The notes under the pieces are model-generated. The model made no database searches. It was not told where the DNA came from and worked only from the letters and a program-made list of their open reading frames with translations. A program made the position numbers and the translations under genes. Source: Takakia lepidozioides (taxonomy: Eukaryota; Plantae; Bryophyta). Taken from it: DNA of 64,000 nucleotides. Below, piece by piece: positions 1 to 64,000 of the stretch. The stretch is from NCBI GenBank assembly GCA_030704615.1, contig CM060732.1, positions 36,518,001-36,582,000 of the forward strand, in the 5' to 3' direction. Each line of letters opens with the position of its first letter. The first letter of the stretch is position 1.

Positions 1-1552
1 TGTGAACAAGGGTATTCTCCAAAGTAATATTTGACGCAATTCCAGCTTTGATGATGTCAGCATGGACATTTTTGCCCTTCTCCAGGGATCCTACACTGGC
101 ACATGCATTGAGAATGCAAATGAACGTGACCTGGTTGGCCATCACCCTTTCAAGTTTCATTTGTTCATAGGCCTCAAAAGCTTCCCTACCAAACCCACAC
201 TGAGCGTATCCCGTGATCATCGCACTCCAAGAGACCACATTTCTTTTTGGCATATTGTTGAACACTTGACACGCATCCTCCATGCTCCCACATTTGGCGT
301 ACATGTCAACAAGGGCAGTCTCCAGAACAATATCTGGCGTCATTCCAGCTTTGATGATGTGAGCATGGGCCTTTTTGCCCTTCTCCACCGCTCCTAGGCC
401 AGCACACACATTCACAATGCAAGTGAATGTGACCATGTCAGGGATCACCCCTTCGCATTGCATTTGCTCATAGATCTCAAGAGCCTCCCTCCCACACCCA
501 TGCTGAGCATATCCTGCGATCATCGAACTCCATGAGACCACATTACGTTTAACCATTTTGTTGAACACCTGGCGTGCATCCTTTATGCTCCCACATTTGG
601 CATACATGTCAATAAGGCTATTGTCCAAACTTATATGCGATCCAAGTCCAGCTTTGATTATCTCAGCATAGATCTCTTTGCCCTTTTCCAGGGCTCCTAG
701 TCTGGCACATGCATTGAGAATGCAAATGAATGTGACCCTGTTGGCCACCACCCATTCCTGCTGCATTTGCTTATAGATCTCGAAAGCCTCTATACCAAAC
801 CCATGCTGAGCGTATCCTGATATCATGGCATTCCATGTGACCACATTTCGTTGGGCCATGTTGTTGAAGACTTTGCGTGCATCCTGCATGCTACCACACT
901 TGGCATACATGTCGGCAAGGGCAGTCTCCAGAACAACATCTGGTGCAATCCCAGCTTTGATGATGTCAGCATGGACCAGTTCGCCCTTTTCCAGGGCTCC
1001 TACTCTGGCACATGCATTCAGAACACAAATGAAAGTGACCTTGTCAGGTGTTACCCCTTCCCGTTGCATATGCTTATAGATCTCAAAAGCCTCCCCACCA
1101 CTCCCATGCTTTGCATATCCTGCTAACATTATGGTCCATGTAAACAAAGTTCGATCAGGCATTTTGTCAAACACTTGGCGTGCATCGACCAGGCTCCCGC
1201 ACTTGGCATACATGTTAATAAGGGTGTTAAGTAAAGGGATGTTTGGCTTGACTCCACTTTGGATAATGCAGGCATGCACATGCTTTCCCTTTTCTAGGTC
1301 TTTCATCTTGATGCACCCCTGCAAGACACAGACATAGGTATTGGAGTCCACCCGAGTGCTGTGTTGGTTCAAAATGTGCAGAGCCTCTTTCAGTTGTCCT
1401 GCCTTGCAAAGTGCCATAACATCCCCACTAGTATCAGAAGACTTCTGGTTGACCCCCTCTCTTGGTCCTCTTTCAAAAGCAGTAGTGTTAATGGTGTGGT
1501 TTGAGTCTGTCCAACAAACATCTGTGCCTGCTTCAAACATGCCATCCTGCAT
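1..1552 (-). CDS. PLS-class pentatricopeptide repeat protein (probable organellar RNA-editing factor); C-terminus beyond left edge
   Basis: Manual minus-strand translation from ATG 1552 gives P-L-S motifs (TYVCVLQGC..KDLEKGKHVH, LLNTLINMYAKCGSLVDARQVFDKM, TWTIMLAGYAKHG, VTFICVLNAC). The same frame is read at positions 2-58 (DIIKAGIASNITLENTLVH). About 303-bp periodicity. Missing from the ORF track because it has no stop in the window. The true start may lie in an upstream exon. Confidence 0.93.
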   Translation of the reverse strand, partial: MQDGMFEAGTDVCWTDSNHTINTTAFERGPREGVNQKSSDTSGDVMALCKAGQLKEALHILNQHSTRVDSNTYVCVLQGCIKMKDLEKGKHVHACIIQSGVKPNIPLLNTLINMYAKCGSLVDARQVFDKMPDRTLFTWTIMLAGYAKHGSGGEAFEIYKHMQREGVTPDKVTFICVLNACARVGALEKGELVHADIIKAGIAPDVVLETALADMYAKCGSMQDARKVFNNMAQRNVVTWNAMISGYAQHGFGIEAFEIYKQMQQEWVVANRVTFICILNACARLGALEKGKEIYAEIIKAGLGSHISLDNSLIDMYAKCGSIKDARQVFNKMVKRNVVSWSSMIAGYAQHGCGREALEIYEQMQCEGVIPDMVTFTCIVNVCAGLGAVEKGKKAHAHIIKAGMTPDIVLETALVDMYAKCGSMEDACQVFNNMPKRNVVSWSAMITGYAQCGFGREAFEAYEQMKLERVMANQVTFICILNACASVGSLEKGKNVHADIIKAGIASNITLENTLVH

Positions 1553-3399
1553 GACGCCATATTACAAACCTTTCCACTCAAACTCAAGTAATATATGCAA
1601 CAACTCCTAGGAAGTTCAAAACAAGATGACATGCTTCTTGCTATATATTATCACAGCTAAACAACTTCTGCAGTAATCTAATTTGAGAAAAGACTGTACC
1701 AATTCTACCTGTTTGAGTTGAACACTTGAAATATCATCACAAAAATACCCGTTGTATTCTTGGCCTGGAGCTTTACTATGAGAATCGACATAGGGAATAC
1801 GAGCGAATGTTCTCGACCTTGTACCATGGTAGTTAGCCCTGAATTCACCAAGGGAGGGTTCAACCAACTCTCAATCCATAGGGCCTCCGTTTTGCACTTT
1901 TGTCTGCAGTCTGGTGATGTTGGACTTTTCTGTGAAAACCAACTGTATGAGCAGGCATAGCTTTAATCACAGTCTCACATAGACCAGGTGCAAATCACAC
2001 AGCTCCGCATACCAAAATTTTGACAATGAGCATCAATCCTCGTGGATTAACAATTGACTCATCGATCACCAAGAACTACTGCAGGAGGTGTTGACAGACA
2101 ACGATCTCAACTATCGTCAATCAAAGCAAGTGAAACCATGCTTGAATCTACACAATAAATCATGATACCAGCTTCAATTAAGAAAGGTCAAAGTTTCAGT
2201 ATGTTACTACGTCACAATGATTGGGTAACAATTCACCTTATGAGACGTGTTGTCCCACCACTGCAAAGGATCTGACATGAACACCTGCCAAATCCGTTCT
2301 GCACTTGTTGTCTGCCCTGCATGCAAACACAACTGAAGCACAGATATTTAGCAGCTCCTAATTGCCAAGTCTTAGTGAAGCATGCCAATGTAGGTTTCCT
2401 ATGTGATAAGCCTCTCTAATTTACCCCGCCCTTTCTCAAACAGGGTGTGGCTGTCAAATGCGACAGTGTGAGATGGGGGCTACAGCAGGAGTGCAATATC
2501 TTGCATTCCTTAGAATGATGTCTACACAGGACGCTGTATCAACACTCAATTTCGGGTGACCCAATCGTCTTTGTCAGTGCGAGATTTCGAGGGTCCGTCA
2601 TACCCAACATTCCCAGAAGATAGTACACTGGAAGTCTGACATAATCAGGGGAAAGTGACGCAGGTGATAGAAGGAGCAGAAGGGAGACGATTACAGTCAG
2701 CCCATAAAAGAACTTCGATGGATAGCTCCGCAGCATGCAATTTGAGACCAATGAACTTACGCAAAGAGTTGCAAGTCCATACCTTTCCTCAGTTTCTCTG
2801 GAGGCTGGGGAGGCGTCGTATCCATCACTAGTAAGGGACAAGAGGGACTAGAGCTATCTTTTGCCCAGGTGGATGCCCATTTCAGTTCCCCACACTGTCC
2901 ATTGCATGCTGTGAGGCCTCCTGCCCATTCACCGCAAGGAGAATACATGGCCGTGTAGCAGAAAGAAACCCACGGAGCTTCTAGAACAGATCAATGGAGA
3001 GCGTGGCCCATCAAATACATTTGCAACAAGCTAGGAATACACGGGAGCATGTACCTACTTCAGCACCGCCGTAAGAAATCTTAGTGCGTACCTACCAAGT
3101 TTCCATCTCTTGCTCAGTTTTTGGGCTCAACTCTTATCATATTTGGAACTTCTAAACGTAGCTGAAGTCTCCTTCCGATCGCTCTCCCTCCCTCGTTGTG
3201 CTTCTACAATGACCGGCTCTATCTCCTCTCGAGTCTCCTGGCCCTTCTACATAGTAGCAAAATGTTGTCCTGCTTGAATTTGCAACACGTCTATTGAACA
3301 GTAAGTACAATACATGTTCGTTCTGGAAACTATCATGTGTTGTCTGAAATTTTTCGCATCCCTTGATTAATAGTTGTTGTTTACTGAGGGCCCCACGCT

Positions 3400-3476
3400 G
3401 TCTCATGCTTTCTCTTGTCCAACCAATAAGCTGTTTGAGCTTTCCGCGGACGTTATAAAGTATCATTTCATTTCAG
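3400..3476 (+). repeat. Short retroposon 3'-end remnant with (CATTT)n tail, copy 1
   Basis: Core 'ataagct.tttgagctttccgcggacgt.taaag..catttcatttc' recurs at about 17300-17370 (+) and 17898-17981 (-). Confidence 0.7.
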
Positions 3477-3597
3477 TCCGTGTTGGTACCTGATCTTTCG
3501 GGATAGATATCCAGACAATCTTTCCTCACTCTGTCCAGTGTCTCGTGGATCAAGGGACAAGGAGGTTGTGGGTTTGCGAAAAAAGGGAAGCGCAGGA

Positions 3598-6500
3598 ATG
3601 GAGAGGGTAGCAGCTGTGCATGCTTCTGCTTCTGTCTTTGCCTGCCATCCCAGCAGCCGACCCGCCATTGCTGATACCCATTTTTGTTCTCTGGGATCGT
3701 TGAGTGTGCTCTCAGCAGGGGTTGCAACAGGCTCGAATTTGAAAAAAAATCTGCACAAAACCACACACATTAGGAAGAGTTGTCACCGCCCAGCGTGTGT
3801 AGAAGTAAGGGGTAAGCAAGCGACCGCCGCACCACCTTCAACAGCCGAGACTGTGGGAACCAGAGAACAGTATGATTGCGTGGTGGTTGGGGGCGGCATC
3901 TCTGGCCTCTGTACTGCTCAGGCACTTGCCACAAGGTATGCAAACCAACCACCAGACTTGTCAGCACCTACCGCCATCATCTGGCACAGCCAATTTGCAG
4001 TCTGTGAATGCAGAATCTGACCTTACTGACGGTTGCAAGAGCATCTGATTACGTGCACAATGCATTTTGGACAATGCAGTGTAGTACCAAATTTACATTT
4101 TTGCGAGCAAATTGCTTTGGTGATAGGAGAAGCTGCCAGTGATGACCGCAGACCCATTTATCTTGCAGGCATGGATCGGCAGTAAGCAATGTATTGGTCA
4201 CAGAAGCGAGGGACGGAGTGGGGGGTAACATTACGACTGTGGAGGGGAGCGGGTTCTTGTGGGAGGAGGGCCCCAACAGCTTTCAACCCAATGACTCAAT
4301 GCTGGCTATGGCGGTTGGTCTCTCTTTGCCCCGCCCCTCCACTATGCCTTTCCTCATCTTTGTACACCGAATCTCTACCACAGGCAGCTTCTTCACTTAC
4401 TGACATGAAGTGACTGTCTCCACAATGGAGTAAAATAGCAGTGACTGCCTCGTTTAACAGGCAAGACAGGTTGATGTGGCAGGTTGACAGTGGGCTGAAG
4501 GAGGAGCTGGTATTGGGTGACCCCGATGCCCCACGCTTTGTGCTCTGGGGCGGCCGGCTCCGACCAGTGCCTGCAGGTACAGTCAGATTGGCAAAGTGCA
4601 CTCTCTAATCCCCATAGTAGTTGAGTGTCATAAATAGAGTTTGATTTTGCAAAGTGAACTTGCAGATTAATCTCAACAGATACAAGTTTACACCTGCATC
4701 TCAATTCTGGGTCCACGTTCCGACACCATAGCTTGCAAAACACGGTCTGCGTCCCCTTTAAAGTGAGTGTAGGAGCTTGTCTTCTTACAACTGCTGCCAT
4801 GGTTGGAGGTCTTGCTCTGCATGTATGCGGTACTCAGGGCTCAAGCACTTCAGGAATTAGTACTATCAAGCTTGTAATAGGTTTTGGGGCTATTTTCAGT
4901 TCTTATGAAGCTTCCTTTTGAAAAATTTGCATGCAGGACCAGCGGACCTCCCCTTTTTTGATCTTCTAAGTATATTCGGAAAGCTTCGAGCAGGGTTTGG
5001 TGCCTTGGGACTGAAGCCCGCTGCTCCGGTATGCAGTCCATGGATTTGGTTGGGGTTGGCAACATGTGGACAGATTTGTTTTGCTGCACCTAAGAAAATA
5101 CATTGTGCATGTTCTAGGAATGTCGTAACAGACTCTTCTTCCAGAATGGACTCCTCTGGCATGGATGTTATGTGTCCTCAAGGTACACGTAAAATGTTCT
5201 CAGAGCAGGCCATACATGAAGATGGTCCAAATGACCATTCGGTGTGAACAATGTTTACTAGGCTCCACATTGATATGTGTTTACTGCAGTCTTGCAATCA
5301 TAATTGGTGATGTTAGGTTGGTGGTGTTAGGGTAAACCATTATAAATGTGCTCATAAGACATTGTTTGCTGCAGCCTAGTGGCCATAGATCCCGCATCCG
5401 GTTTGGGCGGAACAGACACTACCTTAGAGGGGAAACAATCATAGAGTGGGAGAGTCTATTTCGAGGTCAGGCATAGCAGGTGCTCTCCCATATGTCTAAT
5501 GTTTTACATTCCGGCCTCAATGTTCCGAGTCTTCTTGAGGTCATGAGTTTTTGCTGTGGCATTTGCACTTCTCTGATGAAGTGAGTGCAGGGGCGCGAGG
5601 AATCAGTGGAGGAGTTTGTCCGGCGCAATTTGGGGGCTGAGGTGTTTGAACGCTTAATTGAGCCCTTCTGTTCTGGTGAGATATTTGCTCGTGTCTTCCC
5701 TCCCCTCCTTTCCCTCTGCCTTTCCTCAGCCACATACACACCCTAGTACTGGAAGCTTTTCAAGCGACATGCCCTTGGACAAAAAGCAGCAGAACATAGA
5801 TGTGCATGGGCTTCCACAGGACTCATGCTATCCAGCAGTTAGTGGTCTCATTGCATGATTAAGGGGACTATCTTTCAATCTTAAGGCGATACTGTTTCCC
5901 TGCTATGTTTGTGCAGGGGTGTATGCTGGGGACCCCTCAAAGTTGAGCATGAAAGCTGCATTTGGTAAAGTCTGGCGACTCGAGGATATTGGTGGCAGCA
6001 TCATAGGTGGCACAATTAAGCTCCTTCAGGAAAAGAAGAAAAATCCACCTCCCCCTCGTGATCCGTAAAGGCCTTACCAATCATTTACCAGAAAATCCTC
6101 TCTGTTTCACTGTCATAAAGTCTCCTGTTGTTTTTTCTCTAAATCCATCATCCTCCCATGCAAAAAAAATGACTTATCAGCTCAGTTACCACTCCCGCCG
6201 CTATTGATGGCTGCAAGTTTTGGGCTTTCTTGGTGGGGGAAAACTCTGGAACCCCTACAAGAATCTTTTCCTTCAGGAAATGCCTGGGCTACGGGTCCCA
6301 CACCATCTCAGATTTTACGCTGAAGTTGCTTGCGTACCCACTTGAACATGAAGACAAGGCTGTGATCTCTCTCCCCCAAATGGCTGCCAGTCCATGCCCT
6401 TTATGAGAATCAAAACAGCTGGTTTCAAGACCTGTTGGTATGCTTGGGTCTGGAATTTCTTGAGCGACACGGCCTATCTGTTGCTCCCTCCACCACAAAA

Positions 6501-9500
6501 TACAGAAGGTCTGGAAGTTTCTTCCAAATACGACCGGAAAAAACTTATTAGATAGGAGCTGATGGAACTTCATGTTAGGTGGACCTGGAAAGCAGAGAAC
6601 CTGCAGTTCTATCACGACAACTTCCTGGTCCTCGTCAATGATAGATCTTACAGCCCAATTACTTGTTTAGCAAACTCTATGTCATCTCTATTGGGAAGGT
6701 TCAGGGTTGGGCTCACACAGCCTGCAGATAGAGTCTGGTAGATGGGACAACCTGGAGCTTGCTCACCACTTGTGCCTGGCTTGCGCTAGAGATAACAGAT
6801 GGAGATTGAGACTGAAGAAGGTTTCTTCTTTCACTATCCTCTCACGATCTGTTCAAGGTCGGTACTATTGCCCACTCTGGGACAGCCAATCCTTTCTGAG
6901 GTCAAGATTATGAGGATCAGAAATGCTTGGAAGCATATCTGCAAGAGGCTTTGCATCTTAGAGACTCTCTTGATGATTAGTTGTTTTTGGGCTGCTTGTT
7001 AAGGGCCCCACTTTCTTTTCTTGGAGAACTTCTTTTGGTTCTGGACTGTTTGGGGCACATGTGACGATGTCCAAGTGGAACCTCTAAGGTTGCCTCTTCT
7101 CCTGGTTAGGCCATTGAGTGGAGGTCAATTGGCCTCACACAAGACAATTCCCTGACATTGGAGGACTGACTAACAACTCATCCTAGCCACTCTTCAGAAG
7201 ATGTGAGAGCTGCTTCAGAGACGTGAGGGTGTCATGATAAAGTAATACATGCCTGAAGTGTCGAGAAATGTATGGAGCAACTTAGTGCTACAAGAAGCAT
7301 GAAAGGGTGGCTGATCTTTTCTCCCAGCTTACTTGACAACAACAACACTGATTCTTTTGAATGGTCGGACAGGCGATTGCCGAAGCCAAAGGGTCAGACT
7401 GTGGGGTCATTTCGCAAGGGATTGGTCACTCTTCCCAATGCTATTGCAGCCAAGTAAATCCTATACTCCTGCCTCTTGAGTTTATATGTCTCTCTTCTTG
7501 TCAGCTCTATTCATGCTTGTGGAGATAGGTTGCTGGGATAACACATGACAAATGTACTCTTACTTTCGGCTTGGCGGATACAAAATTAGACTTCTGAGGA
7601 GTGGCCTCACATCATGCTTTGCAGTAAGAGTGCCTTTATGTGTCCCACATTTACTTGGCACCTCGCTCATGACTGGGAATCTCCAGAGTATGTTGCTGAA
7701 TTCACTGCAAGATCTGGGTCTCAGGGAACCCTCCCACACAGCAGCTCCTGTTTAGAATTAAAATTGATGTGAGCTTAAACTTCTCTGGTCTCCAAGATCA
7801 AAGGGATTGATTCTTTCAACATTTGTATGCAGCATGGGAGACAAGGTGAGGGTCAACTGGAAGCTTACACTAATCCAGAAGGCTGCAGACGGTGGCTACA
7901 CACTGACTTATGAGACACCAGAAGGGACTAAGTTAGTAGAGGCCAGGGCAGTAGTCCTGACAGTCCCTTCCTATGTTGCCAGTGACATACTGCGCCCTCT
8001 TTCTGTAAGAAGTCTGTCCTGTCTACTTCGCTCCTTGGGTCCAAATCTGGGGTTTAATGTTTGCATTGATCAATGCTATGTATTTTCCTTTCATTGCTGA
8101 AGCTGGCTGTCACAGATGGTGATCCTGCAATCAGAATCGTACGCTTTCTGTTCCCAGTCTCTTGCATTTGTAGTGTTGCTCCCACTGTTTGTTGGCCTCC
8201 CACTTCCTCAACCGGTAGGTATCATGTTTCGCAAACAGTAAATGTGTAGCACCGTCAAGCTTACAGGTCGTCTCTGACTTCAGCTCTTTCTGTGGGTGCA
8301 AGAACAGCAAGGGGTAGCAGATGCGCTATCACAATTTTATTATCCTCCAGTGGCAGCTGTGACCATCTCTTATCCCCTGTTGGGGATTCGAGAAGACCGG
8401 CTGGTTGATGGGAAGTTGAAAGGCTTTGGGCAGCTTCATCCTCGCAGTCAAGGCGTCCAGACCTTAGGTATGGCTGCACCCCCTTCACCTATCTATGCAA
8501 GTGGGAAAGTGAGTGTGCACTGCTTTGCTGACTTGAAGACCCTCAATATAGGCCTGAAGCTGTAGGTGGTTAGCTGAGTCTGAGACTAGACAGTCCATGC
8601 GATATATTTAATGTAGTAAACAAATCGATCTATGTAGTCTCACCCTGTATTTTTGGTTATCCGATGTGGCAGGAACCATCTATAGTTCTTCCCTGTTCCC
8701 AAACAGGGCACCTGAAGATCGAGTGCTGTTGCTGAACTACGTAGGGGGTGCTCAATTCCCTGAGATCACCACTAAGGTGATGTGTATTTCTGAATCTTGA
8801 ATTTCCACCACTTGGCCAATGATGTTGAAATGGAGAACGTAACAAAAATCACTAAATCCGATGTTCTCTCAGTGAAGCATTAAATAGCCATCAACAACTC
8901 ATCTCACAAGAGAGCACTGGTAGATCAGATTGTACTCATAAGACGTTGTTTGCCGTAGCCTTGTGGCCATTGACCCCGCGCCCAGTTTGAGCGGGAACAA
9001 AAGGGACAGAACCTACCTCTGTCAGGGGCTGACGTTGGTAGTAAGACTTACCTCCATATAAAGAATTAATCTGGGTTTTCCAGATATCCTCTAGAAATCC
9101 CTTCACACAAGCATCAATCTGCTGTGTGTGATTTGCCCAAAAACTAGGCCTCAGGAGGGCCTGGGCTTTTGGCTCAGCCTCGAGACTTTCAAAGTTGGTA
9201 AACAGGGGTACAGGCACAATTCCCTTAATAGATTTGAAGAGAGCGTCTCTTTGGTGAGAGAACCCCGGACAGTGTATCAGAAAATGAATACTGTCTTCAG
9301 ATTGCCCACACAACGGGCAATTGCACTCTCCCTTTCCTCTCTGCTTCTGTTTGCTGTTCAAAGGTAGGCTTCCTGCCCTGAGCCAAAGATCAAAGTATCT
9401 CTTCGCGCAATCAATCAACTCCTGGAGATTGGTTGGAGTCTCCCCTATGCCTGCGAAGTCATCCGCAAACATAAGGGCTGGTATGGTGGTATCACCCACC

Positions 9501-11360
9501 CTTAACCCAAATCCCTCACTTTCCACATCCTCGAGGAGTTGATTGATGAAAACATTGAAGAGCAGAGGGGAGAGAGTACATCCTTGAGCTACACCTTGGT
9601 CTATGTCAAAGAAGTTGGACTTCTGTCCGTTAACAGTGACACAGCTTTTGGTGTGAGCATACAAGTTGTGGACAACTCTCCACATCTTTCCCTTGATCCC
9701 ACAAGACCAGAGGCGGAACCATAGGCCATCCCTCCACACTGTGTCATAAGCCTTTTTGACATCCAGGAAAAAGACATAAGTGGGTTTCCCTTCTTTTTTC
9801 CTTCCCTGGATAATCTGGCTTAGAGTGAAGATATGATCCACACAGCCCCTGTTTCGCCGAAAGCCAGCTTGGCCTTCGTGGAAACAACCTCTGGACTCCA
9901 GATCAACCTCGAGACGAGTACTTATAACTCTGCAGAATGTCTTGCCAACAGCATTGAGGAGCGTGATGCCACGGTAGTTCCCCGGTTCTTCTCTGTCACC
10001 CTTCTTGTATAGATTGACAATGACCCCCTGTCGCCAGCGAAAGGGGATCATTTCAGTCTTCCAGATAAGGTTAAAGAGGAGAACTAGGGCCTCTATCATG
10101 GGATCGCCACCGTGCTTGATAAGCTCGTTGACAATACCATCAGGTCCACCAGCTTTATATCCATTTAAATGTTCAATTGCTTCCACAATCTCAGAAGAAC
10201 TAATGGGAGCATTATAAGCCATTGAAATATACTCCAGTTCATCAGGGCTGTTTTGAATCATAGGAACAGTTTTTCCAACTGTGTCCCTCCATTCAGCAGA
10301 AGACCCCTCACTGTTAGACCTAGAAGTTCTGCCAAGGATACTGTAGCGAGTTTCAAAGGTTTTGACAATGTCAACCGATGAAGTCACCACTGCACCTTTA
10401 GTAGTCTTCAGCGCTTGTACTTGCTGACCGTTTTTCGGTTTGTACAAACGTTGAAGGGCCAACCAGAATTTCTTGTCATTACCACCATGGTGGTTTGAGT
10501 TTATTTCACTGTATAACTTGTCCCAGTATAATTTCTTCTGAGACCTAACAAGCTGATTGATATCTTTACGGAGCTGGTAGTACCTCGCCCACAATTCTCT
10601 GTTGGTTTCCAAATTGCAGCACTCTTTATAGAGGGCTCGTCTCTCAGCTATCTTGAGTTTAATCTCATTAGTCCACCAATTAACTGCTCTACCGCAGACA
10701 ATTAGTTTCCTCCCAATGATCTTTTCAGCCACGGAGGAAACAAAACTCTCCCAAGAGTCCACTGCTCTTTCGACTTCATTTCTTGCGTTAACAGAGCGTG
10801 ACTGAAGTTCTTGGAGCGATTGGACAAAATGAGGGAGAGCCTCTTGCAAGGCCTGGACGTACTCAGCCTTGACCTCCTCATTGTGGAATTTTTCTATGTG
10901 CCACTTCCGAATCGAACGTTTCACAGATCTCTTGGTGGTGGGAAAACACCTTTTGATCTCAGTCCAAACCAGGAAGTGGTCAGAATGCAACTATGACAAT
11001 CCTATAGCTGTGTACAGTAGAGAGCTACAGGCTTGACATATTGCTGGGGTCATTCTGCAGACGGAGGACGAGATTGTGAGCATTGTTGACAAGGATGTGC
11101 GCACTATGCTGGTGAAGCCTGATGCCGGTCCTCCGCAAGTGCACGGTGTCCGTGTGTGGCCCCGTGCTATCCCCCAATTTACTATTGGCCATCTTGACCT
11201 CTTGGAAGCTGCCAAGAAAGGTCTCCAAGACGCAGGGCTGGAGGGAGTGTTTCTTGGAGGCAACTATGTGGCAGGAGTAGCACTAGGTCGCTGTGTCGAG
11301 GGTGCATATGAAAGTGCACAGGTGATATCAGAGTATGTTACCAGAGTATCAGTATCATGA
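3598..11360 (+). CDS. PPOX1: Protoporphyrinogen IX oxidase 1, plastid (HemY family), 11 exons
   Basis: Approximate exons: 3598-3935, 4169-4313, 4483-4576, 4937-5028, 5591-5675, 5917-6064, 7373-7453, 7833-8004, 8308-8468, 8673-8776, 11061-11360, with GT-AG introns. Motifs: [12 protein letters not shown] (FAD), [70 protein letters not shown]. Confidence 0.96.
5351..5480 (-). mobile_element. Diverged 3'-terminal fragment of the RTE/RTEX-like LINE in PPOX intron 4
   Basis: 'ctcataagacattgtttgctgcagcctagtggccatagatcccgcatccggtttgggcggaaca' aligns with the LINE end at 8935-9000 ('ctcataagacgttgtttgccgtagccttgtggccattgaccccgcgcccagtttgagcgggaaca'). Confidence 0.75.
8935..10984 (-). mobile_element. 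5'-truncated, internally deleted non-LTR retrotransposon (RTE/RTEX-like LINE ORF2), antisense in the last PPOX intron
   Basis: 684-aa ORF with the end of the APE domain (SDH), RT motifs ([39 protein letters not shown]) and a C-terminal [14 protein letters not shown] zinc finger. Near-identical to segments at 19060-19783 and 37176-37970. Confidence 0.95.
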
Positions 11361-11422
11361 ACTTGGGGATGCATCAGTTTCCATAGGCTTTTTATAACTG
11401 TGGGATTGCTTCCATCGATTTC

Positions 11423-12176
11423 TCTCGAAACAAAGAAGATAGGCTACTTCTTTGATGTCGCTTCTGGTGCCTGTAGTGAACCTCTTTGATCCCAATGTCG
11501 TTGACAACTGAGAGTATCCCTGTCTCACATACTGTTGCATGCACACAACATATCGCACAATCAAATCATAGGATGTGATCTCTTCATTTGAGATTTGCAC
11601 CTCTGGTTGTAGAAAAGTGTGGACCTCAACTGCATTCTCAGATGTGACGGGTCTTGAGCGTTGCAGGCTTGAGGTGAAGGCCACTTCCTACTAAAACCCT
11701 CTGTCCCCCACCCCCTAACACCTTATATCTTCAATCCAAGATGATTTCATCTCTGGCTTGAGGTAATCACTAATCACCCCTGAGTGCATGTTGCCAAGTT
11801 CACAGTGTGTATTCGTTACTTCTTATGTCAATTACAAGCGAGGAAAGAAATTTACAGCCACCAGGAGGAAACAAGAAAAGAAGTGAGTGCACAAGAAAGT
11901 GGGCCCCTGAACTAGCAATCTTCAATATCAATGGATTCTCTAAGGTGGAATCCTCTGTCCGACCATGCACCGAGACATCTGTGAATCCCATTCCGATTAC
12001 CAAATCTCTCCACATCACAAGTACCATATGTAGACCTTCCACAAATGACAAATTGGTGTTCATCAGTGCAGACAGGGATGCTCTCAGTTGTCAACGACAT
12101 TGGGATCAATAGGGTTCACTACAGGCACCAGAAGCGACATCAAAGAAGTAGTCTACTTATCTTCTTTGTTTCGAGA
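11423..12176. repeat. Inverted repeat, about 105-bp arms (11423-11525 and 12070-12176) around a 545-bp spacer
   Basis: Left arm 'tctcgaaacaaagaagata...ctacttctttgatgtcgcttctggtgcctgtagtgaacc...gacaactgagagtatccctgtct' is the near-perfect reverse complement of the right arm. Confidence 0.9.
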
Positions 12177-12939
12177 TCTCTTCCACGGGGTTTTACAAGC
12201 TGACGTGGCGACTATACAAAGGAAAAAAAGTTCCCACAACAAGGAAACGATCTCCACCATATGGACAGCGAAGGAAGTGCACGGCAAGGGGGTCAATAGA
12301 TTGGTGACAAACCCATCGTTAGAGACCGAGCACACAAGGATGTGGTAAGCCAAGACGGGTGGGGAGAGCCGTGCTTGTAACTTAAACGAGTGTTTAGCGA
12401 AGCAAACCTGTTCGTACGATGTGTGGTGTATGATCTTCACGATGTAGTTTCCTCGCATTACGCTGTGGGCACGCAGCAACATCGGACCTTTTGTGCCAAC
12501 TTCCGTCTGGTTTGAGCACCGCAACAGATGAGAGGAGTGCAATGCCAGGGAGCCGTCAAACAAAACTCATAATATGAACGGTGGCAGCTCTTTCTTGTTT
12601 CTTCCCGCCAACCGATCGAACTGCTTAGGACTACTTTTAGGGTTGAGGCAGTGAGGGAGAGACAGCATAGAGGGGATCTGGGATTTCTGTACATGCACCA
12701 GGAAATACAAACTGAAATTGCGATGTGTGAGGAAGAGATTCAGCGCAGGAGGGGCTAGTTTTCTCTGGGAAACGAATTTAATCGCTGAAAATGCAAGCCA
12801 GATGCGAGACGATTGAAATCCTCAGGAAGGACACAAGGCGTGCTTAGTAGAAGGGATGCAAAGCTGGAGATCTACGGAGGTCTGAACTGGGGACAACACA
12901 GTTAAGGGCGTACAGAAAGGCCAAGGAGTGAATTGGGAA

Positions 12940-14663
12940 ATGGGTATTTACACAGGGGCTGGTGATATGGAGAAAACGGTTTACACTGGTGTTGTGGAGG
13001 AAGGGCTGAGTAGGGTGGAGTACGAGAGGGAGTTTTTGTCGGAGGGAGGCATGGAGGAATGGGAGGAAGGGGAAGAGGAAGAGGGGGAGGGAGAGGAGGA
13101 TGAGAAAGAGGAAGAGGAAGAGGAGGCAGAGGAAGAGGAGGAGGGGGAGCAGGCGGAGCAGGAGCAGGAAGAGATAAGGCAGACGCAGCAAGAGCTGCAG
13201 TGTCGCAGACAGCGACTGAACGATCGCCTCCGAGTGGCCGTCATAACTACGGCCGAATCCGAAGGTTTATGGTCTCAGCTTTCTGCTCCTTGTTTCACTC
13301 TGAAGGAGAGAGATTCAATACTTGTCTTTCTCATTCCTGTCCTGATTTCAGCCTGGAATCAAGTGCCAATTTCTAGTTACAAAACAGCAGAAAAATGTGT
13401 TTGATGAGTATTCTGTCTCTGTTGGTTGCTAGTTAATGATTGAACAGACTGATTCCTGGAATTCAGCATGTCAAATTGGGTCAGATATGCGAACAACAGT
13501 GCAGCCTGTGATAGTAAGGATGGCAAATGCAAACAAAGGGAGTTGCAAGATCTATAGGAATTCAGAGTAGATGGGTAGTGATATAGTTTCTTCTACATAT
13601 CATATGTGCATTTGAGGAAATTGGCAAAAGCCTACCTTCCGGTCCTGCCCTCAATTTGATCTGGGCACTCTGTACTGATATCCTTTCACACGCCCTCGAG
13701 AGCCCATCTTCTTGGTGCAGTATCTTGTGTAGTGCAGTACTTTGTAGCAAACCAAGCTGTGTGTTTGGCAGCCATGTTCGACTATTCTAACGGTTGGATT
13801 AGGGGACTGGAATGATGGATTGTGCAACAGCACAGAAGCTGGAGATGGAAGTGACACCCCCTGTGATGGCAGCTCTTGCAGACCTCACCTGCAAATTTGT
13901 TGGTACTTCGTCCATGCTTGCATAATTCACATGAGAGAGTGTTTTTAAGGAACCAAATATCACTCTGACAATCAGTAGAATCACTTGGTCGTGATCCACA
14001 GGGCAGGAATGGTGATATCTTAGCTGTTCAAAATGTTCTCCATTGTCCTTCTGCTAATTTTTGTTAGGCCCTTTGTGTTGAGACAATTATTCACTTGCCA
14101 AGTGACCCACAGCATACTTTCTGACTTTGGGGGATGTGTTACAGAACAGTTGGGCAGGGATGTGGATCTATTTGCACAGCATGCTGGCCGCAAGACTGTT
14201 AACATGGACGACATCCTTCTTGCCAGTATGCCCCAACCATCAGGCTGAGACTGTAACTTTGTCCATGTCTGTCTTTTGTCCCTTGTCAATTGTTTATTGA
14301 AATTCACCTTCCAAACTGACTCTGCATCTCCTGCTTCTCTCTCTCGACTTTGCAACTGTCCTTCTTTTCCCCTTCCCCAGCATGGACCCTTTTCTGCTCT
14401 GTCCATGCCACTACTCGGCAAAGTTATGGCAAGTAAACTCTACTGAGTGAATCATCCCCACTCAAATATTACATTGTCTTTGAGAAACTGATGTGCTTAT
14501 CATGAAAAGCTGAAAGGGAGTGGGTTGCATGGCAGCCCACCGGAATGGAGATGTGACAGCATCTCTACGGGTGTTTGCACAGGAGTTCATGAAGAACAAA
14601 GAGCAGCCGCCTGAGAAAAAACGCAAGAGAGGCACTGCCAATGAACCTGATTCATGCCCTTGA
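12940..14663 (+). CDS. MHF1: Centromere protein S / FANCM-associated histone-fold protein MHF1, 4 exons, long acidic N-terminus
   Basis: Approximate exons 12940-13264, 13831-13902, 14145-14225, 14537-14663. Spliced protein reads LNDRLRVAVITTAESE-AQKLEMEVTPPVMAALADLTCKFV-EQLGRDVDLFAQHAGRKTVNMDDILLA-HRN...KKRKR, the CENP-S histone-fold signature. Start codon uncertain. Confidence 0.9.
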
Positions 14664-16033
14664 TCCGTGATCCCTTCCAACAGCCAGTTTTTTCCTTCTG
14701 TCACCAAGTACTCAATGATAGCGATATTGACCTTCGCAGGGCTTGTTTTTGGCAAGGGAGGACCAGTGATGTTTGCATTCTGGAAAAGACGGGTCTATTT
14801 TGCTCATATCACAGACTTGTGAATGAGGAGGGAAAATAACCTGGTCTGCTGACAGCTATTGTCTGTCTTCATTACAGAAGCGATAGTACCAATTCCATCC
14901 ATTCTTCCCACCACACACCATTTGGAAGGGCAAGTGATACAGCTCTTTTATGTCTGAAAGGATAGGTTCAAGAGGAAATCTGATGGGGTCTTCCATCAGT
15001 TGACATCGTACGCCACCAACAGATTATACCTGGAGGATGTATCTTCATGGTATGTCAGGTAGCAAAGCAGAATTGTAGTGAGCGTGGGTGCCATAAAACA
15101 CTGGAGACACTGTCATCATATACCTCAGTATCACACAAACTTCGAGTGTTGGCATGGTTTGAGATCAAGATTGGAAGCCTTTTTGGTCAACGTTAATGTG
15201 ATTCAGATTGCCTGTATTTGTAAACTGCTGCCACTGCTTGGAAGCTCCTTGTTGTCAATGAGTTTTCATGTCTCACTTGTAAAGACACCAAGTTCTCCAT
15301 CTGCACCAACAGTAAATATCTAGTTCAGATTTCCCTGCATTACCAAGCTTCTACATGCAAGCCCACCCTCTCCATGTGTTGTTAAGGTAGTTCAGAAGAA
15401 CACAAGGGCAATGACTGATGGGCTCCCACCATAGCATCCAACAGTTTGAAGAGTAGATATGGTCCATGCTGGAAGAATGTGAAGCTTGCACTGGGGAAAC
15501 ATGTGGTTTATGATTTGCATTGCAACAAAAGGCTTAGTTTGAGGATTTTACTCATCAGATTCTTCAAAAAGCCATCCAATAAGATTGCACCAACATTTCT
15601 TAAGACATCTCGGGGACCATAAGATGATATGCGGGGTTCGGATGAGATTGGGACATCATTAATCCAAGGCCCTAGAAATAAACTGGCCCTGCTACCTGGC
15701 TGTTTATTCCGTTGATGTCCCAGGACCAGGACATAGCTTAGGCATGGTGGTTGGAATCTTGGGACCTTTGCAGATTTCCAACAGCTTCGTCTCTCTCCTT
15801 TCCCCTCCTGGCTCTTTGAAATTTTGTTTATTGAAATGAGCAGGAAGAAGGTAGGGAAGAGACACAGTTATGTACCCAGTACAAGCTATGATACCTCAGC
15901 AAGCCAAAGGGCACCTAAGCAAGGGCATCACCACAGAGTAACCACCCTGCTGCAGGCACCAGGATCTTAGCAATCGCAGCCCACACAGCTTTGTGCTGTC
16001 TGCCTTCTTTCTCTCAACTCCCCCCTCCCTGCA

Positions 16034-18569
16034 ATGAAACTGAAACTGAGTTTCCCACTAGCAACTGCAAACTTGAGTAGGGCAGAGAAAATCCAGCTGT
16101 ATAGTGTAGGGGCGCTAGGCTTCGTGGTGATTTGTGGCACCACATATCTGCTGTACAGGGCCGGATGGCTGGGAGGTTTGCGACGCTTGCCTCCGGGGCC
16201 ACGGCCATGGCCAGTCTTTGGAACCTCGCTGCAACTGGGGCCTGCACCATGCGATGCTCTTGCGAGGATGTGTGACAAAGAATATGGTGGTCTAATGACT
16301 GTTTACATGGGCGGCATTCCCACGGTCTTCATCACAACTCCGAACATCGCAGTACAGGTAACCGTGTAGAGCCCTTCAATCTCAATATGCATGACAACCA
16401 TGAACCAGATAGACATATATTCATGAAGAAGTACATAGAATTACCTGTTATCCCCTGGTTGATTCCTTGCTGCTCTCAACCGCCTGAGAGATATTCGAAT
16501 GGCCTCTCAAAAACTCCACTTTTGTTCACTAGGTTGTGCAACAGTATGACACTGCGTTCCATTCTCGAGTGCGACTGTCATGGCCGTATATGCTGCTCTT
16601 CCCAGCGGGATACCAAAACCTCAAAGTCGTCCCTCCATATAATGGCCCGCATTGGCACAGGTTGCGCACAATTTTCTGTAATCATCTTCTTCACCCTGCT
16701 CGAGTGTCGAGCTTCCGCCCGATTCGCGACTTTGATATATCAATCATGCTTAAGGACTTGAAGGACGAGATGGCTCGGGGGGACAACATCAGCCCTGGAT
16801 GGGTTTATTTGCGAGGGCACCTCCGCCTCTGTGCCTTCAAAGTCTTGTTCAGCATTTGCTTTGGGAAGCGGGTTGATGGTATCACTGCTGGAATCGGGTC
16901 CCACAAGGATCCCAACGTAATGCAACTGGAGAACTTGTTCATGGAAATTGTGCGACTTGGCCCCGCTTTCATCATAACCGACTACATCCCCGCTGCCTGC
17001 CACTTGCCAACCCCTATCGATTTGCAGCGGGCAGCCATAGCCAAGAAACTGGAGAAGGTAACAGCAAACCAAGTCAGAGAACACATTCAAGGGTTTATTT
17101 TTGGGTTAGGGTTTACTGGTGGCTCTGAGGCAGGGCATGTTTCAAGACTAGGATACTTAGAACACATGGTAGAAGTGATGTGCAGACAATCTGTGTCTCC
17201 CTCCTCCACTCTGTCTCGTCAGCCAGTATGTCTATTGTCTGTTTCAAATTTGTCGTTTCTAAGCGTTCGTTCTTTCTTATTCACAGGTTGTTTCTGTCTG
17301 TCTCTCTCCTGCTTTCCGTCCCATAAGCTCTTTGAGCTTTCCGCGGACGTTTTGAAGCGTCATTGCTTTCTTTCTGACCCTCCCTCTGTCCCTGCACACT
17401 GCTGTATTTGATCCGAACCCATTTTTCAGCACAATGGTGTCAGGTGTTCCTGACGGTGGTACAGGACTACCGGGAACGGGCAACTACCAAAGCCCCCGGG
17501 GCGCCCAACAACGACTTTGTAGACATCCTCGTCGCCTTGAAGGGGGACGATAAGCTGCATGACAGAGAGATTGTGTGGCTTTTGAGTGAGATAGTGTTGG
17601 CAGGGACGGACAGCACAGCGTCAACACTAGAATGGGCTCTTGCTAACCTCATGGTGAACCCATTACTGCAAGACAAGGCTCATACAGAGATTGACAGAGT
17701 CGTTGGAAGGAAGGGACAGGTAAATAACTCCCACTTTCCACTGCAAGTCAAGCAAGTGAGTTCAAACTTAAAGATAGATTTCCATGTTTTGACGGTCTGA
17801 GTCTGCAGCGTGAGCAGCAGGTGGTCAGAGACTACTAGTTCAAATGCTAATCAGTCTGCCAGATCTTTATAGACACCTGGGTGCTCAATGTTTCAGAGAT
17901 GAAATGAAATGAAATGGTGCTTTATACGTCTGCGGAAAGCTCATAGAGCTTATGGGACAAAGTGGAAGAAAACATGAGAGAGGAAACAAAATCAGAGCCA
18001 GAAATAAAAAACTATTCGAGTGATTTCAGAGTAATTTTGCAGTCTCACTCTCTCCATTTCAAAACAACGTGTCCGCCTTGATTCAGGTCACCGAGGATGA
18101 GATTGAGAGCATGCCATACCTGGACGCTGTAGTGAAAGAGACCATGCGACTGAACGCTCCAGTCATGCTCTCAGTGCCCCACTCAACCACCACGGAGATT
18201 GTGCTGGGAGGCTATAGACTTCCTGTCAACACCCAGGTGCTGTGCCACCTGGGCGCCATAGCCAACCACCCAGACGTGTGGGAGAATCCCATGTGTTTCG
18301 ACCCCAGCCGTCACGTGGACGACGATCCCTCCCATGACAGCCCCTTGAAGAGACAGAAGAATGTGGCATTCACAGCGGCAAGAAAGCTTTGCCCAGGCAT
18401 GGGCCTGGGGACTCTCCAAGTCAAGTTATATTTGACCAGGATTTTGCAAGCATTTGAGTTGTCTCCTCTCTACGTAGATATCGAGCCGCTCAAGATAAAC
18501 GATACAGTTGAGTGGGGCATCATCAGCCTACTAAGGAAGCCATTGGTGGCCTGCTTAAAGCCGCACTAG
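16034..18569 (+). CDS. Cytochrome P450 (clan-71-like, about 535 aa), 4 exons
   Basis: Exons 16034-16357, 16533-17057, 17444-17719, 18087-18569, all phase-0 GT-AG. Shows TM anchor, LPPGPRPWPVFG hinge, HWHRLR C-helix, AGTDST I-helix, ETMR (ExxR), FDPSR, and heme region FTAARKLCPG. Confidence 0.92.
17300..17370 (+). repeat. Short retroposon 3'-end remnant, copy 2 (CYP intron 2)
   Basis: 'gtcccataagctctttgagctttccgcggacgt' matches the copies at 3400 and 17898. Confidence 0.65.
17898..17981 (-). repeat. Short retroposon 3'-end remnant with (CATTT)n tail, copy 3 (CYP intron 3)
   Basis: Reverse complement reads 'gtcccataagctctatgagctttccgcagacgtataaagcaccatttcatttcatttc'. Confidence 0.7.
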
Positions 18570-18737
18570 CGTAAGTGATGACAAGTCCCTACAATTCATG
18601 GCATTTTTGTGTAAGATCGCATCCACATTCTGGAAACAGTCTCCATATATGAGCCAAGCTTTGGTAAGACTTTTCTAGTAGTGTACAAGGATAGATCTGT
18701 ACCTACTATCCCCAGTCGGCTGAGATTCTTACAATCA

Positions 18738-19783
18738 CACCTTAGCCTGGTTGGAGTTATCAACCCATATAGCAGATCCGTACTCCAAGGCAGGTCTAAT
18801 AACGCTACAAAACATGGTTTTCTTAACCTCAGAGTTGACCCCTCTCCAGTGGAAAAATTTAGTGAGCCCCAGAGCTTTGCCCTTGCCAGTTTGAACAACT
18901 TTCCAGATATGTGCATCCCAATTACAATTGGAGGAAAACTCAACGCCCATGTAAGTGAAGGGAGGGAGGACCGGCTTGGCTACCCCACTGCCACTTAAGA
19001 TCACTTCCTCCCTCTCCTCTGTCGTTGAATGCTACCACTGCACATTTGTTGACATTAGCCTCTAGCCCCCAAAGATCAAAGTATCTCTTTGCGCAATCAA
19101 TCAACTCCTGGAGATTGGTTGGAGTCTCCCCTATGTCTGTGAAGTCATCCACAAACATAAGGGCTGGTATGGTGGTATCACCCACCCTTAACCCAAATCC
19201 CTCACTTTCCACATCCTCGAGGAGTTGATTGATGAAAACATTGAAGAGCAGAGGGGAGAGAGTACATCCTTGAGCTACACCTTGGTCTATGTCAAAGAAG
19301 TTGGACTTCTGTCCGTTAACAGTGACACAGCTTTTGGTGTGAGCATACAAGTTGTGGACAACTCTCCACATCTTTCCCTTGATCCCACAAGACCAGAGGC
19401 GGAACCATAGGCCATCTCTCCACACTGTGTCATAAGCCTTTTTGACATCCAGGAAAAAAACATAAGTGGGTTTCCCTTCTTTTTTCCTTCCCTAGATAAT
19501 CTGGCTTAGAGTGAAGATATCATCCACACAGCCCATGTTTAGCCGACAGCTAGCTTGGCCTTCGTGGAAACAACCTCTAGACTCCAGATTAACCTCGAGA
19601 CAAGTACTTATAACTCTGCAGAATGTCTTGCCAACAGCATTGAGGAGCGTGATGCCACGGTAGTTCCCCGGTTCTTCTATGTCACCCTTCTTATATAGAT
19701 TGACAATGACCCCCTATTGCCAGCGAAAGGGGATCATTTCAATCTTCCAGATAAGGTTAAAGAGGGGAACTAGGGCCTCTATC
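18738..19783 (-). mobile_element. Degenerate internal RT fragment of the same LINE family
   Basis: Near-identical to 9385-10098 but with stops and frameshifts. It keeps the post-RT region (YFDLWGLEANVNKCAVV...FTYMGVEF...IRPALEYGSAIW) that the PPOX copy lacks. Confidence 0.92.
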
Positions 19784-21630
19784 GGTAAAAACCGATACCC
19801 CGCGGCCAGCACTACGTGGCGCAGCATTACTGGCCCGCCGTCGGCGTGGGTCCAAGTCGTCTCTGCCGCTTGTGTCGTACCTACACGGGCCCAGCTATGG
19901 TGCCTGGTGCTGCCACGCAATGTACCAACAACCTGTACTTTGCTCCAGGGGTCAACTCCCCCACGGGGGAAGGCCGCGCCACCCGTGTTAGATGCGCATT
20001 TCTATGGCGATTCTAGGCAATCTCCTTGGTTGACCTCCAGCTTAGAGGCGCCTAAGGCGCGACGGACTCTACTAGGGACTGTTGGTCCCTAGTACGTATT
20101 TTAAGGGGGGGTTTCCCCCTAGCCTTTGATTTCTTGTGCACTATTCATGGTGTTCTTCTTGCATGGGAATGCATGCGTGTTTTAGCAAAGGATAAGAAAT
20201 GGTTGGTACCATTGGATAGACCCAATTGAAGCCATCAGTTTGATATGTATCCGGGGGCTTGTGAAAGCACGGCTCACGGGGGGATGTCATAGGCAGAGAG
20301 AGAGAGAGCCCAGAGATAGGGAGGAGAGAATCCCTGGTAGGGGTTTCAAAAGATAGAAGATGACATGTTCCAAATTTGTTCTAGGGTGGTTGTTTGCATA
20401 AATTAATCAAATTATATTGGAAGTAGTTGGAAGAGGCGCAAGGGAATGGACCCTGGACCCACTGAATGTTTAATCATTGTTGACACATTATATTGGAAGT
20501 AGTTGGAAGAGGTGCATGGAATGGACCCTGGACCCACTGAATGTTTAATCATTGTTGACACACCAAGGTGATGGCAATCGGATAGAAGCCGATGGGTGGC
20601 ATATTTCATTCATCATGGCCCGGTGATTGCTTAAGTTGCTAATGCATTATTGATTGGTTTGGTATAGGAATTTAGGGGCGCTCCCAAGTGGAGAGCGGTT
20701 CCCCAATGCTCCCGACATAGAGGGCGTTCCCATGACCTTCCCCTCGTACCTTGAGGGTAATTTGGTTAGCTCGAGGATCCTACGATGATTCTCTATTTCT
20801 ACGAATTTCACGCATTTGTAGGAAGTTTTAAATTATTTGTTCTTTATTATTTAGCAGGGTAGTTCGTTTTTAATAAAGGATTTTATCCGGACCCCCTTAA
20901 CTTTAAAACGGAAGTTTTAAATGAGGTATTGCCTCCCTCCGCCGAGGATATTTGAAGACGACCTCCCTGCCGCTGTGGGGGCCTTGGGCCAGGGAATGGC
21001 CATTGTTTTATTAGATCTCGGGAATTTCCTAGAGGTTTGAATTGCTATTATTCACATGATGGACTGACCATTGAGGTTGAAACTTTGGATCGCTCTAAGC
21101 AGGGAGACTGACTTGGAAAAGCGGATCCGGTCCCTTCCTCGGAGGTAGGAAACTAATCCACCTCCGGATTTAGGGAGGGGCATTGGGCGGGAGATAGATG
21201 ATCATCATCTCCCTGGGCTCGAGATTCGTTTTGTGAAGGGATTTGAAGGTTCGTCCCGGCTATAAGTGTGTTGGGAGTCCAGGCACGTAAGAAGTAGTAA
21301 TAAACAAAGACTTGGAAGGCAATTACGATTGAAGACGTAGAAAACCCATAAACAAAACGTAGGACTAGAAAACGCAAATCGCCCTGTGAATTGGAGTGTC
21401 AAGCTCTGTTTTGCCGGTAGGAAGTTAGACTGTTTTAGATCCATCCATAGTTGTCACGGACCCTTGCAGTTACCGCCGCCGAGTAGGCGGTTCGTTGAGC
21501 CCAACCTACACCGTAACTTGTCACGACCCCCTAGGCTAGTATGTCGTCACCCTAGCTGCGCGCGACCAGGGCTCGTCAACCTACTGCGCAACACACGACC
21601 CATCGAGGGGCCAATGGATGATTGAAGACA
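19784..21630. mobile_element. Probable LTR-derived, non-coding repeat; boundaries uncertain
   Basis: Abrupt junction with the LINE, mixed GC/AT non-coding sequence, GA-rich tract, ends in '...gattgaagaca'. No TSD identified. Confidence 0.3.
20411..20562. repeat. Tandem duplication, 76-bp unit x2
   Basis: 'attatattggaagtagttggaagagg.gca.ggaatggaccctggacccactgaatgtttaatcattgttgacac' at 20411 and 20487. Confidence 0.9.
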
Positions 21631-23813
21631 CATCTTGAAAGATTGGACCCAGGATCACCCAGGTTATGCGCAGGCAAGACACAAATACCCAAGCACTGGG
21701 CATCATGAGCATCATCATTGTCTTCTGGCCTCACTAGAATTTGGGGGCTTCGGGAGCGTATGTGGAAAATGATTAAAACCGTTGAGCATGATTTTTGGAC
21801 TTTTGGCAAAAACAGGTATATACCCTATCAAATCCCCTGTAACTACCTACCCACTGACATCCACGTGATGAACCGTAGACGTTCATCCCTACATTATGAA
21901 TGACTTGGCAAAATTGCAGGACTTTTGACTGTTGCATTTGGGAGATTGTAACAAAATAAAAAGGCCTAAAATGTGAAAATGCAAAAAAAACAAAATTGAA
22001 GGGGGGTGATTTGTATGTGAATTATGGGGGGTTAAATTCATTCCAAGTTGCTTTGGTGAGCTGAGGGCTTCCAAATGCCCTCAAAATGGGACTTGTCAGC
22101 AAATTCCAACGGTCATTCTATGCAACACTCCATTGCAAAGGCCTCTACCAAGAAATGTTTGGATTTTGATAAAAATCCATGTGTGGATGGCCCAAATTGT
22201 GGATTTCCGGCCATCGGAAAAGCAGGCATTATGCCGCCAGTCTCCGGTGAGGGCCAAATCTGGTGGGGGGGGGACGTGCCTGGTCAATGGGCGTGGCCCA
22301 CCCACACCACACGCATTGTTGACCCCCGCCACTTCATAAATTCTAGCATGTAGGCTATTTATAGCATTCATGAACCGTTTACTGGAGCGTGTAGAGGACT
22401 AGATTGGCTACAGAATTCATTCAAGCCGCATCTCTATCGGATGTCATCCGACGGAGATATGCCCTCCTTAGCAAAAAGGCGCGACCTGAAACGGGTCGCG
22501 TCGTCGTTTTAAGGGTTAATTGTCAAGTTGGTGATGTCTATTTATGAGTCTATGTGAGAGGGAGAGGGTTTGAACAATTGGGGGTTGATATTGCGTGAGC
22601 ACAACGTGAGCATGCTCACGCGCAACCCACGAGGAGTTTTATGTTTTCTTAACCTCGGTCATATGAGTTATATGTATTCAAAACGGGAAAAACCATAAGC
22701 GGGTATAGAAGATTGGTGCATATATACGGTACATATGCACCAATTCAGCTAGCCGGAAACTTCACTAGTGCAGCCAGAAACCTTAAACTTATAGCGGCAG
22801 ACGAGTTTCGCATTGAGAAATACTTGGTGACAAACCTATGCAGCGTTGGGTTTCGCATTGAGAAACCCTTACTGGTATTTGAGAAAGACTTGGTGATATG
22901 GACACAAACCTATGCAGTAGTGGGTTCGCATTGAGAGACCCTTACTGGTATATCTTGAGTCGAAACTTTCTATATGAAATCCCATCACCCAACAATCCTA
23001 CATCTAATTCAGGCTAGTTGGTACAGAGTTTTACCATGCGAAATTATCCTTCAGTGTGATTTTTTCTCAGGCTGTTTGGTATAGAGTTTCCCTGTGAGAA
23101 ATTAGCTATGGGCGAGGACCTGCAATTTGAGGTGAAGTCTCACCGCACTCTCGTGTTTGTTATGGAGAAAAAGCCACACCTATAGGGTAAGATGTTCATC
23201 AGGTATAGGGGCTACTTATTCTTTATGTGTTAGTTTTGCATAATGACATTTAGTTTCGCCAAGTTCGTTTCGTTGTGGGAATTTCGTGGAAATTCGGGGA
23301 ATTGCTCACGCGCTACTCGAACAATTCAGGTAGTAGCAACATCAAAATTTGCAATGACTAACATCATTGGGCACATGTTTTGTGGCTTTCGCCACCACAT
23401 ATACAACTATGTTTTCTTATTAGGTTAATTTGATTGTCTTGTTTGGTGAGTAAATATGATATGACCTTCTTGAGATCCCATATCAATAGTCCCTAATGTT
23501 GTCATCCCTCCGAGGTCAATACTACATATATATTGCTCTCTATGAAGTAGGAGTGTGTTGAGAAAATGTATCATGTTGGAACATCTCAACAAAATTGGAG
23601 ATTAGACATGAATTGAATTGTGAAGATTCACTCACACTCTAGTATATATTATACTCATTTGAGCTAGTATATAATTCAGCACTTGGTGGTACCTATAGGA
23701 TGTTTCCATTTTTTGTGAAGACCTTGCATGTTATCTAAGTACTAAATAGTTAAGTTCGAGGGGGGAAAGGCCACACAGAGCACAACCCTCCCCTCTTTTA
23801 TATACCCTCTTAA

Positions 23814-24932
23814 GGTCCATTCGTCCATTCGCACCAAGGGTTATATGAGGGAGTACAACCAAATATATTTGACCTTGCTAAGGTCCTGTTGAGACTAGAT
23901 TAGATTTATCTTAAAATCTGACATGGCAGATGATGTGGCGACAGGTTAGAAACTAGGCAGCCAGTGTTGTTCCCGCTCCCCGCATATTCTTGTATTCGTA
24001 GATTTACGTTCGGAAGATGTGGGTTGCTAAGGCCCATGACACACGAGCGGCATAAAATTGTCGCGTTCCAAATACCAAAGGCTATGAGTTTTGCCTATAT
24101 ATAGGTCCACATCAGCCTACATCAGCGATAAAATCTTGGCTGGCTACCACACGGGAAAGGAGCGGCAGCGGCAATGGCAATGGTTTCCCACCATAATCCA
24201 AATCGCGCAACCAAGTCCACACACAGAGCATGTAGGCAGAGGGGAGCTTGGTGTGGCAAGTGGGGGGAAGGATGAGCTTTCTTCCCGCCCCCATATCATG
24301 GCTTGTTTTATAGGTTTTCAGGGGCTGATGGTTGGAAGAGCGATAGAGGCACTGATCCCACGGTGGCAGCCACACAAGCTCCGTGTAGGATTTAACATGG
24401 GCGTATGTTCAGCCGTGTGGTAGCCGCAGCTTCATCGTCAACCAATAAAATACAACTCTACTTTATGTGTGCCGCTGCCACTCGTGTGTCAACGCCCTAA
24501 GGTCCCCAAAATTTGGAGGGTGTAACTTCATCCTTTTGGTTCTATGCACATGTTCCCAACAAAAAAAGTATGTCCCTAGGAATATATTCTTGATAGTATC
24601 GTCTAGTGCCTCTAGTGTCATGTATCCAGGAACGTAGGGAGTTAAGGGTTTGGGGATGCAAACTAACCCTCGGTCCGAATAGGTATGGAGTGCGGACTAA
24701 CTCATTGCTAGTAACATATACATTTTACCGCCTGGTGTGAATAGGTATTGGATTAAGTAGAATAAATGTTGGGTAATACGTTTGACCCATGGCTCGAGGG
24801 AGGGATAAATACAACCAATATGAACCCTTCAACCCTTCAAGATTCATTTTTTGTCATCTAGTGCCAACTTGGCCGACTACCGATACATAGAAGTTGGGCC
24901 TTTACACTTTATACCCTTGGTGCGAATGGACC
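23814..24932. mobile_element. PIF/Harbinger-type non-autonomous element (MITE-like)
   Basis: TIRs GGTCCATTC(GTCCATTC)GCACCAAGGG and CCCTTGGTGCGAATGGACC, flanked by TAA on both sides (23811-23813, 24933-24935). Confidence 0.8.
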
Positions 24933-25569
24933 TAACTTTAGCGGTGGGTCTGGCCTTGTGATCAGATGGCGCTTGAGCCTTCCAAAAGGTTGGTCAACCG
25001 CCACATCATAGCCCCACGATGTCCAAGCTCCAGAGAATAAGAAAAATTGGTCCATTGGAGATTTTCTATAGTATGTACCAGTTTTATGAGCTATTGGGGC
25101 TGCCCAACAATGACTGTCATTTTGTTTTAATACCTCCCTGCAGCAGCCCCCATCTAATAAGAAGTCCCAAAACTCCGGATTGACAACATCAGTGGACCAC
25201 CTGAGGGATCGTGGGTGATTCGATTGCGTATTCTGAGTGTAGAGTCAAGCAGTTGACCTGATAAATATTTGTGCTCAACGTTACACTTTACTGATAAGGA
25301 TTCCACGGCAAGAAGTGCGCAGCCTGGGCTATACAAGAAGTGGAGTATTCATGTGCAATGAGAAAAGTGCACAGGTATGGGGCAATCAGGTCGCTTGAAT
25401 AGACTGCAGTCAGTGTGATATATTCTTGATCTATCAATTACTTGAGCAAGGCTTGGGCCTTCCGTGAATTAATTAGCATCGTGCAAAGTATTGGCTTAGT
25501 GGAGATTTGTCCTTAGACCTGTTGAGACGGCAGAGATGGGCTTCAAGTGAGGTAGAAAGAATCAGAGTA

Positions 25570-26031
25570 ATCTCGATTGTTAGGATGGATCTAACCCAAA
25601 ATAGGACCAAAAGATTTCATTTTGTTCCCTCTGTTTCAATATCTTAACCCCCCCCCCCCAAAAAAATAGGCAAAATTGCCGCAAAAGAGATATGTGCTCA
25701 GGGCTTGCCTCAACAGTGACAGCATGATCCAGTTTCACTTCTCCGGTAGGGCAATAGTCCATGGGTTGATCAACGCCGCATGCCAACTAACAAATCCTTT
25801 GAGCGGCTCTAAAGAATCCTTAGAGCGAATATAAATAACAACCCAAAAAAATAACAACCGGCTCTAAATTGATGTTGATGACATGGCAACAATGACTTTT
25901 TTAGAACTCCTCTCCCACTTTCAGTCTCGCTTGAATGTCACCTTTTGGCTAAAATGAATTAGAGTTTAGCCAAAACTTGTCGAAGTGGCCTTATGTGTGG
26001 CTAAGAAGCCAAAACTTGGCACTAGCTGATC
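25570..26031 (+). repeat. About 460-bp near-identical direct duplicate of 27700-28166
   Basis: 'atctcgattgttag.atggatctaacccaaaa...cttggcactagctgatc' at both places with few differences. The adjacent 25298-25569 is a more diverged homolog of 28180-28427. Confidence 0.9.
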
Positions 26032-26127
26032 TCCTCGGAACCACATGGAGCAAGATGTACCCAATACACAATTAAAAGTTGGTCTGAGGTCTAAAGATTT
26101 TGACTCTACCTATGCTGAGTTCCGCAG

Positions 26128-26810
26128 AGCAAAGAGAGATATCTGAGCAGAAGGCAGGGGAGGCCTTGAACTGGGAGGACACTCGGCGTATGAAGTACAC
26201 ATGGCGTGTTATTCAGGAATCGCTGCGGCTACAGCCCCCTGTGCAGGGGACCTTTCGCAAAGCTATGAAAGACTTTGAGTATGCTGGCTTCAGCATTCCC
26301 AAGGGCTGGCTGGTAATTTACATTCCCGCTCCTTGTCCGTATCATTGTTGACAAACTGGGTTGGTTCGTCTGGCTCTCAATCTAATCATCTATGGTAGTT
26401 GATCCCTGCCATGCCTGAATTTTAATCCTCGACTCTTTGTTTTGAACTGTTCAGTTCTTCTTGCCTGCAGAGGTGTGCAATACTAAGCCATGCTGAACTT
26501 GGCCTGCAGATTTTTTGGAGCTCATTCCGTTCCCACAAGTACCCAGAGTTTTTTCCAAATCCAGAAAAGTTTGATCCCTCCCGCTTTGAGGGTAAAGGCC
26601 AAGTCCCCTACACATACCTCCCTTTTGGAGGAGGGCCCCGCACATGTCCTGGTTCTTGCCCGCACAGAGATGCTAGTGTTTCTCCATCATCTAGTCCTCT
26701 GCCATCAATGGACGCTCATTGACCCCCATGAGAAAATCAGTATTGATCCTATGCCATTTTTTCACAAGGGACTTCCACTGAGGATTGGCAGGAAAGAACT
26801 TGCGGGTTAA
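26128..26810 (+). pseudogene. CYP716-like cytochrome P450, last two exons only (copy A)
   Basis: [42 protein letters not shown], intron, then [26 protein letters not shown], a frameshift, then [14 protein letters not shown]. Upstream exons are absent. Confidence 0.85.
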
Positions 26811-27210
26811 GTCCAGGCTGTTAGGTACCAATGGAGCTTGTACCTCAGTTTTGCCAGAGAAGAAGGTAACCGCTGAAGACTTGCAGCCGTGACGGACAGC
26901 TGCAGGTGACGAGAAATTGGGCAAGCTCGTGACTTTTCAGGAGATTAGGGATTCGTGAAGAAGAGAAGAACTGGAGAGACGATGGAATATGTGCCCATTA
27001 CCACTCGGCTACATGCCGGTTGTCTTTCATCCATTACTATCATCCGATATCGAATAGGACCAAGTCATCCGTCATTATAAAGTATCGAGAAGAATCGATA
27101 TATCAGGGCCATATCGATGGTTCTACAGAGTATATCAGCCGATAATTCACTAAAAAGTCTTACGATTAAATTAACTTAATTGAAAAAATCTATTAGTCTA
27201 CCGTACATAC

Positions 27211-27562
27211 CAGTGTTGGCCGGTTATTTGATTTTTTTCATAACCGGCGGTTTCGGTTGCTTCAAATTTTAGAAAACTACTAACTTGCGGTTGCGGTTAT
27301 TAAATTTTCTATGGCTAGATATAACCTGCCGGTTATGGTTACTTGCAAAAACTTCAAATAACCGGCAGGTTTCATCAAATAACCGCGGGTATTGGGCAGT
27401 TCTTTAAGAGGTTTTTTGCTCGGTTATTTGAATGCGTGACCTCCGCCGGTTCCTAACTGGACCAGTTACTTCATTTTTTCACCTCCGCCGGTCATATATA
27501 CATATAACCGGATAGGTAACCGCCGGGTATTAGAGAGAAATTCAAATAACCGCCCAACACTG
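27211..27562. mobile_element. hAT-family MITE (352 bp)
   Basis: TIRs CAGTGTTGGCCGGTTATTTGA and TCAAATAACCGCCCAACACTG; 8-bp TSD gtacatac/gtacatag; many subterminal AACCG/CGGTT motifs. Confidence 0.9.
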
Positions 27563-30500
27563 GTACATAGGCAACCAAGAAATTGAAATTGAAGAACACT
27601 TCTTCTTTTATTGTCCTCCGTATTATGAGATCCAGCATGATGGAAGCCAAACTGAACCCTAAATAATGAGGGAATGCAACATGTAACTCCGCATGACAAA
27701 TCTCGATTGTTAGTATGGATCTAACCCAAAACAGGACCAAAAGCATTTCATATTGTTCCCTCAGTTTCAATATCTTAACCCCCCCGCTTTTAAAAAAAAA
27801 ATAGGCAAAATTGCCGCAAAAGAGATATGTGCTCAGGGCTTGCCTCAACAGTGACAGCATGATCCAGTTTCACTTCTCCGGGAGGGCAGTAGTCCATGGG
27901 TTGATCAATGCCGCATGCCAACTAACAAATCCTTTGAGCGGCTCCAAAGAATCCTTAGAGCGAATATAAATAACAACCCAAAAAAATAACAACCGGCTCT
28001 AAATTGATGTTGATGACATGGCGACAATGACTTTTTTAGAACTCCTCTCCCACTTTCAGTCTCGCTTGAATGTCACCTTTTGGCTAAAATGAATTAGAGT
28101 TTAGCCAAAACTTGTCGAAGTGGCCTTATGTGTGGCTAAGAAGCCAAAACTTGGCACTAGCTGATCCTAAAATAGAGTTGGATTCCACGGCAAGCATCCC
28201 GGGCTATACATGCATATCTGTTGGAAGAATGATAAGTGGACTCATGTGCAGTGAAAAAAGTGCACAAGTATTGGGTAGTCAGGTCGCTTGAGTGGACTGC
28301 AGTCAGTGTGATATATTCTTTATCTATCAATTACTTGAGCAAGGCTTGGGCCTTGCCGTAAATTAAAGTAGCATCGTGCAAAGAGTACTGGCCTAGTGCT
28401 TCAAGTGAGGTAGAAAGAATCACAGTACGATAGAGAGCAATTTCCAGAGTCTATCATCTCATCCCTGTTCATATTCGGAGGTGTTGTTTGACTTTGGGAA
28501 GAAATGATGCCTGGGATAGGGAATTCTAGCTTGTGGGAGGGCAGTTTTGGGGTAAGATTAACAATAGGTTTGGGGCTAGTAGCTTCTATCCTCGCGTTGC
28601 TGGTGGGATATTTGGTGTATTCTCAGAGGCAGTCGGAGAGAAGTTTGAAAAGAAGCCCCCCTCTCCCTCCAGGGAGCTTTGGATTGCCGTTTGTGGGGGA
28701 GAGTTTGTAGTATTTGGCAACTTTGAGAGCCAACGATGGAATGGACTTCTTCGAAAGACGCCGCGTCAAGTATGGGCAGGTTTGATTTTTGCACCTCTTT
28801 CCACATAAAAGCTTTTCTCTTAGAACACGAAGGATAATTCTTGAAGTCTGCTCACGAGCTTTCTTCTTTTCTTTCACTCAAAGTGCACAAACGAGACATT
28901 TTGGAGTCCATATGGAGTTCGTTATCTAGTCGACAACCTCTTTATACTCTTTTCTTCCCTCTTCCTGGGGCATGTGACGATTATTTGAGTTTGAAAGTCC
29001 CCCCCACTTCCCCCTTCTCCCCATGATGATAGTTCGTACATTATACTGGTGTGACGAGGGATCCATGAGCTTATATTCGCAATCTCTCTTCCTCTACTTC
29101 TTAAATGGCCATTTTGGCCTCCCACTATGTAATGAACTGCTTTCTTCTCATTTAAGCCAGTTCATGAATTGAGTACGGAGAATGTTGTCACATGATTGAC
29201 TTGACATTTGTGTTGAGCACACCACAGATGACACCAAGATACTTAACTAGAAGATGCAGATCAAATTGGACGGAAATTCTTCCGGACAAAATATAAAGAT
29301 ACTGAGTTTGAAAACTATCATTGGGATATATTTACAGCTAACTAACACAATTTTGTGATGATAGTGGGTATCATGCATGCCACTGATCGTGTAGCTTGCT
29401 TGAGTTCTCCTCTTCCAAAGAGTTTCGTGTGACTACTAGTGCTAGACCACTCTATCTAGACAACTCTGTCCGTGAGCTCACTGCCATGTTGAGCATTCCA
29501 CTGTTCCATACTTTCCAAATTTCCAAGGTACTATTACATGAACTGACGGGTTGTATGTGCGAGATTGGTCCTGGCAGGTTTTCAAAACTCATTTACTTGG
29601 GCACCCTGTAGCGTTCTTGGATGCTCCTGCAGGGAACCATTTCTTGTTTAACAATGAGAACAACACTAGGAGAAAAACGTGGAATAACCACTCTATTAAC
29701 CACTCATTGTGAGTGGTAAAAGACACTAAACACACTCTGGCCCAGAGTGATGAAGAACCAGTGGATTAGGACAAGTGAGTGGTAAAAGACATTACGTGGC
29801 GCTAGTGGTTAAGGACACTGGTTCGAACCACTCACGGCCGGGTCCACCTGTTAGTTGACGTGTCACAGTGGTAAATTAACCACTGTGACAGGTCAATGAC
29901 GTGTCACAGAGGTAAACTAACCACTTATGACGTGTGTCATAGTGGTAAAGTAATCACTTCCGTTTTGCAGTGGACACGTGTAAGCCGGTGGTCCGTGGAT
30001 GATATTGGAGATTATGTCCACACGTGGCGACACTCTCAGCATGGACACGTGTCGTGTGTCACTGCTACGAAATGGATGGAGTGAAAAATTCAATGACTTC
30101 CGAAACCACTCGTTGAGTGATCACTAAATGACTCATATAGTCATTCTATGAAAACTGAGAATATATAATATCATTCACAACGTGGTTATGTAAGTGGATG
30201 ACGTCTCTCAGCAGGTCATTGGAATGATTACCCATAGAGTGGTATGTAAGCTGTTTGAGTTATCCATGGTGTCTCTCTGAGTAGGAACTATGGATTGGAG
30301 TGATTACTAACAGAGTGGCGTGTAAGTGATTAGGAATACCACTGGAGGAATTTATACCACTAATATAGTAATATATAGGTGATTACTTATACCACTATAT
30401 GAGTGGTAATGTGGGCAATTGTGTGCATTTGGCTACTCCCACAGTTGTAAATTATACCACTATTACAGTGATGTGCAAGTGATTAGGAACATGACTAGAT

Positions 30501-30729
30501 GAACACATACCACTAATGTAGTGAAAGAAGTACCATTGGGGATTCAAGCTCTACAAAATAGAATAGAATCCCAGAGAGTAAGTGCTGGAACACTGTTAAC
30601 AAAATCCAGCCATGATAAAAGTCTGAGCCTAACTTCTACACGGCGTCTAGCATGCATGCTAGGAACACTGAACTGCTTTCATGCCTTTTTCTCATTGCCA
30701 GCAATGTCTACGCCCGGGCGAATGAAATT

Positions 30730-33611
30730 CTAAGCCCTCTTCATGTTCTTCTCTGGCCAAAGACAATTCAGACCGACGACATCCTCTAATATTGTTTGCG
30801 GTGGGACCTCTTCCTCGTTAGGGTGGGGCAAGACACAATTGGCAATATAGATATCATTCACCTCAACCCGCCACAATCCTTCAGGTATAACACGGCAGTG
30901 ATATGTATCTTTGCCAGGCACACCAGTGACAATTCCACTAGCAGCCCTGTCTCGTGGTAAATGAGGATCATACAGGCTGATTTTGTCCTTCAACTTAAAT
31001 TGCACACAACACCCACCATAAAACCCACATTAATCAACCCATGAAGACTTACATGTACATTGAAAACTAGATAATGAGGACCGTCCAGTATAAGCAATCA
31101 CTCAAAGTGTAGAGTACTTTGGGTAGCATAAGAATATCTGCAACTGTGGCAGGGGGGTTGATATTTGGGGGTTGCCTTTGAAGCGCTGTAGTTGGTGCAC
31201 TATCGGTGGCAATATCAAGAGTGGCTTTCTCAGCCTGCAAACATCACGCCCAACACCCCTTAACAGTTACGTTTAGCAATGCATCTACTAATAGTTTGAA
31301 GTACCCAACATGTAAATGGCCACATTGTACAGAACTGATAGCCAACAGGTGCATGCATGCTCACCTCTAGTACGGAAACTGTTGCATGGAGAGGTGCCTC
31401 CTGAAGGCCCACCTGACTCTTACTCCCACTAGAACTTGGTGTTATGTCACCATTTGCATCAGTCAAGGACTTTGTGCCTATGGTAGCAGTGGCTCTGGTT
31501 ACACGCTCTCGTTTTCGCATGTACTTCTTCTCAGCTCCCTTCACGATGGCAGGGGCGGGGTCCTCTGCTTTAGTCCCCTTCTACATGCCAACAAAACAAC
31601 AAGGTATAGTACATGAGTACGTTTTACCATACCTGATGCATAGAATTCAATAAATAGATCATTCATGAAATGTTTTCAGAGTCAAAAACAGAAAGCCCAA
31701 TGACATGAACCAAGATAAAGTCTTTGAGGGCGTACCTCTTTCTGTGGGGAAGTTGGCTTCACATGCTGATCTGCCAACCCCCTATTGTCACCCTTACCAG
31801 CACTCTCGGTGGAGCAGACGTCCTCACCAACAGCCAATATTGCTGTCCCGCCAGCTCCACCTCCCTTACGTGGCAATTTATCAGGAATTCCCTTGCGCCC
31901 CAATTTTACTTGGGTCACCACAAGGTCCTCAATGGCAGATGACTTTGGCTTTTCCCCAGCCTCAAGAGGTTCTCCCTGCACGCAAGCAAAACATACCAGA
32001 GCAGTAAACTTCAAAGTCAACTAACACTGAATGGATGACAACCACAAAAATAAGTTGGGTAAAGGTGCACAAACCACCTTCTCCGTAGCAGTCTTGCATC
32101 CCAAGCCTGCGTCGGAATCGCAAGGTTCAATAACAGTACATATTGGGATAGTAATTGGAGGAGGGGCGGTTGCTGACATTCCCAACATTATTGCCATCAA
32201 TGCATCCAGTTTTTTGCTATTGTCCACAGAAGCCTTAGCAACTTCTGCTTTTATAGTGGCCAATTCGCCCTCAATCGTCGGGATCTGAATGTCTGCCAAG
32301 GTAAACACACTGCCCTCAAGGGACGACAGTCGAGACTGCATCGCACTGCCCCCTCCCTATAGAGCCAAATAAAGAGTCATAATCAGCCCGCATGGCCTGG
32401 CACTGCTACAGCAAAATGAATGCAACAAAAAAAAAATACCCACACGCCATTTACCTGTGCACCTCCAATTGACTGGGAGCCAAAACCCTTGTCCGCCTTC
32501 GATGCGTGTGCCAGCTCAGTGATGCTTGGACTTCGTGCTCTCTCTTTCTTCTGCTAGGGCCACAACAAAAAAAAATTAGCCCCTATTCATCCAAACAAGT
32601 GGGGCGTTTACAGAGGCATGACTGTAGTGACAGTTTGCAACTACCTCACAGGGCAGAGATCTCCATCACATACATGTGTATATATGTACATACATATAGA
32701 TGTATACATATACTAAAATGTGGTACAGATATTCATATTACCAAGCGTCGGGCCTGTCCAGCCAACCCTGCTCTTCCAACCCTCGATGGGTTAGTAACAT
32801 TGGATCGTGCTCTCTTCATGTTCTCACTCTCTTTCTTGCCCTTGGGGGAATCCCAGTACTTCACCAATGCATCCCAATGGCAGGACTCTACACTCGGAGG
32901 GCATAGACCTCCAGCCAACCACACCAGCTTTAACTTTTGGCGGTGTATTTTTATAATCCTCCCACATGCTTTCTGGAACTTGTCAACGCTCATAAGTTTA
33001 GGATAGTACTCAAAATCCTCGTCCATGGATTCCTTAACCTTGGCCATGTCACTGGGTTTCTGCTTGTCTGCTAGCAAAATGCTAGGATCAAGATATCTGA
33101 TGCAGAGTCCCCTCTGCCAATAATCCTTCCCCTCACACCCCTGGTCTACTTCCCCCTTAGAGTTTAGTTGTACCTTATGCGGCTTCAGCCCAACAGATTT
33201 GCGGGCTTTCGCATCAGTTTCATGTTCCTTTGTAGCCAGCATTTTTTGTCTTTTTTTGTATGCCGCCTGCGACGCCACATCCCCTTGTTGTGTGGAATCT
33301 TGATCATCACCAGCAGGGGGGGTGAATGGAGGAGCAGCACCATTAAAAGGGGGGCATGCCCGCTGCCCACCAGCGGCGTTGCATGGAGGGCCCCAAGTTT
33401 GGGCACCTCCTTGTACCCAAGCTCATTGGGGTCCTCCATTGGACCCACTTGGAATCCATGACCACGTGTTCGTCGTCTGTGGAGGGGCCATGGGCTGTTG
33501 CCAAGTAGGTGGTCCTTGCTGCAGCCACGTTTGGCCACCTCTGGATTGCACCCATGGGCCATTCGGGCCTTGTTGCACCCATGTCGTAAGTGGACTAGTA
33601 GCATTCGCCAC
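30730..33611 (-). pseudogene. CACTA ORF2 / TnpA-like gene remnants, multi-exon
   Basis: 32733-33278 reads HWDALVKYWDSPKGKKESENMKRARS (Ptta/En-Spm Transposase_24-like). 30730-31005 reads GIVTG..YHCRVIPEGLWRVEVNDI..LPHP..LEDVVG..CLWP (Tnp1-like C-terminal domain). Coiled-coil and low-complexity exons lie between. Confidence 0.65.
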
Positions 33612-35508
33612 AGCCTCAGTCCCCCCTTCCTTTGCGCGCTTTGATGCAGCCTACACAAGCCCCTCCACCCCACAAAGTTAGCAATTATGGAAAATAAGGT
33701 CAACCGGGCAATGAGCAAGGTCGGTAGTTCGTTAACGCATACAAACCTGGGCCCAACGTGCCAAAAAAAGTTTGGCATCCCATGGCGTGAATGCATGGAA
33801 TGTCATGCTCTGGCGCTGTAGCAATGTCCCACATCCATTCAATATGAAAACCCTAACACATGTTCTAACCCTTTGAAATTTAATCCATGGGTCAAGCCAT
33901 ACATAGTCCAATTCGTAAGCCATTCATCTTTCTAACAAGGTTTCCAGGTCATTCACATTTAGGAAAGAACCTTGGTTTGATATATAACATTTACCACCAT
34001 ATATGCAGATTGTAAACTCATCACAAAAGCAGATTGCAGGTCTACAAATAAATCTCCGGAACCAGGCTCAAAGCATATCAGGTTCGAAATGAAACAATCA
34101 ACCACTCATGCCTTAGGTTCACAAGCCAATCATAGTAGCAATAGGCTTGGTTATATAAACCAATCACCATCTCAGTCATTGTAAGCATATACATTTCATG
34201 AGCCATTCATTTTCCTAAAAAAGTTTCTTGTATAGGCTTGAAACTGATATATCAAATTGCCTATATGCAGATTGTAAACTCATCACAAGTGCAGATTGCA
34301 GGTTTGAAGATAAATCTCCAGAACCAGGCTCAAAGCATATCAGGTTGGAAATGAAACAATCAGCCACTCATGCCTTAAGTTCACAAGCCATTCATAGTAG
34401 TAATAGGCTTGGTTACGTAAACCAATCACCATCTTCTATGCAGATTGTACAACACACGAAACAGGTTGTATGCTCGTTGTATGTTTGAAGATAGTACACC
34501 AGATCTTAGATAAACACTTCAAGTACCAACTGAGATAGCAAATTTCTGCCAGTTATATACTTTACTGGTGACATAATGACATAAACCAAGACAATCTGAG
34601 GGACATATCAATGTACACTACAGCATGAGGACGGGACAAAATGCTATGAGTTTATCACTAAAGAGTCCCCAACACACTCGCCCCTCCATCTGCTACAAAT
34701 CGCAGCACTCAATGACTGAATCACCCATTCACCAATGCCCCCAAGACAGTTGCAAAACGCAGCTTCTTAATTATAATTTCTCCAGCCTCTCCCTACCGTT
34801 CATATTCCACCATCCCATCGCATTCTCCTGGGGTAAGTGACTCCTCTTCTCCTCCACTTTCGCTCTTTGCTGAACTAGGTGCTCTTGTCAAATCACCTCC
34901 AGTGTCATCGTCGTTCAAATGTTTTGGGTTGCGTTCACTCTTTGCCATAGAACCTGCACTCTCCTTCAGCAAAATTGAAAAGAGACTGAGCCTAACTAAA
35001 ACCTACAAGTGCACATTCAGATTGAGCGATGGAGGAGGCTGTAGATATAAGCACATGACAACAAACGGGCTAACGGCTTCGTGCTAACTACAAATGCATA
35101 TGATGGGCTAGGCTACTGCTCACAACCTTCAAGATATCCTATCTTAAAGCACTATAGCTTGTACCTAGAAGTAGGGTTTGCTAGGTCACCGCGTAGTAAT
35201 TCAATCCACTCTGAAAATTACTAAGAAGGTGGTTTGTAGATGACAAGAGCCAACTTTTTCCATTTTCTGCACTGTCAGAGTCATACTCACTCTTTTTGTA
35301 GTTCTAAAGTAGAAATATGAGGTGTGAAACAACCACTCAGAAAGTGGTACCTTACAACTCTATGAGTAGAGAGTACAGTAGATTGTTGAAATTCTTGTTT
35401 TTTATGGACTTGGTATATTAATCTTGATTCTCCCCTCATACCAGGAAAAGAATTCCTTAGCATCATGGAGCCAAAATAGACACACCTGAAACTGGAAATG
35501 GGGCAGAA

Positions 35509-36141
35509 GTGGAATTAGATGACCTAGATGTTCCCGGTGATACGAACATCCCACCAGAAGCCCATGACCCGGTTGCGGGTGGGGACTCTCACACTGATGA
35601 TCCCATCTCATTGGAAGAGGCATGTCTACCTTTATATGAAGGCTGTAAATCCTCTAAGCTTGCATCCACCATGCTTATAATGAATCTATGCGCAACACAT
35701 GGGGTTACAAATGGCTTTGCGGATGAAATGTTCTCTTTGATGCAGAAAACCTTGTTGCCACAACCAAACGTACTACCCACATCTTTCTACCATGTAAAGA
35801 CCATGGTGAGCAAGCTTGGGCTTGCTTATGAGAAGATCGATGTTTGACCAAAGGGGTGTGTGTTGTTTAGGAGGGACTTAAGAACTTCAGAGAGTTGCCC
35901 CAAGTGTCAAAGCGCCCGATTCAAAAATGTGGGGAGATCCGGGGTACTTGTTAAGGTGGTTCGACATTTTCCATTGATACCACGCCTTTTGCGTATGTAT
36001 AGATGCTCTTCTATTGCAGAATTAATGACGTGGCACAGTCGGAATGCAAGCAACGATGGCTTTGTGCGCCATGCTGCTGATTCAAAGGCTTGGAAGCACA
36101 TTGATCCAAGAGCAAAAAAGATTGTGGCGGACATAGATTAA
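35509..36141 (+). pseudogene. CACTA TnpD/Tnp2 transposase N-terminal fragment
   Basis: PLYEGC..SKL, LPQPNVLPTSFY, LGLAYEKIDV*, CPKC, RHFPLIPRLLRMY..MTWH..DGFVRHAADSKAWKHID. Truncated before the DDE core. Confidence 0.85.
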
Positions 36142-38763
36142 TGTGACATTGGAGAAAATGCAGATTTCGATAGCCTTCAGGCACTGTCCCCCTTATCAGA
36201 TCAGCCAATACCTAGGTCATTAGATGGTGCCACAACTCTAAATAAAGAAGACATGGCTATGTTGGCTACCATTCAAGCGGCATTTGTGCAACCAACCGCT
36301 ATTCTAGTTGAGGAAAGTGATTCAGAGGGTGACGAATATGTTTCAAATTCAGAATAAAGTTTATTGTTGGAACCATTTGTTCAATAGCATCATGCCACAA
36401 TGGTCTGGCCACTTGTCTGTTTTTCAAAGTCTGTCACAGCTAAACAAACCACTTAAAATTTTTCATGTATCACCCAAAAAGTGGTACCAATCACTTGTTG
36501 TTAGGCAACCACTCATGAGCAACCACTAGAATAGTGGTTCCAATTACTGCAGTATCTTTCACCACCCACTCTCCACCACTGTCAAAGTGGTACAAATCAA
36601 TGAGGTGTCTTTAACCACTCAAGATCAAAGTGCACTGTCCCCGTCCACGTGGAATATTATATTTATGAATTAAAATATATTTCCAAATCATAAATCACAA
36701 ATAAAATTTGAATTATTACACGTGGAGCAACAAGTGGTTTCAACCACTTCCCATCACTGAGGTGTCTACTCACAATGTACCACTGCACTCGTCCACGTGG
36801 AATATTATATTATATTAATTAAAATGCATTACAAATAAAAATAATAAAAATAAAAACAAATTATTACACGTGGACTACTGAGTGGTTGAAACCACTTCCA
36901 ACCACTGTCTGTGATGCCACCGTGGCATTTCAATGGGATTAACCATTGGCAAGTGGTTACTAGTGGTAAATAGAGTGGAAAAAAACAGTAGTGGTTAAAG
37001 GGCCAGTGGTTATTCCATGTTTTTCTTCTAATGCAAGCTCGTGCAGAGTAACTGACCCAGCTCAGTTGCCACTCTTTTTGGACAAGGAAGCCTAGCCCTC
37101 AAATTCGGCAAGTATGTGCTAAATTGGGGATTCAAACATGATTACATGTTGTAGTGGCACTAACTGGAATTAGCATCTCAGAAGAACTAATGGGAGCGTT
37201 ATAAGCCATTGAAATATACTCCAGTTCATCAGGGCTATTTTGAATCATAGGAACAGTTTTTCCAACTGTGTCCCTCCATTCAGCAGAAGACCCCTCACTG
37301 TTAGACCTATAAGTTCTGCCAAAGATACTGTAGTGAGTTTCAAAGGTTTTGACAATGTCAACCGATGAAGTCACCACTGCACCTTTAGTAGTCTTTAGCG
37401 CTGGTACTTGCTGACCGTTTTTCAGCTTATACAATTGTTGAAGGGCCAACCAGAATTTCTTGTCATTACCACCATGGTGGTTTGAGTTTATTTCACTGTA
37501 TAACTTATCCCAGTATAATTTCTTCTAAGACCTAACAAGCTGATTGATATCTTTACGGAGCTGGTAGTACCTCGCCCACAATTCTCTGTTGGTTTTCAAA
37601 TTGCAGCACTCTTCATAGAGGGCTCGTCTCTCAGCTACCTTGAGTTTAATCTCATTGGTCCACCAATTAACAGCTCTACCGCAGACAATTAGTTTCCTCC
37701 CAATTATCTTGTCAGCCACGAAGGGAACGAAACTCTCCCAAGAGTCCACTGCTCTTTCGACTTCATTTCTTGCGTTATCAGAGCGAGACTGAAGTTCTTG
37801 GAGCGATTGGACAAAATGAGGGAGAACCTCTTGCAAGGCCTGGACGTACTCAGCCTTGACCTCCTCATTATGGAATTTTTCTATGCGCCACTTCCGAATC
37901 GAACGTTTCACAGATCTCTTGGTGTTGGGAAAACACCTTTGATCTCAGTCCAAACCAGGAAGTGGTCAGAGGTACCAATATCAATTGTGTCGATCAACAC
38001 ATTGGCACACTGGGGGATCAAATTTTTGTCCATTACGATATAATCCACAATGGAACGTTCCCCAGTTTGGGATTTCTCACGAGTCCACTGCACTTGGTCA
38101 TCTCTTGTCCTGTTATTCAAGGTCAATAGCTGAAGCTCTTCTAGACAGTTAATTAACCGTCTGCCATTAGAATTCAGCTCGTCCTCACCAAAAGGTCCAA
38201 TGATATCGTCCTGATGGAGCCCTTTGCCCACCTGGGCATTGAAGTCACCCAATAGCACCACCTGACCTTTGGCAAGGAACGAAGCACAGTCCAGCTTTAC
38301 ATCTTCGAAGGCTTTGTCTGCGTCAGCACTAAGGGTCCCCTCTGTGGGCATGTAAACCCAACCCACAAAGAGATCCTTCGTACTCATGCCGCCCTTCAGA
38401 TTCAGTTTTAGCCAGATACTATGCTCGTACCTCAAACCCTTGTTGATAATTTCACAATTGTCAAACAAGAAATCACGGACAAAGAATCCAACCCCTTTTT
38501 GACCGCGTTTGGCAGAGGCTGCCTTGATAGTACACATATTACCTGCCCATTTATAATCATTGACATCTCCAACCAATTTATCCGACATTTCCCATTTTTC
38601 TTGCCCAACACAGATATGAATATCATTAGTCCGAAGAACTTGTCCCACTTCGAGTTGTTTCCTTTGGTTGGTCAACCCTGAGAAGTTGAAAGTGGCTAGC
38701 CACAAGCCAGCCCTTTGTATGTGAATTGTTTGTCGTCTAGGTAGCTTGTGATTGCTCCTGGAC

Positions 38764-39050
38764 GGTATCAGAGCAAGAACATGAACAAGAACTAAAGTCT
38801 TAGACTAAAGCTAAAACTAAAGCTCTCCTCCCAACCATAGAAGCCACCATCATACTCTTGCACTTAGACTAGTGGCTTCACCCCCGAGCTTGTACAAGAA
38901 GGTCTCTAGAAAGTCCTACTTGGTCACTTCCACTTCCACTATGGTGACCATCCACCTTCTAGCCATTCACCTTCCAAAGGTGAGTTAAACAAGATAGTCT
39001 CTTAGACTTCTAAACCTTTGGCCTTCAAGACTCTTAGTCTTCTAGATATG
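38764..39050 (+). mobile_element. LTR-retrotransposon leader fragment starting at a tRNA-iMet primer-binding site, inserted in the LINE
   Basis: GGTATCAGAGC at 38764-38774 matches the canonical plant PBS (T)GGTATCAGAGC. It interrupts the LINE reading frame just upstream of APE. Confidence 0.5.
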
Positions 39051-39084
39051 TTTAATTACTTCCAACAGGCCAACCGTTCTGCAA

Positions 39085-39500
39085 AGGGGGGACAGTTACC
39101 CCATGTGTAGATTTTGCTCGTCTTGTGTAAACTTTGAGAATTGGTAAACCATTCAGGGTACCAAATCCTTCAGTTACACGACGCACAGGCTCCGCACACA
39201 TAGGGGCAGATTGTCCGTCAGACTGCTTGGGGACAATTACCCCGTGTATAGATTTTGCTCGTCTTGTGTAGACTTTGAGGATTGGTAAACCATTTAGAGT
39301 ACCAAATCCTTCAGTTACACGACGTTTAGGCTCTGCACACTTTTGGACAGATTGTCCATCTGACGGCTTGGGGACAATTACTCCGTATATAGAATTTGTT
39401 CGTCTTGTGTAAACCTTGAGGATTGGTAAACCATTCAGAGTACCAAATCCTTCAGATTCAGGACGTTCAAGTTCGTACACTTAGGGGCATCTTGTCCTTC
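39085..39500 (-). repeat. 141-bp (47-aa) tandem repeat, about 3 units, in the LINE 5' coding region
   Basis: 'ccaaatccttcag' at 39161, 39302 and 39443; peptide EGFGTLNGLPILKVYTRR occurs three times. Confidence 0.9.
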
Positions 39501-40318
39501 TGGCTGTTTGGATTCAACCTCATCCAGAGCATCAAACCGATTAGATACTCTCAAGTTGAAGTCGTTGCCCTTGGTTGTCTTCCTAGAGCGCCCCATTGAA
39601 TCACCAATGTCTAAGACCGCTCTCCAGCCAATCAAGGGACGAACTTCTTTGAGATTGAATTGATGTGGGACTCTATTAGAAGCACTTTTGGTCATTGCAA
39701 CCTTCAACGTACCCTGTTATCGATGGTACCATTAGCCATGAAATCCAAGCCTAAGCTAGAGCGTGTAGTTTTAAAGGACACATCGTCCATCCTGGGATTC
39801 ACCCCAAAAACTACACATGAAGCCCTAGATTTGGCATAAGTAACCAATTCCCAGGAATCACCCTGAGGAGTGTCGATGTTGATAGGAGCTAAAATTTTGA
39901 TTGTAGTCGCAGGCTATAAGTTTAAGCACAGGAACCAACCCAAGCCCAAGTGCCGAGTATGCTAGACAGAGCATACGACTGCCCAATTTGGGCGGAGGGG
40001 CTGCCCCCAAGCGGTAGGGGTCCGCTTGTTACCATTCAGAGATCACACTCCAGGGAGTTGCAGGGAATGGCCCGTGTAGGCATATTCTAAAGAGGGAAAG
40101 GCCCCAAGCTTTCCAACTAAATCCAATGCACTAACAGAGAGATGAAGGGTTTGACTTGTCTCTTGCAACATGGAACCAGTGGGCACTGTCACTTTTGCCA
40201 ACAGAACTAACAAAGTTTAAGGAACAATTCAAGGCAGCTGAAGGGTATAACTTGTGGTTGTGGACAGCACTGTGTAGTCACATTGAAAATCCACTTGGCA
40301 GGTCCTTCACTGATGTTC

Positions 40319-42172
40319 CTAGTACATCCTTCCCCTACATTTGGTTGTGCCACAATTGCAGGCCCTGGTTCTCAAACTGCCATGGGTGTCATACACAGTG
40401 TCCAAGGTATAGCCATAGTCGTAGGTGAGCTCAGAGGAAGCCCGGATGTTCTTCATAGCAAAGAGCATGACATGAGGGAAGTTTAGGTCATGATGGTTAT
40501 ACAGAACACACTGCACAAATAAGTTGGGATCGCAGCTGTGGTTGATGAAACGTGACACGGCACCGCACTTTCTGCCATCAATGCAAAAATCTGCTCCATC
40601 GGGCCCAGGACTTTGCCGGGACTCTGAGGCCATCTCATCTGATGCTTCCCCCCACCGAACTTCATTCCCCTTCTTGAAGTCAAGCGCAAAAAGATATGCA
40701 TCATCATTGTCATCCAACTTGTTGGCTGTGTTTGTGTCTAATATTTCCCCTGTGAATTCGCAAATAAAGCTACCAGATGGAATAAAATTCAAGCAGCGAA
40801 CTCCCCAGCCTCTGTTACTTGTCTTGAAGACTTCCAGCTGGTGCTGAACGCCTTTCTGACTCACTTTGTTATAGCATTTTGCACTGCAGTGGCAATGAGC
40901 GCTACATTCATACACAACTTTCCTTGCTGTGACAAGATTACCTTCGAAATTGTACGCAAGCTGACCGCCATGGTTTTTGGCCACACATGAGCAGCTATTT
41001 GCATCAGAACACCCATCCTTGCAATCGCAGCATTGAGCAGAGGCTGGCCTGGGAATTCCAGCCGGAAACCTCACACTGGTGGTGTATTCAAAAGGTTCTG
41101 GGGCTGTCGGATCCATATTAACAACGCGGACAGCCACTGGTTCCATTCCCTCAGAAATGTCTTCTAAAACTACTTTATCATAGGGCTTGGATTTGCACAT
41201 GCCAGACCTCACCACAGCTGAGCCTAGCTTCTGTTGATCTGGCAAACGTCTCAGCCAGAACTTGAACACCATGAAGCCACTCTGTCCCCGAACCTTGTCA
41301 TACTTTTCAACCATGTACAATCCATCATAGGAGTATTCCTTACCCGAAGGACTGCTGGAGGTTCTACTTCCACGAATCACACGAACAGGCAAATTCAGAT
41401 GGCAGCTATTTTGCAGAGCAAGATTCCCTCTCCCACATTCTTGGCTCCCTCTCTGTCTCTTTCCGCCTTTGAAATCATTTCCACCCTGTCCCGTGTATAT
41501 TATCGTTTCGCCATTGTCCTCGTCATCTTCGTATCCTCCAGATGAGATGATGCTGCAAGCCACCCGTTTCATCCAACGGCATTGAGGACCAAGATAATCA
41601 ATCCCGGCTTGTGTCTGATTGTGTAGGCCAATCACGAAGAGCTCGATCCTATAAAAGAATTTGTCTCCTACTCTCACACCGGGAACAACGCCAACATCTC
41701 TGAAAACGAAACGGTCGCCGGTTGCCTTCATCATTAGCCATGCCATCAAGTCTGGCCGCGGTCCAATGCGACGGGTTGGCGCCTCTCTTCTTTCCTGTAA
41801 AGCCCGAGCTCGTTTATTCTGACAAGAGCGTCGAAGGAAATCAAACCTCTGCAATAACTGTCTGATCCGATTCCTAGCAACCTCCTCATCTGCCTCTCCC
41901 AGTAACTCACCGAAGTTCATAGTGAGAGGTGTTGAAGGTCCATGTCCTTCATGTGATCTCCGTGTGACTGCTTCGTCCTGTGTTTTCAGCTTCCCTTCGG
42001 GTCTGGATTGATGATCATGTTTGGATGCTAGTTCGTCCTCCGGAATGTCTCCACGACGGGATAAGCCGCATTCTGGTGACGAATCTAGTGCTGGAGTAAG
42101 CTTGAACCTTTTCACCAAGCAGTAGGCTGATGCATCGGTCTTGATAAAAGAAAAACCAACCGCCAATCCCAT
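40319..42172 (-). CDS. SUVH: SUVH-family histone H3K9 methyltransferase (SRA/YDG, pre-SET, SET, post-SET)
   Basis: 617-aa ORF: VPGVRVGDKFFYRIEL..GLH..QAGID, SGGYEDD, YTGQGG, YSYDGLY, Cys-rich pre-SET, RGWGVR, RFINHSC, ELTYDYG, CNCGTTKCR. The N-terminus may extend through small exons to about 42767. Confidence 0.95.
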   Translation of the reverse strand: MGLAVGFSFIKTDASAYCLVKRFKLTPALDSSPECGLSRRGDIPEDELASKHDHQSRPEGKLKTQDEAVTRRSHEGHGPSTPLTMNFGELLGEADEEVARNRIRQLLQRFDFLRRSCQNKRARALQERREAPTRRIGPRPDLMAWLMMKATGDRFVFRDVGVVPGVRVGDKFFYRIELFVIGLHNQTQAGIDYLGPQCRWMKRVACSIISSGGYEDDEDNGETIIYTGQGGNDFKGGKRQRGSQECGRGNLALQNSCHLNLPVRVIRGSRTSSSPSGKEYSYDGLYMVEKYDKVRGQSGFMVFKFWLRRLPDQQKLGSAVVRSGMCKSKPYDKVVLEDISEGMEPVAVRVVNMDPTAPEPFEYTTSVRFPAGIPRPASAQCCDCKDGCSDANSCSCVAKNHGGQLAYNFEGNLVTARKVVYECSAHCHCSAKCYNKVSQKGVQHQLEVFKTSNRGWGVRCLNFIPSGSFICEFTGEILDTNTANKLDDNDDAYLFALDFKKGNEVRWGEASDEMASESRQSPGPDGADFCIDGRKCGAVSRFINHSCDPNLFVQCVLYNHHDLNFPHVMLFAMKNIRASSELTYDYGYTLDTVYDTHGSLRTRACNCGTTKCRGRMY

Positions 42173-45100
42173 AAGCCGAGCTCGATAAATTTCGAAATTC
42201 TTGACAATCCCTCTGGAGAGAGAAACATGGTAATTTGTACATGATTCTAGAAGCTCAAGGTGCAGAACAAACCTGAAAATCGTCAGTCAATAGCTGTTCC
42301 CAATCAAATTGGCATCAACTATCAAGTCCATGACCCGGGCAAGGATCTCGGACGAACTCAAATATCTTTGACGAGTTCTCCCATAAGGGACCTGTAATGT
42401 ATATCTAGTACAATCTGGACAACAATGCTCCATCAACAGATGACGGCTGCAAGGAAAACTCAAAATACATGGCGTTGTACAAAACTCATGCAATCACAGT
42501 TGACGGAAAGCTTTTGACCTGCTTGGTTTTTGATGGTGCAATTGCTTCTGGATCCCAAGCACGGTTGTGCTCTTGCAGAGTGAGGGATGCTGAGTGCGAT
42601 GCCATAAGGTCTCGATGGTCGGCAACGAGTATGATCTCATCGCCGGGGAGCGACTTACTACTAAAATTAGAAGCAAATCCAACCAAATCATCGTCACCAG
42701 AGTCCACACACCCGGAGGATCCTGTATCATCCAAGACATCCTCTAATGGACAAAGTAAGCTGTCCATAGATCCCGATTAAACAAACAGTCTACAGACTTA
42801 CCGAAGATCCAGGAGAAGTGAAATGCTGCGCAACTCGATACGGTGCAAAGACAATGCTCCCTGACAGGTTAATTTGTTTCTGACCTACGTGTCTCCATTT
42901 CCCTTTCGATGTCCATGTTATATTATCAATCTAGGATCAAGAAGATCAATTGATGCTAGCTACTGCTGCAGATCCGTTCTTCACTCAATCTTCAAATTGC
43001 TGATACACTCAGGCTCCGCATTTACCTCTCTAAACTGCTTAGAACTAGAATTTATTAGTCTTGCACCCCATTACAACTGGTAATCGCTTGAACCTGTGAC
43101 TCGTCTCTCTCACTCATTCTACATTGAATAGGCTAGTTGCTTTACAACATGCTTCAGAGGGCAGGGAAAGGAGAAGTGATCACTTATATAGTGATGGAAG
43201 CAGATTCTCCACATTAAAGAAGGAAACAGGCCTCATTCTCTAACATCCGCAGATTCCATCTGCGGATTGGTCTCGATTTTCAGAATTCCAACACAGCACA
43301 GCGGGGATCCAATGTGATCGTATGTCGAGCAACTGAAATCGCAGACGGACGTAAAAATGATTGGTGTTGAGGTTGTGAACATGAGTGCTCAGAGGGGAGA
43401 TGTCGGTGTCAGTGAAGGGCTAGCGTGCAGGCCCACTTCGACAGATGATAGCAAATGCCGAGGCTGGCTGACCGAGGGAAATTTTCAACGGGCCAGTATT
43501 CGGAAAACGTTCTAAGTGAGAAAGGCTACTTATGTTCCCGCGTTCCCGTTCATTTTGTGATTGCCGTACTGACGTTCTCATGCGTTCAGTAGCTAAGTGA
43601 GGAAGAGAGAGAGTTGCAAAAGAATCCAGGCCTCCCGATGCTTACCTTCGATTTTGAATAACAAGCTGCAGATCTGTAGCGCTGACTAAATGGGATGAGG
43701 ATGTTGCAGGCTTGATTTGAGATCTGCAGCCAAATCTATCTGTAAGCAACGTCTCTTCCCAAGCTTTGGAGGTGGATTTTGATGATGAGTAGGAATCCAG
43801 AGTAGTTCTGTGGGAAAAGGTGAAAATATTGGAAATTGCTGTTGCTTTTGTTGAGAGGGTAGAGCCCGGGGTAGAGAGATGAGGCCGCACACCTCCAGAA
43901 TTCATATTGCCGGCATATTGCATGCCTCCCTTGACAGTTTTGTCCGAGGTTTTGTCTCCTCATTCGCCTTATTTGGAGGTGAAAGTTCAAGAATGATGCT
44001 CGTGATAGAGGGTCATGAAATGCTAGCAAAAGAATTATGAGTTAATGGAGCTAGACTTGGTAGTCCCAGTACTTCCAGAAGCCTACAAATGGTCAATTCT
44101 TGTTTCTGAATCTTCTGGCTATATCTGCTACAGATACCTTGTCTGGACCACCCATGCCATGTACGTCTCTCTTTCTCTCTTTCTAACGATCTGTTTATCT
44201 GGAACCAGCTAAAGACTTTAAGACTGAATCGTGTGCACATGGGATGCACGAACAATAGTTGGAAAGTTCTGACGGAGCCCTCTACATTAAGATCATCGCC
44301 AAACAAACCGGCTGTGGCTGCAAAGCTAAGGTATCTTGGAGTAGGAACGTGTAAGCTGCTCTCTGGTGCCCTTTCTTATATGTTGAGACCATGCAAAGGG
44401 TAAGGCACTATAACGTGATCAGTTCCTGATCAGTTTCACCCTTCTGATGTTTTTCAACTTGTCCACAGTTGTTCGAAGTTTAGTTTTCCTTGAGTTTTCG
44501 GTCAGTTCGAAAAATCACAGATGCAGTCTACAACACCAATGCCATTTGCATATGGTTGGTCTACTTTACGTCGAAGGAGCATTCTCCCACTTGGTTCATG
44601 GATCGCCCTGCCTGTTGTGGAATATGGTGATTCGGGTTGATTAAGTGAGGGATGGGCAATATTAAGGTTGTAGTTGTCTATGATCAGGAGCTACAGCACT
44701 ACTGATCTTGAGAAACTTCTACTTCTGTTGGAGTTAAATAATGATGATCGGCACGCGCAGCTTCTTCTGGTCCCGTTGTGAAGGGTGTGAGGAAATCATA
44801 TGTGAATGCATTGGGCAATCCTCATTCAATATTTTGCTTTCACCATTGTGTAGTGCTTAGCTGTGCCAGGAAGAGATTAAGGAAGTCCTGTGCAGGGTTT
44901 TAAAGGTGGTAGATAATTTTTAACGATTTGCTGGTGTCTGTGTATGTGACTGCGGGCCATATCCCCTCCATAGTCTTCCCCTCTTTCAGAATTTCTGCAT
45001 TGTAGTCATATTCATGTCCGACCATGCAGTTGAGGTAGACATCTGCACAACAAGTACGAACGTTTTGGTGTGTAAAATTAATGCCATTGGCTTGATCCCA

Positions 45101-46048
45101 GGGGACAGTAGCCAGACTTAGTATGGGTGGAGAGAGTTGTCGTTGACCATGATGTCGCCTAGATGAGGATGCGGCCAGGGGGGGAGAGAGTATGAATCAT
45201 ATTTCACCTAATTTTCCATCCAGTCTTTGTTTGTCTTAGGTGAAGAAGCGTGGACAAGGCTTTCTTTGACTGGCCAGACACACATACGCTGTTGATGCTG
45301 CTGCACAACTCGCGCAATGAGGATGGCAACAAAAGATTTTTCCAGAAGGATCATGACCTCTACACAAAGCCCAAACAATCTGCTGCTCCTGTGGAGAGTG
45401 AATGCTGAAGGTCTGAAGAAGCCATTCACATTCACTTGCCCTAACACAGTAGACAGGTGTCGTGAAACCCTGGGGATCAAAACTTCACAGAACCGTATAT
45501 CGGCCCTGTGGTGCAGGAGTCCACTTTGTGTCCTAGTTGATCACATGTTTCCACCTGTCGTTGTGAGGTTCATGCTGCGGGGAGGCACTAATAACATGGA
45601 TAAACTTCCACGTTGTCAGGGTAAGTCAATGTTTTGCTTCATTATAGGTATGTGGCTTGGGCCTTCAATGTTGAAGCGCTTGAATTCTGACAGCTATGTC
45701 CTTAGTGGGTCATTGGATTTTTAGGTGCTTTCATTGAACCCACTGCCTGGGTCGCCAATCACATCTGCCTTTTTGGACACCTGGGTTCGGGCGAGCGTCC
45801 ATAGTAGGTGAAGAAACTTCAGCTGCTCTCAAAACTTCCAAAGCTTTGAAGTGCTAAAGAAGCTAGTGATTTTTCCAAAGCCTTGGCTCTGGAAAATGAC
45901 TGGTCTTGATAGGCAATGCCTTGCTCTTTCAGATGGATAGAAATTTCAGTGGTGCAAAACTGTAGACTCCTTACTGTGTCATCTGTCATGTGGTATACTT
46001 TATCTTCATTTTAAAGTTCAAGTACTGTTTCCTAGGTTGGAGTCGGGT

Positions 46049-46150
46049 AACTTTGTCATTAGCTATGTAATGAACCGCTTACCTACCCTGCATGGTCCGA
46101 ACTTTGTCATTAGCTATGTAATGAACCGCTTACCTACCCTGCATGGTCCG
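46049..46150. repeat. Exact tandem duplication, 51 bp x2
   Basis: 'aactttgtcattagctatgtaatgaaccgcttacctaccctgcatggtccg' at 46049 and 46100. Confidence 0.92.
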
Positions 46151-46260
46151 GCTAGGACGGACTCCCCTCTCTGTGCCTCTCAGCCTTTTGTTTCACAGCC
46201 TTTCCCAATGTTACTGTTTCCGCGCTGTTTGATTGATGAAATGGGTCTCGCTCCCTTCGC

Positions 46261-46600
46261 TTTTTTCTTTTTTTTCAAAAACAACAGGGGGCCCGGGGCA
46301 GAGGCCCTGGATGCCACTTTATTTAGAACTCTTAGGGGGAAAAGTATAAAAACTGCCCAGCCCACCATAAGGGACACACACCGGAGTCAGTGAAAGGCCA
46401 ACATAACCTCCCAAGAGAATTAACAGGGCAGAGACCCCCAGAAAACCATAAAGAGGCCAAGGAGGCCATCATGAAACAAACAAGAAATAATTTTTTTTTC
46501 AAATAGCTGCAAAAGACGTGCAACACACTGTAACAAGGACCAAACAGCAGTGGAGCCCAACAAGCTCCATTTCCCCACTTACCACACAATCCCATATCCC
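46261..46600 (-). mobile_element. L1-like LINE 3' end (AATAAA and poly(A) tail)
   Basis: Minus strand reads 'aataaagtggcatccagggcctctgccccgggccccctgttgtttttgaaaaaaaagaaaaaa'. A similar terminus is at 51076. Confidence 0.5.
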
Positions 46601-47409
46601 CAAATCCATGAACTAATCTGCATATGCACTAGCTGGATCCAGAGCCTACCCAGTGGATCTTTTGATTGCGAATCACCCAATGTTGATTGATGGGTGTGAT
46701 CATCCCAACTTGGGTCGCAAGGAAGGGCGGTTTCAGGGGTGGACTTCATTGAAGACACTTCCATGCCGTGGTGGAAATCCTCACTTGTCAAAGGTCCCAA
46801 CAGAGGACTATTTGGTTCAGAGCCCCAAAAACAGCCATCCATATCAGCAGCTTCATTCAGGGAAGCTAGTCGGATCAAAATCAGATTATGGACAGGAGAT
46901 CCCTCGCCATGAATGAAAGTAAATGCAAATGTACGTGTCATCCATGAGCGCACATTTGCCTCAACCTAGCTATAGAAAATCCCACATCCACACAACAATA
47001 AGGGACCTTAACGGCATTATGCAGCCTTCGCAAATTACGTTGGCTATGACCAGTACCCCTTTCAATCGGTTACCAGCTCTTGAGTTGCACACTTCACAAG
47101 AAGACAAACATCCTCTCCGAAAGAGGATGTCAATCCTAACTGTAAACATGCATGTGTATGTACCAAACATATATGAAACCTCTACCTATCTAAGAGAGCC
47201 TCAACTTCTAGTATGGAGGGTTGGACAATCTTGGCAGATCTTGGATTGCCAATGTGCCCAACAGGACATTCACAGGAGACACAGCAAGTGGAAGAGAGCA
47301 TCCAAACAGCTTGTTCGTCGCAGAAAGTCAAAGTGGATTGGTGCTTCGCAGGTAGTTCAACTACATCACTATCAAAAAAATCACTAAGGTTCCCCATGGT
47401 TGCATAGCA

Positions 47410-50400
47410 TCAAATACCTGTGTTTCCGTCAGGCCACTGGAGAAATTTGTGTCCCCGTAGAGAAGAGGGGAGATAATCCTGTGTGCAGGGTCCTGTTTGA
47501 TTTGGTGGATATATGTATCCTTTGCCATATCCCATATCCTTCATCAGTTTAGTAGGTGCATTCCGCAAGTGCAATGGCACGGGTTCATTTTGCTCAGTCT
47601 CTTTCACGAGTCGCTGGGCAGCTTCAATGGCATTATATACCATAGTGGACTTTGGTGCAACGGAAAGGTAAACCACACACTGAGCTAAGTTCACATTGCA
47701 CTCAGGCATGCCTAAGAAATGGCAAGCCTGGTGGCATGCAACTGCCAGTAAGAGCGCCCGTGGATCAGCCAAGCCAATATCCTCACTTGCAAAACGCACT
47801 AATCTCCGCGCCACGTACAAAGGTCCCTCTCCCCCTTCCAGCATTCGCGCCAGCCAGTAAATTGCTGCATCAGGATCCCCACCCCGCATTGATTTGTGGA
47901 GGGCACTAATGATGTTATAGTGTTCCTCTCCTGTTTTGTCATAAAGGACATGTGCACGCTGAGCAGCCTCCTGCACCTGTAAAGCACGTATAGATATGTC
48001 AGAACTGCCCCAACATAGATGATGAGGAAAGAGACTGCAGCTGAGTTCAATATTGCAAAGAAGCTTGAGCTACATCACTAACGCTGGGATTTGCAAAAGG
48101 AGGCCAACTTTGAAACTATCTCTTGGACAACGGTTAGAATGGCATGTGGCATTCCCTCTATCACATTGGGCAAAGAGTACAAGAGTCCCAGACACATGTG
48201 CAAGCCAGATACGTAGTTCACAAGTGAAGTGGTACAATACATCACAACATTCGTGTCGTACACGTTAACCAAGCCTGTAACACTGCCAATAGCATCCGAG
48301 TGCTACATATCATGAACCACATTTAAAATGTAACCAAACAGGAGAGATCAGTAAAAAATTGAAGGACAGAACGAAGCAAACACAAGAAATGACTGACCAC
48401 TGTTTACATCAACTCCCAACAGTGTATGTGCCTACTGAGTTTCGGTCATCTTTCCTGGAGGCTAAGGGGAAGACACAGCCACAAAACAGTTTGGCAATGA
48501 AACAAGAGCATCGCGGTACAAAAAAACACATTACACATCAAAGAACAAACCTGATCACAAGGAGCACAAACTTTAAAGAATGGACAGAACAAAAGAAAAC
48601 CTGAAGATAACAATAGACAAAAATGAAATGAAAAAGCGGACCTAGCCGACCAGTAACTCGTCTTGTATATTTAGTTGAAACAAACCTGTTCTAGAGTGAC
48701 AAGTATAATTCTCGTATCCCGCCTTTCCTTATCCGGGGCAATGCCACTGGTTCCACAGGGGTTGCCTGTCCCTTCCAATCGGCTTATTTTTGCCTCACCT
48801 GTCTCTGTACCCGTAGGACCACTACCCTCTCTTTCTTTTTCCCCCAATTCATGCAAGCTACCTCCTCCATCTCTCTCTGCTTCAGCACCACCACTGCTGT
48901 CAAATGACAGAGCCTCCCCGTCTCTCACCACATGCTGAGCAATCACTTCCCTCCCCCCAACAAATTTTTTAAAGGGTCTTGTATAATCATCACACGAATT
49001 TGAGTTCTCTTTTTTTAAACCTTCCTTGAGAACTTCTAGGCGTTTCATTCCAAAGCCACCCCCAATCCTTTCGCCTCTAAATGCTAGAAGCACCCGTGGT
49101 GAAGATGAGGCCTCCCTCCTTATAGAAGCCCCATTGGCAAACCCATCTCTCTCCACAACCATTTTGGGAGCCGCATCAGAAGAACTGGTTCCTGCCTCTT
49201 CTGTCCCACTTTTCCTTGGTGTGGTTTCCCTAGTTGCAAAGGCTGCCATTGCTGCTACTTCTAAAGTGTTCAATGCCACACGAGCGTCCCCATCAGCTGC
49301 GCCGGCCAGAAACTGGATTGCAGCTTCCTCGAGCTTGATTGTATCCACAGGAGAGCTCACAGACAAGGACACGAGGACCCCCCTCTCTCTATCTGCAATC
49401 GCACGCTCCACAACTTTTTGGATGTGCTCTGGCTGAAGCTTATTGACGGTTAACACATGGCAGCGAGAAATAAGGGCAGCATTGATCTCAAAAGAAGGGT
49501 TCTCTGTGGTCGCCCCAATGAAAACAACATGGCCAGCTTCCACGTACGGAAGGAGTGCATCCTGTTGCGCCTTGTTGAACCTGAGGTTAAAGTTTGCAAA
49601 TGCCTTCAAATCAGTCCTCAAACTCCTGCTCCACTGTAGAGCTGCTTTTTAGTTGCCAACATTGGAATGCTTTTTTTTCCTCACCTTTGAGAAGAGGCAG
49701 GCCCCTTTTCCCTACTCTCTCAATGGCCACAAGGCTACGGCAAACAACGTCTTATGAGTACAATCTCTCTCTCTCACAGATGAGAGCAATGGTAATTTCT
49801 GGCTGGATCCACTCCTGGCCAGCTCCAAGAGAGTTAGTAGCCAAAAGGATACCCCCTCAAAGGGGATGCCATATGCGTTGAACCACCAAAACTCTAACTT
49901 GCGAACAAACGAGTTGTAATTGCCAACCACAAAGAAGAAACAAATGTCCTAAAAGTTCAAATTCCGTTACTCCTCTTTACCCACTCATCATGTAACCTTG
50001 AATCCTACTCAAACGCATTCAAGCTCGTCTTGAGGACTTTACCCAGGTAAAACGCCTGCTTTCCAAATACTTTCTTTTCATTGAACAATCCTTCTACGAT
50101 GGCGGTCTTAAAGCAGCCCAAATTGGACATCCATGCAAGTGCTGAAAGTTGCAGTATGAAAATGGAATCTACCTGTGAATCTCGTCAAGAAAGAGGACGG
50201 TCCGCTGCCCATGCTTTTTCAGGCGCTTGGCCTCCTCCAAATTTTCGCGAACCTCCTTCACCCCAGTCGATACAGCTGACAACGAGACAAAACGACAAGT
50301 AACTGTTCGGGCAATGGCGCGGGCAAGAGACGTCTTTCCAGTGCCTGGAGGCCCCCAGAAGATGATGGAAGACAGCTGATTGTTGTCCAGCAAGCTCCGC

Positions 50401-50723
50401 AGTATGCATCGCGGCCCCAGTAAGTGATCCTGACCCACTATATTGTCGATCGAAGCAGGTCGCAATCGCTCAGCAAGTGGAGCAACAATCTTTCCACCCC
50501 CAGATGCCATGTTTGGTGCCAATGCCAGCGAGGGAGTGGACTGTGAACGTAAGAACATAGGCGCAAGCTTCACCTCCTGGCCCTCTGTGGGAGAGCCCTG
50601 ACGGCGTCGTTTGTTCTGCATCGACTCCTGCACCCCAGCGTGGGCATACTTCGAGGCCTTCATAGCTGAACGAGACGGATTTTGGTGCGGGGGATCTTGG
50701 ATCCCAGACTGCACATACATCAT
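47410..50723 (-). CDS. WRNIP1: WRNIP1 / MgsA (RarA) replication-associated AAA+ ATPase, 3 exons
   Basis: Approximate exons 50723-50174, 49584-48686, 47976-47410. Motifs: [22 protein letters not shown] (Walker A), LFLDEIHR (Walker B), [65 protein letters not shown]. Confidence 0.95.
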
Positions 50724-51075
50724 TCCTGCGATAGACGGGCAAGCATCATCTCTGAGCTCTCTCAGAGCTTCGTTCTTCACACCCTTTCGTCACCCTCATC
50801 CCTCGGTCTGTGGAGCACCGTTTGTTATCCGACACGATAACGACGCCGTTAGCTAAACAGTTGCTAGCAAAACCTTCATATAGATCATTCATTAACTTCA
50901 TCCGGAACATTCCTTCATTACCTATTTACCTTCATCCAGTACATTCCTTTCATCTAGAACATTACCTATTTACCCTCATCTAGAACATTCTGGGAGGAAT
51001 GGTCAAAAACCAGGATTCCTGCATGGAGTGAGATTGCTGGAGTGTACGGAAATTGCACATGACAGTCTTGGAATC

Positions 51076-51330
51076 TTTTTTTTTTTTTTTTTTTAGTTGA
51101 ACAGGGACCGAGGCCCTGATTAATTTTATTAATAATTATTGAGGGGGAAAAAATGAAAACCCCAGAATATACCATAAGGCACACACACCGTGGATGGTGA
51201 ATGAGCAAATCTTTGAAAACCCTCCATTGCATTCAGTGATCAAGTAGGCAATATAATTTTCCAAAATTCCCATCCAAGATATTTCCAGAAAAGACTTCTT
51301 CCTTAGCGGCGTTATTTTTCTCTGGAATTT
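51076..51330 (-). mobile_element. L1-like LINE 3' end with long poly(A)
   Basis: Minus strand reads 'aataaaattaatcagggcctcggtccctgttcaact' followed by about A19; related to the 46261 terminus. Confidence 0.5.
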
Positions 51331-51428
51331 ATTTTGATGTTTTTTTTACTGAACCTCAAGCAGTAAGATTTTCTCGTTATTGACGTAGAGGTGGTGTTGA
51401 AAACCCCTCAATTTGGGCTCCAATGTTT

Positions 51429-51668
51429 TTTGTCTTTTTTTTATAAAATTAAGGGAAACTCCTGGGAGCGACAGCTCACGAATCAGGCCCCTTGATAGAG
51501 AGAGGAGAAAATAACCTCTCAGTAACCTCGCCGTAAGGATTCCCGATGCGACACCGCGCAAAGAAGGGGGAGAAGAACGTACCACACCCGTCAAGTAGCA
51601 GGATTTGACCCCAGGGTCATCCGGATGGCACTCAGTGCACTTTATCAACTGAGCTACTGACGGTCGGT
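51429..51668 (-). mobile_element. tRNA-Gly-derived SINE
   Basis: Head 'ccgtcagtagctcagttgataaagtgcactgagtgccatccggatgaccctggggtcaaatcctgc' has box A-like TAGCTCAGTTGA, TGCCA at the anticodon loop and box B-like GGTCAAATCC. It has an A-rich tail and the 8-bp TSD caatgttt at 51421-51428 and 51669-51676. Confidence 0.8.
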
Positions 51669-51947
51669 CAATGTTTCCAATTATAGCTCTTCAACTATTA
51701 AACCTCTATCAATATGCACCCCAACCATTCCAAAAAAAATTAAGAAAAGAAAATTGGACATGTAGCAAGCTATCCGACTGACAATATGGCCCACCCCCCA
51801 AATGGGCAGTAGCCCCAAGGTGAAGTGGCTCTTAGTTACTGCGCTGACCGGAGTCTTCTCCATTGTTCTACTGGTATATAGGATTAAGGCGGGTATATAG
51901 TAGGGTATGGGGAATGGTCTCAAATATCCTAGTAGGTGGGTATGAAC

Positions 51948-54900
51948 CAGTGTTGGGCGGTTCTTGCCTTTGTGAAGGAACCTTCGGTTCCGATTCCACA
52001 AATTTTTGAAGAGACGGTTCCGGATCCGGATCCGGTTATTTTTTATTAAGGCGGTTCCAGTCCGGTTCAGGTTCTGACTTTTTAACATGGGGGCGGTTCC
52101 GGTTACCGGTTAGTTGCTGGAAAAAAAACACCGGTTCTCGGTTAGGTTCCGGTTCTTTTTTTTAAATATTTTTTTTTTAATTTTTTTTATTCTTCTGGAA
52201 AATTAGATGAACTGATCTGATTGGTCATACTGAATATTCAGAATTTTCAACTAAAACCAGGGAATTTATTAGTAAAACTGAAGTAAATAAACTTATATGT
52301 TTTTTGTGAATGTCTTTTATGGTAAGTTAAATACGCATGGTCTCCATTAAAAACGGAAAACCAGAGATTTTATAAGTTTTCGTACGGTGTAGCAAAGAAC
52401 AACTAAAACAAACTAACTACATAAGAATCTTAATTCAAAATACAAAACAAATTAAACATGTGTAATTCTATGGTTACCTTTTATGGTGCAGCAAAAGCAC
52501 AACTAAAAAAAACTACATAAATTTGTGTTTTTGGGATGATGCTTTGTCGATATAGCATACAACAAACTAAGTACACGGGATGTCACTGAAATTTTCAATA
52601 AAAATGACAAATAAACAAACTCCAATCAAAGGAGTATAGTGTAATATGTTGAACAATAATTTGTCTCTAAATCATTCTACCTCAAAGAGGTTTGTCTCTG
52701 CAATCAAGTCCTCATTCTCATCTAAGAGGATTTCTTCCCTATCCAAAAACTCTTTCATGGAAGTACTAAAGCAACCAACTCTAGCACCATTTGGCCAATT
52801 CTTGACTACACTCACAAGCATATCAAGGTTTTCAATATTTAACCTGCACCGTCTCAACCTTGTTATGACACCTGCAGTACTAAAAACCCTCTCAGCTTCA
52901 ATCTGAGATCCAACTATGCCCAAGATTAGCCATGCCAAAAATCCCACACACGGAAAGAGAGACTCGTGTTCTTTCCACCATTTCAAAGGAGCCACGCACT
53001 CACCCTCAATTATCTTCGTCCTTCTAAAATGTGATAGTTGTTCTCTTACTACTGTCAATGTCATGTCTTCATTGTGGTCATGCACACCAAATAAGGACAT
53101 CTCGTCCTTTGTGGAAGTGGGCTGTGATTGGGCCGGAGTATCCGGATGTAAGACCTTGAAACACTTTACCAAAAGATGCTCTAACATCATGCTATCATAT
53201 TGAGACACAATATGCAAAGCACACTCTTTGCCCACATATTGTGATACCAATGACAACCCCTTGTAATGTGGGTCAAGCATAAACGTGAACATATTGTGAG
53301 CTTTGCGCGATTGAAACCCTTCAAAAAAAAAAAATGGTTCCAAGACATATATCACCTCTCGAGCCATCCGCCATTCCAACAATGTCAACTCTGTTGAGAA
53401 ATCCCCCATGTAATGATCCACAATTGCAGCCCTGGGAGCACTACTTCCTCGCATGCGAATTGTTGTGCAATGGCTGCATTAAGAGCATCGGACAACAGCC
53501 AAAATCTCCCAGATTGATTCATAATGCACTCATGAACCACAGGCCCTAGAACTGTAGAAATTGATTGGGCAATGACCCACACTTGTGGACTTGGTATGCG
53601 AGACTGCGGTGTCAATGAGGTTTGCCTAGAGTAACAAGTGATTATGGCTTGCCTAAACTCCAAAGTCTCTTGGAAGATGATCACCTTGGAAGCAAACCGT
53701 GTCTTCACCGGAGTCTTCAATTTGCGGGGATGAATGCCGCTGTCCACACATGCCTTTGCTCATTCTTGTCTCCATTTGCCACTTTTTTTTGTCCAAGTAA
53801 TGGTTTTTTGCAACTCTGATTGGGCATTTTTTACAGAAACCGATCTCATATCTACGCATACTTTTGCGTCATTTGTTGCATACTGGCAACACTTAGACAT
53901 TGCATGCCCAAAACAGCTACCCACAAATGGAGAATCCAACCCCAAACACGCACATGAGACCACCGAATTTAAAGCATTGGTCAAAGTGGCCAAGTTACCT
54001 GCCTCATCTTTGACGTAAACAATAATGCGAGTATTGAGGCCATACTTCACAAGAAGATTGTTGACTTGATGTGCCATGGCAGCCCCATATGTGTCAGGTG
54101 TCTCAAACATGCCAAGAGTCACATGACATTGCTCCCACTGTTCATTAATAAAGTGCGCTATAATGACAAAAGTGTTAGTTCCCCCTCTTGACATCCACAA
54201 ATCAAAACTCACAGAGCAAGTAGCACAATTCTGAAGAGATAAGGACATGTAGCGCTCTTTCGTCTTCTCTGCCAAGATTGGAATGGCCTCATTCACAAAT
54301 GTCCGTCGAGAAGGGAAAACAATCCGAGGATTTTGCCTCAAAACCATCCATCTTAGCCAAGGGGATTCTACCAAAGACAGTGGACCAACTCCTTTGCAAT
54401 GAACAAGACTAAATCCTCATTGAACTGCTTCTGTTGATCATCATTTTGGTTGTATAGAGTGGAGCTTCAAAAAAAAAAACTATGTTTCCAAAAATGGGGC
54501 CGGACCTTTTTTTTGCTGGCCTACGGGCCTTCTCAGGTCCTTCATTTTCCTTCTCAATCCACCTACGCAAAACAATGTCATGTTCTTGATCCACATGCTT
54601 TCGAAGGGCAGAGATACCATTGGTTTTGTTATAGGTCACAATGCCCTTCTTGCTTGCAAGAGTAACACCAACAGGATGACATAGAACACACCTCATTTGT
54701 TGTGGATTTGTTATGTCCACTGGAGCAGAGTCTTTTGTTGCATAGAATGCCTATGTCGAAGCTGTGCGATTGTGGGGCTTCCAAAAATCCCATTGTTTTT
54801 GAAGTACTGGAAGCTGCGCCTCCACATCCAACACCGTGTGTGATGGCGAAACTATGGAAGATGATATTGCAGTCGAGGCTTGAAGAGCTGATGTAAATGA

Positions 54901-56025
54901 GGCTGCATGATGAGCATCCTCCGCAACATGGCACTCCACCAAAGCTCTCTCATTATCAACATTGATGTCAGGAACAACTTCCCTTTCTAGTTCATCGAAA
55001 ATATTGGGCTCCATGACGTAAAAAGCTTGTGGAACAACTCCTGTGTAAAAACAATGCAAACAAAGAATCCAAAAAGCATTTAATAATTGTGCACAACTCA
55101 TATATTTACAAAAGTTTGGAATGGTATATGGCTGGCCAAAACGAAAGTGTGGGGAGAGACACCGCACTACTCAATTTATTATTTCATATTGAGCTGAATG
55201 TTACATACATGGCCTATATTTAGATCTACGTTATTTTCTTTATCTAGTACATGTACATTTACATTTTCAAATTGCAAAAACTACCTAGCAAGTTGGGGGT
55301 GGACCAGTCTTATGCTTCAGTGGTCAGCTTGGCTACTTCATGACTTGGGAAATGATCTACAATGCCCCCACCACATATAAATAAATCAGTCATTGTTGTA
55401 CCACAACATAAAGAGTTATAACTAAAAATTATGAAGCTTTAAAGTGGGGTGATTGTCCACAAGAGGTAGGGGTTGGCTGTCAAGCCTTCTTGATATTTGT
55501 GCTCCCCTTTCCGAGTTCAAACTTTCACTATGAGAGGAGGAGCAAATCATCCCTCTGTTGTACCACACATTGGAAAAAATAAAATAAAAAAACTAAGCTA
55601 TTAAAGGGTGGGGGCTTACCATAGGATGAGGGGGCTGGTTAGCGGGCTCTAAACTTGCACTCCTCCTTCTTGTGTGTGATCTACATAGCAACAAAGTAGG
55701 GGGCTGAGCAGCCCCTTGCTATGCCAATTTTCTGGGAAAAAAAAAATATGCAACATTGAATTAGGGGCATGCTTATATGTGTGGTGGAACGGGGGCTGGT
55801 TGGCAGGCCTCCCTACTTGCCCTCTTTCCCTCCCATGCACGATCTACAATAGCAAAAGAGCAAGGGGCTAATCAGCTCCTCTTATATCACAAACTTAAAA
55901 TAATTAAGAAAATAAAGAACAATGAAGGGGAAGTACACGCGGGTAATGGGGGCTGGTTGGCGGTTCAAGAGGCCTCCTATTTCTGCTCCCTTCCCGAGTG
56001 CAACATATCACTATGAGGAAGGGCG
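51948..56025 (-). mobile_element. hAT DNA transposon; the other end is interrupted by the LTR element
   Basis: TIR CAGTGTTGGGCGGTT at 51948, CGGTTC subterminal arrays, internal transposase, repeated subterminal units at 55440-56020. Confidence 0.88.
52672..55014 (-). pseudogene. hAT transposase (BED zinc finger, DDE core, hATC dimerisation), with stops and frameshifts
   Basis: CVLC..GISALRKHV..H (BED), FPSRRTF, VSFDLWMS, VKDEAGNL, CFGH, KTRF, PLKWWKEHE..FP..LGIVGSQIEAERVFSTAG. Confidence 0.9.
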
Positions 56026-58797
56026 TGTCAAGTTATTTTACCACTAGTATGAAACTAGCTAGGAAATAGCTAGCTTTTACATATTGACATTTGGGATTGG
56101 CCCAAGTGTCAATCCAGGGGTCAAGGCAGATTTAGGCCCTGGAGTGGTTATCTTCACGGCAAGCGCGGAAGGCTCATCTTTCTCGAGTTGAGCCTCACCG
56201 CGCCTAGCTATGGCGCCGTAGTGTGGATTCCCCATGGCGTGGGTGGGGCACTTGGCTTGACTTGTATTTGAGTGATGAGGTTATATATGCATGAGTTATG
56301 CTTCAGCTTTGTGAGCTCTCATGAGCTTGTGCTTGTATTCTCTCTTCTTTATCACTCGAGAAAGATGAGCTCGTATCTGTGAGTGCCAGATACGAGTTAG
56401 TTGTAGCACTTGTGGTTTTTGCTTGAGAATGAGAGAAACCAAGTTGTTATGCAAGGAGCACCGTGGAGCTCTTGGTTGTTAGAAGCGGAGGCGATGTGGG
56501 TTACGAGGTGGTAGACCTTGGCATTCGATCTTCAGCTTCAGAGATGAAAGCACCATGCTGCAGGTAATTCCAGAGCACCTTGATGGTTTCAGATTGTGTA
56601 CATGCATGAGCAAGCACGATTGGGAAGAGGACCAGTCAAGAGCAGGTTATAGTGGCTTTGGTGGCAAAGCTGAGAACTGGACTTGGGAATGCGAGCTTTC
56701 ATTGTGAAGGATTGCAAGACCAAGCGAAAGGGCTGATTTGGCTTGGGGCAAATCAGTGCACTTTGTGGAGTATGGTGAGATTGGGTTTCAATCTCGAGCT
56801 TCAGCATTGAGAGGGCTCTTGTCATGGCAAGAGCAGGGCTGGAACAGGAGCTAAGAGGTGCGGCAAGGCCATGGAATGTGCACCTAGGGTTTCAGAGCTT
56901 GGAAGAAGAGCTCTTGCACCACAAGAGAAGTGTCTTGTGGCTGGAAATGTAAGCCTTAGGGTTTCAGGAGCTTGGCAAAGGCTGTGGAGTGCTTAGTCTT
57001 GTCTTAGAGAGCATCAAGGAGCCAAGGAGCCAAGATAGGGGGATGATATCTCTTGTGTGAAGAGTTGCATGTGTGGAGCATGTATTCAGCTCATTGAAGC
57101 TTCCATCTTCAAGCTTGGAGGGCAAGCAAGGAAGAGGGAAGGGCTGACTTCCCTTATGTGAGGGCAATGCATGTGTGGAGCATGCTATCAGCCTGGTGAA
57201 GGCTTGCACTTTCAGGTGTGGGAGTGCAAGAAAGGAAGGAAGGGGCTGGTTTCCTGTAGGGCATGTGGAGCATGCTTTCAGCCTGCTGAAGCTTGTATTT
57301 TCAGGTTTGTGGGTGCAAGAAATGAAGCAAAGGAGCTGATTCTCTTATGGTGAGAGTGGGGCATGTGTGGAGCATGCCTTCAGCCCATTGAGGCTCTTGT
57401 TTTCAAGCTTTAGAGAGCTAGAACGGAAGGTCTAGGGCTGGTTTCCACTTGGAGTGAAAGAAAAGCACTTGTAGGGCCTATGTGAGTTGGGGTTTCAACT
57501 TCAAGCTTGAAGGGAGCGCAACTCTTGAAGCAGCAGGTGTAGGGGGCTGGAATAGGCTCTAAGACAGATGCTATGGCCAAGGAGAGTGCTTGAATGAGTG
57601 CTCACAAGGGCTGGGAACCAGCAGGGCTTGGTTGTTTGCCATTGAGTTTAGTGGGTGTTTGGGGAGGCTAAGTGAGAAAGAAGGCTTGGTTTGTGGCAAC
57701 CACCTCATGGCTTAGGGCTACTATGGTGGTGTGTGGGAGCCGAAAGAGCAAGAATACCTTGCTGATTTCCTCACAGCCGCCATAGCTGGTGGAAAGAAGC
57801 CTAGAGTCCAAGAGACACAAACCCTAGCTTGGCGTGGCTAAACCCCTTGGAGAAATGGGCCCCCCCCCCCCTTTGGGGCTTGTGGGCTGTGAAGGGTTGT
57901 GAGGGGCTGTGCCCATGGCCTTTGGGGCTTGTGTGATGAGGGGCTGTGACAAGCCGTGCTGAGGCCTTTGGGGCTGTGATGGGCTGTGTGAGGGGCTGCT
58001 GTGACAGGCTGTGCCCAGTGGCATGTGGGACTGTGACGGCTGTGATAGTGAGTTGTGTGGGCCTGTGCTGGTCTGTGGTGGCCCGTGTTGACCTGTGGAC
58101 GGCCTGTGTGACTTGTGGAGGCACTGGTGGACTGCCTAAGGACTAGCATGTGGTCTGGAAGGCCGAATTTTGAAGCTCGTGGAGGGCGGTTTGAGGAGTA
58201 TCTTCATGATATTCCCATGGTCATGCAAGTGAGGGAGGAGGAGAGGAAGAGTGTTGGGATGTTGGATGAGGGCATGCTGGGGTTAGGCATTGCTTTAGCT
58301 TCTCTTCCTCGTAGTTTCCACCCTCTCATTAGGCCAAGACCTTTCCGTAGGTGGAGGCAAGAGTCAGTCCGGGTTGGGCTGGGGTGTCCTTGCAGGAGCA
58401 ACACCGTGGAGTTGTTTTTGGTGTGGGGAGTTGTCGTTCTGATTTCTTGTGTTTGGATCCCCTCCATACCTGCATGCTTGACTGTGCGCCATGCTAGTTT
58501 TTGTGGGCGCTTGTTTTTATAGGTGATTGGTCCGGATTGATCACCGGCTAGTCCTAGAGCATGCTGTCGATGGTGAGGCTGGGGTGATGACCAGCCAGAC
58601 CATCATTGTTTCTCTTGTGGTGTGAGGTTGGAGGTGATGACCAGCCAACCATAGGAGTGCTTGCGGTGGATGCAGGTACAGGTGTAGGCTATGTTAGGAA
58701 CTTAGTATTCCAAACCATAAGCCGCAACAGGTTCTCTACCCGGTTACCTTGTGGAGAGGGGGTTAGGGACATGTTCATGACCGGTTGAGTGTCAACA
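56026..58797 (+). repeat. Putative 5' LTR, about 2.8 kb
   Basis: TG...CA termini; abrupt junction with hAT subterminal repeats; non-coding, with internal tandem arrays (57060-57420 and 57880-58120); directly upstream of gag. The 3' LTR is not in the window, so the boundaries are unconfirmed. Confidence 0.65.
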
Positions 58798-58829
58798 CGG
58801 AGGTGCCACTAGTTGCGGGGACAGTGCCG

Positions 58830-60300
58830 TTCGAGCACTAGCGATACTAGTGGGTACACGAGACGAGGTGTGCGGTTTAGGCCACCTTCACCTCCTGTGT
58901 CTTCCACGGAAGGTTCTGATTCGGATTGTGAATCAGGAGGACTCATACCGGCGGTGCAAGTTGTTTCTTTGCCATTGTTGTGGGACACAATGGAGGAGAT
59001 GTATGGAGCTACCAAGGGGCCACGAAGGTACTTGGGGCGGTGGGCACCATCGAGTTGGATGATTTTATCCAAGAGTTTGATAGTTGGTGTGATTTGCAGC
59101 AAATGCGCAATCCACAACTATTTACGCCTTTCATGGCATGGAAGGGGCTGTTTCAGCACCTTGAGGGGCGCCTATGGATGATTACCATGAGTTCAGGCGG
59201 GGGCATGAGGTTGAGATCGAGGAGTGGAGGATGTACTGGTCACCCGACTATGTCTCCATCACTAGGGGCACTAGAGCCACGAGGGCAGTGGCTACACCTG
59301 CCGCTGCACCGGCAGCTTCAGCAAGTAGCAGTGGGACTGGTGGTACAGTAGCTACGACGTCCACCCAAGCCACTACCGCACCAGCACTAGCACCCGTGCC
59401 TGCCTTCAACCCTGTTGTGGAGTTCTTCGAAGAGTTGAGAGGGAACTACCAAGGGGTGAGGACAGACAGAGAAGTTGCGGAGCTTGCAAGAGTTCCAACG
59501 GAAGCCGACTGAGAGCTTGAGGGAGGCTTTCACTCGCATGAGGCGCTTGATAAATGTAACCCAAGGGGTTACGGAAGCTCAGGCAGTCCAATTCTGGTAT
59601 GGGATATTGGACAAGGAGCTGAGGAGAAGGGTGCGGGATGCAACTCTCCTACAAGCGGCCCAACCCACCTTAGCAAATGTGTTTTTGCTGGCAGAGCGGA
59701 TAGAGCTCAACATGGTGGAGGAACGAGTGGTCATGGTGGGATTTGCTAAGGAGACACCACGGGGTAGTGGTGCTCCTAGCCAACCACTACCTCAACGTGC
59801 TCAAGGCAACAAGGGGGCTCAGGTGAAGCTCAGGGAAGGGCAGAGAGGACCTCAGATGCAGGGGTCTCTCCCTCATTTGCTGGCCAACAACGGGCGGATG
59901 TGGTGTGCTGGACATGTGGAGGACCCCATGTCAAGAAGGATTGCCCAGAGGGAGGCAAAGGGCCGGCACATGCACAGCCTGCACGTTGCAGTGTGGGCAT
60001 TGTGGCAAGCACGGGCATGGAGAGGCCCAGTGTTATGGTTTGCATCCTGAGTTGCCCAGGCCAGTTCCAAGGGAACAATGGTGGCCGGGGGCGAGGTGGA
60101 GCAGCCCAGAGAGGACGAGGTGGCCAGCCACCAGGTGCAGGCCAAGGACGCGGAGGTCAGGGTGTTGACCAGGCATGGCCAACCGGCTCCAGCAGCTAGA
60201 GCAGAGGCTCGCTGCCATGGCTACAGCTCAGGTGGTACCGGCTCTAAGGCCGGATGGTCCACCTCCTGCTCCTGAGGGAGGAGATATGGGAGGCATGGGA
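58830..60300 (+). pseudogene. gag: Retrotransposon gag with two CCHC zinc knuckles, frameshifted
   Basis: IELDDFIQEFDSWC..WKGLFQHLEG; LQEFQRKPTESLREAFTRMRRL..QFWYGILDKELRRRV; knuckles CWTCGGPHVKKDC and CGHCGKHGHGEAQC. Confidence 0.85.
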
Positions 60301-60859
60301 TTCATGTGTGGAGCAGCACTACCACTAGTGCGTGGTGGTGGAGTCTGTTGCAGCCGTGACTCGAGGAGCAGCACGAGTTCCTGAGCCACGAGGTGCAGAG
60401 GTGGAGTTGGATCCACAGCGTGGGGAGGCAAGCCGTCAGGCTAGGCTTCCTCAGTCATTCACATTGGCGGAGACAGTGTCGACGCCATCCATGGCACCTA
60501 GTTCTCGCCCAACTGTTGGGGAGAGCTACACGGGGAGCACCACTACCTAGTGTTGCCAAGGCTACGGCAGCTAGTGTGCTGCTAGGAGCGGCCACATCTG
60601 TGTGCCAGGCTCCATTGTTCTCGGCTACCATGATTGCGACGCCGGGGGTAAGACCAGCTGAGGTGTTCAGGCTGGCAGCTACACTCTGTGAGAGTGGGGA
60701 GGTTACTTCATCTTCTGCGGAGATAGTGGGAGGTGTAGTGCCGGAGGGATCCTCGGATTTGAGGGTCAAGACTGCCACGGCGGCGCCATGGCAAGCTGCA
60801 GCTGCCAGGTTGATGGAGCTGCCAGCTAGGCCAGCCATTGAGCGCGCCATGGTGACACC

Positions 60860-61310
60860 TGGAGTTGTCATGTTAGACAACCAGGATGACATTTTCTGTT
60901 TGAGTGGACCGGCAGGCAAGAGGTACCGGCCACTGCGGGTCTTGTTGGACTCGGGAGCTCAGCCACTGATGCTGGGCAGAGCTGCTATTGCAGGCTTGGG
61001 CCTCACGGAGGCGGATATGGAGCCTTGTCCTTTCCAGATACAGACGTCTCTGGGAGGATCGGAGCAGGCTCGGGGCATGACACGGCGTGAGTTGGCTATC
61101 AGACTACGGCCGGATCACCCTACAGATGGCTCAGTGATGCGAGCCAAGGCCATTGTGACAGACGTCTCATACGATGTCCTGGTTGGTGGGGCAGTGTTGT
61201 ACCCCATGGGCTTCACCCTGGATTTTTGGGAGGAGTCAGCTTCCTATAGGCCTGCATGGCAGTCAGGGGAGGGCCGGCGTGTGCAGCTCCCTGTGACGTT
61301 CATAGGAGGA
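60860..61310 (+). CDS. Retroviral-type aspartic protease domain of pol
   Basis: RVLLDSGAQP (catalytic Asp at 60948) and YDVLVGGAVL, within ORF 60393-62312. Confidence 0.85.
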
Positions 61311-61619
61311 GTTGCGGTTGCCCAGCGAGGCAAGATGCCGACACTAGCAGCATTCACAGCGGCAGTGAGTTGGCCTAGAGAGTTGCTTGAGGGCAATGCT
61401 CATTCAGAGGATGTACACCTCCGGGAGAGCAGGATGACATGTATGGTATGGCGGAGTTGCCTACCATGGTTGCTCAGACTCCATTGTGGGGCACGAGCAA
61501 GGATTTGCAGCGGGATGCTGATCGACGGGTGCAACAAGCCTGGGTGGAGGCTTTTGTACCGTCAGGAGAGGAGGAGAGTGTGGGGATTGCACCAGGACCA
61601 CCTCAATTGTCTCCATTGG

Positions 61620-62600
61620 ACACCACACCTATTGTGTGGCAGTATCCGGATGAAGGCATTTGTCTTCTGGACTTGTTTGGCGGGATCAGCACCGGATTGG
61701 CTGCTGTGTTACAAGCAGGTGTACGAGTTCGGCGTTACCTGTATGTGGAGAGGGATGAGACTGCACGACGCGTTTCACTTCGCCATTGCTCAGTTGGTGC
61801 AGCGGTACCCTGAGTTGTTGTCGGTGTCTGCAATTCGTGGATATCAGCAGGCCTTGCCAGCAGACATTTCGTTGCTGGGGGCGCAGGATTTGGAGCGGGT
61901 TGGCTCCATTGATCTGGTAGTGGCAGGTTGGCCCTGCCAAGGGCATTCATCAGCCGGGCATGGCAATGGATTGCGAGACTCGAGGTCGGGTCTGTTTTGG
62001 GAGATGGTGCGGGGTTTTGCGCCACTTGCAGCTTCATCAAGCTGTATCTCCAGCATACATCTTGGAGAATGTGCCACTGATGGGCGATTCTCGGGCCAGG
62101 GTGATGGCCAGTGTGCATCAAGTCCGGTCGTGGCTTGGTCAGCAGTGTTGCTAGATGCAGCTACAGTGGGGTCACGGGCTCATCGTCCACGGCTATGGTG
62201 GACTAACTTGATGCCACCGCACTGCTCAAGCGTGCATTTGATGGGGTGTGGCAGCGGCCAACACTCACAGTGGATAACATTCTGGACACAGGGAGGCAGT
62301 CTCAGCGTGTGAGACACGATGACCGTTCGCCTTTGGCAGTGGTCAACAAGGTGGGTCAACCACGAGCAGCATTACCTACACTGCTCAGCTTCCCAGGATC
62401 GCATCTGATTCCGGGATAGTGGACCTGGCCTCCTGTGGGATGCTCAGTTGCAGCAGTTAGTGGAGCCTAATGCTGACGAGCGTGAGCGGGCAATGGGTTT
62501 ACCACTGGTACCACGGCGGTGTCGTCTCTTTCTGAGGCATCACGTCGTCAAGTGTTGGGGCAAGCAATGGATCTCAATTGCTTGACCTGGATTATCAGCT
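61620..62600 (+). CDS. C5 cytosine DNA methyltransferase domain inside the retrotransposon pol; about 6 single-base frameshifts
   Basis: Motif I LDLFGGI (61667), II YVERD, IV DLVVAGWPCQGHS (Cys 61935), V RSGLF, VI YILENV (62065), VIII AHRPRLWW (62184), IX ERERAMG (~62478), X LGQAMD (~62555). Confidence 0.9.
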
Positions 62601-62959
62601 TGGCTCTGGCTGAGCAACGCAGAGTGCGGAGTACACTTCCCTCAATGGTCTCTCTGCCTACCGAGACGGTACAGGCAGTGAGGGGGGGCGAGCATGTGAG
62701 GACCACGGGGTGCATGCATCCATGGCACACGTGGGAGGTGCTCGAGGTTCAGAGGGAGTTGGCAGCCAAGGCGGCTGTGATGTGATGGATGAGGTTGGGG
62801 ATTCTTCTCGGGTTGAGGAGGTCCTCAAGGATGAGATGATGGGGCAGGAGATGAGCCTTGTCATTGACTGAGCAGGCAGGGAGTACTGCTCAAGAGGTTG
62901 CAGCATAGCAACCACTGGACGCGTCCTCTACCTCTAAGCCCACTGGACTTAAGGTTGCA

Positions 62960-64000
62960 GTTACGGAGGACAATTGGGAGCCTGACATTGGACCCATTGT
63001 CACCGGAGGAGAGAGACGACGTATACGGCGGTTCCTGAGGGCTTACAGGAATTGCTTTGCCTTCAGTTTGAAGGACTTGGGAGCACTGAAGGGTCAAGAG
63101 ATCCGTATTGAGTTGGCCACTGACACGCCAATCTTTCGGAGACCCTATAGATACAGTGACATGGAGAGGTCTTTGATTCAGATGAGGACTCAAGATCTCT
63201 GGGAGGCAGGTTTGGTGGAGCTCTCTGGTGGAGAGTATGCTTCAGCCACAGTGATGCCAGCCAAGAAGGATGTCTATGGCAATTGGACGGAGAGACGTAT
63301 GTGCGGTGATTACCGGCCTGTAAATCGTCAGACCAAGTCCGATAAGTATGCCATGCCAACACCAGAGGAGATCTTTGATGCCATCGGGCATGCTAAGGCC
63401 TTTAGCACTTTGGATTTACGATCCGGATATCACCAGTTGCCAATCAAGGAGGCGGACAAGCAGAAGACGGCATTCTGGGAGATCAATGAGCACGGCAAGG
63501 ATTGCCTATATCAGTGGCGGTTCTTACCATTTGGGCTTAAGAATGCTCCTGCAGAGTTTCAGAGAGTCATGGATAGGATTCTAGCAGGGGTGGACTTTGC
63601 TCGGTGCTACATAGATGACATCATCATCTTTAGTGTTACGATGGAGGAGCATGAGAGACCTTCAGGTGGTATTGGAGCGCTTGAGAGAGCGCACGGATTG
63701 AAGTTGCATCCGGGGAAGTGCAAGTTTTTCCACAACCAGATTGAGTATCTGGGTCACATGATATATCCTGGAGGATTGGGGGTACAGCAGACTAAGGTAG
63801 AGGCCATTGCACAAATTCCACGCCCCACGGATGTGAGCCGAGTTCGAGCTTTCATGGGGTTGACAAACTATTATAGACGGTTTGTCAAGGGATTTAGTAC
63901 CATTGCAAAGGCTCTAACCAAGCTGACCAAGGTGGACCAGGAGTGGCAGTGGGAAGATGAGCAGGAACGAGCTTTTCAAGAGCTCAAGGCGAGGTTGACC
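62960..64000 (+). CDS. pol: Ty3/Gypsy reverse transcriptase and connection domain; open to window end
   Basis: Manual translation: PIFRRPYR, YASATVMPAKKD, RMCGDYRPVN, FSTLDLRSGYHQ, KTAF, LPFGLKNAPAEFQRVMD, CYIDDIIIFS (63608), KCKF, YLGH, RAFMGLTNYYRRFVKGFS. Confidence 0.95.

Follow-up and report, generated by a model that had tools for sequence, protein, structure and literature searches.

The locus raises the question of why a retrotransposon in a land plant would carry its own cytosine DNA methyltransferase, and at what level the enzyme would be made. The window (the whole 64,000 nt stretch of Takakia lepidozioides DNA that was analysed) contains a Ty3/gypsy copy at positions 56,026–64,000 of the + strand, in the order gag, protease (PR), DNA methyltransferase (DNMT) and reverse transcriptase (RT), with its 3′ end outside the window. 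Its features are as follows.

56026..64000, + strand: Ty3/gypsy element; depth step at the 5′ end, TGTCA start as in relatives, extends past the window.
56026..56450, + strand: likely 5′ copy of repeat A, carrying the promoter and of uncertain extent (assigned by position only).
57072..57429, + strand: degenerate direct repeats of families D8 and D17, in a 2.8-kb leader.
58816..60200, + strand: gag with a zinc knuckle, frameshifted in the window copy (tblastn matches in the open relatives P0122 and P0188; weak PF03732 and PF00098 matches).
60927..61290, + strand: aspartic protease, LLDSGA at 60,942 (weak PF13650 match, E 0.017).
61619..62620, + strand: putative DNMT3-type C5 cytosine methyltransferase, motifs I–X unpermuted, catalytic Cys codon at 61,935 (PF00145; comparison with locus L033).
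62906..62914, + strand: in-frame TAG, then CAA CCA (CAR-YYA context), likewise positioned in families A and B.
62909..64000, + strand: second frame, RT, YIDD at 63,608 (PF00078, E 6.8e-28).
62919..63022, + strand: predicted stem-loop, 15-bp basal stem (62,919–62,934 with 63,006–63,022), beginning 10 nt past the stop (z −2.97).

The 5′ boundary is marked by a step in summed contig depth at 56,026, from about 4,500–8,200 to 300,000–1,100,000 in run X2 and from 12–21 to 190–1,400 in run X6. Loose ends lie before 56,025 in X12, a run only guessed to be RNA and not counted as expression evidence. The likeness of the putative repeat A to that of locus L060 is marginal (score 36, against 35 for the best of 60 shuffles), and blastn found no match. 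The protease region shares 46% identity with Marchantia P0008, and the RT 75% with Calypogeia P0002. In relatives, the RT is followed by RNase H, integrase and a PHD finger (RT-RH-INT-PHD proteins), which in this copy would lie beyond the window edge. The window copy is broken, with 16 frame changes between 58,816 and 62,752, six of them inside the methyltransferase; in-frame stops in the same stretch number only two, both within a poorly aligned linker. Host genes in the window comprise a PPR gene with 303-nt triplet repeats, an SRA-SET gene and two P450s, and hAT and LINE sequences are also present; no tRNA genes were found there. Of the host labels given earlier, plant genes and PPR stood, with a taxonomic placement no narrower than Streptophyta, and CYP716 could be confirmed only as P450.

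The first-pass annotation proposed a gypsy element carrying a catalytic C5 domain of its own, unpermuted in motif order; this is borne out by the PF00145, PF00078 and gag/PR matches. All the motifs it named between protease and RT are present in the canonical order (LDLFGGI at 61,667, the Cys of GWPCQGHS at 61,935, ENV at 62,065, RPRLWW at 62,184, ERERAM at 62,478 and LGQAMD at 62,555). The PF00145 search it had suggested matches one unjoined window frame (E 3.4e-8, better than the curated cut-off), and seven in-frame pieces of the window, 316 codons in all, show 72% identity to the open domain of L033. The best PDB match of L033 is DNMT3A, both by sequence and by fold (TM-score 0.80 on the target, predicted structure). 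The target-recognition region is poorly predicted (pLDDT <50 at 243–270). The sequence match of the domain is far stronger to DNMT3A (E 1.3e-11) than to HhaI (E 4.5e-4). On sequence and modelled fold the domain is assigned to the DNMT3 type and not to the Dcm-like enzymes, leaving only half of the earlier label 'Dcm/DNMT3-like'. It has the DNMT3 catalytic fold in common with host DNMT3/DRM enzymes, but differs in having no PWWP, ADD or other companion domain, in being unpermuted, and in its PCQG, rather than PCND, loop. At the catalytic Cys-Gln, the Arg residues of motif VIII and the glycines that bind SAM, all 13 aligned members are identical. The proposed dN/dS comparison across copies gave 0.08–0.15 in three family B pairs, and 0.08 for the window against L033, where dS is near saturation; judged from these sequences, the domain is under purifying selection. 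A search of IMG/VR with the window frame gave no match, and a search with the alignment found only distant phage methyltransferases (30 loci, 26–51% identity over short stretches), which were left out of the trees.

If the domain were a captured fragment, then it might be expected to be missing from other copies. Contig depth is even across DNMT and RT, and far above that of the flank, and the segment is present family-wide; the methyltransferase is a trait of a high-copy family and not a one-off capture. Presence in land plants was confirmed by relatives annotated in Marchantia, Calypogeia, Riccia and Sphagnum, some of them on chromosome-scale plant records. There are many copies in Marchantia; in Marchantia polymorpha, the annotation lists full-length Gag-PR-DNMT frames as hypothetical proteins, and three cluster members lie on the V chromosome. 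RTs of Klebsormidium fall within the same RT clade as the element (support 0.998; three short RT matches dropped). The DNMT and RT trees (FastTree, midpoint root, no clade test; two of 68 elements dropped) agree at 14 of 17 and 16 of 19 splits with good support, and in both trees the elements that carry the stop described below group as one clade. The DNMT tree contained no named Klebsormidium or host DNMT3 sequence. By its RT, the element is placed as a relative of the published Klebsormidium element rather than as a new capture.

The Ty3/gypsy assignment held, but the paired LTRs of an ordinary LTR retrotransposon did not: relatives in families A and C (L060, L076 and L081) have the layout A-coding-B-A-B. 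Perfect 4-bp target duplications (CATA, TACA, CCAA, GGTC and CCAC) were found at five of the seven loci examined, three by script and two by reading, with TG...CA termini. Reading four loci by eye downstream of repeat A revealed no primer site of the tRNA type.

A single PR-DNMT-RT-RH-INT ORF had been anticipated, and this was contradicted by the junction sequences. The clade formed by the window, family A and family B comprises 27 anchored loci, and in 24 of them Gag-PR-DNMT is separated from RT-RH-INT-PHD by an in-frame stop followed by CAR, and the two do not share one Pol ORF. Sister family C has this arrangement at none of its 32 loci and carries the DNMT in one Pol ORF with RT, as in L076, where the DNMT is open into RT. 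These counts leave out 23 of 82 sources without an RT anchor, and some family A and C loci may represent one genomic copy assembled twice. The window TAG sits 131 codons upstream of the RT motif MCGDYR. At the open locus L031 the two frames abut in phase, with a single stop and no intervening out-of-frame stretch, and annotated Marchantia proteins of 1,278–1,281 aa stop about 96 aa past motif X, like family A (judged from protein lengths only). Among 603 X2 and 579 X1 contigs there were no TAG variants at 4% or above, but since the region is nearly invariant anyway (2 variable sites in 80 nt), this shows the family state and not selection. As a point against the explanation favoured below, the motif X frame of the window copy reaches an earlier TGA at 62,783.

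The exact UAG with CAR-YYA occurs in the window, L031, L062 and L063, and only two of the 771 TAG triplets on the window + strand are followed by CARYYA. CAR-YYA is the readthrough context of tobamoviruses, and the 3′ hexamer of tobacco mosaic virus is of the same class as that of the element (PMC2754532, PMC2194720). The in-frame stop recalls those of MuLV, Tca2 and SIRE1, which are at gag/pol or pol/env; in the element, protease and methyltransferase both lie upstream of the stop. MuLV readthrough also uses downstream RNA structure (PMC2754532, PMC2194720). Evidence against readthrough comes from family A, where the junction reads CAA CCC, not YYA, an ATG comes right after, and 6 of 20 stops are TAA.

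The predicted stem 3′ of the stop has the lowest z-score among 23 window tiles, and starts at +14 in all four junctions folded (z −2.4 to −4.0). When arms were swapped, pairs from the same family gave −12 to −25 kcal/mol, compared with −5 to −13.5 for cross-family pairs, so that the arms are predicted to change together between families. However, z-scores give no such signal in L033 (−0.2) or L063 (−0.6), and when partners within about 800 nt are compared, the cognate arm ranks first in only five of eight loci.

The explanation that we favour, and consider rather probable, is that this high-copy family translates a Gag-PR-DNMT frame up to the conserved TAG, with occasional readthrough into RT-RH-INT-PHD, placing the methyltransferase at Gag level, where it would methylate new cDNA in the particle. 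Given the conserved stop, Gag-level synthesis of the enzyme is likely, with RT produced only when the stop is read through. An unlikely alternative, though the strongest of those considered, is that the stop is real, the methyltransferase is still made at Gag level, and RT-INT arises by re-initiation, from a spliced RNA or from a separate transcript. In family A an ATG follows in frame, two codons past the stop, and the gene models P0008 and P0151 bridge DNMT and RT across the gap; in Ogre elements, splicing occurs between gag-pro and rt. The ATG is not kept in the window, L031 or L062, where no in-frame ATG lies close after the stop, whereas TAG-CAR is kept, as are the frame and the position of the stem; the single stop of L031, without an out-of-frame stretch, also argues against this alternative.

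Under the readthrough explanation, the TAG would be read through at a few percent to give RT, RNase H, integrase and PHD; the methyltransferase would be packaged together with Gag and its domain freed by the element protease. The cDNA would then be methylated in the particle, CG being the probable target on the analogy of DNMT3A and SymbioDIRS-Dnmt3, and its insertion may be guided by the PHD finger. The likely gain is that an incoming copy is already marked like host DNA. The CpG o/e of the element (0.52) is close to the values for the LINE (0.45) and for the remainder of the window (0.49), and so is uninformative on self-methylation.

Slightly less probable than re-initiation or splicing is a main site of action outside the particle: the abundant enzyme would work on integrated copies or on host chromatin, either as a brake by which the element limits itself or as a source of de novo methylation in the host. 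One cDNA would need far less enzyme than Gag-level synthesis gives, and the many Marchantia copies, including those on the V chromosome, would fit such a role. Parts of the Gag polyprotein are released only after assembly, which counts against it, as does the persistence of fused, Pol-level forms in family C and Closterium. Brake and spill-over ideas have been discussed previously (PMC5890265).

It is improbable that the domain is retained for binding nucleic acid or modifying RNA, and not for methylating DNA. The SymbioDIRS-Dnmt3 domains methylate CG in yeast; KnitGypsy-Dnmt3, the nearest tested enzyme, showed no activity there, a result its authors call inconclusive (PMC5890265). That result and the poorly predicted target-recognition region lend the binder idea some weight, against which stand the invariant catalytic and SAM-binding residues and the predicted match to the DNMT3A fold. 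A one-off fragment, contaminant or assembly artefact, as the 16 frame changes and the occurrence of L031 on a contig binned with a prokaryote genome might suggest, is refuted by the chromosome-scale plant records, even depth, purifying selection and congruent trees, and is scarcely credible.

KnitGypsy-Dnmt3 of Klebsormidium nitens combines the gypsy domains of the element with a Dnmt3 that is likewise unpermuted and free of introns, and resembles the element in its DIRS-like split repeats (here seen in family A and C relatives) and purifying selection (PMC5890265). It differs in coming from an alga and in that its Dnmt3 has been described as belonging to the Pol ORF; in the land-plant element the domain closes the Gag-PR frame. 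SymbioDIRS-Dnmt3, SymbioLINE-Dnmt and EpiLTRs are also retroelement-borne cytosine methyltransferases (PMC5890265; bioRxiv 10.64898/2026.05.21.726589), but of other classes and hosts, with a tyrosine recombinase, LINE machinery, or DAM and a chromodomain with a DNMT4-like enzyme. The Phygy clade of Physcomitrium, like the element, is a bryophyte non-chromovirus gypsy group of about 8.6 kb with a 4-bp target duplication, but is listed as having an NCGN target and a primer site for tRNA-Trp, and as lacking any extra domain (REXdb, PMC6317226). CG-targeted insertion as in Phygy was rejected because the target duplications of the element are not NCGN. A literature search returned no report of such an element from land plants. 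The kind is already known from Klebsormidium, and what is new, as read from sequence, is the land-plant hosts and the position of the domain at the end of the Gag-PR frame, ahead of a conserved stop.

Why a transposon carries the class of enzyme that silences it has been a question since 2018, and the earlier cases are in algae that are hard to manipulate. With Gag-PR-DNMT frames in Marchantia polymorpha, it can be addressed in a genetic model. The position of the stop predicts a Gag-level enzyme dosage, implying that the element needs a lot of enzyme. Copies of the element may confuse inventories of bryophyte methyltransferases, the gene models P0008 and P0151 run across the stop, and an A-coding-B-A-B element integrated by a DDE integrase with 4-bp duplications represents a separate, unexplained mechanism. 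More tentatively, an old green-plant lineage may have survived in mosses and liverworts, its land-plant branch having acquired a leaky stop downstream of a captured DNMT3; with enzyme at capsid stoichiometry in each particle and pre-methylated DNA inserted by a PHD-guided integrase, it could be a so far overlooked origin of de novo methylation in Marchantia and other bryophytes.

The Ty3/gypsy copy at 56,026–64,000 carries, on the plus strand, gag, zinc knuckle, protease, C5 methyltransferase (DNMT) and RT in that order. The first-pass annotation had claimed a Gypsy element encoding its own C5 methyltransferase; a PF00145 search matched the domain (E 3.4e-8, frames unjoined), and all the methyltransferase motifs it had listed are present in the window. 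Seven in-frame pieces cover 316 codons of the DNMT, with 72% identity to an open relative. Between 58,816 and 62,752 the copy shows 16 frame changes and only two in-frame stops, whereas most decayed copies of family A (stop-bearing, like family B) and of the sister family C (DNMT fused to RT) have 1–9 stops per domain. Aligned over 1.7 kb, the window copy and a contig from sequencing run X8 show 15 substitutions and 19 gap letters. The frame changes are thus no less likely to be uncorrected assembly indels in a high-copy repeat than to be true decay. Other features of the window are:

2–1,561, minus strand: PPR gene with 303-nt triplet repeats, cut at the window edge
8,939–10,990, 18,943–19,491 and 37,135–38,804, minus strand: three pieces of a LINE family, 96–99% mutually identical
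16,533–18,569: second P450
26,088–26,807, plus strand: P450 exons with a frame change in the last exon just past the heme motif, either a pseudogene or an assembly indel
32,736–33,422: Ptta/En/Spm-type fragment
40,322–42,286, minus strand: SRA-preSET-SET (SUVH-type) frame, 655 codons, intronless
about 52,000–55,200, minus strand: broken hAT transposase, directly upstream of the element

The methyltransferase is not missing from other copies of the element. Summed contig depth, which is not equivalent to copy number, rises about 50- to 150-fold at 56,026 and stays level over methyltransferase and RT, and the domain is found in relatives. An RT search returned RT-RH-INT-PHD and DNMT-RT proteins of Marchantia and Closterium, together with RT relatives in Calypogeia, Coleochaete and Klebsormidium. 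Occurrence in land plants is claimed because the genomes with the element are named, namely the liverworts Marchantia polymorpha, M. paleacea, Calypogeia fissa and Riccia sorocarpa, and Sphagnum fallax, S. troendelagicum and S. tenellum (domain searches). The host of the window copy, a plant with triplet-type PPR genes, is most likely seed-free, given that the element's RT falls in the tree among those of Calypogeia, Marchantia and the Sphagnum-like family A. A DNMT profile search gave 439 clusters (50% identity clustering, E up to 1e-30); of 119 full-domain representatives, 48 stop shortly past the DNMT (some may be contig-truncated), 41 have the DNMT after RT, two continue into RT and 28 are unclassed, Pfam having been run on 25 long ones. 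That the domain is a family trait kept by selection in land-plant elements is almost certain.

The 41 representatives form a large sister group (P0361, P0364, P0377 and others) in which this methyltransferase lies after RNase H and before integrase; one member, P0398, has a G-patch in addition. Locus L031 (CADCWO010000201.1) is a whole element on a contig binned with a cyanobacterial genome, and NCBI and UniRef both label the RT of this element (P0213) cyanobacterial; it is likely stray plant DNA. At L037 (9–650), a family A element is flanked by the 3′ end of a family C element, placing both families in one host genome.

The open domain of relative L033 has DNMT3A as its best sequence match (E 1.3e-11), ahead of HhaI (4.5e-4) and DRM (8e-4 or weaker). 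A predicted model from a 13-sequence alignment (pLDDT 70.9) likewise matches DNMT3A (E 9e-18, TM 0.80 on target), and the catalytic residues are invariant in all 13 sequences. From the earlier description, 'bacterial Dcm/DNMT3-like', the DNMT3 part is retained and the bacterial part dropped. Within family B, DNMT dN/dS is 0.083, 0.10 and 0.147 (RT, 0.044–0.054); comparing families A and B gives 0.28 and comparing the window with L033 gives 0.08, with dS near saturation in both. Trees built from the DNMT and the RT of 66 elements (FastTree, midpoint root) share 14 of 17 and 16 of 19 well-supported splits, a congruence in keeping with the two domains having descended together since an old capture.

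A single PR-DNMT-RT frame had been expected, but in open relatives the frame ends between DNMT and RT. Marchantia proteins of 1,278–1,281 aa terminate about 96 aa past motif X, and in L031 a TAG closes the DNMT frame and the RT-RH-INT-PHD frame begins at the very next codon. Of the 59 RT-anchored sources, 27 belong to the window, family A and family B; 24 of these have an in-frame stop followed by CAR (the exceptions are one TAC, one TAG TAA and one failed anchor), against none of the 32 in family C. In both trees the stop-bearing elements branch as a clade within the fused forms, so this arrangement looks derived.

The window junction reads TAG CAA CCA; in two sets of contigs from one sample (603 and 579), no variant reached 4%. 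UAG followed by CAR-YYA is the tobamovirus readthrough signal (PMC2754532, PMC2194720), and this context is found at two of the 771 TAGs on the plus strand of the window. In the window and in loci L034, L031 and L062, folding predicts a stem that begins at +14 (z −2.4 to −4.0) and ranks first or second among 23 tiles; L033 and L063 lack such a rank, as do two family C loci at the corresponding position. Predicted pairing of its arms is −12 to −25 kcal/mol within a family and −5 to −13.5 across families A and B. Against readthrough, the family A hexamer is imperfect with an ATG directly behind it, and the window copy has an in-frame TGA at 62,783, ahead of the TAG. On balance, the stop is probably read through.

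According to PMC5890265, KnitGypsy-Dnmt3 combines DIRS-type repeats with gypsy domains, and DIRS elements have the order A-coding-B-A-B; this order is found in the relatives L060, L076 and L081. In these, B is preceded by a purine run, and a spacer of 2 nt separates inner B from A. Their inner B-A junctions (17,147–17,715, 15,048–15,692 and 15,074–15,711, respectively) resemble a joined pair of element ends. The termini are TGTCA at one end and GACA or AACA at the other, and five of seven loci show perfect 4-bp target duplications. A DDE integrase would have to obtain A-start and B-end termini from this repeat layout, and yet the junctions have a 2-nt spacer and the insertions 4-bp duplications. 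In relatives, the integrase terminates in a PHD finger that is closest to the PHD fingers of CHD4, PHF12, KMT2D, UHRF1 and KDM5, many of which bind unmethylated H3K4. Cluster P0279 is a 533-aa frame opening 83 aa N-terminal of the methyltransferase, on contigs equal in size to those of the RT frame (cluster P0001); the two may represent a family with an additional break between protease and methyltransferase.

Gypsy-Dnmt3 elements are already known. PMC5890265 (2018) assigns Dnmt3 capture to the K. nitens lineage, and a 2025 paper and a 2026 preprint (bioRxiv 10.64898/2026.05.21.726589) speak of 'streptophytes'. A search of mostly non-subscription literature, with passages of PMC12344493, PMC6453930, PMC12885004, PMC11982613 and PMC6317226 among it, turned up no account of these elements from land plants, nor of the stop; supplementary trees of the 2025 and 2026 works may include bryophyte sequences. 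What is new is a moss and liverwort lineage with a predicted readthrough site behind the methyltransferase.

The explanation somewhat favoured for this lineage is that most ribosomes would terminate after Gag-PR-DNMT, and a minority would pass the stop to make RT, RNase H, integrase and PHD. Because retroelements require about 20 Gag for each Pol (PMC2194720), the methyltransferase would reach roughly the level of Gag. It would be freed by proteolysis inside the particle and then likely methylate the cDNA; readthrough, Gag-level dosage, proteolysis and cDNA methylation are all steps that we infer.
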